Assembly: GCA_051294375.1 (NCBI GenBank)
Contig: CM119263.1
Span: 26,266,758-26,330,757 of the forward strand
From: Paraspadella gotoi
Taxonomy: Eukaryota; Animalia; Chaetognatha
Direction of reading: 5' to 3'
DNA: 64,000 bases
Shown: piece after piece, positions 1-64,000 of the stretch
Layout: each line of letters begins with the position of its first letter
How positions within the stretch are numbered: position 1 is the stretch's first letter
The notes under the pieces: model-generated
Seen by the model: the letters and a program-made list of their open reading frames with translations, nothing else
Databases searched by the model: none
Told to the model about the DNA's origin: nothing
Program-made: the position numbers and the translations under genes

Positions 1-602
1 GAAGCGACCGATATATAAAGATCCTCTTCTCTCTTCTTCTTCCTCTCCTCTTCTCACTTTCTCCTCATCTTCTCCTCCACTGACTCCTCCCACTTGTTTT
101 CATGGATGTCCCGTGAAATACCACGAGAAGAGAGGATAGAGGCAGAGAGAGAGCGAAGAGAATGAAGAAGAGCTAGAGAGATGAGAGAAGATGAAGATGA
201 GAGAAGAAGAGGAGAAAAAAGAGCCGTGGACTACAAAGAATAAGGAGATGAGAAAAAAAGCAGGAATCGAAAAAGAAGAGATGGAAAAGGAACAATGAGG
301 AAAAGGAGAAAAGAATGAAGAGAGACTAGGAGAAAAGAGAAAAAAAATTAAAGAGGAACAAGGAGAAGGAAGGAACATAGAGTATACTGGATGGAGGAGG
401 AACACTCTGCGTCGGTAAGATAGGAATGGAAAAATAACACAACCCGAACCCCTCTAAAAAGGCGGAATTTCGATTTAAACAGATGAGAATGAAGGAAAAG
501 CCGACGAGGAGGGAGATAGAGATGAGAAGAAAGAAGGGAGAGATGAGAAAGATTAAGAAACGAGAGGAGAGAGAAGTAGAGAGAGAGGTGAGAGAAGTTA
601 TC

Positions 603-919
603 CTGGACGTTGTTAAACCGCAAGATTTTTCCGGAGAGCTTCATGGATAAAAAGGGGAAAAAAAGGAATTTTCCGTCATCGAGTCGTTCATGCCGTTTTC
701 GTCCCATGATCTCGAACGCGCTCTTTTCATTCAAACTCCATCCATTACGCCCACAAAAACTGGAGGGTAACGCGCGCGTGTATAGAAGATGAGAGATGAG
801 ATGAAGATGAGACGAAGAGAGAGAGAATTAGGGAGAGAATGAGAGAGAGAGATAAATTCGAAGCAAAAAAACTACTCCCAGAACCATTTGAATCCGCCCG
901 CCGCGTTTGGTGCCTCCAT
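603..919 (-). CDS. Putative first exons of an unidentified gene running off the left edge
   Basis: ATG at 919, exon 919-876 (GT donor), acceptor CCTCCAG at 760-761, in-frame continuation MEAPNAAGGFKWFWDFCGRNGWSLNEKSAFEIM... Downstream sequence is low quality; family not recognised. Confidence 0.3.
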
Positions 920-1490
920 GTTGTTGCGGTCGTGTTAGCCGCTTATAGTTTTGTTTCCGGCTCGTTTTTTTTTTTTTTTCGCGTTTAATTGTTTATGATG
1001 TCAACGCCGGAGACTGCTTTCGTCTAAATCTCACGACCAACGGGAAGTTTTTAAAAACGTCCTCGCTCGCGAATCACGAAACATCCGAGGAAAACAAAAA
1101 CAACAAAAAAAAAACCAAAACTTTCGACGAAGGGAAGGAAGGTTTTTCTGTTTTGTTTTAAATGGTTGCGTAACTTGTAGCAAAACAGTTTAGAGCCAAA
1201 ACCCTAATAAATTTTTTTAGCGAAAATTTATATAAGATCCTACCAAAGATTTATTCTTTTTTTTTTTGGGGGGGGGGCGTTATGAGGCTACAAGATTGCT
1301 TATAATTCAGTATTCATATGTTATTTTAAATGGTGGATAAAGTGGTTATTGAGCGCGTTTAACTGTCTTTATTCATCCTGTTTAAGTTCCAATACATTTG
1401 AGAACATTGATACATGTATAGGTATTTTTACGGGACCTACAAAAATATAAGAATTTCAACTATTCGACCTTGGAAGCTTTGACAGTTTGT

Positions 1491-1542
<52 letters not shown>

Positions 1543-3098
1543 TGTCTGCTTAGCTTTCTAAAATCCTATAGTCACAAGTTCGCTGAGACGTATTCTGTTT
1601 CAAGCACGCGATGGTCGAAGAGAACGGTTGCAGTAGACCATAATGTAAAAAAAAAACATTCAGAATTTCAATACATATAATATTTAACATTAAAACAATG
1701 TCGTTTATTTCAGCATAAATCTTATTTTTAATATGCCTAAAACCCATTTAAGTCAACCCTTTTTACCGAGCAGCCGATCTATGATGTCATTTCAAATAAA
1801 ATTTTATTAAAAAAAATATTTATTGTGTTAATATAAAAAATTTACTTCAATTATTCCAATTATGAAATTATCAAAATCTCTCGACAACTTTAAAAATAAA
1901 ATAGAGAAGTGTTTAATCGATTTATTTGTGCCAACTGTTAGCGGATGAAATAAAAAGAGCAGCCACAACAACTACAAAAAAATATTATCAAGAGAGGAGG
2001 GGGGACCCGATAGAGGTGTTGGGAAGAAAGGAAAAAGGTCAAAAATGAACACGCACGCAAAAACGTAGTAAAAGCGAACAGTCGATATCTTTCTTTTTTT
2101 TCGCGTTTTTTTTGGTGGGATTTTTGTATCCTTTTATCTACTTTTCACAAGAGATCAGTCTAACAATTCCAGCTTATTTACTACGTACTACTATGATATT
2201 TGAATTGTTAGTAAAACTATCTTTTTTACAATATCTAGGCATTATGACGTTACTGGATCAGGCGATTTGTCTTTTATAAACGTTTATAAAATAGGACTGA
2301 GGAGGAAACTAAAGATTTTGCTGTTGAGGAAAATACATCTGTGTTGGCCAAATACTTTCTTGTAGAAATAAAAAAATAGCTTAAGTAAATTAATATCGAT
2401 TTTAAACAATATCCTTGTGAGCCAGAAAGAACATCTTCGTCATTTTTTTTTATCCAGACACTAGTGGCCATTGGACCTTTGACCGATCTGGCCAAAAAAA
2501 AATATTCGATCGTTATATTTTTTTGTTCCATTTCATATATTTTTTTTATCGTTAAATATTGATTAAATGTTCTTTCGTTCTTCATCCCACCAGAAATATT
2601 CGTTCGCCTTTCAACTTTTCAAGATCAGCTGGGAATTTGGCCACGCCCCCATTTTTGGGTCCGGATTTGTCGCCGTGACCTTCGCTTCTTTTTACTTCTT
2701 CTTCAACCGTTAAAAAATGTAACTTTGTTTTAATTAGCCACGTGAGATAGCCGCTTAGGTTTCGGTGATCTTTTTACCCTGGACGTATTTATAAATTTAG
2801 ATTTAAATTTAAAACATATGATTAATAATTTGACAATTCGTGATCTTTATTTTGAAAATAAAAAAATTAAATAAGTATTGTAAATTTGATAATAAAAACT
2901 GTAAAGGTTTTATGAGTTATCGGAAAATTAAAAGGCCCTTTAAAAGACCGCCGAGATCCGTCGACCAACGTAGGACGCCGTCATCCTCGCGCCCATGACC
3001 CTATCTTTCTGACGTCGATAAGACGAGGCCACAGAGAGTGCGCAGCGAGGGTTTCGCCACCGGGCCGTCGGGTCTATGATGAGGGTGACGAGTGAAAC

Positions 3099-6000
3099 AT
3101 GGATAGCATCAAATTCGACATCCTTTTAGACGAGAAATTTTACTTCACCGGCGACTTGGTCAAAGCCAAAGTCTACATCACCACGAGCAAGAAGATTCGA
3201 TGCGATACAGTTGAAGTGAGAGCGGGAGGGCGGATTGTTATAAACTCGTATGTCTGAATTGGTTTATTTAATATTAATTCTATTTCTCGAAATTGCATTA
3301 TAGCTTTCTCCGTTCACTGATCTAGGTCAAACGTTTTATTTTGTCAGATGGCTTAAGAGTTGTTTAAGAATACATAGTTTATTATTCTATTAGTGCGCAT
3401 AATTGTATAAAATAACTAAATTTGGTTTAATTTCCACTTTGACAGGTGGTTTGCAAAGGCAAGACTCGCGTTGCCTGGAACACGAGAGATAGTTTCGACG
3501 TCAACGACGAAATCAGGGACGAGAAAATATTCTTGCTCAGACAGAAGGTTTTGTGGCAGACAAAGCAAGACCCAGCCTACTTCCCGAAGGGAACCTACGA
3601 GTACGATGCCAGGTAGAAGACTCGCTTCGAAAGCGGCGATATATTTCGATTTGGGCGCGTTTGCTTGCGCCGTCGTTTTGCAAGCGAGCGCGATGTGTTC
3701 GGGCGAGAGCGGAAATTTACGCGAGGGAAGTTAATCGTATTTCGTCGTCACCCTTGACCCCTTTAGATGCGGGGAGGAGGGGGTTGGGTAATGGGTACAA
3801 GGACCCGAGAGCACGTGAAGGTAAAAAGAAAAGGGGAAAGATTCGAATGCGTTTAGCGACCGGAAATTGGCGGTTTTGTTTTTATCGTTTAATCGAAGGT
3901 CGGACGTGTGTAAGGTTTTTCGATTCGGTTTTACGACCCGAAAACGGAAAATATTAGGGAAAACTTAGAAGTAGGATCTTGGAGGGAAAAGAAAAGTTGT
4001 TTCAATTCAGAAAATGTTTCTTGGGGGGGGGGGATTTCGAAAGATAAAAGAGAACGAAGGAAAAAATAGAAAATGTGAAAAGCAACCGAATAGATATTAA
4101 AATAAGTGAAAAGTATTATTCGTGCGGAAATCAGAATTGATGGAACATTTCTTGGGTTTCACGGTCAAGCGTCATGAAAGCGTGAAATGGAATTTATCGC
4201 ATAGCAAAATAGTTTATTTATTAAATGAATTGTATAATTTTTATATTGGTTGTACCAATTTCATACCTATGAAGATACTTCGGGCTTAATTTAGATTTAA
4301 ATTTTTAGTTTCAATCTCCCCGAGGAAGGGATTCCCTGCTCCTTCGAATCCCCAAGAGGATCTATTCGTTACTACATCAAAGTTACCCTCAAAACAAAAT
4401 TCTTCGCTACCCCTCAAGCTATCAAGCACTTCGCCGTGCTCGCCCCAAAAGTCTTTTGCAGCGATAATTGCTTCCACACGCCGATGGTGAGTGGCTTCGC
4501 TTTGTAATTTGTTTATATCAATTCCTTGGACTCGATTGCACTTTCATTCGATTGAAATTCGTACAACCAGCTTAAATATTACAATATTACCCACCACATG
4601 TCAATAAGTAATCTTTTCAGACTAGGTTTGTTCAAGTTCTTATCCCTCTTAGCTCTTACAACATAACTATGCAAACTTTTAATCTAGTCTCGCGTTTATA
4701 AATCCACTGGAGTATTTGGCTTCCTTTTCAAAATTGTTGAATGACTAAAAAATAGAGAATAGTTTCAGATTAGTCCCTTACTGGTTAAATTTCTAGGGTT
4801 ATATTGGCAATTTCAAAAAATTTTAATTTTTTAGAAACCAACGCGTTAACGAATGTAACAAAAATATATTAGATTGAGTTATAAAAATGATCTTTTGTAT
4901 TTCCTGGCGTGACTAAATTTTAACTTAACAGGTTATAGAGTCAGCCGAGAGACGCCGTTGGGCTTCATGCCTAAAAACAAAGAAGTTGACGTTGAAGACT
5001 CGCATGGATCGAGGCGCCTTCATCGGAGGCGAAAGGTTTCGCGTTTACATAACCGTCGACAACGACTCGCGCGAGGAAGTTTTCATCCAAATTGAGTAAG
5101 TAATATATAAATTATTAGTATGTCATTGAGAAAAAAAATTGTAAGGAGTTTTCAACAAGGCTAAATTTTTGCAACAATTTAAGTAGTAGGTTTTAGAATT
5201 TGTTCCTCTCCTATTAATCGATACTTTAAATAACCGAGACGAATTTGACAAATTATCTAAAAAATATCGGTCGATTTAAAAACCTTGTGAATGCAGTAGT
5301 TTGTGCTGTCAGCGTTTATTTATTTGTGCAAAACTTTGTCAGGTTGATGCAGTACACCGATTACTATATCGGTGAGGAGCCGACGTTACAAATGAAGCAG
5401 GTTAAATTGGCGCAGCAGAAGATGACCACTGCAAACATTTCGCCAAACGAAAAAGTCGATATGCGTCCGAGAATATTCGTGCCAATGTTGCCGCCAACTT
5501 TAACCGAAGTCTCCCCCGCCATCCAAACGTATTACTTCGTGGAGGTCAGTAGGACTCTAGTAATGATTGTGATCTACGGAATCGCAGGGAAGTTTTTTGT
5601 ATATATATATATATATCGATATATATATATATCGCAATTGTTCTCCGAATCTCTGTTTTAATTTTCTTAAGTTAACTTTTATAAAGTTCATGATTGTTAG
5701 TTAACTAAAAAATATTAAAAATTGAAAAAAAAAGTAATGGGCAAAAAACTTTTATCCTGGCTTTAGGTGACCGTCATGTCTTTCCCGCGACCCGGTGTCG
5801 AGCGTCTCAAAAACTCGCTTCCCATCACGATGGCTACTCTTCCTCATCGGAATGCCATCCCGACGGAACGTATAATTACTGAGGCCCGGTGCGACCCGAT
5901 AATTGCAAACGTTCCGATGCTGGAGCGGCCGCCGTGGAGGCCGCCGCAGCCACCGGTGTTCTTTTTACCGGGTGCCGATAGCGCCGAAGGGGCCAACTAT

Positions 6001-7643
6001 CATAGTCCTGAATTCATAATCCAAAGCGGAAGAGACAAACATGGGCCACAGCGTACTGTCATTTTCTACCCTATTTTAGCTACCATAGATCCGGACGCCC
6101 GCTATCACACCATTGAAGTTAGTGATATGCTCAAAAATGAAGAAGAGTATATGTTCCCGCCCTCCGAGGGACTGTTCGATGATGATGATGAAAACCCGGA
6201 TGTTGCCGGCGCTTGCGCCGCCGAACCTATCGCCACTCAACCCACCGCCGTCACCTCCGGCATTAGAGGGGTTGATTTCCCTTGCACTTCTAGAGACGCA
6301 GAGGTTGCTGCTTCTATTTCCGTGAGTGCAGCTGTTGAAGCCGCCCCCAGCTCCCAAGAAGCTGTTGAAGCCGCCCCCAGCTCCCAAGAGGTTGTTGAAG
6401 CCGCCTCCAGCTCCCAAGAGGCTGTTGAAGCCGCTACCAGCTCCAAGAGGCTGTTGAAGCCGCCCCAGCTCCCAAGAGGCTGTTGAAGCCGCCTCCAGCT
6501 CCCAAGAGGCTGTTGAAGCCGCTCCAGCTCCAAGAGGCTGTTGAAGCCGCCTCCAGCTCCCAAGAGGCTGTTGAAGCCGCCTCCAGCTCCCAAGAGGCTG
6601 TTGAAGCCGCCTCCAGCTCCCAAGAGGCTGTTGAAGCCGCCTCCAGCTCCCAAGAGGCTGTTGAAGCCGCCTCCAGCTCCCAAGAGGCTGTTGAAGCCGC
6701 CTCCAGCTCCCAAGAGGCTGTTGAAGCCGCCTCCAGCTCCAAAGGGCTGTTGAAGCCGCTCCAGCTCCCAAGAGGCTGTTGAAGCCGCCTCCAGCTCCCA
6801 AGAGGCTGTTGAAGCCGCCTCCAGCTCCCAAGAGCTGTTGAAGCGCCTCCAGCTCCAAGAGGCTGTTGAAGCGCATCCAGCTCCCAAGAGGCCGTTGAGA
6901 GCCGCCTCCAGCTCCCAAGAGGCTGTTGGAGGCCTCCTCAGCTCCAAGAGGCTGTTGAAGCCGCCTCCAGCTCCCAAGAAGGTATTGAGGCCGGTTCCCG
7001 CTCCCCAAAAGCCTCTAAAGTCGCCTCCATCTCCCAAAAAGAGTCTGATGTTGGCTCCAGCTCTCAAGAATCCGGAGCTGCTGGTGACTGTAGCTCCCAG
7101 GAAGCTTCCTCAAACGGGATTTGCTCCAGCGACGCTAACACAGCCTTCCGAGACCCTGAAGCCCCTTGTAGCTCAAGGGATGACCCTTCAAATGCCGCCA
7201 TTTCGCCCCAAGTGTCTGCCGCTGACTCAGAGGATGTGGTTTGTGGCAACCCGGCTGAGGAATCCACCCTGCCGTCGACACCAGACAAAAGCAAAGGGGA
7301 AGCTCCTTCAGCTGCCACGCCCGATTCGGAAGCCGACGAAGGCCCCTCGACGGTCTACTCTATCGAAGATCCTTTCGAAGGTTCCTCCAAAACCTGCACG
7401 CGTGCTGTATTCGACCACGGCGACATCTCCGCCAGCACCGAGAGCAGTCGGGACAATATCGCCGCACTCATGGACAGCAAGCGGTCAAGCAGAATTCTCG
7501 CTTGTCCTGCTGGCGAGGAAACGCAAGAGGAAGCAGGAATTAGCAGAGAGGCGGGCGAGGACTCTCCTGGTGAAGTTGAAGCCGAAGGCTGTGGAGAAGT
7601 AGAAAAAGGAAGCGATGCTGGAGGAACTGGGGAAGTAAGATGA
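3099..7643 (+). CDS. Arrestin-domain-containing protein (alpha-arrestin/ARRDC-like), 6 exons, long repetitive acidic C-terminal tail
   Basis: Phase-consistent GT-AG exons 3099-3215, 3446-3612, 4309-4486, 4932-5095, 5343-5544, 5767-7643. Arrestin_N motifs FYFTGDLVKAKV, CKGKTRVAW, PKGTYEY, FNLPEEGIPCSFESPRGSIRYYIKV; Arrestin_C motifs GAFIGGE, VDNDS, LPPT, LPITMAT. Frameshifts are confined to the repeat array. Confidence 0.88.
6328..6978 (+). repeat. Coding minisatellite, about 22 x 30 bp (GAGGCTGTTGAAGCCGCCTCCAGCTCCCAA = EAVEAASSSQ)
   Basis: Directly visible tandem units; several carry 1-2 nt deletions. Confidence 0.95.
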
Positions 7644-10293
7644 TGTGAGGTTGACGCTTTGAAGTCGGATTGAAATCTCGATTTGCGGAAGAGGGCTTCG
7701 CTTTTATTCGGTTGTTGGGCTTTGGTAGAAGTGAAGAATTAGGCCAAATAATAATTTTGATTTTTTGTCTAGATCCTCTTTCCAATTTCTCATTCCTCAT
7801 TCCCTGGTACCTCTCCTGTGATTCGCTTTCCTTAAGTTCTTAATCCTTTCGAGGAAAACTTCTCAGTGATTGTTTTACAATCTGCATGCCTATGCTATGC
7901 GAGATATTTTTTTTCTTTCCATTCTAATTGTCACTAATTCATTCTCATACCATGGCAACATTTCAAATTTTATTCTGTAGTTGTAGATGATAATAATATC
8001 TTACTTTTCCGTACTTTTTGATTCTCGCGATTACATTTTATCACAAATTTTAACCATCTTCTTCAATGTCTTTACTATTTTGCTCAAAACACCATCGTTA
8101 CGTCGGAGATTTAATTTTTAATACATTAATTCTTAATACATCGTGATTATGTCACAAAATTTGTTACTCTAAATATCAAGACATCGTACAAAGCGATGCG
8201 ATAATTTTATTATTATGTGCAATAAACCAAGATTGCCTTCTTCCATTTTAACTCTCGTTCTTTTTTGCCTTTAGTTAAACATGACAGAGACAAAGATTTA
8301 AATTCGTCGAAATAGAATATAACTATATACATATGAAAATAGAATCTGGCCATTTGTAGCAAAACAAACATTAAACAAACCGCTTGTTTGTCAGTCATTA
8401 GGTGTACACGTAAATCTGGCGAATATTGTAAGCTGTAAAACTGTTACGAAGTTAGTAAAAATTAAAATCGCGTTCTTAAAGAATTCTTTGTAATTTTTAG
8501 GAGATCCGTTTTTTTCCCCCGTGATGACTGTAATTAATGAAAATTGGGAAAAAATATTTTCGAACTTGTGTAACATTAGTTTTAGATATAATAGTAGTTT
8601 GAAAATATTGTAATTATTGGAATAAAAAAGTATCACTATAAATTATAATAGAATAATTTCGAGAAGATTTTGCAGACGTGAACTTTTGTCTTAGTTTACC
8701 GTTTTCCGTCAGAGCACGCACAGTCACCAATCTTCTTTAAAAGCTGTAGACAAATGATCAACGAATTTTGTAATATTTTATCATATTATATATCGTATGT
8801 GTATATATTGGTTGCACTTATTATGTTCCCAACTGTTTTTATATTTAAGAAGATAATAACTTGACAATTCGCTGGTATTAGACAAATCATATCGATGAGA
8901 GCCGAAAATACGCACATTGATTGGCTTTGGATTTTTTTTATTTTCATGAAACTTTGAAACTGCGTGTTAAAGAAAACGAAAGGTTACAAGATTTTAACTA
9001 GAATCAAATTCGCGACGCCGATTGCAAATTTCGACCCCCTCTCCCGATTAGTTTTGGGTTCACCCGTCAATATTGCGAGGTCTTATTAAATATCTCGCAC
9101 CATATCGAAGAAAAGCGAGAGAGAGAGAAAGAGAGAGAGAGCACGCGTTGCGAGAAAATGAGATGAAAATTCCAATAAGAACGGCAGTCATAGAAATGAC
9201 GTTCCCATGCACAACACCTTGCCTTGCACGTGTTCAATTAACGATTGTTCCAATTTATTTCCCTTTCTTTCACAACACAGACAGTGTTGTCTTCAGACCG
9301 ATACTTTGTTTTCTCTCGGGTCTTATCTTCGCTTCCCTCTTTGTATCTTGTGCGTCTCGAAGTTAAATTTTAACCGCGTTAAAACGAATTAGAAAATGGC
9401 GTTTTGTTGAGATAAAGTTATCAGTTTTTACAACGTTAGGTTTTATCGCCCTATATATTGCACAAATAGATTCGTTACGAAGTGAATAGCGTTACGGGTG
9501 AAAATGGATTAAACTATTAACATTACGTTTCTGTGTGTGTCTCTTCTGTCATGGTATCATCGCGTTTCGTTTGTATATACATAAACTCGTTTCTTCGATA
9601 TAACCGTTTATACAGAGTTAACTTCAAATTTACCTCGTTCATCGCCATTGGCGATTCGCCAATATATCTTCAACCCCTTATCTCCAAATCGCATCGCGCC
9701 ATCTTCCGTCTTCAACCTGAACTAATCTTTCCTTAGAAATAACCTTACTCTCATCATTACCACTCTTATCCTTCGTCATTAGCGCGAGTCGGTACAAGAA
9801 AATCCTCTTAAACCGAACCTTCCAATCTTTTCTTTTCTCTTCCGGTTCGAAGGTCGTGCGCGATCTTTCCGGATTCGGACTTTGACAAAACAAAAACAAA
9901 CAAAAGGCAATGACCCGTCGCCACTTTGTCAGTTCGTAGGTCGATCCGTTTGGATTATATCGAATATTTTGATCAAAATATATACGTACGTGTTACTTTT
10001 CATTTGATTAAATAATATAATTTTCTGTCGCATCTTGGATATGGAAAAAAAATTACAACAACAACAACGACAACTCCCGACGAGAACTGCGACGTCTTTC
10101 TCTCCGGAGACCGCGCGTCGTCATGACAACCTTGACGACGACGACGAACGTCGAACGACGACGACGCGAATCCAGCGGCGCCCCGAGCAATGGAAGTTAC
10201 AAAAACGGGCTCGCCTTTGATGCGAGCGGAGAGACGCAACGCGCCTCGACGGTACGAGAAAAACGGGCGAGGCGACGTTTCGATCCTAATAGC

Positions 10294-10424
<131 letters not shown>

Positions 10425-10859
10425 CGCACAAATTTCGACGCAGTAACAAGGATCGCGAAAGGAACTTACCTCCGCCGCTGCACAGGGATGAATTTTTAAG
10501 GAAATAATTACCGGAATTTTTATTCCATGACGCGGAGGAAAACCAGGAACCAAATGAGAATTATGGACTGACCTTTTGTGGCCAACCATTTGACGTGAGT
10601 TCGTAATTTTTCAGTTAAAATCAAAACTGCGAATATGATGTATAAAGATTGAAATGTTATATTTTTTTCGTTTTAAATATTTTATTTTTACTGCGGATAT
10701 AAACAATAACGAAAACAAAGAAAGGTAAAGCATTAAGAATTTAATATGCTTAGGTTCATCTTTTTCCTTTATTTTTATTATTAGCATTGTCTTAAAAGTT
10801 TTTTTTAGTAATGCATTTTTTGGCTAATTACCTCGTTACGTTTTATCCGTTTGGAATTC

Positions 10860-11191
10860 TTTAATCATTTTTTATAAGTCAATTTCGGTCGGTCTTTGGG
10901 ACGGTCCGTCGGTATGTCTGTCTGTCGGTCTGTCACGCTTACATTATAAATGTATATAATTTGCCTATAGTTTGTTGCTCACTTGTTAAGACAGAAAAAA
11001 CTTAAAATCTAAGGGACTCCAGAAATTCCTAAAAAAAAAGGAATAAAAGACAGAATTTTGATTCAGTGCATGTCATGATTATATAGGCACAGAAAGTTTT
11101 TTAATCATGTCATGTCATGACATATCATGTGATCAAAGGGAAATACATGTAAAAATATAGACACGTGGAATTTTAATTACCGTTCTTGTTT
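10860..11191 (+). mobile_element. Helentron/DINE-like non-autonomous element, family B (5' degenerate)
   Basis: Shares the GGTC/GTCT microsatellite, body and 3' end AATTACCGTTCTTGTT with 20947-21347 and 24170-24505. Confidence 0.6.
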
Positions 11192-11550
11192 AATATTTTT
11201 ATTAACTTATTATCCTTTTGAATATCACGTTAAAAAAACTTTTATAATTCTTTTTTTGTATTCATTAATCCCTAAATAATTTTTAATTTAAATCTTGGAA
11301 GACGTTTTTAATGTTTTTCTACAACGACTTTATTTTTAAATCTAAACCATCTTCCGTGAATCTTTACTTACTTGGACTTATAAATTAAATCTCATTTTGA
11401 ATCTACTTAACGTCCTGCGTTCTCCGGAAATTATTTTTCAATCAGAGAATATGGTCTTCTCCGTCCATTGTCCCTTCCCTCGCGTCAAATTAGCTTACGC
11501 TAATTGAATCGTCACCAAGTTAATCTACTCTAGTAGATTTTTAAAATTTT

Positions 11551-12366
11551 TTAGTCGGATCTGCTTTCAGCAGATCCCGACTCTATAATTCACTTTGTCG
11601 GTCCGTCGGTCCGCCCCTTCAATCTTGTCCGGCACTCACTTATATCATGTCAGAACATCGAATTATGATAAATTATGCAAAAATATGATGTCCGTCCATC
11701 CGTCTGTCCATCCGTCCGTCCGTCCGTCCATCCGTCCAACCTTAGCAAAAAACAAAAATTACTCGTGATTGGATGGATGGATTGGAATGAAATTTTGTGT
11801 GTGGGTAGGGAAGTGTGTGATTGAGCTAGATATGAAGTTTCGATGGAATCGTCCGAGTGGAAATGAGTTTAAATGGAAGAAACAAAAAAATATATTTCAC
11901 TATTTGAATACTAATGAGTGGATGGGGCGATTGACTTGAAATTTTGTATTTGGGTGGAATAGTGTGTGATTAAACTGGAAATCAAGTTTCGATGGAATCG
12001 TTTGAGTGGAAATGAGTTTAAATGGAAAAAACAAAGAACCTGTTTCACTAATTGATTATGCTTCTTTTTCTTTTTATTTTAAATGTAAATGCAAGATGTA
12101 TTAATTAATCAAGTAATTAATTAGTTAATTAATTAATTAGTTAATTAATTAATCNNNNNNNNNNTATATCATGTCAGAACATCGAATTATTATTACAAAC
12201 ATTTTGGATCAAATTAATTGCATAATTAATTACATAATTAACTTGAATAAATTAATTATTAATTAATTAAATAATTATTTATTAATAATTAATTAATTAA
12301 TTAATTAATTAATTAATTACCGATAATGATCGTGGGCAGATCCGACATTGTTTGCTCAAACTTGTT
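11551..12366 (+). mobile_element. Helentron-associated (HINE/DINE-1-like) element, family A
   Basis: 5' subTIR GTCGGATCTGC with adjacent inverted copy, (TCCG)n microsatellite, (TTAA)n tract, 3' subTIR GCAGATCCGAC then short hairpin and CTTGTT, T-rich flanks. Spans a 10-N gap. Confidence 0.7.
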
Positions 12367-12844
12367 TTTAAAACGAAAGCTTCATTCATTTTCCATGACG
12401 TAAACGGACTCATTGAACGAAGAAAAATACGGTGAGCTTGATCTCGTTGTCATAGCAACCGCTTTGTCTCTCGGAAGCGAAAGATTATTTTCGCTTTTAT
12501 ATTTCATTTCAAGGAAAAAGTTAAAAGAATGTAAGTTCCCAGTTTCCAATGTTTTTCTTTTAGTTCTTCATTGACTTCGATATTATTTAAAATTTATACT
12601 TATAATTTTTTTAACTTAATTAATTTCAACAAAGTATCTACTATCAATTCGTAGCCTATCATGCGCTATGTTTACCAGTTAGTTACTATATTCATTTAAC
12701 AAATCATATTATCAGGCTTTTCTTCTTATCGATTTCTCTATCTTGCTAAACTGCAGCAATTTTTAAAGAATTTTAAAAACATACAACCTATGTTTCCGAC
12801 TTTTGCGTTATCTTATTTTCTATTCTACACAATGTCTTTGAAAT

Positions 12845-15800
12845 CTATTTCCCGCTCGGATCTTCACAATCTTGGCATTTTTCCATCGCTGTGGAGTAAT
12901 CCTCAATCTGCACAGTGGTTTCGTATATTTTAAAATCTTCGTTGAGAATCCGCGTCACCTTTGATTTTCGTGTCAAAATAAATTTAAATAAAGTAAAAAA
13001 ATAAATAAATACTTAACTATTTTTGACTAGCAATTTATATTTTATTTACGTATTCCATTTAGTAAACTCACCGCTTGTAGGACATCGCGACAGTCGCTTG
13101 TTTTTTGACCAGCCTCGGTCTCAACCGCCAAATGTACCGACACTGCCGGAGTGTCGAGTGACAGGGACCAGATACGAAGATTATGTACCCTTTTGACACC
13201 TGGATTCAATAAAGCGGTTTAAATATTTCATTGTCGTTTCTTGTTCGACAAGATATAAATTTTCAGCAAAAAATATATATCATTGACATGTTGACACGTA
13301 AAATCCTTTCTTTTCGTTGTGTAATAGAATTAAGTTAAAAATAAGTTTGATTTTTCTTCAACAACGATGTTTTTTTTTTTTCAACAGAAAAACGTTTTCT
13401 GTGGAAAAAAAAATCAAACTTTTTTCACTTAAAAGTTAAAACAACATTTTACAAATAAACCTTTTGCTTTACCATTAACCGTGAGTAACGCCGCCTTTAC
13501 GAGTGAGTATTGAATGTGACGAGGTGCTCCTTCCATCAAGACGGATAACAAATCTACTGTTATTCTGAATGTAAAAATGAGGAAATAAAAGTATTTGACA
13601 CTTTTTTTAAGTACAAACTAGACTAAAAATAGCTCCTGTTTATACCCGACCACCAAAGAGATTAAAATACATTTTTACCGGTATGTCGTTATTAGGACAA
13701 TTATGCTGAATACGAAGGTGCATATTGGATCGGCGATGGAGTATTCAGGGTAGTAAAATATGATATAGGCTGGAAGAAGACAATTTTTACATACAATTAA
13801 TCAGACATTAAACTATTTTTCGAGCTTTTTAAAGTTAGCAACCTGCGATCAAAACTCCAAGACTTTGACAAAGATCACCGATGATGTGAATGAAAGCGGC
13901 CCGAACGTTGATATTTTGGTTTTTGGAATGTGAATGCGGCGAGTCGCTTCTGGAGCCGTTGGTTCCGTAATTTTTGTTTTCGCCCTCCTGAGGGTATTTA
14001 TAAATATAAGGAACACGGTTTGTAATTGAGCACGCTGGATAAAGTGTAATGGTGTCGGCATAGTGACATGGGAGGTCGCTGCAGGTCCAAAGCACTGAAA
14101 GCCAGCTGTCGGGAGAACCCCGGACATCAGACATATCTCCCTGCTGCCGTAAACCATCTTATAAGCTTCAGTTTAATTTTGATATATGTATAAAAAATAT
14201 TCCTTCATTTTATCACCAGTATGTTTCGTTCCTGATCAGACTGCCCTTCACTTCCACCGTGTGAATGAAGATGACCGATTTCAGATGCGCTCAGCACTAT
14301 TCCGATCACAAGGTTGAAGGCAACGCCGGCACCAGCTGGCAAATTTGCAAGATTGCAAGGATATTGATTTAAGGATAGTATTTTTTCCCAGATGAAGTGA
14401 TGTCGAGATTTGACTTTAACTAATGCATTTTCTTCATATTAATAAACTAAATGTTTTCGTACCAGTCAGGAGCATAATTTGACCATCCACATTGTAGTCG
14501 TGATTATAGATTCTAAGACCAGCTACATAGACTAAGATTCCTGTGATGAGCCAGATGAGGGCAATCGAAAGTAAAGAACCAAGAATTTCCGCTCGATACC
14601 TTTAGAGATTTAGTGTAAAAAATTGTAAAGCATTTCGTAGAATAAATATTTCATAGCTAACTACTAATGGTTTTAACGTGACAATTTTTGTTGAGTTTGC
14701 CATAATGCAGTAACTTGGTTAGGACTTAATGCTCCATTGCTCCATGGAAAAGTTTCACTAATTACATGAATACAAAATATATATTTTGATGCCGGGCGGA
14801 GTACAATACTGTAATCCCCGATCTTATACTTAAGGAAGTGGTCTCTTCATACAATTTAAACAATCTTTAAAACATTATACCCCTTCATTAAGGCGTAGTG
14901 AAAGTTGCAGATCAAAATTCGAATAGTTGATCATGAACAGTCTTGGACTAAAGAATATTGATATATAAAATTTTTTTTTAAAAATTCGCATACGCCCATA
15001 TTTATACATAGTACTCACAATAGAAAATGTCAAAATTTTAAAATAATTTATTCTTAGTTTTGAAAGCGGATTCAAATAAAAAGTTGATAAAAGAAAATAT
15101 AAGTCTTAATCAAAAATTATTTCATTAAGTTAGCCAAAATTTTAAAAAACTATATTTTTTATACTAAAATTTAATTATAGGTTAATTATAATAGTTTTTT
15201 TAGGATTTTGACCCACTTAATGAAACAATTTTCTAAAAAGAGTTATGTTTCCTATTATCAACTTTTTGTGAGGAATTCGAATCTGCTTTTAAAAATAAGA
15301 AAAAAACATTTCAAAATTGTGACATTTTCTATGGTGAGTACTAACTACTATGTATAAATATGGGCGTATGCGAAAATTGAAAAATAAAAATTAAATTGTT
15401 TTTATTTAAAAATGTTCACAGGTACAAGCCTGTTCGTGATCTACTATTTGAATTTTGATTCTACTTGATTTTAATATTTTTGCTACGCTTTACCCTTCAT
15501 TGATAGGGAAGCCAGAGAGAGTCTGTCACGAAAAGCCGATGTAAGAAATAATCTTAATTAAAATAATGGTTTTTTTTTCTGAAAAGAAATCATTGTTTTA
15601 CTATTACTTAAATACTGCATTATACTCTAATTAAGTTATAACTAATTAATAATATTAATAATATAATAATATAATTATAATCATTAGCGCTAACCATCCA
15701 AACGAGAACTTTTTTGATGCGGGTCTCGTTTTTAAATGAATTGATATCAATCCGATGACCAAAGCGATGAGGTCTGTAAAGAGATGCGCCGCGTCGGCCA

Positions 15801-16419
15801 GAATAGAAAGACTGTCAGCTAAAAATCCACCTAGAAAAATTAAATTTGTAAAACAAAATTTCAAGAATATTTTGTTAAATATGTATTTTCAATTATGCTC
15901 TCTTTAGTTTTTCCGAATCTTCAATCTCCAATGTAAGGCTAAAACCATGCAATATGGAATATGCATTATGGAGATACATTTGGGTCTTTAAATCTTAGTT
16001 CTTTTAGGGGATACAAAAGTGATTTGGTTACTAGTTTTATCTTACCAACTATTTCAGTAAGCATAAACAACAGGCAAATAATGATGGCAATCCTCAGTTT
16101 TATTGCAGCCGTCCGGGAGATTTCGTCCTCTTCTTCATGAATTTCTCGAAAACTATGACAATGTTCACCTGTTGAGTTAAAAATACTTTAGAACTGAGCT
16201 GAACTAATTATACTAAAAAAATATTGTCTTGTACCTTCAGATCCAAAGCAATTTTGATTAATCAATGAGTTGTCTACTATGGCTGTTACATTGTGTCTTC
16301 TAATTACATCATAATCTGTTTAAATATATTTTTATATTTTAATTCTGAATAAAACTTTGCGACACGATCTGAATTATTTCATACGTACCTTTTTTGGGTT
16401 CGTCTTCGGTTTTTCTCAT
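12845..16419 (-). CDS. Zinc transporter, SLC30/ZnT (CDF family), ZnT2/3/4/8-like, 11 exons
   Basis: Phase-consistent GT-AG exons 16419-16389, 16315-16235, 16168-16046, 15830-15695, 14599-14463, 14335-14217, 13987-13843, 13769-13679, 13564-13473, 13199-13072, 12958-12845. N-terminal [11 protein letters not shown] (TM2), SFGWYRAEILG, His-rich loop, [14 protein letters not shown] (TM5), [28 protein letters not shown]-terminal CQDC. Confidence 0.95.
14034..14153 (+). mobile_element. Twister-bearing repeat, subfamily 2, internally deleted copy
   Basis: Aligns with 30514-30650 but lacks about 9 nt after the TA cleavage site. Confidence 0.7.
14889..15492. mobile_element. hAT-type MITE
   Basis: TIR TAAGGCGTAG...CTACGCTTTA; 8-bp TSD CCCTTCAT on both sides; homologous (opposite orientation) to 31147-31768. 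Confidence 0.85.
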
Positions 16420-17199
16420 GTTTTTTCTTTCGATACACAAAGACGCGTCCATAAAAATCGTTAATTAATATTGGACATCTAAAATATTTATAAAGATCAA
16501 TAACAAACCTTTTTTTAATACTGCTTCTCATTAGAAAATTCTATAAAAAGAAGAAAAGGTGTAGCCGTCTGAATCTCGGCTACCCTCGTCATTTTAAAGA
16601 ACAGGTTGAGAGCATGACATTGGCAATGGATTATTTTAAGGTCGTCAACTTCGAAGGACTAAAGTCTAAAGTGTACGGTCATGTACAAAAAAATCGCACC
16701 ACTTAATATCAGATTTTTTAAAATTATCTTATATATTTAGATTTTTAAAAATTAGTGCTAAATATTTTATTTAAAATTAAGATTAGGAAAAGAAGTAGGT
16801 TGCTCTCGGAAACTAGCATCCCAAATCTTTTAGGCAAAACCGGATTCATGTTTCAAACCATTGTTCTTCAGATTTTGAGTATTACGTAGTATACCAAAAT
16901 CGGGGAATTTAAATGGATTGAGAGAGAAAGAGAGAGAGAGAGGGTGACGATGATATTAAGGTTAGGAGTGAACACAGTACCTAGTGGTCATTACTCAATG
17001 AGCCACAGGGTCACGACTGAAGGTTATAGACGGGGTGAACTTATGCAATGCCCGACTACACGAAGTATACCAAAAAACGGCAATTTAAAGGGATTGAGAG
17101 AGAGAGAGAGAGAGAGAGAGAGCTTTTTTTCAAAGAAGCCCCCTTGCTGCGGCTCCTGATGCACAAAAATCGTATCTTTTGCTACTTCCATCGTCGTTT

Positions 17200-17535
17200 T
17201 ATTTTATAATTAGTCAATTAATTTATAAATAATTAAGTAAATCCGGTCAATTTATCAATAAATTAATTATTCAATCAATCAATTTATTTAGTTATCTATT
17301 AATTAATTAATCAATCAATCAGTTTATTTATAAATTAATTAATTATTTAAAAATCAATCAATCAATCAAGTCAGATCGTTTGGCATTATTGTCGTCGTCG
17401 TTGCTTTTGTCGTGGACAGTGACGAAAAGACCTAAAAACAAACATTTCTGATAAATTAATTAATTTATTAATTAATTTATTAATGATACGCTAATGATCG
17501 TGGGCAGATCCGACATTGTTTGCTCAAACTATTTT
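17200..17535 (+). mobile_element. 3' fragment of HINE family A
   Basis: AATT/AATC tracts followed by GATCGTGGGCAGATCCGACATTGTTTGCTCAAAC. Confidence 0.6.
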
Positions 17536-17736
17536 TTATACTGACAGGAAGGAGTTAACACTTAACTAGAAGTAGAAGTAGATTCTAAACATAAGGAAAT
17601 TATAAGCAGATATTTAAAACTACGCACAAGTAGAAATAACACCGACCGATCAATGTATAGCCCACTGATTTTCTTGCACGTTTTAATTTTTAGAGAGAGA
17701 GAGAGAGAGCGAGAGAGCGCTCTTCGGCCGCCGAAG

Positions 17737-18969
17737 ATGCCGTCCCCGACGCTGGCGCCTTCGAGGTCCGAGGCCGACGACACGCCCGACGTCTTCGAAG
17801 CGGACGACGATGATGTCACTGTCGGTGACGTCCCCGAGGAGCTGCGCCCGTCCGGAGCTTATCACGAGAATTACAAGAGGTTCGGTTAGCGCCGAATGTG
17901 AATTCGTCTCGTTTAATATTACGATTTAATCGGGATTATATTAATTTAATTACTTTAATTTTTAAATTTTGTTTTTCGTTTTTTTTTGTTTTTCAAAATT
18001 TAAAATAGAGAGGAAATTAAGGGTATTCTAAAAAGGATTGTAAAAATCCTAAACGGTAAATATTAATTTTGGAAAATGTACATATATTTTTCATTGCAAG
18101 GATGCGTAATGTGTAAAATATAAATCCGTGCTCCAATCACTTTTGTATGCACTTTAATGCAATGATTTGGAACATGGGATGTATAAAAATATTCGTCTGT
18201 TTATGATCGACTATAGTTCACGAAAAAAAAAATGAAAGTGAAGGCTATTATAAAAATTGTTTCCAAAAAATAACCCAACCATTTTAACCGCGGAAAATTT
18301 TTCTCAGATACTTCAAAAACAAAATCGACCACTTGGAGGATTACTACGAATTCACGCCCCAAGAAATGTTGGACCATCACAAATCCAATCAACTTCCCAT
18401 CATATGCTATCCTTCTATCCTCAGACAGTAAGCTTATGTAGATAGTGAGCAAAGAAGAAAAAAGAAAGAGTATGTAAAATAAAGATAAAGTAATGAAGAA
18501 AACTAAACATGTAAAGATAAAATAAAATATAAATAAAATGGAAATATGAGAAAGAATTTATGATAATGAAGGATAAAATGTAATAGTGTAATATCAAAAA
18601 TTATTTAGAGGGACACTACGATATTTAAAAAATTCTAACAAAATAATAGTTAATAATAAACTTAATGATTTTGAAGACACAGGAACGGAACGTGGATTGA
18701 AAGCGACCCCTTTGACTACGCCTATCGGAGTCAGAACTATACTCACCCCTGCGTGGTTCCGTTGGACGCAGGAGACTTTGCCGGGGGTGCGGGTGAGTTA
18801 ACCGAAGGGTGGGTAGATTCGGAATGACCGCTTGTCCGCTGAGAAGCTTTTTTGGGGTAATTTAGTTTACTAGTACGTACTAATATTTTAAAATAAAATA
18901 ATACCAAATTCAGTATTAAATCAGTTGATTGTTGTGATGCTAATAATTAAAAAAAAAAGAGAAAGAGAG

Positions 18970-19031
<62 letters not shown>

Positions 19032-19035
19032 AAAA

Positions 19036-19076
<41 letters not shown>

Positions 19077-19112
19077 AAAGAAAGAAAGAAAGAAAGAAAA
19101 AGAAAGAAGAAA

Positions 19113-19156
<44 letters not shown>

Positions 19157-19295
19157 ACAAGGAAAGAAAGAAAGAAATAAATGAATAGATTAATAAATAA
19201 ATAAATAACTAAATAAATAAATAAATATATAAATAAAGAGAGAAAGAAAGAGAGAAAGAAAGAGAAAAAGAAAAAGAGAAAGAAAGAGAGAGAAA

Positions 19296-19343
<48 letters not shown>

Positions 19344-19377
19344 AATAGAGAAATAAAGAAATAGAGAAAGAAAAAAG

Positions 19378-19410
<33 letters not shown>

Positions 19411-22400
19411 ACGGAGATAAATTCCATTTTTCTCTAGTTTCAGCATTATTCCGAAAGTCTCGTGAATATTTTGAAATAACTCCACGTGATTAACAAGAGT
19501 TTTCGCAACGAAAAAAGAAAGAGAAAGTTTTCATAATTTTTTAATTATTTTCTTTTCTTTGTATCGTAGCAATACTTACATCTTCAGAGGCTCAGTCTCA
19601 GTAAATAACTAAATAAAGGAAACTACGTGGCTTAAAAGCGAAATCGGTCTCTGACTCGAGCACAGTAAATTTACCGCTCAATTTTCGGGCGTCTCGCCCA
19701 GAAACTGTTTAAAAGTGACGCCGTCGCCCGAACGATTTCCGGTTCTTTGGTTTTGCATAAAAAAAATGTGCTTAGAATTTTATTACCGTTTTAACCAATG
19801 AGCATACAGAACAGCTTACAGACCGAGTCAAGATAAAACAAGATAAAAGCTGATGGGCTATTGCTCCTTTGGCTCACAATATTAAGGTACGGCGCGAAAA
19901 CGAGTTGAGTTACATACTTTACTATCGCCAACAGAAAAAAAAAATTAAATTGAAAGTAGGAAAATTAATTAAGTGTTTAAAACATTGGAAAGGGAAAAAA
20001 TAAAACCGAAGAAAAGTGGAAATGTGTCGATCCTTAAAAAAAAAGACATGGAACCAAATAATATGCGTCTAAGTTACAATAAAACAATTTTTGATAACTC
20101 TTATAACCAACGATCAAAACAAAAGAGCAAACCTCCGACAGACCGTAACTAATCTACCGCTAGGAGTAATAAAGATAGGCTTCGCCGCAGCGAAAAAAAA
20201 GAACAGGCTATAAAACAAGTCAGTGGAGACAGAGGGTTAAACGATAAAAGCGGAGAAATGGATTCCGCGGAGACGAAAATGGATTCCGCGGGAAAAACAC
20301 GTTTATGTCTCAAGTCGCGGATTATTTTGAATTTTATGGAAATACTTTTATGCCCCTTTAAAATTCAAAATACTAGATAATAACTAAATTGTGAAATTTT
20401 AATTCATCTTGGTTAGAATATTTTATGAATTAATCTATTTTAAAAATATACGTAATAATAAAAAAAATTAAAATTAAAACATTATTTAAAACATAAGCGT
20501 TTCTTCAACGGAAATTGTTTACGAATAGCTGCAAACGTTTCTCATTTATCTCCGTCAGACCCGAGCTACGCCCTTCCGCTCTACGGACTCGTGTTCCCCT
20601 TTGTCGTCACCGTCACAGTTTTGGTCAACGCTGCCGTCTGTGTCGTTCTCCTCAAGGCGCCGCTCAGGTAGACTCTTTAAACTCTTTCCATATTTATGTA
20701 ATTTATGTATAAATTCGGTTGTGAACAATACAATACTATACAATAAATACAATAACAAAACTAATTATTTAATGATGTTGAATGATATTTAATGATACTC
20801 ATTGGAAATATGGAGACGCAACGAAATAGGAAATTGATTTATTCGCCTTCAATGTCTCTTTCGTAGCATTTTGTATTCATTATTCACAAATTATGGTAAT
20901 ACGGAAACAGATTTATCAGAAATGTGTTTTTTTAGGTTGTTTTGTTTTTAGTTGCGCCGCGAGTACTGGTGGACCAACTCAATAAGTCACTTTTTGGTCG
21001 GTATGTCGTTCGGTCGGTCCGTTGGTCGTTCGGTCCATTGTTATATCTGTCTGTCAGTCTGTCCCACTTACGTTAAAAATGCACATAATTTACCACTAGT
21101 TGGTTTCTCATTTGTTAAGACTGAAAACAACCTCAAATCTAAGGTACTGCTAGCGCCGCCTTCAGGAATTCCTAAAACTATTAAGGATTAAAAGACGAAA
21201 TCTTGTTGCAGTGCATGACATAAATACATGGGCAAAGAAAGTTTTTACTCATGTCATGTCATGACATGTCATATCATTTGATCAAAAGGAAATACACGTA
21301 AAAATAAAGTCACTGCGGCGCAACATATTGGAATTACCGTTCTTGTTTATCTTTTTTGGTTGAAGTCTTGAGAACGGGGATTTTCATCAATGATTTATGC
21401 TAGACTCGATGAGGCCCTCGACGAGGCTTTCGTCGTCCTTATGTCCATTTTCGGGGGTGTGTCTGCTCAATTGTCTGTTTAATTAAGTTTTAAACTCAAT
21501 TTTCAATTATTTTCAATGTTTTTATGTCGTTTTTATTAGTTAATTTAATAATAATTATTTAGTTCGATTTAGTAAGTACATTGTACATATTACGATGTTG
21601 AAATTTTTACTTCGCTTTGCAAGCACTTTTTGACGGCAGTATAATTTCAAGCATTAAAAATCGACTTCTGATAAAGTGAAAAAAAGAAATATTTTATGTT
21701 TCCAAAACGGCCATACATTGCGAAAATTTTGGGGGGGTTCAAAAAATGTGATAACAGAGCAAGATTTCGGTTAAAAATTGTTGCAGACGAAAAAAATGAT
21801 ATTATGGCAACAGCCGGGTTGCCTGTGATGCCCATTGGGATGGGGCATCTCACTGTTGGCTTTGGGGGCTTCCGACCCTCAGTGACGCCTCCAGTCACTG
21901 GCGCGGTTACCCTAGGACGGTCTCGCTTTGCCAACGCAGAGGGAAGTCATTAGGACTGTGGATGGAACACTACGCCTGGGATGGTGTGTTCCCCCTCTGA
22001 GCCAATGGATTTGGCTGACGGATGGTGGACGTGAGGCGGTTTGAATATACCGCCACAATATAAAATATAAACCCGTAATTTTTATATTAGTTCAGTTTAA
22101 AAGTCAATTATGTATTACATTCATACATATTTATGGCAACAGCCGGGCTGCCCGCGATGGCCGTTGGGATGGAACTTCTCATTGTTGGCTTTGGGGGTCT
22201 TCCGACCGTCAGTGACTCCTCCTGTCACTGGCGCGATTACCCGTGGACGGTCTCGCATTGCCAACGCCGAGGGAATTCAGGACTGAGCCAAAGGGATTGG
22301 CTGAACGATGATGGGTGTGAGGCGGTGTGAATATACAACCACAATGTATCTTTTTTTGATTGAATGAAAAGAAAAAGAAGAAACTTTTATAAAGAGAAAA

Positions 22401-23413
22401 AAGAAACTCGAAAAGGAAATGTGAAATCAAGCAATATTTATCGAAAATTGAAGCGGAGAAAATGTTAAAACCTTTTTACCATAAAAAAAATCTGAATTTA
22501 TAAAATGAAAATGCCGGTGGAAAAAAAAACTAGATTGACGCCCTGACGCAAAACCAACGCTTTGAAAAAAATTGTCACCATTTTTCTAAAATTTTATCGC
22601 AATTCGTGAAAAGAATGAACTCAGCGCTGAACCATGTATAGATAAGTCGGGCGTCTCAGCTTTGGCAATGCATAGGCTTTGCCTATGAGTATGAAGTTAA
22701 TGATTAGCTATTTGTTGTATGATTTCGTATTTTAACAAACAGGTACAGACACAGATGTGAAAAATATTCTAGACTTTTTGACCGATTTTCCGACCAACTG
22801 AAACATATTGAAACGCCGTCAAACGTCTACGCTTTAAATACTCTTCGAACTCATTCTCACCCTAATTCCCTCCGGTATATTGGCAGAAGCCCCACCAATG
22901 TGTTGCTGGCGGCAATCGCATTGGCCGACACTTTAACTGGCATCTTTCCTCTGCCGCTGATTGTTTACATCTTTACATTCGGAGGATATCACGATTGGGT
23001 ACCGCAAGAATTCTGTAACGCCTACATACTGACTTATCAAGGCAAGTGGAGTAGTTAAGTCTATCTCTTGGAAAATACTACAGAAAAATCGTAATTTATT
23101 ACAAGGCATATAAACGATTTTCAGCTAATGCTTAATGCTTATGGCTTCACAACTGAATTGAAAATAATCTACTTTCTATACTATATTAAAAACCAATTTA
23201 AAGATAATAACTCCGTAATCAAGAGAAAAATCTGAGAAATAAAAACCTATTTTTCTGTTTTAAAGAATAAAAAAATGGTAATTACGTATAACAACATTTC
23301 CTCCTATTTTCCTGGCAACTTTATTGTCGTTGTTGTCAATGTTGTTACTCACGTTGGGGGGAGGAAGTAGAAAGTTGGCAGCCGTCGCCTCAATCTGCGT
23401 CCGGCATCGATCT

Positions 23414-23476
<63 letters not shown>

Positions 23477-26400
23477 CTCTCTTTCCGTTTTTGTCTCATT
23501 TTCCTGCCGTCGCTTCCATATTTAAATCAGTAAACATTTTTTTTTAAATCATAAGCGTATAGTATAGTATAGTATAGTACATTACAGTAAAATTCCATTA
23601 GCAATATATAAACAATTTAGAGCAAACAATGCCGGATCGGCCCACGATATTGGCGAGATTTAGGATCGGCTCAGTTTCTTTGTGACGTCGTCATCGTCGT
23701 CACGCTTTTTATCGAGCCTACAAGCTTTTGGGTGGAACCGAAGGACCGACAAAGTGATTTTATTTGCGGGGTATCCAAAAAAGATTAAAATTCTGTAAAA
23801 TAATTGTTTTTAACGATTAATGACCTTTCCTTAATTCCCTTTTTGCAGAAAGGTGCGCGCTAACCGTTTGCCCTTTGTCCTTCCAACCAAAAACCGATCC
23901 GTAAAATGCATTTTTTTCCTTTTAAACGACAGTTCTACCGACTATTTTCCATTCTGTCTCTATCTGGTTGACGGTCGGCTTGGCGGTGCAGCGTTACATC
24001 TACATCTGTCACCCGATCAAAGCTCGAAGCATCTGCACGATTCCGAACGTCATTAAAGGTAAAAAAAATATCTATTATAAAATAAAAGACTCTTTTTAAC
24101 GTCTGGCAAGGATACAAATAAATTCTCGTTTTGTTCCTGTATTTTGATCAATATAATCAATATTAGCCTATTAGTGGCGCCGCGAGCACTTACGTTAAAA
24201 ATGCTCATAACTTGCATATTGCATATTGCATAATTGTATAATGCATAAAAATTGCATATAGTTGGTTGCTCATTTATTAAGACAGGAAAAAACCTAAAAT
24301 CTAAGAGACTGCTTGCGCCGCCATCAGGAAATCCTAAAACTATATAGAATAAAAGACAAAATTCTGATACAGTGCGTGTCATAAATACACCGGCTAAGAT
24401 AGTTATTGTACTAATGTAGTCATGTCATATCATGTTATTTCACGAGAAATACACATGATACAGCAGTCCCTGCGGCGCAACACATTTGAATTACAGTTCT
24501 TGTTTATTTCTTAAATTTTTATTATGGTTGTCCCAAATTATCGTGACGAATGTTTGGGAAAACATTGGGGAAAATTCTTCCGTCTTCACCTTTTACCCGC
24601 CGGATATTGCGCTTCCTGTCAACGCATCAGATAGAGAAAAGATTCAGAAAAGTTTCAAGATATATATTTCCGTTTATTTTTTGAATAAGAATATGATTTT
24701 TTTTATATAAAAATATAACATTTTCAATCACAATAAACAAAAAAAGACTTTGATCATCCAAAAATATCGATAAATTGACATTTTTCCTATATTCTAAAGA
24801 AAGTAAATCGATTCAAACAGAGAGTTCCTCAGATATTTCGTCAAATAGATAAACAACGATACGAATTTTTCTTTCTTTTCCCCCGGCGACCTCTTTCGTT
24901 CGCTAAGAAAGTAAAGAGAACCATATTGTCCTTTTTGTCTTTCGGTGGCGCTGCGAATTATGAGGCAGAAATTGAGAGCTGGAAACGAGAACTCCCATCT
25001 GGCGGTCTACGTCATCAAGCGAACTAACGAGGTATAAACAAAAGGCGTTCGGCTTCAACTGGGGGAGGCGAAGAACAAAAGACAAGAAATGCCCAAAAAT
25101 CGTCTCGTTGTCGCGGCCAACGGAAGATGGATTTAATACGTGATATGGTCTTAATTGATGGCCACGAAATAGCCAATAGCCAATAGTCAATTTTCCGCCA
25201 ATACAAACAATCATATAAACTACGCCACCGTGTTCTCAACTAAACAACATAGTCGAACCAACCTTTTCAATCTGACAATATTCATTTGACCAATGACCAT
25301 GTCCCTCCGACGATGTTTATTGTTTATCCGACATAGTCGTAGTCGCGACTGAAAAATAAGAAAATCGTTTGACTCGTTTCCATTTTCGACTCCAACGCAC
25401 ACGAGTCACTAACGACTTAACAACAATTTTTTGTTTTGGTGTCGCAATAAAAAGCAATCAGAGTAGTCGTAAACGAATGGTACAAATGGCACAAATGGTG
25501 TGAATGGTGAAAAACGATAATCAAATAAAAACTGAACTATTATATATTTTAATTTCATACACATTGAATTTGAATATCTGGGTTCTCATTGGTAATTAAT
25601 AACAAGTAGATGTTTTGATTTTATTCTTAAAATGTGAACTCTTCTACACTCTTCTACACTCTTCTATCCTTGTTTGTTATAATTTTGTTCTTATTGAGAA
25701 AGGTTTATTATTTTTGCCAATACAACGATTTTTATTATTATTATTAGGACATGTTTCGACTCTATTGGTTCGAGTTTTTGTTCTTGTATATAAAAGTAGA
25801 GTAAATTCTTAATTTTTGGGAGATTCCTCTGAGACCATCTGGTATTAAATTAAATTTGTGAATTTACCGGAATATGTTAATAAATTTAATTTTTTTATGT
25901 AGCTTTGAGCTGTTGCTCTTGTCTTTTCTGCTGTTGATCTTTTCTCTGCTGTAGTTGCTCTTCTCTCTTCTGCTGCTGGTCGTCTCTAATGACTGTTGAA
26001 TAATAAACACTTAATAAAGTTACTTATCTACTTTAAGCACTGTTCAAACAATGTTCTCATCTGAAGCTGAAATAAATCTCAAATGGTACGAATGTTACTG
26101 CTGGTAGTAATGGTATGAATGGTCTTAAATTTCAAAGCGGTGACACAGTTATATTATTATTTTATTTCGAGCTTTTCATTTCGTTGCGTTTGAAATTAGA
26201 ATATAAAGCGAAATTTTTATTTTGTTAAAAGACAAAGAGTTTGTTTTTATTTTCAAGAAAGAAAAATCGTTCATTTTCGGCTAATATGTTAGCCTTCACA
26301 GCGCAAATAATAATTTGTTATACAAAATAAAAAAATTTCTTAATTCTAATTATTATTGTATGAATTTGATTAATTATTATAAAGTTAATATACTACTACC

Positions 26401-29400
26401 TGCGTCTTACTTTTCACCGATCCTTCGACACGGAGTTAAAACAATTAATCCTGATTAAGCCTATATAATATATATTATATAGTATTCGTTTTCATCCGCG
26501 GGAGAAGTAGTAATTAACCCGCCCGGACTTAGCTAATCTATGCGTTCACTTCCCTTTATTATTCTTTATCAAAGACTTCCTCAGATGATCATGAGATCAG
26601 TAAGGAAGTCGCCCACAAAGACGACGCCGACGACGATCACGACGCCGACGAAGACGGTGACAAAGACCCAACGGCAAGACGGACAATGGAGACGACGACG
26701 AGGACGCCGAACATGATGATGAGGGGGGAGGTTACCAGGTCGACTCTTTCCCTTCTCTTCCTCTATTTTTCCCCACCCTCTTCAAAGCATGGTGGTCGTC
26801 ACCAAAGACTGCTTTTAGAGTGAGATAGTCCCTCGTTGGACGAATGCCCTTCAAGTTTAGTCAATCCGACAACGACGACGTTTTTGAACGACAGCGCTTC
26901 CGACATAGACAACGACACCTAAGATGACGACGATGATGACGACACACCGCGGACGCCGATAACGATGATGACGACGACGAAGGCGCCAACAACGACACTG
27001 CCTAAGCCGAACAAGGACGCCGACAACGCTTATAAAGGACATTTAAAAGACAGAAATGACGTTGATGTCAGACTTAAGACTTAAGACTTAAGACAGAAAT
27101 GACGTTGATGTCAAGGTCATCGACAACAGAAGGCGGAGACGGAGAGTCTCTCTCTCTTACCTCCTTTTCCTTTTCTTTCCTTTTGTCGCTTTTAAGACAC
27201 GATGAAAGTTAACGTGGCGAAACTTAACCATACAAATTTTATCATATTTTTTAATGATTTCTTTACAATCTGTAACTAAAAGGAATAGATTATGAAATAT
27301 AAACTAAAAAGTATAAGAAATGATTAGTTTAATTTTAATAAAAATAAACTCGCTGTATTTTTTTAAGAATTATAAAAATTAAGTCATTATTTAATAAAAA
27401 AATTGAACCACTTAATTAAAGGTATAATCAAACTACAGAAGTCTGAAACTGAAATAATTTTTTTGTATTATAATAAATAATATAAAAAATATTTTATTCA
27501 AATTTAGACCTTGTACCAGATATTAACCTAAATAAATGATGTTTCAGAAACCCTTTTAAAAAGCAAGGATTATAATCACTGTATTTTTTTTCTTGCATAA
27601 CTCTACGCCATGGTAGCTTTCATGGAGTCATAACGAATTTCGCGTGCTGTCTTACAGCTCGACGTATCGCCGCCGTATATTGGCGACGGGTAACTTTGGC
27701 GTTTCCATAAGAACCGGCCATAAACACTGGAGTCTGGGCCAATTGTCTCCTGGTTGACAAGTTCTATTTGTCTTACGAGACATGGACGAGTTGAATGCCT
27801 TCTTTGTCGTGGACCATGAGTCGTCTGACCTTGAGAGGACAAAGTAAATATTAGTTAAAAACAGGTCTATATGTTCGTTAGGTAAAAGGATAATTATAAC
27901 GTTCCTTGTGCAAATTTTTTAAATATATTTTATTACCGCTGTTGGGCGGAGTCAGTTAATATTAAGTTATTAACAAACTAATAATCAATTAGTACAAGAA
28001 TATCAAAGCGCTTTTCCCTTTCACGATTAAAGTTTTGACAGAATCTGTTAAACGAGAAGAATAAAGATTAAAATAAAACTTCACTAATTGGGCGGCACTC
28101 TGTTAAGTTGATTAGTTTATTTAAATTTGTTTAACTATTCCTACTTTTTCCATTTCTGATTCTCACAGGCGCGGTTTTTGTTCTACTCGGATGCATCCTT
28201 CTTCAATGTCCACGATTTTTTGAGAAAAAGTTTCTGTACATAGGTAAGTTAAATTGTAAATTGTGGTGAATCCAATAGGTTGGTAAACCTTAGCTCGTCC
28301 CACTGGCTTGAACAGTAGAGTGGAGCTCTTGACTTGAGTCTCGAGACTCGAGAACAAAAATTTGATCTAAGTCAAAAATAATAATTTTATGACAGGAAAG
28401 GTTTATTCGAGTGAGAGTATCGTCCAACGGTGTCGACTTATAAGGAGGAGACCACGAGTCAGAAAGAAAGAGAAAGAGAGAGAAACGGTCGGTCGAATCG
28501 TCAGCTATAGTCATCTTCGACCGTCCTCCACACTCCACAGTATTATCTTTTAGATAAGAAAAATTTTCTTTGTTTTCACAATAAAAATTTTATGAAAAAA
28601 AATCACAGACATTTTTCGGTCTTAAATTTCAGACCATCGCACAGTCATCGAAATATTTTTTTTACTGCGGAAAAAGGGTGGTACATCATATGTTAATAGT
28701 TTTTCGTTTAATCCGTCCAGGTGTATCACAAGAACACTGTCTATGATATCGGGTTGTAAAAATTATTCATATCGGAGATATAAGGCTTTTTTCTTTTTTT
28801 GGAGCTCACTTTGTTTTGTTATTTGTAGACATTTTAAACGATAAAAACCTAATTTTTTTTTACTCATTTCAATAACTGGATAGTTTGCATGGACTGAATT
28901 ATAAATTGCTTGAACAGCATTTTACTGTATATAAGGTTTTCAAATACTAGCCTAAAGACTATATGGAAGCACGCGGAAGCACGGCCATTTCCACTGCATT
29001 TAATGATTCATCATATCAGGAAGCTACCATATTTGGCTTTTTGTCCGCCGTGTCCGGCATGGTTAGTTATAACCAAATGATTTTTGAAATAATTTTTTTT
29101 ACAAAAATTCGATATAACTAATTATTTTGTACAATATCTTTTAAAGAAAATTTTTTAATTAAAAAAAAAAAACCTTAGTTCTTAACTAGGACAATTATAA
29201 CTCTGAGGAAAAAAAATAAAAAGCAAAAAATGACAAAAGAAGAAAGTTTGGGAACTCAAATGATTCGAACAAAGACGACGACGACGACGACGAATATAAT
29301 ACGAAGACGACGACGAAGTCTTTGTACTTTGTGACCCGTAGTGGTCAGTAAAATGACCGTTCATATCAAACAGAATTACCTTGTTATGGCTGACCTTTTC

Positions 29401-32400
29401 CAGCCCATGTAATACGTATTTGTTGTTGTTGTTATTTTTTTACCTTTTTGATTTTTACTCTGTTTTTTCGTTAATATATGTTTTCTCTTCTCACAAAAAA
29501 CACGTCTCGAATTTTTCTCTTAATTCTTATTTTTGAGTCACCGCAATTGGTATTGCCCGACGCTTCTTCTAGACTTTTTTTATCCTTGTTAATGACAATT
29601 TTAGTTTTGTTTCGTTTTCGAACGTATAGTCAACTCAAACATGGAGTACGTCGGGCAATGAAAAATTTTTGTGGAAGGAAATTTAAAATAATATTAAAAC
29701 TAGAAAGCTGTGATGGAAACTAAAACAAATTTAGATACTTGATTAATTCAATACAAAAATTTAGTGTTTAGAATTGTCTTTTACTGTTTTTACTAAAAAA
29801 AATTGAGGAAACGATCTAAGAAAACCATGATAGAATTATTTTCTCTTTTACCAAATTTAAAAAATTATACAAACATATTTATCATTTTATAAAGGTAACG
29901 AATAAAGTTTTTTAAATATAACTACTTACAATATAACAACCTACCAAAAAACAACTAATTGCACTATAGGCATAGTTTTTCCGAGAAAAAACCTCATTTC
30001 GATCACTGTGCATCGGGTAGAAATCAAATAAAACAGAGAGAGAGAGAGAGTGAGAGAGAAAATTTAAGACCGAAACATGTCTGTGATTCAGATTCAGATT
30101 CCTCATTAAAATTTAGATCAAAAATATAAAACATGTGATCAAACATTCTCTTGTCTTCAGTGCCAAATTTTAAAATAAAGATTTAAATTCTCCAGGGTCT
30201 TGGAAGTCATAGGCTGTGTTAGCGTCGCTGGAGCAAGTCCCGTTTGAGGAAGCTTCCTGTGAGCTACAGTCAGCAGCAGTTCCGGATTCTAGAGAGCTGG
30301 AACCAATTTTATGAGTTTACAAGGATATTACTACAAAGAAAATACAATTTTCTCTACTGTTATGCTAAAAAAAATTTTGAAGCGGATATTCTTTTTTTAA
30401 TTATACATGTAGAGGCAACAAAAATATAGTTAACTTGCTTAATCATTTAATCACTTCCCCCTAATGAACAGCTACATATGTGCTCGTTCACCGTTCAATC
30501 CCCTCACGGTCACGCTGGTTTAGTGTGATGGTGTCGGCATAAATTCGCCAGTGACATGGGGTGGTTACTGCAGGTCCAAAGCCCTGAACGCCAGCTGCCA
30601 GGAGATGCCTCACACCCCGGGCATCACTCATGCCTCCCCGTTTCCATAAAATACAAATGGTCAGTTGCACAAAGCACAACAACATTTTATTGTCGTTCAT
30701 GTCCTTTTGGCATTTGTATTGAGTAGATACTTTCAGACTATTATCCATCTCGTTAAAGAGGCCGTCTCTTTCAGACTCAATACCATCTCTGTCAGACCCT
30801 TGTCAGTCTGTTGCAGTCTCATATCAGTCTCTTTTACATCTCTTCCCTTCTCTTTCAGATTATCCATCTAAGCAAAATCCAGCGGAAATGATCTCTACTT
30901 GCGTCTCTCTTCCCTCCAAATGGATCCACGGTTGGGTGCCAATCTACATGATCACCTACTTTTCCAGTGAGTAAGGACGACAAGTTCACAGATTTGTTTA
31001 TATTGATATTAGCATTCAAGAGCTATAGCTACCGAAAGACAAGTGGTAAAAAAAAATTCATCATTTGAGTCGCTTCAAAAACTATTTTTGAAGATCTGCC
31101 AAAAACCGAAGATACTTTTTGGCCTTAATTTATGGGCAATGGGCATTAAGGCGTAGTAAAATTTATAAATTTAACTTTAAATAAAATTCTAAAAGTGAGG
31201 AACGAACAACATTATATTAATGAACATTTAAGTAATGAAAAAATTTTTAATAAATTTTACAATTTATGCAGTAGGCCATATTTATACTAGTACTAAACCA
31301 ATAAATGTTAAAATTTCAAAACAGTTTTTTCTAAGATTTTTTTGCAGATTTGGATTCGTCATAAAAAGTTGGTAAAAAGAAATATAACTCCTTTTGAAAA
31401 ATTTATTCATTAAGTGGGTCAGAAATTAGAAAAAGCTATATTTTAAGCTAAAATTAACTTTTTAATATAGTTGTGGAGAGACTACGTTTGTTTTTTTTAA
31501 TTTTTAACCCCACTTATGAAATAATTTTAAAAATGATTTATATTTTCTTTTATCAACTTTTGACGAGGAATTCAAATCTGCAATCAAAAATTAAGAAAAG
31601 CTTATTTTAAAATTTTTCGATTTTATAAGGATAGTACTATATATAAATATAGCCTACTGCGAATTAAAAAAATAAAATTAATTTTTTTTACAAATTAATG
31701 TTCACTGATGGTATGTTGTTCATGAATTGATTTTTAGAATTTTCGTATGTAACTTTCACTACGCCTTAATGGGCATTCTATTTATGTTTTTTTAAAAAAA
31801 TTGTGAATAGAAAATAATAACTTTAAAAATAGGAAATCATATGTGTAACTTAAAATAATCGGTTTAGTCATTTCAGAGCTACAGTACTTTAAACACAAAA
31901 GGCTAAAAATAATTTAATTTCCTTTTGCTCTGACATTTTGTTTAAGAAAAAAGGGTCATTCAATTCAACTTCAAAATAGGCCAACAATGGAGTACAAATT
32001 CAGAAGGCTGAGCTCCTGCCGATTCCGAAATGTATTCACTTTAAACATTTGATGCATTCTACGCCATTTTATATCGGTTTTAAATTATAATATAAATAAA
32101 GAAACCTATCCTGAAGAGTTGCAGGTCAAACGAAAAAGCCACATCCATCTGATTATTTTTTATGAATATTTTTATTAGTGGATTCGAAAAATGTAATAGA
32201 GAGACATTTTTAAATTTCAATTTGTATCATTGAAAATGAAACATTTTTAAACTTGAACCCTGAATTCTTCATAACTGGAACGCGTTTATCAAAATGTCTC
32301 TCTATTACATTTTTACAAATGTTTTTAAGATTGCTAATCAAATTTTTAAATCAATATTTATTGCAGTCGTTTAGGCTGCAACTCTTGAAATTCAGTATAG

Positions 32401-33389
32401 ATTCACTGTAACTCAAATTTCTTTACCATCTATTTAACTGAAGATTTTGTTCATGACTGGAAAACCAACAGAGTAACAAGATTAATTGTTTAATTCTCCC
32501 CTTCTAAATTATCCCTTACCGTGTTTTAACTTCTTACCTAGAATTTTTTAACAATCAGATGATAAACTAATCTTTAAAAAATGTGCTACCCATTTAACTA
32601 ACAATTTTGTTATTTACCGATTTAAAAAAATGATTGAAAACAGAATGTTTACATATAAATAAAAACTTCTTTTTTTTTTGGGATTACTGATGACTATAAT
32701 GTATTTCTCGAAGTATTAGCTCTTATACATCAAAGATTACGCATGTTATGCTGAATGACCTTTTCCTCTAAGTACGTACCTAATAGTTGTAACTGAGTAA
32801 GTTACTTTTAAAAAATCAAACTGCTGAGTAACGGATAGCTATAGATTAACCAAATTTATACCAATAGTTCCTTTTTCTAGTTCCTCTTTTGACGCGTGTT
32901 GACGCAAACAGATTTTGAAAAAAAAAGTGTTATCGACTTATAATATTGAAAAAAGTTAAATATATAATGGGAAAGTTAAACTATGAACAGACACGATTCG
33001 CGCGACTCGAACTCACGGTTGAATGAGCTAATTTAAAAAAATGAACGAATCAATTAACGACCTTCGTTCAGTGTCTTTCAAATGCAAAACGGAATCGTTA
33101 TTCATGTCCGATAAAAAGAGAAAATCCGATATTGTATAAATGGGACGATTAAATTTAACGTATAAGTCTTGCCTTTAACTTTAAAAACAAATTTCAAAAG
33201 TTTTGTTTTCGAAAGATCAGAATCGAAGAATTACGAAAGCAAACAAACAAAACTCTTTTTTTTTTTCGTTAGATTTATTTTTTTTACCGGAGAAGAAAAG
33301 GGATTCATATGATTTATGATGAGTAAGAAAGGAAGAAAGAAAGAAAGAAAGAAAGAAAAAAAGAAAACAAGAGAGAAAGAAAGATAGAT

Positions 33390-33432
<43 letters not shown>

Positions 33433-33433
33433 G

Positions 33434-33492
<59 letters not shown>

Positions 33493-36421
33493 AAAGAAAA
33501 AAAGAAAGAAAGAAAGGACCTATCTAATAACAAATCATGAATTCACCATCTCAGGCGTGCACCAACCCAAAAGTGAGTAGTAAATATTTAAAATGACCAA
33601 CCAATGAACATCTAACCATTTTTTGAAACAAGATTAAGTCCTTGCGTCAGCGACTCAGAAACTTTCTTCCCTCGTGCTGGACGCGATTCGCGATTCGTGA
33701 TGTGTAAATAATTAAATTTAGCATATAGTCTCTTCGGAGGCGTGGGTTCAAATCTCACCGCTGCGGCACTATTTTCTTAGAGCGCCCCGTTGATTTATCC
33801 CGGATTTTAATTTTAACCTTAAAAGTTAAATTTGTAACATAATCTCTAACCCTAATCCTAATCCTGAACCCTAAACTAAAACCTTAATCCCAAATTTAAA
33901 ATTCTAACCCCTGACTTTAATACCTAATCCTATTCCCTAACAATCACTAACCATATATACCTACTTAATTTTAACTTAAAAATCTAATTCCGAATTTAGG
34001 ACGAAATTGGTTCGTTCAACGAAGAAATGGCCGAAAGAAAGGCCGAAAAGAAAAGAAAAGAAAAAACAAGGGAAAAAAAAGAAAAAAGAAAAAACAAGAA
34101 AAGAAAAGAAAAAAGGAGAAAAGAAAAAAAAGGAAAAAAACGCGCAAACATTGACATTGTGAAATAAAAAAAAACTTTTAACAAAAAAAGGGAAACGTAG
34201 GGGTTTTTCGTATTTGTCACTTGACAAAATTTCATCGCGCAATTCGAACTTTGATACAAAAAAAGGGGAGGGGAGCTCGTAAATTCTTTGATTGAGTTGA
34301 CAGTTTTTAGTTGCGCCATCTATATAAGTCAGTTTTCGGTCTGTCGGTGGGTCTATTTGTTCGTCAATCTGTCTTGAACGCTCAAAACTCAAGTTAATAC
34401 TGCATTATATTGCAGTGATGAACTATAAGATTAAAAACAAGCAAATATTTTATACATGATACTGTCAAGATTCATACAATGTTTAGTCGTATGATCGTCT
34501 GGATATTCGTCCATTAAAGTAGCCGATGAAATTTTAATGCTAATGTATTCAGCGTTAAAATAATCTATCATAAGCAAATTAAGCATAGATTAATTAATTA
34601 ATTAGTTATCTAATCATCTGCTTACCGCTAATGATCGTGGGCGTTTATATTTACTGTGAAAAGAAAAAACATAAAAATATATTTATTACTTATTTAAATA
34701 TTAATTACTTATAAAGAGAAAAAAACTTGACAGCAACATTTTCTCCTCTTTCTCCCATTTTTAAATCGGCCTCTCTGACCCTAGAGTCTTCTTTCAGGTC
34801 TATCGAGGTCTTCTCTCTCTCGCTCTTCCTCGTCTCTAGAGAAATACAGGTCTTCCTTAACGAGGAGGTCACTCTTTCTTTTTTTTATTCCCAGTGGAAA
34901 AAAAAAGCTTTATTTTACTCTTCTCTCTAATGTGCAGATTTAAGGAAGCGCACAGGTGTCGAGTCGAAAAGCAATTATATGCCGGATTTTCTGCTCATCA
35001 GTGGAGATCCGCTTCTTGTAAATGCAATGTTTATGAAATCAGATATCGGGCATCAGATAAAAGTTAATGCCCTTGCGATTTTTATATATCTATAAGTTTC
35101 CGTTTTAAAAATGATTTAATTTCAAACGTAAATCCTATCTCTTTCCCTTCACGCTTTACCGCTTCAATTGCGAGCTTTCTCGACTTATATCGAGGAAAAC
35201 TTTGCCAACGGGCAAAGCTTTATGTACTGTATCGAGCTTTTTTTTTTTTAAATTCATCATCAGTTTCTACTCAATGAGAAAAACTAAATTGATCATTCCG
35301 ATGCTGATGCCTTCGTTGTCGTTTTTACTGAATAGAACGAGTGAATAATACTGAATATCTGTGATTTATGCTTTACTTTTGCATTAGGCGCAAATTAAAT
35401 CACTTGATATCGTTGCCGTACATAAGCTTGCAATGTCATTATCTTGTAAGAGTGATGGAGGCCTTAAACCGCCAAAGCCTGTCCAAAGTCAGGGGCAAGA
35501 TAGCTTATTTATTAAATGAATGGATAATTTTTATATTGGTTGTACCAATTTCATAAAAAAAGTTAAGACTTCACCTTCTCCTCTCCTCTCTCCACTCTCC
35601 CCCCGCAGCCCGCGTGGTGGTCGTGCACATCATCCCTTGCATTCTCCTCGTCGTCACCAACAGCCTTTTGGTCGACACCATGAGGGAGGCAAACGAGCGT
35701 CGCCTTCGCCTATTGCAATCCAACATCAAGCAGAAGCGGGACAACGCCCGACAGCGCCGCCTGGCCGACAAACTTCGGGCCGACGCGGAGAAGCAACAAC
35801 GGGAAAAGGAAAAGATGGAGGACATGGAGGACAAGGAAAACAAGGAGGACAAAAACGACAAAGAGGACAAAGACAGCAGGAGCGTTTCGGCCAAAAGCGT
35901 GTCAGGTTGTCCTACACCGGATATCGACCAAGGTGAGCGAGGGAAGGGACGATTGGGGAAAGGAAGGAAGGGTCTGGAAAAGAGGAAAGAGTCAATTGTC
36001 CTCAATGGGTCACTTGAAAAAAAAAAGAGGGAAAATTCTGGGGAAGGAAGAAATAAGCAATCATTATATGTGGGGGAATAATAGAGAAAAAAATGAAAAA
36101 GTATAAAACAGATTGGTAAGGACAATTTTGAGTGAGAAGGGAAGGTTGAAAAGAAATTGTTTTTTTGGAATATGGGAAGATAAAAAAAGTTTCTACCGAA
36201 GTTAGAATGAGAGGAAAAGTTTAGTAATTATGAGCGAGGTGGTAAAAGATGATACAAGAGAAAATAATAAGATTGGGGTGTACGTAGGAAGAACGAAAAT
36301 GAAAAAGAAAAAAAGGAAATAAAGAACCGGGATAAAGTCAGAGATGGAAAACGATTTTGTTTATCCCTTTTTATGGGAACTCGTTTCCTCCGGCTGCGAG
36401 AGAGAGAGAGAGAGAGGAGAA

Positions 36422-36453
<32 letters not shown>

Positions 36454-36461
36454 AGAGAGAG

Positions 36462-36516
<55 letters not shown>

Positions 36517-37583
36517 GTCACGTAAGGACGTCGATGATTGTTCGCGGCCCTCCTTCATCAAAAGCTTAAAATAACTTATTTTTTTAACACGAACATGTTG
36601 TATATTATTATTTATTTCCTTATGATATTTTTTTTCTTTCCGTTTCAAACTCAACTGGCTAAGAACTCCATTCATTTCTTCTTCTCGCTGCTTCATTTTT
36701 TTTCTTTTTCCTCTATAAGACCGACCAAGTGTTTATATTGACCTAAAAAAGATCGAGAAGTTTGTTATCAGATAGTTCTTCGTTTCGGTTACCTTAGAAG
36801 TTCTTTCGTATCACTCCTGTCTGAAGTCTATTCAAATATTTTATAAGCACAACCAAACCCTCTCTCATCAACACCCACTCCCCGTCAACTCCTTCCGTCC
36901 AATTCTCCCTTCAGACACTCCTTCGTCGAGACGCCCGTCCAATCTGGCGGCGTTGGAGCAGACGAAGAAGGAGCGGAAGAAGCGACGAGAGGCTCGATGC
37001 ACCACGTTGATGCTCGTCATCGTCGTCACAGTCTTTCTCGCTGTCGAGTTGCCGCTCACCTTCATCTTCATCGTCGAGGCGAGAGAGTTGGTGGGATATG
37101 ACTGTAAATATAATCGAGTACCTGAAGGAGATGTGGAACGGACGGTTTGTGGGGCTTTGGGTAAGAGAGGGGAAGGGTATTGCAAAATTGACTATAGATC
37201 GCAACTGGATTGTCAATAATCGCTTGAGTAAAAAGAGTGAAAGGTTGTGTTGTGAATTTTTTTTTCTAAGATAACAGAGTTTTACTATTTTTTGGGGGGG
37301 GAAATTTCAAATTTCTTTTAGGTATGTGTTATTTAGGTTTGTGTTATTTATTTGTTTTTAGGTTATTTTCTTTTAAATATAAATTTTTTTTTTTTAAGTG
37401 ACACCTTTTTGTATGTTCTTATTCCGACGATTTTCTGAGGGTTTATTTTATTTTTAGAGCAGAATGTGGGCGGGATTGAGATGAGACCAAATATAGATAT
37501 CCTTGATTTGTTGCAATAAGAGGAGGAGGAAGGTCGCCATGACGACAATGGGGGTCTTAAGTTTATCTTGATCGGATGGTAAT

Positions 37584-37621
<38 letters not shown>

Positions 37622-37622
37622 A

Positions 37623-37686
<64 letters not shown>

Positions 37687-38071
37687 TGAAAGAATGAAAG
37701 AATGGAAAAGAAAAAAAGACATAAATAAATAAAAGAAATAAAGAAATAAAGAAATAAAGAAATAACGAAAGAAAGAGAGAGAGAAGGAGAGACGAAGATA
37801 GGAAGCGGTCGCCATGTTGTGCCTTCTTTTTGGACTCGAGGAAAACGCGTTAGGAGTTAACGACGTCCACTTTTCATTATCTCCGTCGTCGGAGTGGAAA
37901 TTCAGGTCAGAGAGGAATGGTCAGGCGCGTTTGTGGGGGACAAACAGGCGCCAGGTACGGAGCCTGCGCCTCGTCGCCTGATTTACGCTCCTTCGTCTGT
38001 ATTTTTTAAATTTTTTTGAGTGATGATTCCCAATGTGATTAACTTTTTGTTTTCATGTCACAACAGAACAT

Positions 38072-38167
<96 letters not shown>

Positions 38168-40008
38168 CTCTATTCTTGCGCTCTATCTCCAAGTGCCAAT
38201 ATTGACTTAGATTAAATAAAGAGAAGAGGAGAAAAATTTTGAAACACGCCGCCGCTCGCCAACTCCCCCTACCCCCCCCCGTTTCCCTTCTCTCCCATCG
38301 AACAGATCGTCCAGACTCTCTTCTCGTCCGTGAAGGTCCACATAGACAACGACGCCCTCAGCGTCGCCGTCTTCATGTTCAACTTCTTCATCGTGTTGTC
38401 GTATCCGACCAACTTCTTCATCTACTGCGTCATGTCGAAACAATTCAGGAGGGAATTCTCCAAGATGTTCACCTTCGCGAGGAGAAGTGAGACGGTTTTC
38501 CAAGGGGTTGGGGGGGGGGTGGAGAAGCGAGGTGAGTTGTGGAAAATGTTAGGACTGGGATGAGGATGAAGGCTGGCCAGAACTTATTGCTATTTATATC
38601 TAGGAGTTCTATTTTTTCAAAATAGCCTGTTAAAGGTTGTCTGCACAAAAAATAATCGTATTTTTTAAAATATTTATCATGATATGATATCATGACATTT
38701 ATCACCCTAAAGTAATTTCATATGGTGCCAGTGTAATGTGTACAGGAAGCTCTTTTGAGACGAGCTTCAAAAAATCGTTTGGATGGGTAAATAAAAAAAA
38801 AAATTTAATGTAAATTGATACACTTATAAAAAGGTGTAATGACAAAACAATCAATTAAAAAGATTCACATTCGGCAACTCTGACCTACTTTAAGTGATCA
38901 GAGAAGGCGGCATATGCTTTTGGGGGCGCGCCCGTTGGGAATGCTGTCATTTCTGTCATTATTTTTTATGTCCGAAGGTCAAAACTTCCTTAGGGGATGC
39001 GTGGGACATTCTGCTTCTGTATCCTACATTTCATCAATCTGGGGATTGCAGTCAGAAAACTGGGTGGCCAATTAAAAAATTACTAATATCTTCATCTTGA
39101 TTTTCGCCAAAATTTCCCAAAATTTTGTAAGGAAGCGGTGCGGAGAATTTCGACATATTATGCAAAAAGCATCATTTACAGTAGTTTCTGTAGGATTTTC
39201 CAGACGTTTTTGAAATCGATCAAAAGAAAATATAGTCCCTTTTTTCTTCTATCATAAAGCGTTATTGTGCTGTAAACACTTAAAGTTAGTCCCATAAGAG
39301 CTGGACCTCCCTGTATATGTTTTTGTTGTTTAACTTTTTGAGCTTTTATCATAATTCACAATTAAAAATTCTGAGTCATAGAAATGTAATATTTTTTTTT
39401 CAAAAAGCCTCGATAATTGATTATTAAAAAAATGTGAATTTTAAAAAAAAATGTATTTATTTATTTATTAATTAATTAATTATTAGTAATTGAGCTGTTC
39501 CCTCTTGTGAGGACTGAAGAATGCGCTTGAGGTGTGAAAAAGGATTTAACAATGCGGAGAAATTGAGGAAAATTAAGGAAAAAAACGAGACACGTGAATA
39601 GCAGAGAAGGGTGAGGACCGTTAGACCGTTAGACAAGTGAGAAAGCGTGATAAGTGACGCGGGTGAGGAAATGACGCAAGCGAAGTGAACGGACTGTGAA
39701 CCGGAGGGAATAGGAAGAAGTCAGGTGGGAGGAAGAAGGAAAAATGATTCTGTGGAGAAAGGGAAGGTGAGTTCAAGGCGCGAATCCTTGGGGTAAGTTT
39801 TTTTTTTGAGTGGAGAGGATACATCGCTATTATCAGGCCAAAATATTTTAGCTTCTGTTTGCTAAATTTAACTTAAACAAGTCATTGTGGTTGTCATGGA
39901 AAAGGATAAAAAATTTAAAGGGAAAAATATATTGAGAGACAAGTGAAAGAGTTAAAGAAAGAACTAAACGAGTGGACGGATAAATAATTAAACCTTTCTG
40001 TTTCTATA

Positions 40009-40066
<58 letters not shown>

Positions 40067-41351
40067 TCTCTGACTCGCAGAGGCTCCCAGAGGATTGTCT
40101 TCGGAAGTCAAAGTCTCGAAAAGTATCGCTTCAAAATTGAGGTAAATTTAGTGGAAAGTTTTCACTGAAATTGCGATTTTTAGGTTTTTTCCTTTTTATT
40201 TATTATGGTTTTTTTATGTCATAGAGAGGGCTCGATAAAAGATACTTATATATGTATATACTTATACTTTTTAATTATATAATTCTTACCATTAACATTA
40301 ACCATCTTGATGCTCTTTTATTTTTCCCCGTCAGCCTGAACATCGGTCGCGGAGCCAAACGCGATGAGGCCAAAGTCGCCATCTACGTAGCGTCACCTAC
40401 GAGCGACGTCGGCGCCGCCGCTCGAGACTACAGGCACCTGCAGCTCGACCTCAGCGGCGTCGAACCGAGTCGTGATTCCGTCTTTCCGACACAGGTGCAG
40501 GGGACGTCGTCCGAGTAATGTGTTACTCATTGACCGTATTTAAACTTTATAAAACTGTAGTTTTAATTAAACTATCTTAAAACTAAACAGTAACTTTTAA
40601 CAAGCTATAACTTTGTATTTTACTCAGGCCTACTACTACTGTCGAAAGTGTGAAAATGATAAAATTTTAAAAATTGAACACGAAAATAAAGAGCGATGAA
40701 AGTATTTTATTAAATTCATTTTTATATTGGATAAATTAAAATATATATAGTAGAAAAAAATATAAAAATACTAGGAATTTTTAAATTTAAAACCGGATTT
40801 TATTTCTTCCATTTTATTCTGCATACTGTCGTCAAACGTAATCAAGCTCCTGACCTTTGCTTATTATTATTCCATGGCAACAGCCGCTTTGCCTGTGATG
40901 CCCATGGGGATGGGGCATCTCACTGTTGGCTTTGGGGTCTTCCGACCCTCAGTTTCGCCTCCAGTCACTGGCGCGGTTACCCTAGGACGGTCTCGCTTTG
41001 CCAACGCTGAGGAAAGTCGTTAGGACTGTGGATGGAATAAAACGCCTGGGATGGTGTGTTCCCCCCTCTTAGCCAATGAGGACGTGAGGCGGAGTGAACA
41101 TACCGCCACAATTCATCTGATAACAGCATCCTCGCGCTCACCCATCTGTAAAATTCGTCTGTAAATCCTTCTCCCACCCTTTAATCCTACAGATGAGTAT
41201 GCTAAGCCCCTCGACGACGGAACGGCCTCACTCGCCGACTACCACATCCCGAGGAATTTCTTCACTACTCGCGCCCCAAAACGCAGAGAATCCCGGTGAG
41301 TGCCAAAACTGTAAGCAGTGGGAGGAGAAAAAAGATAATGGCCGATGTTTG

Positions 41352-41437
<86 letters not shown>

Positions 41438-41579
41438 GCCGTAAAAAAAAAGAAAACACATTAAACGAGAAAATATTCATATTTGTTCATATATATCCTC
41501 CCTTTTTCTGTCTTTCATAGGCAACGCCTTGGAAATGACTGTTTTGACGAAAGGAAGCGTGAAGAGCACCGATGTCTAA
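17737..41579 (+). CDS. Rhodopsin-class GPCR, sex peptide receptor / myoinhibitory peptide (MIP) receptor-like
   Basis: Exons 17737-17879, 18308-18427, 18683-18792, 20559-20667, 22887-23041, 23933-24058, [TM4 exon not found], 30859-30966, 35609-35932, 36915-37078, 38306-38486, 40081-40141, 40335-40494, 41193-41295, 41521-41579. SPR-family motifs YALPLYGLVFPF, SPTNVLLAAIALAD, LPTIFHSVSIWLTVGLAVQRYIYICH, RVVVVHIIPC, CTTLMLVIVVTVFLAVELP, NFFIVLSYPTNFFIYCVMSKQFR. Confidence 0.92.
18955..19410. repeat. (AAAG)n/(GA)n microsatellite complex
   Basis: Direct inspection; explains the spurious F/L/S- and K/E/R-rich ORFs. Confidence 0.95.
20947..21347 (+). mobile_element. Helentron/DINE-like element, family B
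   Basis: subTIRs GTTGCGCCGC...GCGGCGCAAC, internal (GGTC)n/(GTCT)n, 3' end CCGTTCTTGTT, T-rich flanks. Confidence 0.7.
21804..22058 (-). mobile_element. Short non-coding interspersed retroelement-like repeat carrying a twister ribozyme, subfamily 1, copy 1
   Basis: Homologous to 22133-22344 and 40874-41111; common 3' end ...GCTGTTGCCAT followed by an A/AAT-rich tail. Confidence 0.8.
21855..21935 (-). ncRNA. Twister ribozyme, type P5
   Basis: Minus strand: P5 GTTGGC, P2' GCGA, GA-CCG, P1 TCC-TA-GGG, T^AA, P2 CCGC, GC, P3 CAGTGAC/GTCACTG, A, P4 GGG-TCGGAAGC-CCC, P5' GCCAAC. T1 CCG:CGG, T2 GC:GC. Confidence 0.8.
22133..22344 (-). mobile_element. Twister-bearing repeat, subfamily 1, copy 2 (ribozyme core 22184-22265)
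   Basis: Perfect P2 (GCGA/TCGC); L4 variant TCGGAAGA; P4 mismatch. Confidence 0.78.
24170..24505 (+). mobile_element. Helentron/DINE-like element, family B
   Basis: GTGGCGCCGC...GCGGCGCAAC subTIRs; body matches 20947-21347; 3' end CAGTTCTTGTT. Confidence 0.65.
25700..25785 (-). mobile_element. Degenerate Penelope-type pLTR/hammerhead remnant
   Basis: ACTC-loop-GAGTCGAAACATGTCC followed by AT-rich ...ATCGTTG as at 61701; the CTGATGA box is lost. Confidence 0.45.
30193..30305 (-). pseudogene. Dispersed diverged copy of arrestin exon 6 segment 7052-7158
   Basis: Reverse complement aligns over about 110 bp (CAGGAAGCTTCCTCAAACGGGA..TGCTCCAGCGACGCTAACACAGCC). Confidence 0.85.
30514..30595 (+). 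ncRNA. Twister ribozyme, type P5 (subfamily 2; host repeat extends to about 30650)
   Basis: P5 GCTGGT/GCCAGC, P2' GTGT, GA-TGG, P1 TGT-CG-GCA, T^AA (30540/30541), P2 ATTC (imperfect), GC, P3 CAGTGAC/GTTACTG, P4 CAGG-TCCAAAGC-CCTG. T1 TGG:CCA. Confidence 0.8.
31147..31768. mobile_element. hAT-type MITE
   Basis: TIR TAAGGCGTAGT...ACTACGCCTTA; 8-bp TSD ATGGGCAT. Confidence 0.9.
31985..32390. mobile_element. Unclassified DNA-transposon-like repeat with internal inverted repeats (second copy about 56740-57135)
   Basis: Shared GAGCTCCTG..CCGAAATGTATTCACTTT and AAGAGTTGCAG...CTGCAACTCTT inverted repeats in both copies. Confidence 0.55.
33717..33764 (+). pseudogene. tRNA-Leu(TAG)-derived 3' fragment
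   Basis: AGTCTCTTCGGAGGCGTGGGTTCAAATCTCACCGCTGC matches the variable arm, T arm and 3' acceptor strand of metazoan tRNA-Leu; TTTAG sits at the anticodon position; the 5' half is absent. Confidence 0.75.
33845..33952. repeat. Degenerate (CCCTAA)n telomere-like tract
   Basis: CTAACCCTAATCCTAATCCTGAACCCTAAA... Confidence 0.55.
38744..39313. mobile_element. Tc1/mariner-type MITE (degenerate)
   Basis: TA|CAGG..AGCTCTTTTGAGAC versus GTCCCATAAGAGCT..CCCTG|TA imperfect TIRs with TA flanks. Confidence 0.45.
40874..41111 (-). mobile_element. Twister-bearing repeat, subfamily 1, copy 3 (core 40925-41005), with (AAT)n tail
   Basis: Near-identical to copy 1; P3 mismatches and L4 TCGGAAGA; TTATTATTATT tail at 40861-40871. 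Confidence 0.8.
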
Positions 41580-42011
41580 ATTTTTACTATGAACAAATGG
41601 CGTTTCGTCTTGCTTAACCCTTTTGTATTAATTAAAAAATATAACGTCTCTTGACCCAAACTGTTTATCCTATGCTTAACATATCTGTGTTAAACGTGAT
41701 AAGTGTTTTTAAACTTTGTTCTTTCTGGGTGGCCTGACCCCAATGCCTATTGTATCTTGTATTTTGAATCAACTATCAGTAATTGACTATATTGCTTAAC
41801 AGAATTCTTTTTATGTAAAAAAAACAAGACAAAAAAAAACTATCACATAAAAATTAAAGTTAAATTGATTTTTTTGTTAGGTATGATTAATTGGGTATTG
41901 ACTACCCATTCACAATGTCAAAAAATATAACGCTGTGATACCAGGGCTTTGGCCGGTTTAACATAAACATTCAAAATATACCTTTAAAAGATAGGATAAG
42001 CAACAATAAAG

Positions 42012-42267
42012 GATCACCATTTGGTGATGGCTCGCCTATACCTGAATATTGGGATTGAAGAGCCGAAATCCATGATAACTGATAACTGATAACTGATAAC
42101 CTTCTTATTGTTTTAAGATATAAATTAATTTCAAAAAAATAATTTCTTAAAATTTCTTTCTCAAAATTTCTTTCTCAAAATTACATAACAAAAAACAATG
42201 AGCGATCACCATTTGGTAATGTCTCACCTATACCTGTATATTGGGATTAAAGAGCTGAAATCCATGA
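42012..42267. repeat. Diverged direct duplication of a roughly 65-bp block
   Basis: GATCACCATTTGGT..CCTATACCTG..TATTGGGATT..AAATCCATGA at about 42012 and 42204. Confidence 0.7.
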
Positions 42268-42779
42268 AAGATATAGGTTCCCAACTGATGACATTTCCAT
42301 TTTATAAACATAAAAGATAAAAAAATATTCAAAAGAGAAATAATTAAAAAGTTGGATAAAGTACAAATGTAATTTTCATTCAAGTATTTTGAAATTATGT
42401 TCATGATATAAAGGTTCCCCTATAGACCTTACGAACATACGATTCTACATGGTAGTCTTATCCCTATTGTTAAAAAAAAATCATATATAACTTTGGTCAG
42501 ATTGTAGTCAAACCTTGTGTTGTATAGATGCTCCCTCTTTTTCCAGAAGACAACACTGACCTCCCCCTCCAAAATGAGTTATTAGATATAATTATAAATA
42601 ATTTAAAAAAAAAATACAGAATAAATTATTGTACAAAATATTGCTTAAATTTCGCTGACTTGGTTTAATAAAAGTGTCTGTAAACTTCTTGTTTTCTGCT
42701 TTGCCATTCTTTTGCCAATAGTTAGCTTTTGAATAAACCATAATGAAAATAACAATTATTCTTGAGGCTATTTTCGTTC

Positions 42780-43572
42780 AAAATGGTTTATCCGATATGA
42801 AAAAGCAAAAAAAACCATGTACGGTCCGTCGTCCATGTGTCCGTCCTCTCCGTTCCGTCCGTCCCGTCCGTCGTCCTTCCGTCCGTCTGCCGTCCGTCCG
42901 CCGTCCATTCCGTCCGTCCGTCCGTCCGTCCATCCGTCCGTCCGTCCATCCGTCTGTCACACCTGAGCAAAAAACACCAATTACTCGTGATTGGATGGGA
43001 TTGGAATGAAATTTTGTGTGTGGGTAGGGAAGTGTGTGATTGAGCTGGAAATGAAGTTTTGATGGAATCGTCCGTGTGGAAATGAGTTTAAATGGAAAAA
43101 AACCAAAAAAAAAATTTCACTATTTAAACACCAATTACTCATGAGTGGATGGGGCGAGTGACTTGAATTTTTGTATTTGGTTAGAAAAGTGTGTGATTAA
43201 ACTGGAAATCAAGTTTCAATGGAATCGTTTGAGTGGAAATGAGTTTAAATGGAAAAAACAACGAACCTGTTTCACTAATTATTGATTATGCTTCTTTTTC
43301 TTTTATTTTAAATGTAAATGCAAGATGTATTAATTAATCAAATAATTAATCAATTAATTAATCAATTAGTAAAATTAATTAATCAATAATTAATCAATCA
43401 ATTAATCAATCAAAACAAACATTTCGAGTCAAATTAATTAATTAATTACTTAAATAATTAACTTGTATAAATTAATTATTAATTTATTAAAAAAATTAAT
43501 TAACTTGAATTAATTAATTATTAATTAATTAATGATCGTGGGCAGATCCGACATTGTTTGCTCAAACTTGTT
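42780..43572 (+). mobile_element. HINE family A copy with expanded (TCCG)n
   Basis: Body and 3' end near-identical to 11690-12366. Confidence 0.75.
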
Positions 43573-43744
43573 TCTTTTTTTCTTGGTTTTTTATTTGCGT
43601 GTTTTGTTTGTTTTTTTTTTGTTTTTTTATGTAAATAAAGTGCTTTCTGTTTGAATAGTTATTCATGAGTAGGAGTTTCGTCAGGATTTGGCCAAAAAAC
43701 GGAAACATTGCATCAAATTATCCTCAAATCAATTACCATGAGGT

Positions 43745-43850
43745 ACCGGCGAAGCGCGCCAGTGGCAGGGGTCGCCACTAAGGGTCCAAAGCCACAATCG
43801 AGTGGTGCCCCACCGAACTGGTCGTCACAGACAACCCGGCTGTTGCTATA
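43745..43850 (+). mobile_element. Diverged 3' fragment of the twister-bearing repeat
   Basis: GC-CAGTGGC/GCCACTA-AGGG-TCCAAAGC and 3' end CAACCCGGCTGTTGCTAT; subfamily-2 L4 combined with a subfamily-1 tail. Confidence 0.65.
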
Positions 43851-45933
43851 AATCATTTTATGGGCCTGGAAGACACTTTAATTCCTTTACATCGGTGAAC
43901 TTTATTACTCAGAAAATAAGGATTTCAACAAAATCAGACGGAACAGGGAAGATTAGGGAGGCCATTGAGATCCGTGGGCCGAACACAGCCGCGGTTGAGT
44001 AAATCTTAAGCTTCCCCTCTCCTTTTTTTTTCGAGGACTCAAGACTGTTTCTCTCCCTGAGGCGTCCTTAAATCGTTCTCTTTTCTAAACGCCATCAATC
44101 TAATTTCAGATTGACACATTCTCGATATTCTTTTATAGGCCTTTTATAAAAAGTAGCAGTATATAAACTATATATATTTAGGGGCAAAGGAGAAGGAAAA
44201 TATGTAAGTAGATGAAAAACAAGCCATATTAATTTGTAATTAAATTCTTTCAAGAATCATTTCTCAAATGAAGTATATATATTATGTACTGTGTGTATAA
44301 AAAAAAACATCCACTTTTTCTTCGCATGNNNNNNNNNNNNNNNNNNNNNNNNNCCTCGTTTCGTTTCGTGGCTCTTTATTTTAATATGAAAACGCTATCA
44401 GTCTAACATAAATCTTTGAAAACCGCAATTTATTAATTCAAGATTTAACAAATGAGGGTGTTCTTTTTCTTCTATCTTCTTCTTATTCCCTTTTTCTTCT
44501 ATCCTTTTCTTTTTCTCTTTTTTACTCATTCTATCTTCTCTTCTTTCCTATTCTCTATTCTTTTCTTTTTTTTTCTTATTTTCCGCTGTATTTCTTTTTT
44601 TCCGTCGGCGGCGAAATCTAATTCCTCGACTCATCCGGCTGAGAGAAAGATATCTGGCGAAGAAATGGAGTGACAACCGGACCGAGGTAGAGGACAAAAA
44701 CCAATTACGACTGTTTGTCCTTGAAAGTTAATTAAGGCCAAATCTCGCTTCATATCGTGTTCCAGTAAGGTCTCTGGTGTTCTAAGCTCTTGATTCTGTG
44801 CTAGGTACTACTGTCGGTTTTTTTTAAGTTAGGAACCATTATTTTAAGAGGATTTTTTTTAACTGGTTCGAGTCGATAAAAAAAAAAAAACGGAAAAAAT
44901 AGAACATTGGGCTCGATGGAATGTGGTTAGCAAAGAGAGTAATAAGGTCGACAAAAAAAAAGGGGTAAAAGAGCGGAGGGTCGACAATGGCGAAATAAGG
45001 ATGGAGAATAAAAAAGATGTACCAAGAAAATAGGAAATATTTGCCAAAATTCCAGGAAAAATGTGCTACAAGTGCCAAGGGTTAGTCTCGCTGCCTCAAA
45101 TAAGATATTTATTTATTAATATGATATAGGTAGTTTAATATAGGTTTGACCAATTTCATAACCTCCTCTGTCTCATATATCACTTCTTTAATCTTCATTT
45201 TATCTCAGTGCATCAGATTTCTAGATCTAATTTATTAAGTCGCGTTGTCTTTACAGGCTTCACTATAAATCGCGGCGTCACTCACTAGGTAAAATTTAAT
45301 TATATGAAAAATTTTTTGTTTTATTTTATCAAGTCAACGAACAGAAGAATGAAATTGAAGAAAGATCGCTGTGCATCTCAGAAAACAAATCTTTGATCAG
45401 GGGTGAAAAAATAGCCTGATATTTTTTGGACGTCTTAAATAAGGCTGTAGTAAAATTCTAATTTAACTTTATTTAAAATTCTAAAATTGAGGAACGAAAA
45501 ACATTATTATTTAATGATCATTTATGTAATAAAGAAAATTTATATAAAATTTTACAAATTTACGCAGTAGGCCATATTTTAATACTAGTACTATAATTCA
45601 ATAATGTTTAAAATATTCTAAACAGTTTTATAAAAGATTTTTTTTTGCAGATTTTGTGATTCGTTATTAAAAAGTTGATAAAAAGAAATATAACTCTTTT
45701 TGAATAAATTCCTTCATTAAGTGGCCAAATAGAAAAAAGACTATATTTAAGTGAAAATAAACTTTTTTTATATATTAAATATAGTTTTTTTATTTTTAAC
45801 TCAGCATTAATGAAAGAACTTTTTAAAAATGATTTATAATTTCCTTTTATCAACTTTTGAACGAGGAATTTCAAATCTGCAATCAAAAATAAAGAAAAAA
45901 GCTTATTTTGAAATTTTTCGATTTTATAAGGAT

Positions 45934-48900
45934 TGGCCTTAGCCAAATTTTATAAAAGTTTTTTACGAATTTAGGCACTTAGTAACAAATAGTCCCTTAT
46001 ATGCTACTAATTTTTTTCCTATCTTTTGTTTTTTGAAAAAAAACGATCAATAAGTGCTTGCAACTCCTTCAAAATTTGCAAAAAACGGTTTTTTTCATTA
46101 AAAATGGATAGATATCTTAAAAAATATCAGTCAGAACAAAATTTTAACCTGCGTGCAATTAAACGAGCAAAAAAAATACTTCATTTACATACTTTATATT
46201 TTAATAATCCAAAAAAATACTTTTCCCAATTATTGATGTTTAAAAAACCGAATCTCGGGGCATTTTTAAGCTCACATTTTTTTATTTTCGCCCTTATAAA
46301 CATTTGAAAATAAGTGTAAAATAAGGTATAAAACAGCTAAATCCTCTAGAGTAAACCTTGGGCTTTCTATTGGCGTAAAATAGGGTAATTAGTTTTTTAA
46401 TTTTGTTCAGGAGCTATGAATTGTTAAATCTTTAAAAATTTTGAAAAAATATTTATTTAATATTTTTGTCTGTAATGCCTTACAATTTGAATGTTTATAC
46501 ATCTATCATTATCTAACAGAACATATAGCTTTAATTTAGACCTTTCCCAACTTTTAACCAATTTTTAATTATTTGAATTATACGTAAAATATAAATTTAT
46601 TTTAAAAAACCAGATTAATCAATTAGTACTGTTCAAATAAGAATCTTTTTTTTAAAAATAAAGAATAGCAGAAAATAAAGTTCTAACTTATAGAGGCTTT
46701 AAAAAACCAATGTTTAAAATAAAAATATATAAAATTTAATAAATAAAATAACAATTTTACTTTATTTAGTATAAAAAATATATGATTGTTTAATTAAAAC
46801 TTAATCTCAAATAAAATAAAGCAGTATATTTATTGAGTGCTTTAATTCAATCTCATATCCAGGCTTTTAATAGGGCAATAAATTTGTTATATTACTGAAA
46901 AAAAATTTAACAAAATAAAAATCATAAAGTAGCTCACTCAATATTTGATATAATTGTTAAATAAAAAATGTTACCAAAATATTTAACAAGTATAATGGCA
47001 TAACTTTTAAATACTTGAATAAAATATATATTAATAAGTTTTTAAAAATATTTTTAAATTTTTTAAAATAATTTAAGATTTTTAAAAATTATAACGATAA
47101 AACAATTCGTCTGATAAAAAACAAATAAATTCTCGTTACATTTAATTAATTCTTTTATCTAAAAGCCATTTGCAGAGTTTTGATTTAATTATATTATTTT
47201 GTGGATCATTAAATCAGTCCATGTTTTAACTTTTTTCCTTCCTTTTTTTTAATTTTATATTCGAGAAAAGCAAAGTGTTTTGAAATTTTAAAATGATTTT
47301 ATATTTATTTAAGAAAGACGGACATGTTAATATGTTGATGAAGGCTTGAAGTCAACTAGCCGAAACATGTCCAATACGTTAATAATCGTTATAGACAATT
47401 TCAAATACTTTGCTTTCTTTAATAATTAAAAAAAACTATGAAAAGAAAGGATTAATTGCATCATGGTATTTTATGATTATAAAGCTTTTATGATTTAGTA
47501 TTGGTTTTTCATTAATCAATACTCTTTTCATTTTTTAGCACTTAAATGTAGTAGGGCAGCAAAATCCTAAACAGAGCAGGATTTTTGGTAAATACTAATT
47601 AAAAGTTTTTTTATAAAAATATTTTTAGTAGTGATAGTGAATATGCTTTACAATTTGAATGCAATACTTTATTGTCTAAACATTATCATACAAGCATAAG
47701 CTTTAATTTGAAACCTCTCCTAACTTTTTAACAATTTTTTTTTATTGAATTATAAGAAAAATTTAAATAGAAAGAAAAGATTATTCAATGTAGTATTTCA
47801 AAATGGATTAATCTTAAAAATTAAGATACAAAATATGTTTCTATATATAACTACAAGTGCAGTTCTACTACTTGTTAGGACTATAAAAATAAATTTATTT
47901 TTTAATTAAATAATAAATTTTAATTATAAAATATTTTAAAAATTTAAAAAATATTTTAAAACTATTAATATAGTATTTATTCAATATAAAGTTAATGCAT
48001 TATTACGTTTGTTAATATTTTGGAAACATTTTTTATTAACAAATATATATAAAATATTGAAGTGAGCTACTTATTATTATTATTTTGTAAATTTTTTCAT
48101 AAAATAAAACAGAAATATTTATTGCATATTAAAGCTGGATATGAGATTGAATTAAAAAGCACTCAACTAATATATACTGTTATTTTATTTGAAGATTAAG
48201 TTTAATTAAAACATCATATATTTTTTATAATAAAATAAAGTTAATAATCCTGTTTTAATTTATTTTTTATTATAAAATTTTATATTATTTTTAATTTTAA
48301 AACCTTTGTTAAAAGCCTTTAAGTAGAACTGTATTTTGTAATCTTATTTTAAAAAAGAATTCTATTTGAAAGTACTAATGTTAATATTTAATTAAAAAAA
48401 AAATTTAATTTTTATCGTATAATTCAATAATAAAAACATCGTAAAAAAGTTGGGAAAGGCTCTCAAATTAAAGCTATTTTTGTAGATAATGATAGATTAT
48501 CATAAACATTCAATGTAAGCACACGAACAGAAAATATAAATAAATATTTTTCAAAATTTTTTCAGTTAACAAATTCATAGCTCCTGAAAAAATTAAAAAA
48601 CTAACTCCTATTTATCGCCAATAGAAAAGCCCAAAGGTTTACATCTAGAAGGATTAGTCTTTTTATACCTATTTTAGCATTATTTTCAAAGTTATAAGGG
48701 AAAATAAAAAAATGTGACTTAAAAATGCAAGAGAATTCGTTTTTTTAAAACATCATAATTGGAAAGTATTTTTTGATTTTTAAAAATAAAGTATGTAAGA
48801 ATGAAGTAATTATTATCTGCTCTTTAAATTGACGCAAGTTAAATTTGATTCTGACTGATATTTTTTAGATATCTATCATTTTTAATGAAAAAAAACCGTT

Positions 48901-49051
48901 TTTTTGGCAAAATTTTAAGAGTTGCAAGCACTTATTGATCGATTTTTCAAAAAAACAAGATAAGAAAAAAAATTAGTAGGCATATAGGAGGACTAATTTG
49001 TACTTATAAGTGCTAAATTCTTAAAAAAACTTTATAAATTTGCTACGCCTA
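45934..49051. mobile_element. 3.1-kb non-autonomous foldback hAT-like element with about 1.15-kb inverted arms
   Basis: TSD ATAAGGAT/ATAAGAAT; right end TTTGCTACGCCTA; arms about 45934-47090 and 47920-49051 are imperfect reverse complements; no transposase ORF. Confidence 0.8.
47330..47376 (+). ncRNA. Minimal type I hammerhead, core-mutated (TTGATGA)
   Basis: TTGATGA-A-GGCT[loop]AGCC-GAAACATGTC within an inverted-repeat cassette 47262-47420. Confidence 0.55.
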
Positions 49052-49704
49052 ATAAGAATAGTACTATATATAAGATATAGCTACTGCAAAAATTAAAAAA
49101 CATAAATTTATTTTTTTTACAAATTATGCTTCACTGATGGTATTTGTATCATAATTGACTTTTAGAATTTCGTATGTAACTTTCACTACGGCCTTAGTCT
49201 TAAATATCAATAATAGATAAATATATAAATAATGAGAATGTTCTAAGAATAAATTGAGAGGGGAAAACAGGCGGTGAGAGGTCTGTAAATAATTTAAATG
49301 AATGATTGTTGTTAGATTTTTTTTACGACGAAAAATATTTCGGGCCCTGATCGCGTTCAAGTGGAAAAGAGATTATATGAAAGGATAAAAGGAAAGTCGG
49401 AGAATAAAGCAGCAGATATATTTTTTCCCTTGTGGTGAAAGACAACGGAAAAAGAATGTCTGCTCTCGGAGAAGTTGACAAGTAAACTTATTACAAAAAA
49501 TTATTATAATAAGAAAATGTCTTTAAACGACAATAACAATGACCATAATGAAGAGAGAGAGAGAGAGAGAGAGAGATAGATAGATAGATAGATAATTGTA
49601 CAGGACCTAGTACTTCTGCAAGAAAGGACTATAAGGTAAACAGTGGGTCCGTTCATTTAAAAAATTTCATTAAAGGTTTTACCAGTAAAAGTCTACCAAA
49701 AAAT

Positions 49705-49767
<63 letters not shown>

Positions 49768-49849
49768 CAGAAACGGACATGTTCAAATTTTTTTTTACAG
49801 GAATAATTTGATTTGTTTGTGACAACGATTTGTTTTATTTCAGTTTAGA

Positions 49850-49892
49850 AACGGACATGTTTCGGCTTTGATTACAAGCCTTCATCAGCGTT
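49850..49892 (-). ncRNA. Minimal type I hammerhead ribozyme (Penelope-like element type)
   Basis: Exact reverse complement of 49916-49958. Confidence 0.85.
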
Positions 49893-49915
49893 GAAATATA
49901 ATTCACAAATCTGTC

Positions 49916-49958
49916 AACGCTGATGAAGGCTTGTAATCAAAGCCGAAACATGTCCGTT
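49916..49958 (+). ncRNA. Minimal type I hammerhead ribozyme (Penelope-like element type)
   Basis: Stem I AACG/CGTT, CTGATGA-A, stem II GGCTT/AAGCC, GAAA, palindromic ACATGT stem III, GTC cleavage triplet ending at 49954. Confidence 0.85.
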
Positions 49959-50106
49959 TCTAAACTGAAATAAAAACAAATCGTTGTCACAAACAAATCA
50001 AAACTTATTCCTGTAAGAAAAATTTTTACAATTTCAGTCCGGACTGAAAACTTAGATCTTTGCTGACCATTGACACCAGCTGTCCCTTAACGCGTCACGT
50101 GCCCCC

Positions 50107-50404
50107 TTCGCCGCCGCCTCGCAGACCCGCTACGCTACCCCATCGCCACGCTCTCTATTGCGTCGCGTTTTTTCCCTTCTTTTCAATCAGAATTAAAAAA
50201 ATAAAGATTTCGCGATTGCCTACCATTTTAACTATATTCTTTATTATGTTTTTGCTGAACTTCGCCGCCTCGCAGACCCTGCTACGCTACCCCATCGCCA
50301 GCGCGTTTTTTTCCCTTCTTTTCAATCAGAATTTAAAAAAATAAAGATTTCGCGATTGCCTATCATTTTATACTAATTCTTTTATTATGTTTTTGCTGAC
50401 TTCG
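50107..50404. repeat. Two-copy tandem duplication (about 150 bp)
   Basis: CGCCTCGCAGACCC..GCTACCCCATCGCCA..TTATGTTTTTGCTGA occurs twice. Confidence 0.85.
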
Positions 50405-50895
50405 ACATTGTTGTTATTGTATTTCACTGTACAAACTGTTAGTAATTTTATCGTCCTTGTCAGTTTTTATTTTTTAATGTAAGTAATCGATGAGGAGGAG
50501 GGGTTCAGGCCCCGAAGGCATCGTTTCCTCCCCTTTCCTCATCCTTTCTTTCTCCGTCGAGCTCGCGGGATTTCGGGGTTCAGTTTTCGTTTTCGGAAAA
50601 TATTCACTTCACCTTTTCCCTCTCTCTTAGTCTGATGTACCATTTACTGTTAATTTTGGACCTTATTTTTCTCCTTTTAATAAACGCTTTTTCCTTCACT
50701 CAAGCATTATTTTTGCCAGAGACATGATTTTAGGGGTAATTACAATTTTATCTTTTTAAGTGAACGCTGGGCCATTGAGACCTGAGATGTTAAAAAACCT
50801 CGCCTTGACATGATGTTGAGAAGGATCACGATCACATTAAAGTTATATTTGATGGATCGCCGATATTGCACTTATAAAATAAAAAAAGAGATATA

Positions 50896-51856
50896 CCGTC
50901 GCTCAAAAAGGCTTCCCCTTGGGTCAGTCTACCCCGGGGGAAAATATTTTTGATCATTTAGAGGTACTCTTAAGGTAATATATTTAGGGGTATTTCTAAT
51001 GCTAATTCCTTTTGGTAACAATAAAACGTACCCCTAATGGTAACCCCAAGAAATAGAAAAAAAGCTTCCCATGTAATAAGGAAAAAGTAAATAATTTTAA
51101 ACAAAAATTTAGGCTTTTTTTTATTCTTTATTCTTTATTCTTTATTCTTTATTAAATCTTTATTCCTTTCCCCTCTCATTCTTTTTTTTATTCCTTTTCA
51201 CTTTTTTAAAAAAATTTTTATTAGATATATATTTTATATATATAAAATAAAATTATTGTTAAAGAATTTTGTTAATTTTTTAAAATATAATATTATATAA
51301 AAATAAATTATAAATATTGTATTTGACTTTCTTTTTTTTGTTTGTTTGTGATTAAAAAGAAAATGAAAATTTTATAAGAATAACAATAAATTTAATTGTT
51401 CCTATAAAATTTTCATTTTCTTTTTAATCACAAACAAACAACAAAAAAAAAGTCAAATATAATATCTACAATTTATTTTTATATAATATTATATTTTAAA
51501 AAATTAACAAAATTCTTGAACAATAATTTAAAAAACAAAAAAAGAATAAGAGAAAAAGAGAGTGAAAGAATAAGAAAAAAAAAGGGAGTAAAATCATTTG
51601 TCTAAAATTGATTAAAAAAGCCTAGCTTCTTTTAGTACAATGAGAATATTACTTCAAGGGGTAAACATTTTTTTATACTTAAGGGTAACCCCTAAACACT
51701 AAAAAAACTATCCCCCTGAGGGCATACCTATTACCTAGGTATATTGTTTTTGCCTACGACCAAAGGCCATCCTTAGGNNNNNNNNNNNNNNNNNNNNNNN
51801 NNTATGACCCCCCGGGTCGCCCCTACCACACGCCAGGGAGGCTTTTATTCTGACGG
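50896..51856. mobile_element. Tc1/mariner-pogo-type MITE with a central palindrome (about 51250-51530)
   Basis: TA|CCGTC...AAAAAGGCTTCCC versus GGGAGGCTTTT...GACGG|TA; internal arms of about 140 bp. Spans a gap, so pairing of the ends is inferred. Confidence 0.5.
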
Positions 51857-52427
51857 TATACTTGAAAGAACAACACAAGCGTTAAATAATAAAAGGTGAA
51901 ATAAAAAAAAGAAGACATCAAGACTTGAAGAAGATGTGTCTCTTTGCAAATTAATCACTCGAGCTTTAGCGAGCGCAAAAACGACTAAATTTGGTTTCAA
52001 ACAATAAGCGAAATTATCCAATGGACAGGCTATGGCGGGTTATTTTAACTTAATGGTTAGCCTTCATCATTCTTACAAAGATTTAATAAGATATTGAAAC
52101 CTTTCAAACTTCAAATCAAGACTCGCTCACACTCTAGTTTATTTAACTCCCTAATTTACTTGGCTATTCTAATCAAATTAGCTAGATAAAAGGACTCTCC
52201 CTTTAGTATAGAACGGAGAATACTATTATTGTAATGCGGGACTACCCATGCTAACCCTACTTAACTTAATTTCGTAGAATTTGTTCGTGTTTCGTTTCAG
52301 TTCGCGAAAAGCTTATGGCCCAATGATTTTATCGCGACGAATCTGGGATTCGAGAAAAAACTAATGTGAGAAAAAGGCCTTGGTCGCCGATAAAGTGTGA
52401 AATATTAGGTTTGGTCTGGAGGGGATA

Positions 52428-52460
<33 letters not shown>

Positions 52461-52583
52461 CTCTCTCTCGCTCTCATCGCTCTCTCGCTCTCTTCTCTAA
52501 GATACTGTGGACGCGTCCACGAATACCAATACAAATTAATTATAGTTCGAAAAGAGCGTCTTCTCTCTCTCTCTCCTCTCTCC

Positions 52584-52615
<32 letters not shown>

Positions 52616-54091
52616 TTATACTTCGCAAAAGAGCGTCTTCGCTTGATCAAGAAAAATTAATTAGTGGAAACTTTAACTTTCTTTCCGACGATAAGATCCA
52701 TAAACCGCAATACAAACCATACGTGAGATTGTAGTCGGGCAATGCCTAAGTTCACCCCGCCTAAAAGCATTTGCCTTCATTTGTCACCCCGTGGCTCATG
52801 AGTAAAGCCTTCAGCTCATAACAACAAAGTATCGTGGTTCAATTATTGTACTTGAGCAGCTATTAAGTAACTCTTGTGATATGCATCACACGTTAGACCC
52901 GAATCGTACCTGAGGGAGGCAGGTCCAGTGGAGTAACTTTATCCGGCGATAGAGGATACGCGACGCACTGATGAATGCGCTGACCGTAGACGGGATATAT
53001 GACTCCTTCGAGTACTGAGATCTAGAGGCAGATTGGATTATTATCCAGTGCGGTCTCTAAAGACCGCCGAAAAAAAAAAGAAAAGACAAAAAAAAAAAAA
53101 AAGGAAAAATAAAAGAAGAAACCAACAAGAGCGCACGAAGCTAAGTCCCAGAGTATGCGATTGGTATACTAGTGTATCGTATGGAAGTGTAGGGCCTAAA
53201 ATCATGTGACGGGCGTGAATGAAGTTTATGTGGAATGTGCAGCTCAAGAAGTGAGCGAAGGTTCCCGTGAACATGAACTAGATGAGCTCGTTAGTTAGAG
53301 GTCATATTCAGACGAAAAGAACGATGACATGACCAGTGAGTCTAGAAGACGACAGTGACTGGCGGACGCGACTGAGATGAGGACAAGCAGGCCGGCAGTT
53401 AGAAGCGAGGAAAAAAAAAAAAACAAAAAAAAACACCCCGCTGATATACGCGAGGATCTCGGCCGATAAGAGAAAAAAAACCACACGCCAGGGGGAAGGC
53501 TTTTATTCTGACGGTATACTTGAAAGAACAACACAAGGCGTTAAATAAATAAAAGGGTGATAATAAAAAGAAGACATCAAGACTTGAAGAAGATTAGTGT
53601 CTCTTTGCAAATTAATCACGTCGAGCTTTAAGGCGACGCAAAAACGACTAAATTTGGTTCAAACAATAAGGAAATTATCCAATGGACAGGCTATGGCGGG
53701 TTATTTTAAACTTAATGGTTAAGCCTTCATCATTCTTACAAGATTTAATAAGATATTGAAACCTTTCAAACTTCAAATCAAGACTCGCTCACACTCTAGT
53801 TTATTAACTCCCTAATTACTTGGCTATCTAATCAATTAGCTAGATAAAAGGACTCTCCCTTTAGTATTAGAACGGAGAATACTATTATTGTAATGCGGAC
53901 TACCATGCTAAACCCTACTCTAACCTTAATTTCGTAGAATTTGTTCGTGTTTCGTTTCAGTTCGCGAAAAGGCTTAATGGCCCCAATGCATTTTTATCGC
54001 GACGAATCTGGGATTCGAGAAAAAAACTAATGTGAGAAAAAGGCCTTGTCGCCGAGAAAGTGTGAAATATTAGAGTTTGGTCTGGAGGGGA

Positions 54092-54128
<37 letters not shown>

Positions 54129-54276
54129 AGAGAGAGAGAGGAGAGAGGAAGAGAGAGACGCTCTTTGCGAACTATAATTAATTTGTATTGGTATTGTGGA
54201 CGCGTCCACAGTATCTTAGAGAAGAGCGAGGACGAGAGAGCGCAGAGAGAGAGAAGAGCGAGAGAGCAGAGAGAGA

Positions 54277-54311
<35 letters not shown>

Positions 54312-55834
54312 AGGTATCCCCCCAGACCAAACACTAATATTTCACACTTTATCGGCGACCAAGGCCTTTTTCTCACATTAGTTTTTTCTCGAATCCCAGA
54401 TTCGTCGCGATAAAAATCATTGGGGCCATAAGCCTTTTCGCGAACTGAAACGAAACACGAACAAATTCTACGAAATTAGGTTAAGTAGGGTTTAGCATGG
54501 TAGTCCGCATTACAATAATAGTATTCCTCCGTTCTATACTAAAGGGAGAGTCCCTTTTATCTAGCTAATTGATTAGATAGGCCAAGTAAATTAGGGAGTT
54601 AAATAAACTAGAGTGTGAGCGAGTCTTGATTTGAAGTTGAAAGGTTTCAATATCTTATTAAATCTTGTAAGAATGATGAAGGCTTAACCATTAAGTTAAA
54701 ATAACCCGCCATAGCCTGTCCATTGGATAATTTCGCTTATTGTTTGAACCAAATTTAGTCGTTTTTTGCGTCGGCCTNNNNNNNNNNNNNNNNNNNNNNN
54801 NNGGTTTTTTTTCTCTTATCGGCCGAGATCCTCGCGTATATCAGCGGGGTGTTTTTTTTTGTTTTTTTTTTTTTCCTCGCTTCTAACTGCCGGCCTGCTT
54901 GTCCTCATCTCAGTCGCGTCCGCCAGTCACTGTCGTCTTCTAGACTCACTGGTCATGTCATCGTTCTTTTCGTCTGAATATGACCTCTAACTAACGAGCT
55001 CATCTAGTTCATGTTCACGGGAACCTTCGCTCACTTCTTGAGCTGCACATTCCACATAAACTTCATTCACGCCCGTCACATGATTTTAGGCCCTACACTT
55101 CCATACGATACACTAGTATACCAATCGCATACTCTGGGACTTAGCTTCGTGCGCTCTTGTTGGTTTCTTCTTTTATTTTTCCTTTTTTTTTTTTTTTGTC
55201 TTTTCTTTTTTTTTTCGGCGGTCTTTAGAGACCGCACTGGATAATAATCCAATCTGCCTCTAGATCTCAGTACTCGAAGGAGTCATATATCCCGTCTACG
55301 GTCAGCGCATTCATCAGTGCGTCGCGTATCCTCTATCGCCGGATAAAGTTACTCCACTGGACCTGCCTCCCTCAGGTACGATTCGGGTCTAACGTGTGAT
55401 GCATATCACAAGAGTTACTTAATAGCTGCTCAAGTACAATAATTGAACCACCGATACTTTGTTGTTATGAGCTGAAGGCTTTACTCAATGAGCCACGGGG
55501 TGACAAATGAAGGCAAATGCTTTTAGCGGGGTGAACTTAGGCATGTGCCCCGACTACAATCTCACGTATGGTTTTGTATTGCGGTTTATGGATCTATCGT
55601 CGAAAAAAGTTTAAAGTTCCACTAATTAATTTTTCGTTGATCAAGCGAAGACGCTCTTTTGCGAAGTATAAGGAGAGAGAGAAGAGAGGAGGAAGAGAGA
55701 GAGAGGAGAGAGAGGGAGGAGAGGAGAGAGAGAGAGAAGACGCTCTTTTGCGAACTATAATTAATTTGTATTGGTATTCGTGGACGCGTCCACAGTATCT
55801 TAGAAGAGAGAGGAGAGCGAGAGAGCGATGAGAG

Positions 55835-55868
<34 letters not shown>

Positions 55869-56097
55869 TTATACTTCGCAAAAGAGCGTCTTCGCTTGAT
55901 CAAGAAAAATTAATTAGTGGAAACTTTAACTTTCTTTCGACGATAAGATCCATAAACCGCAATACAAAACCATACGTGAGATTGTAGTCGGGCAATGCCT
56001 AAGTTCACCCCGCCTAAAAGCATTTGACCTTCATTTGTCACCCCGTGGCTCATTGAGTAAAGCCTTCAGCTCATAACAACAAAGTATCGTGGTTCAA
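51826..56097. repeat. About 1.65-kb unit in tandem and inverted copies (large palindrome centred near 54130)
   Basis: Unit 51826-53480 restarts at 53481; 54150-55830 is the reverse complement of the array; orientation flips again near 55835. The ORF track shows identical peptides on opposite strands. Confidence 0.9.
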
Positions 56098-57915
56098 TCC
56101 CAACATGTTACCTACTTGGGATGGCTTTAAACCTCTTTGGGGGCGTCGAAAAACCCTCAAGCCTGTTTCCAAGTTCAGGACCCTGTTCCATGGCTGCTTT
56201 GAACGTTTACAGTACTTGCCCACTTAGCGCCCTATCCACATGATAATGATCTTCACTAAAGCGTGAATTTAAATCTTTTTGTTTCTTTTTTTTTTCTCGA
56301 TGCAATGACATTTGCTTATCAGATCAGGATGTTTCTTATATATTTTTTTATTCATTCGATTTGTCCAAGAAAAACATTCACAGCCAAAGTACGCGCCTTC
56401 ACTAATGGCTTATCGCCTTCATAAACATTCCCGGAGAAACGTCATCAGGGGTCAGGGAAAGTTATTACAGCAGGAAACCTATATTATACAAAAAGCGTGA
56501 TGAAAATGGCAGTTAACTAAGTTTAAAAACTAATAAAATATGAATATTTTACAACGTTAAAGTTTATAAATTCATTTTATAATTGTTTTTAATGTCTTGT
56601 GATCATGTACAAAGATAAATACTGCGTCCCCCGTTTTCAATTGAATCAAGAACAACTTTTTATTTTATACATTATTTCTTCAGATTAAGGTCCGGGATCA
56701 CTCAATTCAAATTATAATTAGGCTAAAACTGAGCTCGGATTTCGAAAGGAGAGCTCCTGACGATCCGAAAATGTATTCACTTTACTATTTTTTCAAGACG
56801 TCATCGTTTTTTCGATTTTTTTGTTACTATTAAATAAAAGAAACCTATTTGAAGAGTTGCAGCCAAACGGTTAAGGCGGTTTCTCATGAAATATGGATGA
56901 ATACCTTTAGGTCACGACCTCTAATTCTATGAAAAGATACTTTTCAAAATTTGTCTTTCCTTCATAGAAATTTGATTATTTTTAATCATTTTAGGATTAG
57001 TTCCTTGATATTTTTGAAACGAAAAACATTTTTTCAAAAACGGCCGCTCATAGAATCTCCCCCCCACCTTCTTTCTTGCCCAAGATATTTTTTTCCTCAA
57101 GAAAAGTGTTCATGGTTTGAGCTGCAACTCTTCGTTTAACTTCATTCGTCAAGAAAGTTAAATTCCTGTACTCCATTAAACTCATTAGACATTTAAATAA
57201 GTATAAAGTCAAATTGAAATAAATTCGATAAATTTTTTAACTCAAAAACTCATAAAAGTATAAAACCCGTCTGGAAAATGTGTAGATAGTTTTATTTTAG
57301 ACTTATAAGTGATACAACTCCAAAGTATGTACTGTAGCAAAAAGAAGACATTAAAATAAGAAGTAGAATTGAGCTTACTGTAAAGAATCAGTTTTAAGTT
57401 AAAATTAGCTTGTAGAAATTTAGCTACATATAAAAAAATTTTTCTCTGAAAATCTAGTTTTACCGAAGAAAAAAAATTTGTTTAAAACTATTTTATAAAA
57501 CTTTTATGTAATATTTACTTAAAAGTTTTCGATTCATTTTTAAATGTTAATTAACCTTCTGTACAGACAATAGAAAACTCGCATCCGTTTTCATTTGAAT
57601 ACAGTACAACTTGTATTTCTACATTATTTTTAGGACTGGCTTAAATAAATGTAGGATAAAAAAAAAGAATCCGATCTTCTTTCGAAAATAAAAACGGGAA
57701 ATAAATCGTAAACTCCATTTCCAGGAAAATGTGGCGCCATATTTTATCATTTTTCGTCTGCGTCTCGATTGCATCCGCAAATATACACGTGACGACGAAC
57801 ACGGGAAACGAAGGTCGAGAGCATGTTGTATAGAAATTGAAGGCGGGGTCGAAACATACATTTATCAGTCTCGTAAGTACATAATTTTCAACAACAATCC
57901 CTCAGTTGTCTACAG

Positions 57916-58335
57916 CGAGCTCAATCCCGCGACTACACGACGTCCCCGGCCGGGCCCGGCGCCTCCTCTATCCTATCGCCCGATTTCGACGCTTCGAAGC
58001 CTTCGGCCCGGGAAAAGTCCATTGGAGCAGCGGGCAGTTGTTCAGACGGAACGGGCGGGCTGATTTACGGCTTCCGCCAACATGATCTGGTACAACTTCA
58101 ACCGGATATTCGACCTACGGGGTGACGTTTCACCCGCAGCCTTGAACGACTGCGAGGATTACGGATACTGCGTCCAAGGATTGGGAATTCGTCGGCAGCA
58201 CCGCCACTCCCTGCAATGACAAATCTCCTGGGCAACGCTTTGCCACGTGAGTGACGGGACATTTAAAAGGTGAGGCTGTGTGGGATGGAAGAAGAGGACT
58301 GATTTTGAGAGAGAGAGAGAGAGAAGAGAGAGAGC

Positions 58336-58400
<65 letters not shown>

Positions 58401-58796
58401 GAACTCTATCTAAAGAATTCTCTGAAATAAATATATAATATCTATATATATCTATAAAGCATTACATAGCATATTAACTATTTCTAAAAAAAATTTTTTT
58501 ACAATTTTCAGTCCGAACTGGAAACTTAGATCTTTGCCGACCATTGAGAGAAAAACGAAAACGAAACGAAACGAAACGAAACGAAACGAAAATCCCTCAA
58601 AAATGCTTTCGTCTAACCGCCTCATTCCTCTCTCTCTCTCTCTCTCTCACCTCCCCGCAGCCCCTCCGAGATTCAAGGCTGTTTCGTGGATACCACAGCC
58701 CAGTACAAGTGCCTCGGGGTCAGGGTCTTCGCCTCCTTCTTCCCGGATTACGCTACCGTCTCCATTTCCGGTCTCAAGTTTTACGAGAGAGAGTAG
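57916..58796 (+). CDS. F5/8 type C (discoidin/galactose-binding-like) domain protein, last two exons, frameshifted
   Basis: Exons 57916-58246 and 58661-58796. Across frame jumps: ASSILSPDFDA, AFGPGKVHWSSG, MIWYNF, KDWEFVGS, YKCLGVRV, VSISGLKFYERE*. Confidence 0.55.
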
Positions 58797-60419
58797 AAGA
58801 GGAAGGTGGGCGTGGCTTTATGATTGGAGTGGGAAGAGTGGGGCTGGGGTCGAGTTGGGCAGGAAAGGGACATTATTGAAAAGGTAACGACTAGTGGCTA
58901 ACCTTAAAGATGAAACGTTTGACGTCGATGTGTAAAACAAAGCGACTTTTTACAGACAATATTTATAATTTCATATCACAAAAAAAAAATATGTACGACG
59001 TACGCTTTCGACCGAAATGGAATAAAAATTTAACATTGAACATTGCACATTAAATTACCTAATGTTAAGTTCTTATGAAAATTTGCAAATTACTTGTTTC
59101 ACTATTTTCTATTTTTCTAATTAATATTTTAATATTTTTATGAAGGATTTAGTATTTAATCTATATTATTTAATCAAACATATATTGCTTTCTTTTTTTA
59201 AAAAATGTTTTATTTATATAATAATTCAATTTGGGAAGGGGAAGTCAGTGTTGTCTTCTGGAAATAGAGGGAGCATCTATACAACACAAGGTTATATAAT
59301 AGCTAGAGGTAAAAGTAGTAGCTCGTACGGTCAGAGCGACCGACCCGGAAAAAAACCGTGACTGGCAGGTTAAACTACGTGAGTTAGCAAAGGAACTTTG
59401 CAGAGGAATTTGTCAAGGAAATTGATAGCTTATTAAAGATTAATAATTAATTAGCTTGGGGAAAGAGTCCCCAAGAGTTGAGAAAAAAATAGTTCTGCTG
59501 AACTGGTAGTTCATCGCTTCCTGCTCCTTTAACATCACCATCATGATCAACATGAAAGAAATCGACTTCGTCTTTCGATCGTCTCGTTCTTAAGTTCGGA
59601 TTAAGTTGATTAACTCTTCATTCATGCCTCTTCGTCTTTATCCTCTTTCATCGGAATTTCATGAACCTCATGAGTTATGATCCTCGCTTGAACTCTCGAC
59701 CTCCCTGGGTTCCGCCCTTGTTTTTGAATAATGCATTTTAACGAAATTCTTAGTATAGTCTTTTGTCATGATTTTATTCACATACGCGTTGAAATAAATT
59801 GATTATTGACTGAAGAGTTTTTTTTTAAAGAATATTTTCAGATATTATAAAATGTATAATTTTAAATGAAAAAAAAATTAGAATAAGTAACAAAATACTT
59901 TCTTTTGAAATTTAAATGCAATAGATTTCAAGAAACGGGGTGGGTAGCTTTGGAGGATGACATATTTGAAACAACCCGAGGGGAAACAAAATCATAAAAA
60001 TGCGATGAAAAAAGCGCAAAGAATTGTGGCAGAGACACGTACATAAAGAGAGAGAGGAAAGTCTATTTTCTGTTATATTCTGATCCTTTGTGAGGGAAAA
60101 CCGCTGCTACGTGTTTCTATTATTGTCCCGGATTTTTAATTTTTTGGATTTATTTTTATTTTTTCAACTACAAGATTAGTGAACAACGATTGACAATATA
60201 TGATATATGATATGGAAAATAGATTTCTAATTCTCATTTGTGTTAGTTAGTAACTAGTTACAAACTACAATCAATTCGAAATACTCGTGTCTATCATGTC
60301 AAAGAGAATAAAAAGACAAACAAGTATAAAAAAAAATTGGAAGGACCGCCGGTTGATCAATGACCACTGGCCGCACTCTCATCTTGTCAATCGAATTTTT
60401 AATATCGTCTTAATATCGT

Positions 60420-60878
60420 CTTTTAGCCAGATCTGCTCATCGCAGATTCCGACTCTATGAGTCACTTCGTCGGTCTGTCGTCGCCGCCCTCATAGTTTGG
60501 TCGTCAGTTATTTAAATCATCTTTAGAATATTAAATTATGAATAATTAAGCAAAAAAAAATATATGCGTCCGTACATCCCCCTTTAGCTTTAAACATCAA
60601 TAAGGGGGATGGACTATTGAATTGAAATTCTGTGTGTGTATTAAAAAGTGACGTGTAAACTAGAATTAAAAAGTTTTGACGGAATCGTTTAAGTGGAACT
60701 AAGTTTAAAAAGTAAAAACAAAAGATATGTTATACTATTTTGATTTCAATTTTTTTCTTTTATATTAAAATTAATATAAATTGTAATAATTAATTAATTA
60801 ATCAATTAATTATCTGATTAATTGCTTACCGCTAAATTATCGTGAGCAGATCTGGCATTGTTTTTCTCAAACTTGTTT
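60420..60878 (+). mobile_element. Diverged HINE family A copy
   Basis: subTIRs GCCAGATCTGC...GCAGATCTGGC (compensatory relative to 11551); 3' end CTCAAACTTGTT. Confidence 0.7.
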
Positions 60879-61696
60879 TAATGGATTCAGATAAATCTTG
60901 TTTATTTTGCTCTTCGTTTCAATTACCTCATTACTAATGGCATTAGGGACAAACGATTGAAAATGGAAAAGAAGCGAATATTTATTTAACTAGAAAAAAA
61001 TGTATGTTTCCCATCATTTATTCCCGTTAACTAAAAAAAGTCATCGATAAAGCGATCTTGATAAACGACGCGTGACCAAAAAAAACAAACATTTTTTAAC
61101 AAAATTAAAATTAAAAATAAAATTTAAGAATGAATTTTATTTTTCAGTTTGACGGATGAGGTTTCTCATTTAGGTGGCGCATACTTGTTATGGTGGCGGT
61201 GGTGTCCTAAAATTGGTAGTCGGAGACGGTAACAGTTTTGGTGGTGGCACCCTTGGTAATATAGATGTGTCGTTTTCCAGTGGGGAAGGTGGTGAGGAAA
61301 AACCAAAGACGATAAATCTCAGAAGCTCTAACACAACGACGCACGCGTCGACGCAAAAATTCCTCGAGGAGAAAAAAAAAACGTTTGTTTTTCGCTCGTA
61401 AACATTTTCGAAGAAAATAGGGAATTCGACGCAGACTTCAAAATGGCGGCATATTCATTCGCGGGGGCTGAAGTCGGCAGTGGGCGTGGCACGTGTAAAG
61501 AAGCCGAGTGACGAATGGCACAAGGTGAGGATGTGGTGAATGAAACAATTTTGAAAATCAGATCACTCAATTGTCATTCTTTGTTATAGTATAGTATAGT
61601 TATTTAATTTCCTTCCTTTTTCCTGGCGTTTTGGAAATCGGATACAAGTTTTTTATTTTAACAAATAACGATATAATTGTTTAACGAATCTTCATC

Positions 61697-61738
61697 TGCG
61701 CTGATGAAGACACGAAACAGAGTCGAAACATGTCCATT
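61697..61738 (+). ncRNA. Minimal type I hammerhead (weak stem I)
   Basis: CTGATGA-A-GAC[10 nt]GTC-GAAACATGTC, flanked by inverted repeats 61650-61680 and 61735-61763. Confidence 0.6.
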
Positions 61739-62023
61739 ATATCGTTGTTTGTTAAAATAAAAAATTCTCTGCTTTGTGCAGGGTGAAGAGCAAATACGCT
61801 AAATAATGTAAATTAAAAAAAAAACAGCATGCGGCGGCGATGATGATATGGCTGACCCTCAGTGCCTCACGCGTCTGCAAACAATTAGCTGCAAAAAAAA
61901 AAAAAAAAAGCAGTGGATACGATTGAAAGAACGAAATTACCCATTTATCATTGATAATTGCCAAGCCGTAACAGATTTCCGAAATGATTTTCTCTCTCTC
62001 TCTCTCTCTCTCTCTCCTCTCTC

Positions 62024-62095
<72 letters not shown>

Positions 62096-62521
62096 GTTTT
62101 GACTTTCTAATTTTTCCCTTTTCTTTTCTGTTTATTTTTTTGTGCCGTTCTCTTTGTTTTTTATTCCGTCACTATGTCACTTCCTCTTCCTTCTTTTGCG
62201 TTATCTTTTCTCTTCCGAAAATAAAAATATTTACAAGGTCGGGAAGAAAAAGTTAAAAGAAAGAGAGATAAAAGGTAAAACAATTTTTTAACTGGTTCTT
62301 TTGAGAGGAGGAATACCGTGTTGCTGCAGAAAACAAATTTTGCCACCTCCCCTTAGCTCTGGTCCTGACAGAAACCTTTGATGTTTTTATCATTCCAGAA
62401 ATGGTAATATATTTCGATTTTTTTTTCTCCTATCAAAAAAGAACCGAGTAAAGCAATAAAACAATAAAACCTTTTCAACAACCAACTTTTCTCGCTCCCC
62501 ACCCCTCTCACCCCCAATCAG

Positions 62522-63290
62522 GCGCCGACTTTCACGACCGCCCTCAACTCCGCCTTCGCACAGCCTACGTTCCACGCGCCCTCGACGGATCCTTCATGCA
62601 GCGGCCTTTCGCCGAAGAGGCCCGCCAAAGGGCGGAGCTCCGAAGGCTGCAGCTGCGGCTGCAGGAGCTGGAAGAAGGTCCGAAGACGCGACGGCAGCAG
62701 CGGAGTCGGGAAGAGGCGGCAGCGAGATGGGACGATCGACGGAAAGCGGAGTCGCCCGTCGATTCGGACGACGAGACTGTGAAAAGTCGCGAAGAAGAGT
62801 TGGACGAAGAAGAGGAGGATTCGATGGAGGATGAGGAAGGGTGGCGTCGAATTGACGAAGGAGTTGACGAAATCGACCGTGGGAGCGACGGCGTGGACTT
62901 TAGCGTCATTAGTGAACCTTTAGGTCGACCGAAGTCAAATTCTGTGACGTCTCGTATCGAAACATCCGATAGGCGAAATCACGTGACGATTCAAGGACCG
63001 CTGAGTCGATATTACGGAATCGAGTCGGGAGACTGGGAAAGACGACAAGCCTTTCATCCGGCAGCCAATCTTAACAATAATCGGGACCAATATTTTCCGG
63101 TGGCGAAACCCGGCCGCGGGGACGACCATTCCTCTCAACGGGCCGCCAGTTGGGACACGAGTCGGGTCGCCCCGGAGCGGTCATCGTGTCAAGTTCACGG
63201 GGTCACTCGGGGTCACTTGCCGACGACGGTAGAACCCCAAAATCGTTCGGTACCACAAGTAACGGCTCCGCAAAGGGCATCGGCTCCGCG

Positions 63291-63326
<36 letters not shown>

Positions 63327-63630
63327 TTCTACCGAACTCGATAAAAACGGGAGAAGAAACGCAACTCGGTACAAAGACGACGACAACAACGACGAAAACG
63401 ACGACAACAAAGGAGAAAAGGCTAAACTCGATTTTGACGCGACCTCAAACGACCGCGGACGCCGAAAACGCCACGAGGGGCGTGGCGATCACGTTACGGC
63501 GTCGGAAAAGACGACGACGACCGCGAAAACGTCGAGGGAGGAAAAAATTCGCAACAACCTTAAAGGAAAGGGGAGGAAGTCGTTGAAGACCGGCTCCCAA
63601 ACCGCAGCTGAGGAATTAGAGAACAAAAAG
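62522..63630 (+). CDS. Large internal exon of an unidentified charged, low-complexity protein (coiled-coil and acidic segments)
   Basis: Acceptor AATCAG at 62521, donor AAG|GTAATG at 63630, open GC-rich frame of about 370 codons. A possible first exon at 61443-61524 needs one frameshift. Confidence 0.7.
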
Positions 63631-63730
63631 GTAATGGGTTGGGAAGTAAGGAATTAAGGGAATTAAGGGGATGAGGAGGGTTGGTTGGGGTCTAAGGAGA
63701 AAGGGAAAATGGGGGAATGTATCCCCTGTT

Positions 63731-63789
<59 letters not shown>

Positions 63790-63804
63790 TAGAAGAGAGA
63801 GAGT

Positions 63805-63894
<90 letters not shown>

Positions 63895-64000
63895 AGAGAA
63901 CGGGGCGGGAGTCATCGGGAAAATGGCCGGAATTGGTCTCCCAATCGTCGACGTAAAACGAAAAATGACCCTGACCAAGAAATCGTTAACATATGCGGAC

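Follow-up and report, generated by a model that had tools for sequence, protein, structure and literature searches.

Within the 64-kb stretch of DNA analysed here (the window) lie six copies of a short repeat, at 14034, 21804, 22133, 30514, 40874 and 43745, which fall into subfamilies A, B and C, together with members of a different family, D (Table 1). The initial annotation had listed the six as related, and all of them are indeed present and mutually related by blastn and by nhmmer against the 21804 copy (E 7e-78 to 0.077), the 14034 copy being joined to the family via the 30514 copy (nhmmer, E 8e-16). The family D member at 35441, a seventh twister, was absent from that list.

Table 1. Repeat copies in the window and parts of the 21804 copy
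Feature	Position	Strand	Evidence
Subfamily A full-length copy, 255 nt; best preserved, near the X1 majority	21803..22057	-	X1 depth, nhmmer, fold z -3.7
P5-permuted twister core of the 21804 copy	21855..21935	-	Descriptor, alignment, partial Rfam twister-P1 match
P1 segment of the 21804 copy, 8 nt, self-complementary, CCTAGG core; inter-copy pairing predicted	21910..21917	-	Self-duplex energy, phage control
3' region of the 21804 copy: two hairpins and fixed CCATA end, 106 nt past the predicted cut	21803..21854	-	X1, folding
5' region of A: terminal and further hairpins, length differs among copies	21936..22057	-	nhmmer, folding
Subfamily A older copy, 86% to 21804, internal 5' deletion	22132..22343	-	nhmmer, covariance model
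Subfamily A copy, 92% to 21804, short AAT run at 3' end	40873..41110	-	nhmmer, covariance model
Subfamily B copy, remnant tRNA-like head; 5' limit approximate	30465..30648	+	nhmmer, descriptor, X1
Subfamily B copy, 5'-truncated at P5 foot, 9-nt deletion of AA-P2-GC	14030..14151	+	blastn, covariance model
Subfamily C copy, B-type L4 and A-type 3' end, 5'-truncated ~12 nt upstream of the predicted cut	43739..43850	+	blastn, nhmmer
Family D P5 twister without P3, ends at CATA	35441..35555	+	Rfam Twister-P5, pairing check
Family D 3' fragment, ends at same CATA as the 35441 copy	4204..4265	+	blastn
Family D 3' fragment, ends at same CATA as the 35441 copy	45102..45160	+	blastn

The interspersed repeat family is genuine. 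The 21804 copy has sharp ends at 21803 and 22057 and is matched by 504 contigs of run X1, which have many different flanks at both ends; summed X1 depth is 21,000 to 112,000 in ten bins spanning 21804-22063 and zero in the flanks 21700-21777 and 22090-22193. Runs X1 and X2 (the latter a single contig, share 0.19) consist of assembled contigs, neither is on record as RNA, and contig depth cannot reveal cut ends. Between the 21804 copy and the X1 contigs, four positions vary at 10% or more, none of them in the twister core. The 3' end, about 90-108 nt beyond the predicted cut, is kept in all nine assessable copies or fragments, four of which are clearly truncated at the 5' side; 5' truncation is variable except in subfamily A, whose 5' end is sharp in its three window copies and in X1. 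The AAT tail proposed earlier is confined to one copy of six (40874) and is absent from the X2 flank. The copies sit in AT-rich DNA, not in (TA)n.

No reverse transcriptase (RT) or GIY-YIG domain was found among 158 window frames scanned (of 505 of at least 48 aa, low-complexity frames being mostly left out). A GPCR exon gave matches in phmmer and none in a word-based protein search. No tandem, partial-tandem or inverted pair of repeat copies occurs within the 64-kb window: the 22133 and 21804 copies are about 75 nt apart, but their 86% identity and a unique spacer with almost no X1 depth rule them out as a functional tandem or LTR pair. Inverted copies of D-like sequence at 52-55 kb were disregarded, as they resemble an assembly artefact. 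Among 15 of 19 X1 joints, all are skips, none linking the 3' end onto the 5' end. Other element and ribozyme classes were set aside by eye, namely a Helentron-type element (no matching sub-terminal inverted repeat), an HDV-like ribozyme at the subfamily A 5' end (helix spacing too short) and a hammerhead in the three-way junction at ~21938-22000 (no core); the Rfam scans of the window contained no hammerhead either.

A P5-permuted twister fold of the repeat family is well supported. The core and predicted cut of the 21804 copy (between 21909 and 21908, minus strand) lie where the initial annotation placed them, and the core comprises P5, P2', GA, T1' (CCG), the P1 segment, UAA, P2, GC, P3, P4, L4 (UCGGAAGC) and P5'. 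A strict descriptor of this arrangement passes two of the six copies (21804 and 30514) and has two matches in the window, as against 0 of 5000 shuffles per element and none in 20 whole-window shuffles, which excludes chance; it had been tightened because a first, looser version also matched AT-rich places at 47506 and 48086. The claim of a core common to all six copies thus stands in part: it is whole in 21804 and 30514, and not in 40874 or 22133 (AAGA in L4), 14034, or 43745, which starts at about the L1 GA and lacks P2' and P5. In the 30514 copy the core spans 30514-30595, with T1 as TGG:CCA and a predicted cut at 30540/30541. Across the aligned copies 91% of 133 cells are paired (22-41% in slid controls), and six of the 28 pairs in the core have changed on both sides, two of them in T1, which forms three of three pairs in all five aligned copies and is also formed in D. 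The swaps in T1, P5 and P4 between subfamilies are as originally described, and P1 covaries as well; their basis is two to three subfamilies and not six independent sequences.

With the L1 GA opposite N|AA, the stacked P2 has three of four pairs plus one C.A pair in 21804 (the C.A pair being retained by the subfamily A majority in X1), and four of four both in 22133 and in the X1 majority of B. The T2 pseudoknot (GC with the GC of AAGC) is intact in 21804, 30514, 43745 and the X1 majority of A, broken in 40874 (where P3 is also damaged), shifted by an extra A in L4 in 22133 and deleted in 14034. In subfamilies A and B and in family D, a P5 of six base pairs encloses the core, the strand order being open at P5. 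The 30514 copy differs from the X1 majority by two changes in P2; with the letters that make up 97-99% of X1 depth at 30544, 30545 and 30566, both P2 and P3 of B are again fully paired. No variant of 3% or more falls in GA-TGG, TAA or L4 of X1 subfamily B, and a C>A change at 30548 in a single deep contig (17%) breaks T2. Family D (twister at 35441-35501; P5 ATCTTG/CAAGAT, P4 CCTG/CAGG, T1 TGG:CCA, a 1-nt loss in P2) has P4 reversed and P5 swapped independently. A consensus in the form of a plain GGGTC-GGAA-GACCC hairpin, named in the initial annotation as refuting the twister, is not favoured: the AAGA form occurs in two of the three window copies of A and in less than 10% of X1 depth. We hold it very probable that the twister fold is under selection.

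In the Rfam check suggested by the initial annotation, none of the six copies scored with Twister-P5 at E<=1 (gathering score 37.6 bits); 21903-21860 matched the twister-P1 model only, with the register right (15.2 bits, E 3.4), and family D reached 26.4 bits with Twister-P5, still under gathering. Our own covariance model, R1, of which the five top matches are its own training set, recovers 43745 (22 bits) and D (11 bits, E 0.53) and no further copy.

The twister ribozyme of type P5 was reportedly described by Roth et al. in 2014. Twister permutations are treated in PMC10085705, type P5 corresponding to Rfam RF02684 in clan CL00120. The repeats share with this type the order P2'-GA-T1'-P1-UAA-P2-GC-(P3)-P4-L4(U-NNN-AAGC) and both pseudoknots, and a P3 insert like theirs is also present in two phage type-P5 examples (L002 and L003) that pass Rfam. 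They differ in having T1 as CCG:CGG or TGG:CCA instead of GGG:CCC, in being closed by the 6-bp P5, in scoring under gathering, and in a P1 of 6-8 nt instead of a 15-28-nt hairpin. A family-core pattern had no match in viral, metagenome or prokaryotic genome contigs, and a looser one found a single phage P1-type twister (L001) and nothing in metagenomes; 12 viral loci matching the TGG:CCA pattern have at most two of four P2 pairs each and were taken as chance.

P1, passed over in the initial annotation, is a self-complementary stretch of 6-8 nt in A, B (30532-30539) and D (a 6-nt palindrome at 35459-35464), with three different sequences. The self-duplex energies are -11.0 (A), -9.5 (B) and -9.1 (D) kcal/mol; as an intramolecular hairpin P1 is not predicted to form, there being at most 2 bp at positive energy (+2.7 to +3.6 kcal/mol for A and B, with +3.6 for A; the 6 nt of D do not suffice for one). 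The null fractions for a palindromic P1, taken over 8-mers that have two outer pairs, are 0.025 (A) and 0.052 (B). In 32 of 32 distinct phage or prokaryotic twisters of P5 order, many of them from related phages, P1 is a self-folding hairpin of 15-28 nt and in none is it 8 nt or shorter, with a pattern that allowed 5-30 nt; this control set is what remained of 100 loci after 57 with fewer than four P2 pairs in the parse (at least three of which, L010, L034 and L042, are real by Rfam) and 11 duplicates were removed, and 13 of 20 control loci pass the Rfam gathering score. The palindrome is broken at its centre in 22133 and partial in 43745, and among the X1 contigs of subfamily B no change is listed that would compensate T>C at 30532 (20% of depth, 2 contigs). 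Folding of the 21804 monomer predicts a competing pairing between the 3' arm of P1 and P4', which lies ~9-11 kcal/mol below the nested skeleton of the twister (pseudoknots excluded). What is new here is the self-complementary P1 in place of the P1 hairpin.

The palindromic P1 suggests, by analogy with the hammerheads that Penelope-like elements (PLEs) carry, cleavage gated by dimerization, and we think it rather more likely than not that cleavage by the predicted ribozyme is favoured in the dimer; such gating would account for the survival of an internal ribozyme in single copies. On the other hand, PMC8501958 reports inefficient cleavage of twisters without P1, and a partner copy may accordingly be dispensable. 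As described in PMC4209133, type I hammerheads of metazoans, in which helix III is 1-2 bp long and its loop palindromic, act in dimeric form, and the hammerhead motifs of PLEs are mostly dispersed singles; according to 10.64898/2026.07.22.740005, non-LTR retrozymes derive from PLE pseudo-LTRs (pLTRs) and include dispersed monomers. From the accounts in these two sources and PMC7229834, the repeats resemble PLE pseudo-LTR hammerheads and animal non-LTR retrozymes as short non-coding units (~170-400 nt) with an internal motif, a tiny palindromic helix beside the predicted cut, dispersed monomers and 3'-anchored truncation, and they differ in having a twister instead of a type I hammerhead and no tandem array in the window. 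The analogy with RTE elements of Schistosoma, drawn in the initial annotation, is weak because in the Perere-3 (RTE clade) T-variant twisters of S. mansoni, as PMC8501958 describes them, the cut site is the 5' end of the element, adjoining the TSD, while here the predicted cut is internal and 145 nt upstream of it are kept; what is shared is the twister class, a similar P3 and L4 and the retro-element setting, what is not is type P1 and an autonomous element as against permutation P5 and no ORF. The self-complementary P1 hints at cleavage that depends on dimers, and at a biology of the Penelope rather than the RTE type.

That the P5-permuted twister belongs to a short, ORF-less, interspersed retro-element is supported by depth, descriptor and frame scan. 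Its dispersed, mostly damaged single copies have about an even chance, in our judgement, of having been copied by a Penelope-like helper of the pseudo-LTR type, with efficient cutting predicted only when paired; we infer the Penelope-type helper with the same evenly balanced confidence. The cycle would comprise several steps: (i) a two-unit tandem source locus would be transcribed, via tRNA-like Pol III boxes (B) or by read-through; (ii) the two P1 palindromes would pair as a 6-8-bp duplex, and both twisters would fold and cut at N|AA; (iii) cutting would free a unit-length RNA with a 5'-OH and a 2',3'-cyclic phosphate; (iv) the ends of this RNA would be joined by RtcB or by a template jump; (v) the helper RT would prime at the fixed CATA end and copy through the old cut site, so that insertions would retain sequence on both its sides; and (vi) insertions would break off at varying positions or once one unit had been copied. 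Single insertions, having no partner, would be expected to cut slowly. The sharp 5' end of subfamily A, unlike the ragged tails of PLEs, speaks against this model, as do the absence of an RT from the frames scanned, of paired copies from the window and of 3'-to-5' joints from the 15 X1 joints, the broken or partial palindromes, the scores under Rfam gathering, and a setting in AT-rich DNA instead of the (TA)n that Naiads typically target (PMC8557442). A bolder version, which we put forward tentatively and consider rather doubtful, is that the repeats are 'twister retrozymes', non-coding parasites of Penelope-like elements in which several lineages, using different palindromes, have remodelled the P5 twister into an obligate dimer that cuts tandem precursors only.

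It is somewhat unlikely that the repeats are instead a tRNA-derived SINE moved by an ordinary LINE, like SM-alpha, the SINE-like hammerhead elements of Schistosoma, with a twister replacing the hammerhead; Pol III would then make the RNA, a weak P1 would leave most monomers uncut, and the ribozyme would process multimers only. The earlier statement that there is no tRNA-like head does not hold generally: a B box lies at 30493-30501 in subfamily B, upstream of which 15 X1 contigs extend with shared sequence (agreement 0.71), one of them with an A-box-like TAGCTAAGT motif. In subfamily A the boxes are weak and internal (A-box-like at +54, B-box-like at +90, 1-3 mismatches) and, in the window data, no better than chance. 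From a single copy of A, Pol III starting at ~+40 could not reproduce the first 40 nt; the heads of A and B are no more alike than shuffles in the window data (87-136 of 500), and ARAGORN finds no tRNA. The fixed 3' end with 5' truncation, a possible 6-nt TSD around the 22133 copy and its 16-nt tail, and the lack of a T4 run in 21804, 22133 and 30514 would suit a SINE, but the copies have no common poly(A) or simple-repeat tail, and the direct repeats of 4-6 nt at all three subfamily A copies differ in form. PMC6765202 reviews SINE-like Pol III elements that contain an internal hammerhead; as presented there, they share with subfamily B a Pol III-type promoter followed by an internal ribozyme, and they differ in ribozyme class, in tandems, which are not seen in the window, and from A in that its promoter is weak and internal.

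It is improbable that the copies, instead of forming separate non-autonomous families, are pseudo-LTR scraps left by the truncated tails of autonomous Naiads or other Penelope-like elements. Scraps anchored at the 3' end do occur (B14034, C43745 and both D fragments), and Naiads are strongly 5'-truncated and have no canonical hammerheads (PMC8557442); A, however, starts sharply at its 5' end, its flanks beyond that being unrelated, with no ORF upstream. A 1823-nt X1 contig of depth 339 contains a B-like twister with divergent sequence to either side, but this twister lies at 247-356, near one end and behind a tRNA-like stretch. Solo LTRs of an LTR retrozyme or TRIM, an animal twister counterpart of plant retrozymes, are very improbable. 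Subfamily A begins with TG and ends with TA/TG in a 6-nt imperfect inverted repeat, and 4-nt direct repeats flank 21804 (ATAT) and 40874 (GAAT), but the boundaries were chosen post hoc, the third A copy has no 4-nt repeat, and similar letters after the 3' end in X1 flanks mean that these repeats may belong to the element. The plant elements, of which 10.64898/2026.07.22.740005 describes LTR ribozymes and 4-bp TSDs, are alike in having the ribozyme inside a terminal unit and 4-nt direct repeats (in two of three A copies), and unlike in having a type III hammerhead, paired LTRs, PBS, PPT and a CA end, none of the last four being seen in the window copies, whose one-sided 5' truncation is also unlike solo LTRs. 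Least credible is a twister that is an inherited relic or passenger, no longer cutting, in a family that spreads without it. The core is broken in four of the six listed copies, Rfam thresholds are not reached, the 21804 monomer has its competing fold, and X1 depth has no step at the cut site; the X1 majority letters nevertheless keep or repair the core in A and B, and four families retain the fold with different pairs.

To conclude, most eukaryotic twisters are without an assigned role, and the one role described, which belongs to the 5' end of RTE elements, is no match for an internal P5 form. High-copy animal twisters with a non-standard T1 and a short P1 are missed by Rfam. Twister retrozymes, if they exist, would give the double hammerhead an equivalent among twisters and serve as the RNA signal where hammerheads are missing. 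If the palindromic P1 gates cleavage, two unrelated ribozyme classes would have arrived by convergence at one 'cut only in tandem' switch, the repeats would contain a natural concentration- or copy-number-sensing ribozyme, and the finding would bear directly on why Penelope-type elements carry ribozymes.

Sequence comparison bore out the initial annotation in that its six listed copies form one related non-coding repeat family, embedded here in AT-rich, microsatellite-rich animal DNA: subfamily A comprises copies 21804, 40874 and 22133 (named by window position; mutual identity, 81-92%), subfamily B copies 30514 and 14034, and subfamily C copy 43745, which joins a B-type core to an A-type 3' end. 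In the sequencing run X1, whose nature as RNA is only guessed and whose depth is thus no evidence of expression, 504 of 448,509 contigs map to 21700-22450, with a summed depth of 21,000-112,000 over 21804-22063 and of 0 at 21700-21777 and 22090-22193, and groups of 10-12 contigs exit to different flanks at 21801, 21803 and 22057. Depth confined to the element and contigs leaving into differing flanks thus mark subfamily A as an interspersed repeat of high copy number, 255 nt long and sharply bounded on both sides. All nine assessable copies or fragments stop 3' at a CATA-like motif, 90-108 nt beyond the predicted cut where measurable (D-like copies at 52-55 kb without such an end were omitted from this comparison as likely artefacts), and B14034, C43745 and two fragments of family D, a separate repeat, are truncated at the 5' side. 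These ends agree with a 3'-anchored copying route; the sharp 5' end of A, unlike ragged tails, would suit a template of unit length. All three A copies are flanked by direct repeats of 4-6 nt, candidate TSDs that differ in form; the AAT tail proposed earlier is present in one of the six copies.

The core of this family very probably folds as a P5 twister of non-canonical form. Of the six copies, 21804 and 30514 (base preceding the predicted cut, 21909 and 30540, respectively) satisfy a strict descriptor (GA, T1, AA, P2, GC, P4, L4 and a 6-bp P5), in contrast to 0/5000 shuffles per element and no matches in 20 window shuffles. In twisters, the catalytic roles belong to the L1 G and the A following the cut. 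With the helix layout taken from Table 1 of PMC8501958, 91% of 133 cells are paired across five aligned copies, against 22-41% in slid controls, and the proposed T1 covariation is upheld by double-sided changes in 6 of 28 pairs, two of them within T1, in what is effectively a single comparison of A versus B. The fold is strengthened by two independent checks: (i) P2 is poor in copy 30514, and both P2 and P3 become perfect once 30544, 30545 and 30566 are given the letters that prevail in X1 (97-99% of depth), with no variant of at least 3% in GA-TGG, TAA or L4 of X1 subfamily B; (ii) family D at 35441-35501, absent from the initial annotation, has the strand order of A and B, differs from them in its P5, its reversed P4 and its lack of P3, and reaches 26.4 bits on Rfam Twister-P5.

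The assignment to type P5 thus stood as to fold, but none of the six copies matched Rfam Twister-P5 at E<=1; the 21804 core gave a partial match to Rfam twister-P1 (15.2 bits, correct register). The whole core is intact in two of the six copies, P2 of the A majority retains a C.A pair, and T2 is broken by 30548 C>A (17%) in a single deep contig of X1 subfamily B. L4 reads AAGA in two of the three A copies, favoring the plain hairpin that had been feared as the consensus, yet AAGA makes up <10% of X1 depth. P2 is damaged in both 30514 and 35451, which lie sense within the span of a GPCR gene, and the one intact copy, 21804, is antisense to it, numbers too small for a test of selection.

Family D is a second twister-bearing repeat family of the window, which also holds the features tabulated below. 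Among the best ten phmmer matches to the GPCR exons, the three clusters with informative names are all molluscan (44-57% identity), which points to an invertebrate host. The region 51800-56100 contains several inverted duplications, 92-98% alike and differing chiefly by homopolymer indels, as well as N gaps and three D-like copies in degenerate form; this structure is probably artefactual, a product of assembling fold-back reads.

Family D and other features of the window
Feature	Position	Strand	Remarks
Sex-peptide-receptor-like GPCR exons	22876-23049, 23926-24096, 35557-35750, 36776-37120	+	phmmer
Family D copy	35441-35555		P3 absent, 6-nt palindromic P1, CATA 3' end
Family D 3' fragments	4204-4265, 45102-45160		CATA 3' end; both begin near P5'
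Arrestin_N match	4301-4504	+	exon-sized
Zinc-transporter dimerisation domain match	13045-13218	-	exon-sized
Another repeat family	11680-12340, 42850-43450		(TCCG)n and (TAAT)n runs, ~150-nt internal duplication; possibly akin to Helentron-associated elements
GC-rich frames	5767-7640		30-nt tandem units coding Ser/Ala/Glu-rich repeats; no Pfam match
Long near-perfect hairpins	49833-49975, 51250-51529		arms of 67 nt and 134 nt; MITE-like or artefactual

Whereas the TSD of Perere-3, an RTE-clade element of S. mansoni, abuts the cut (PMC8501958, in extract), the predicted cut of A is internal, with 145 nt retained upstream and 106 nt downstream and no step in X1 depth at the site. P1, the stretch from T1' to the cut, is 8 nt long in subfamilies A and B but 6 nt in family D; no hairpin of more than 2 bp can form within it (for A and B, +2.7 to +3.6 kcal/mol), yet it is self-complementary in A, B and D, with a sequence differing by family and duplex energies of -11.0, -9.5 and -9.1 kcal/mol, respectively. 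Of the 8-mers that have two outer pairs, 2.5% match or beat A and 5.2% match or beat B. As a control, a pattern permitting a P1 of 5-30 nt was used to collect P5-order twisters from contigs of phages and prokaryotes; the 100 loci parsed gave 32 distinct ones with perfect P2, related phages included, in which P1 was 15-28 nt and self-folding in 32/32 and <=8 nt in none, and 13 of 20 loci tested passed the Rfam Twister-P5 threshold. In the 21804 monomer, the P1 3' arm is predicted to mispair with P4' at an energy 9-11 kcal/mol lower than that of the nested twister skeleton (pseudoknots not counted); duplex formation between the P1 stretches of two copies would take this arm out of the mispairing. 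Copy 22133 has a broken palindrome and 43745 a partial one, and in X1 subfamily B the palindrome is subject to unlinked variants at 3-20%; twisters lacking P1 are on record as cleaving slowly (PMC8501958, in extract). A phage type-P1 twister candidate (L001:2997-3060), whose T1 is CAC:GTG and whose P3 is similar, stays below the Rfam twister gathering score; a P3-like hairpin also occurs in phage P5-order twisters (L002-L005, L017, L020, L027, L029, L030, L035, L039 and L049), of which L002 and L003 pass Rfam Twister-P5.

Excerpted literature ties twisters to the 5' ends of RTE elements, and hammerheads to Penelope-like elements (PLEs), SINE-like repeats and retrozymes (PMC7761336, PMC13725137, PMC10085705); our full-text searches, which covered papers free of subscription, turned up neither a twister residing in a SINE, a retrozyme or a PLE nor a dimeric twister. 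The main rival reading is a LINE-dependent SINE of the Schistosoma type, for which PMC6765202 (in part) supplies the comparison system. It draws on a B box at 30493-30501 in subfamily B, which runs counter to the earlier claim of no tRNA-like head, and on 15 X1 contigs that extend upstream of this box into common sequence, tRNA-like by eye; however, in subfamily A the box-like motifs are internal and, on window data, not above chance, and ARAGORN found no tRNA. A promoter of tRNA type would be compatible with a Penelope helper. One X1 contig (1823 nt, depth 339), in which a B-like twister follows a tRNA-like stretch at 247-356 and the sequence diverges past P5', is a candidate for a longer or autonomous relative.

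The short palindromic P1 of A, B and D parallels metazoan type I hammerheads, in which a helix III of 1-2 bp with a palindromic loop prevents monomer cleavage and permits tandem cleavage, Penelope hammerheads being dispersed singles for the most part (PMC4209133, in extract). Likewise in extract, animal retrozymes are excised from tandems and RtcB-joined in vitro (PMC7229834) and are traced to PLE pseudo-LTRs, with dispersed monomers counted (10.64898/2026.07.22.740005), and Naiads, a PLE type, are described without canonical hammerheads (PMC8557442). The 158 window frames examined yielded neither an RT nor an endonuclease, the window no tandem or inverted pair, and 15 of the 19 joints in X1 no link from the 3' end to the 5' end; the helper, the tandem source and the joined RNA are thus putative. 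Lacking a hammerhead and any observed tandem, the repeat falls outside the retrozyme family as defined. The leading reading, on which belief and doubt are about evenly balanced, is that it acts as a Penelope-dependent retrozyme whose cleavage is predicted to be gated by dimer formation.
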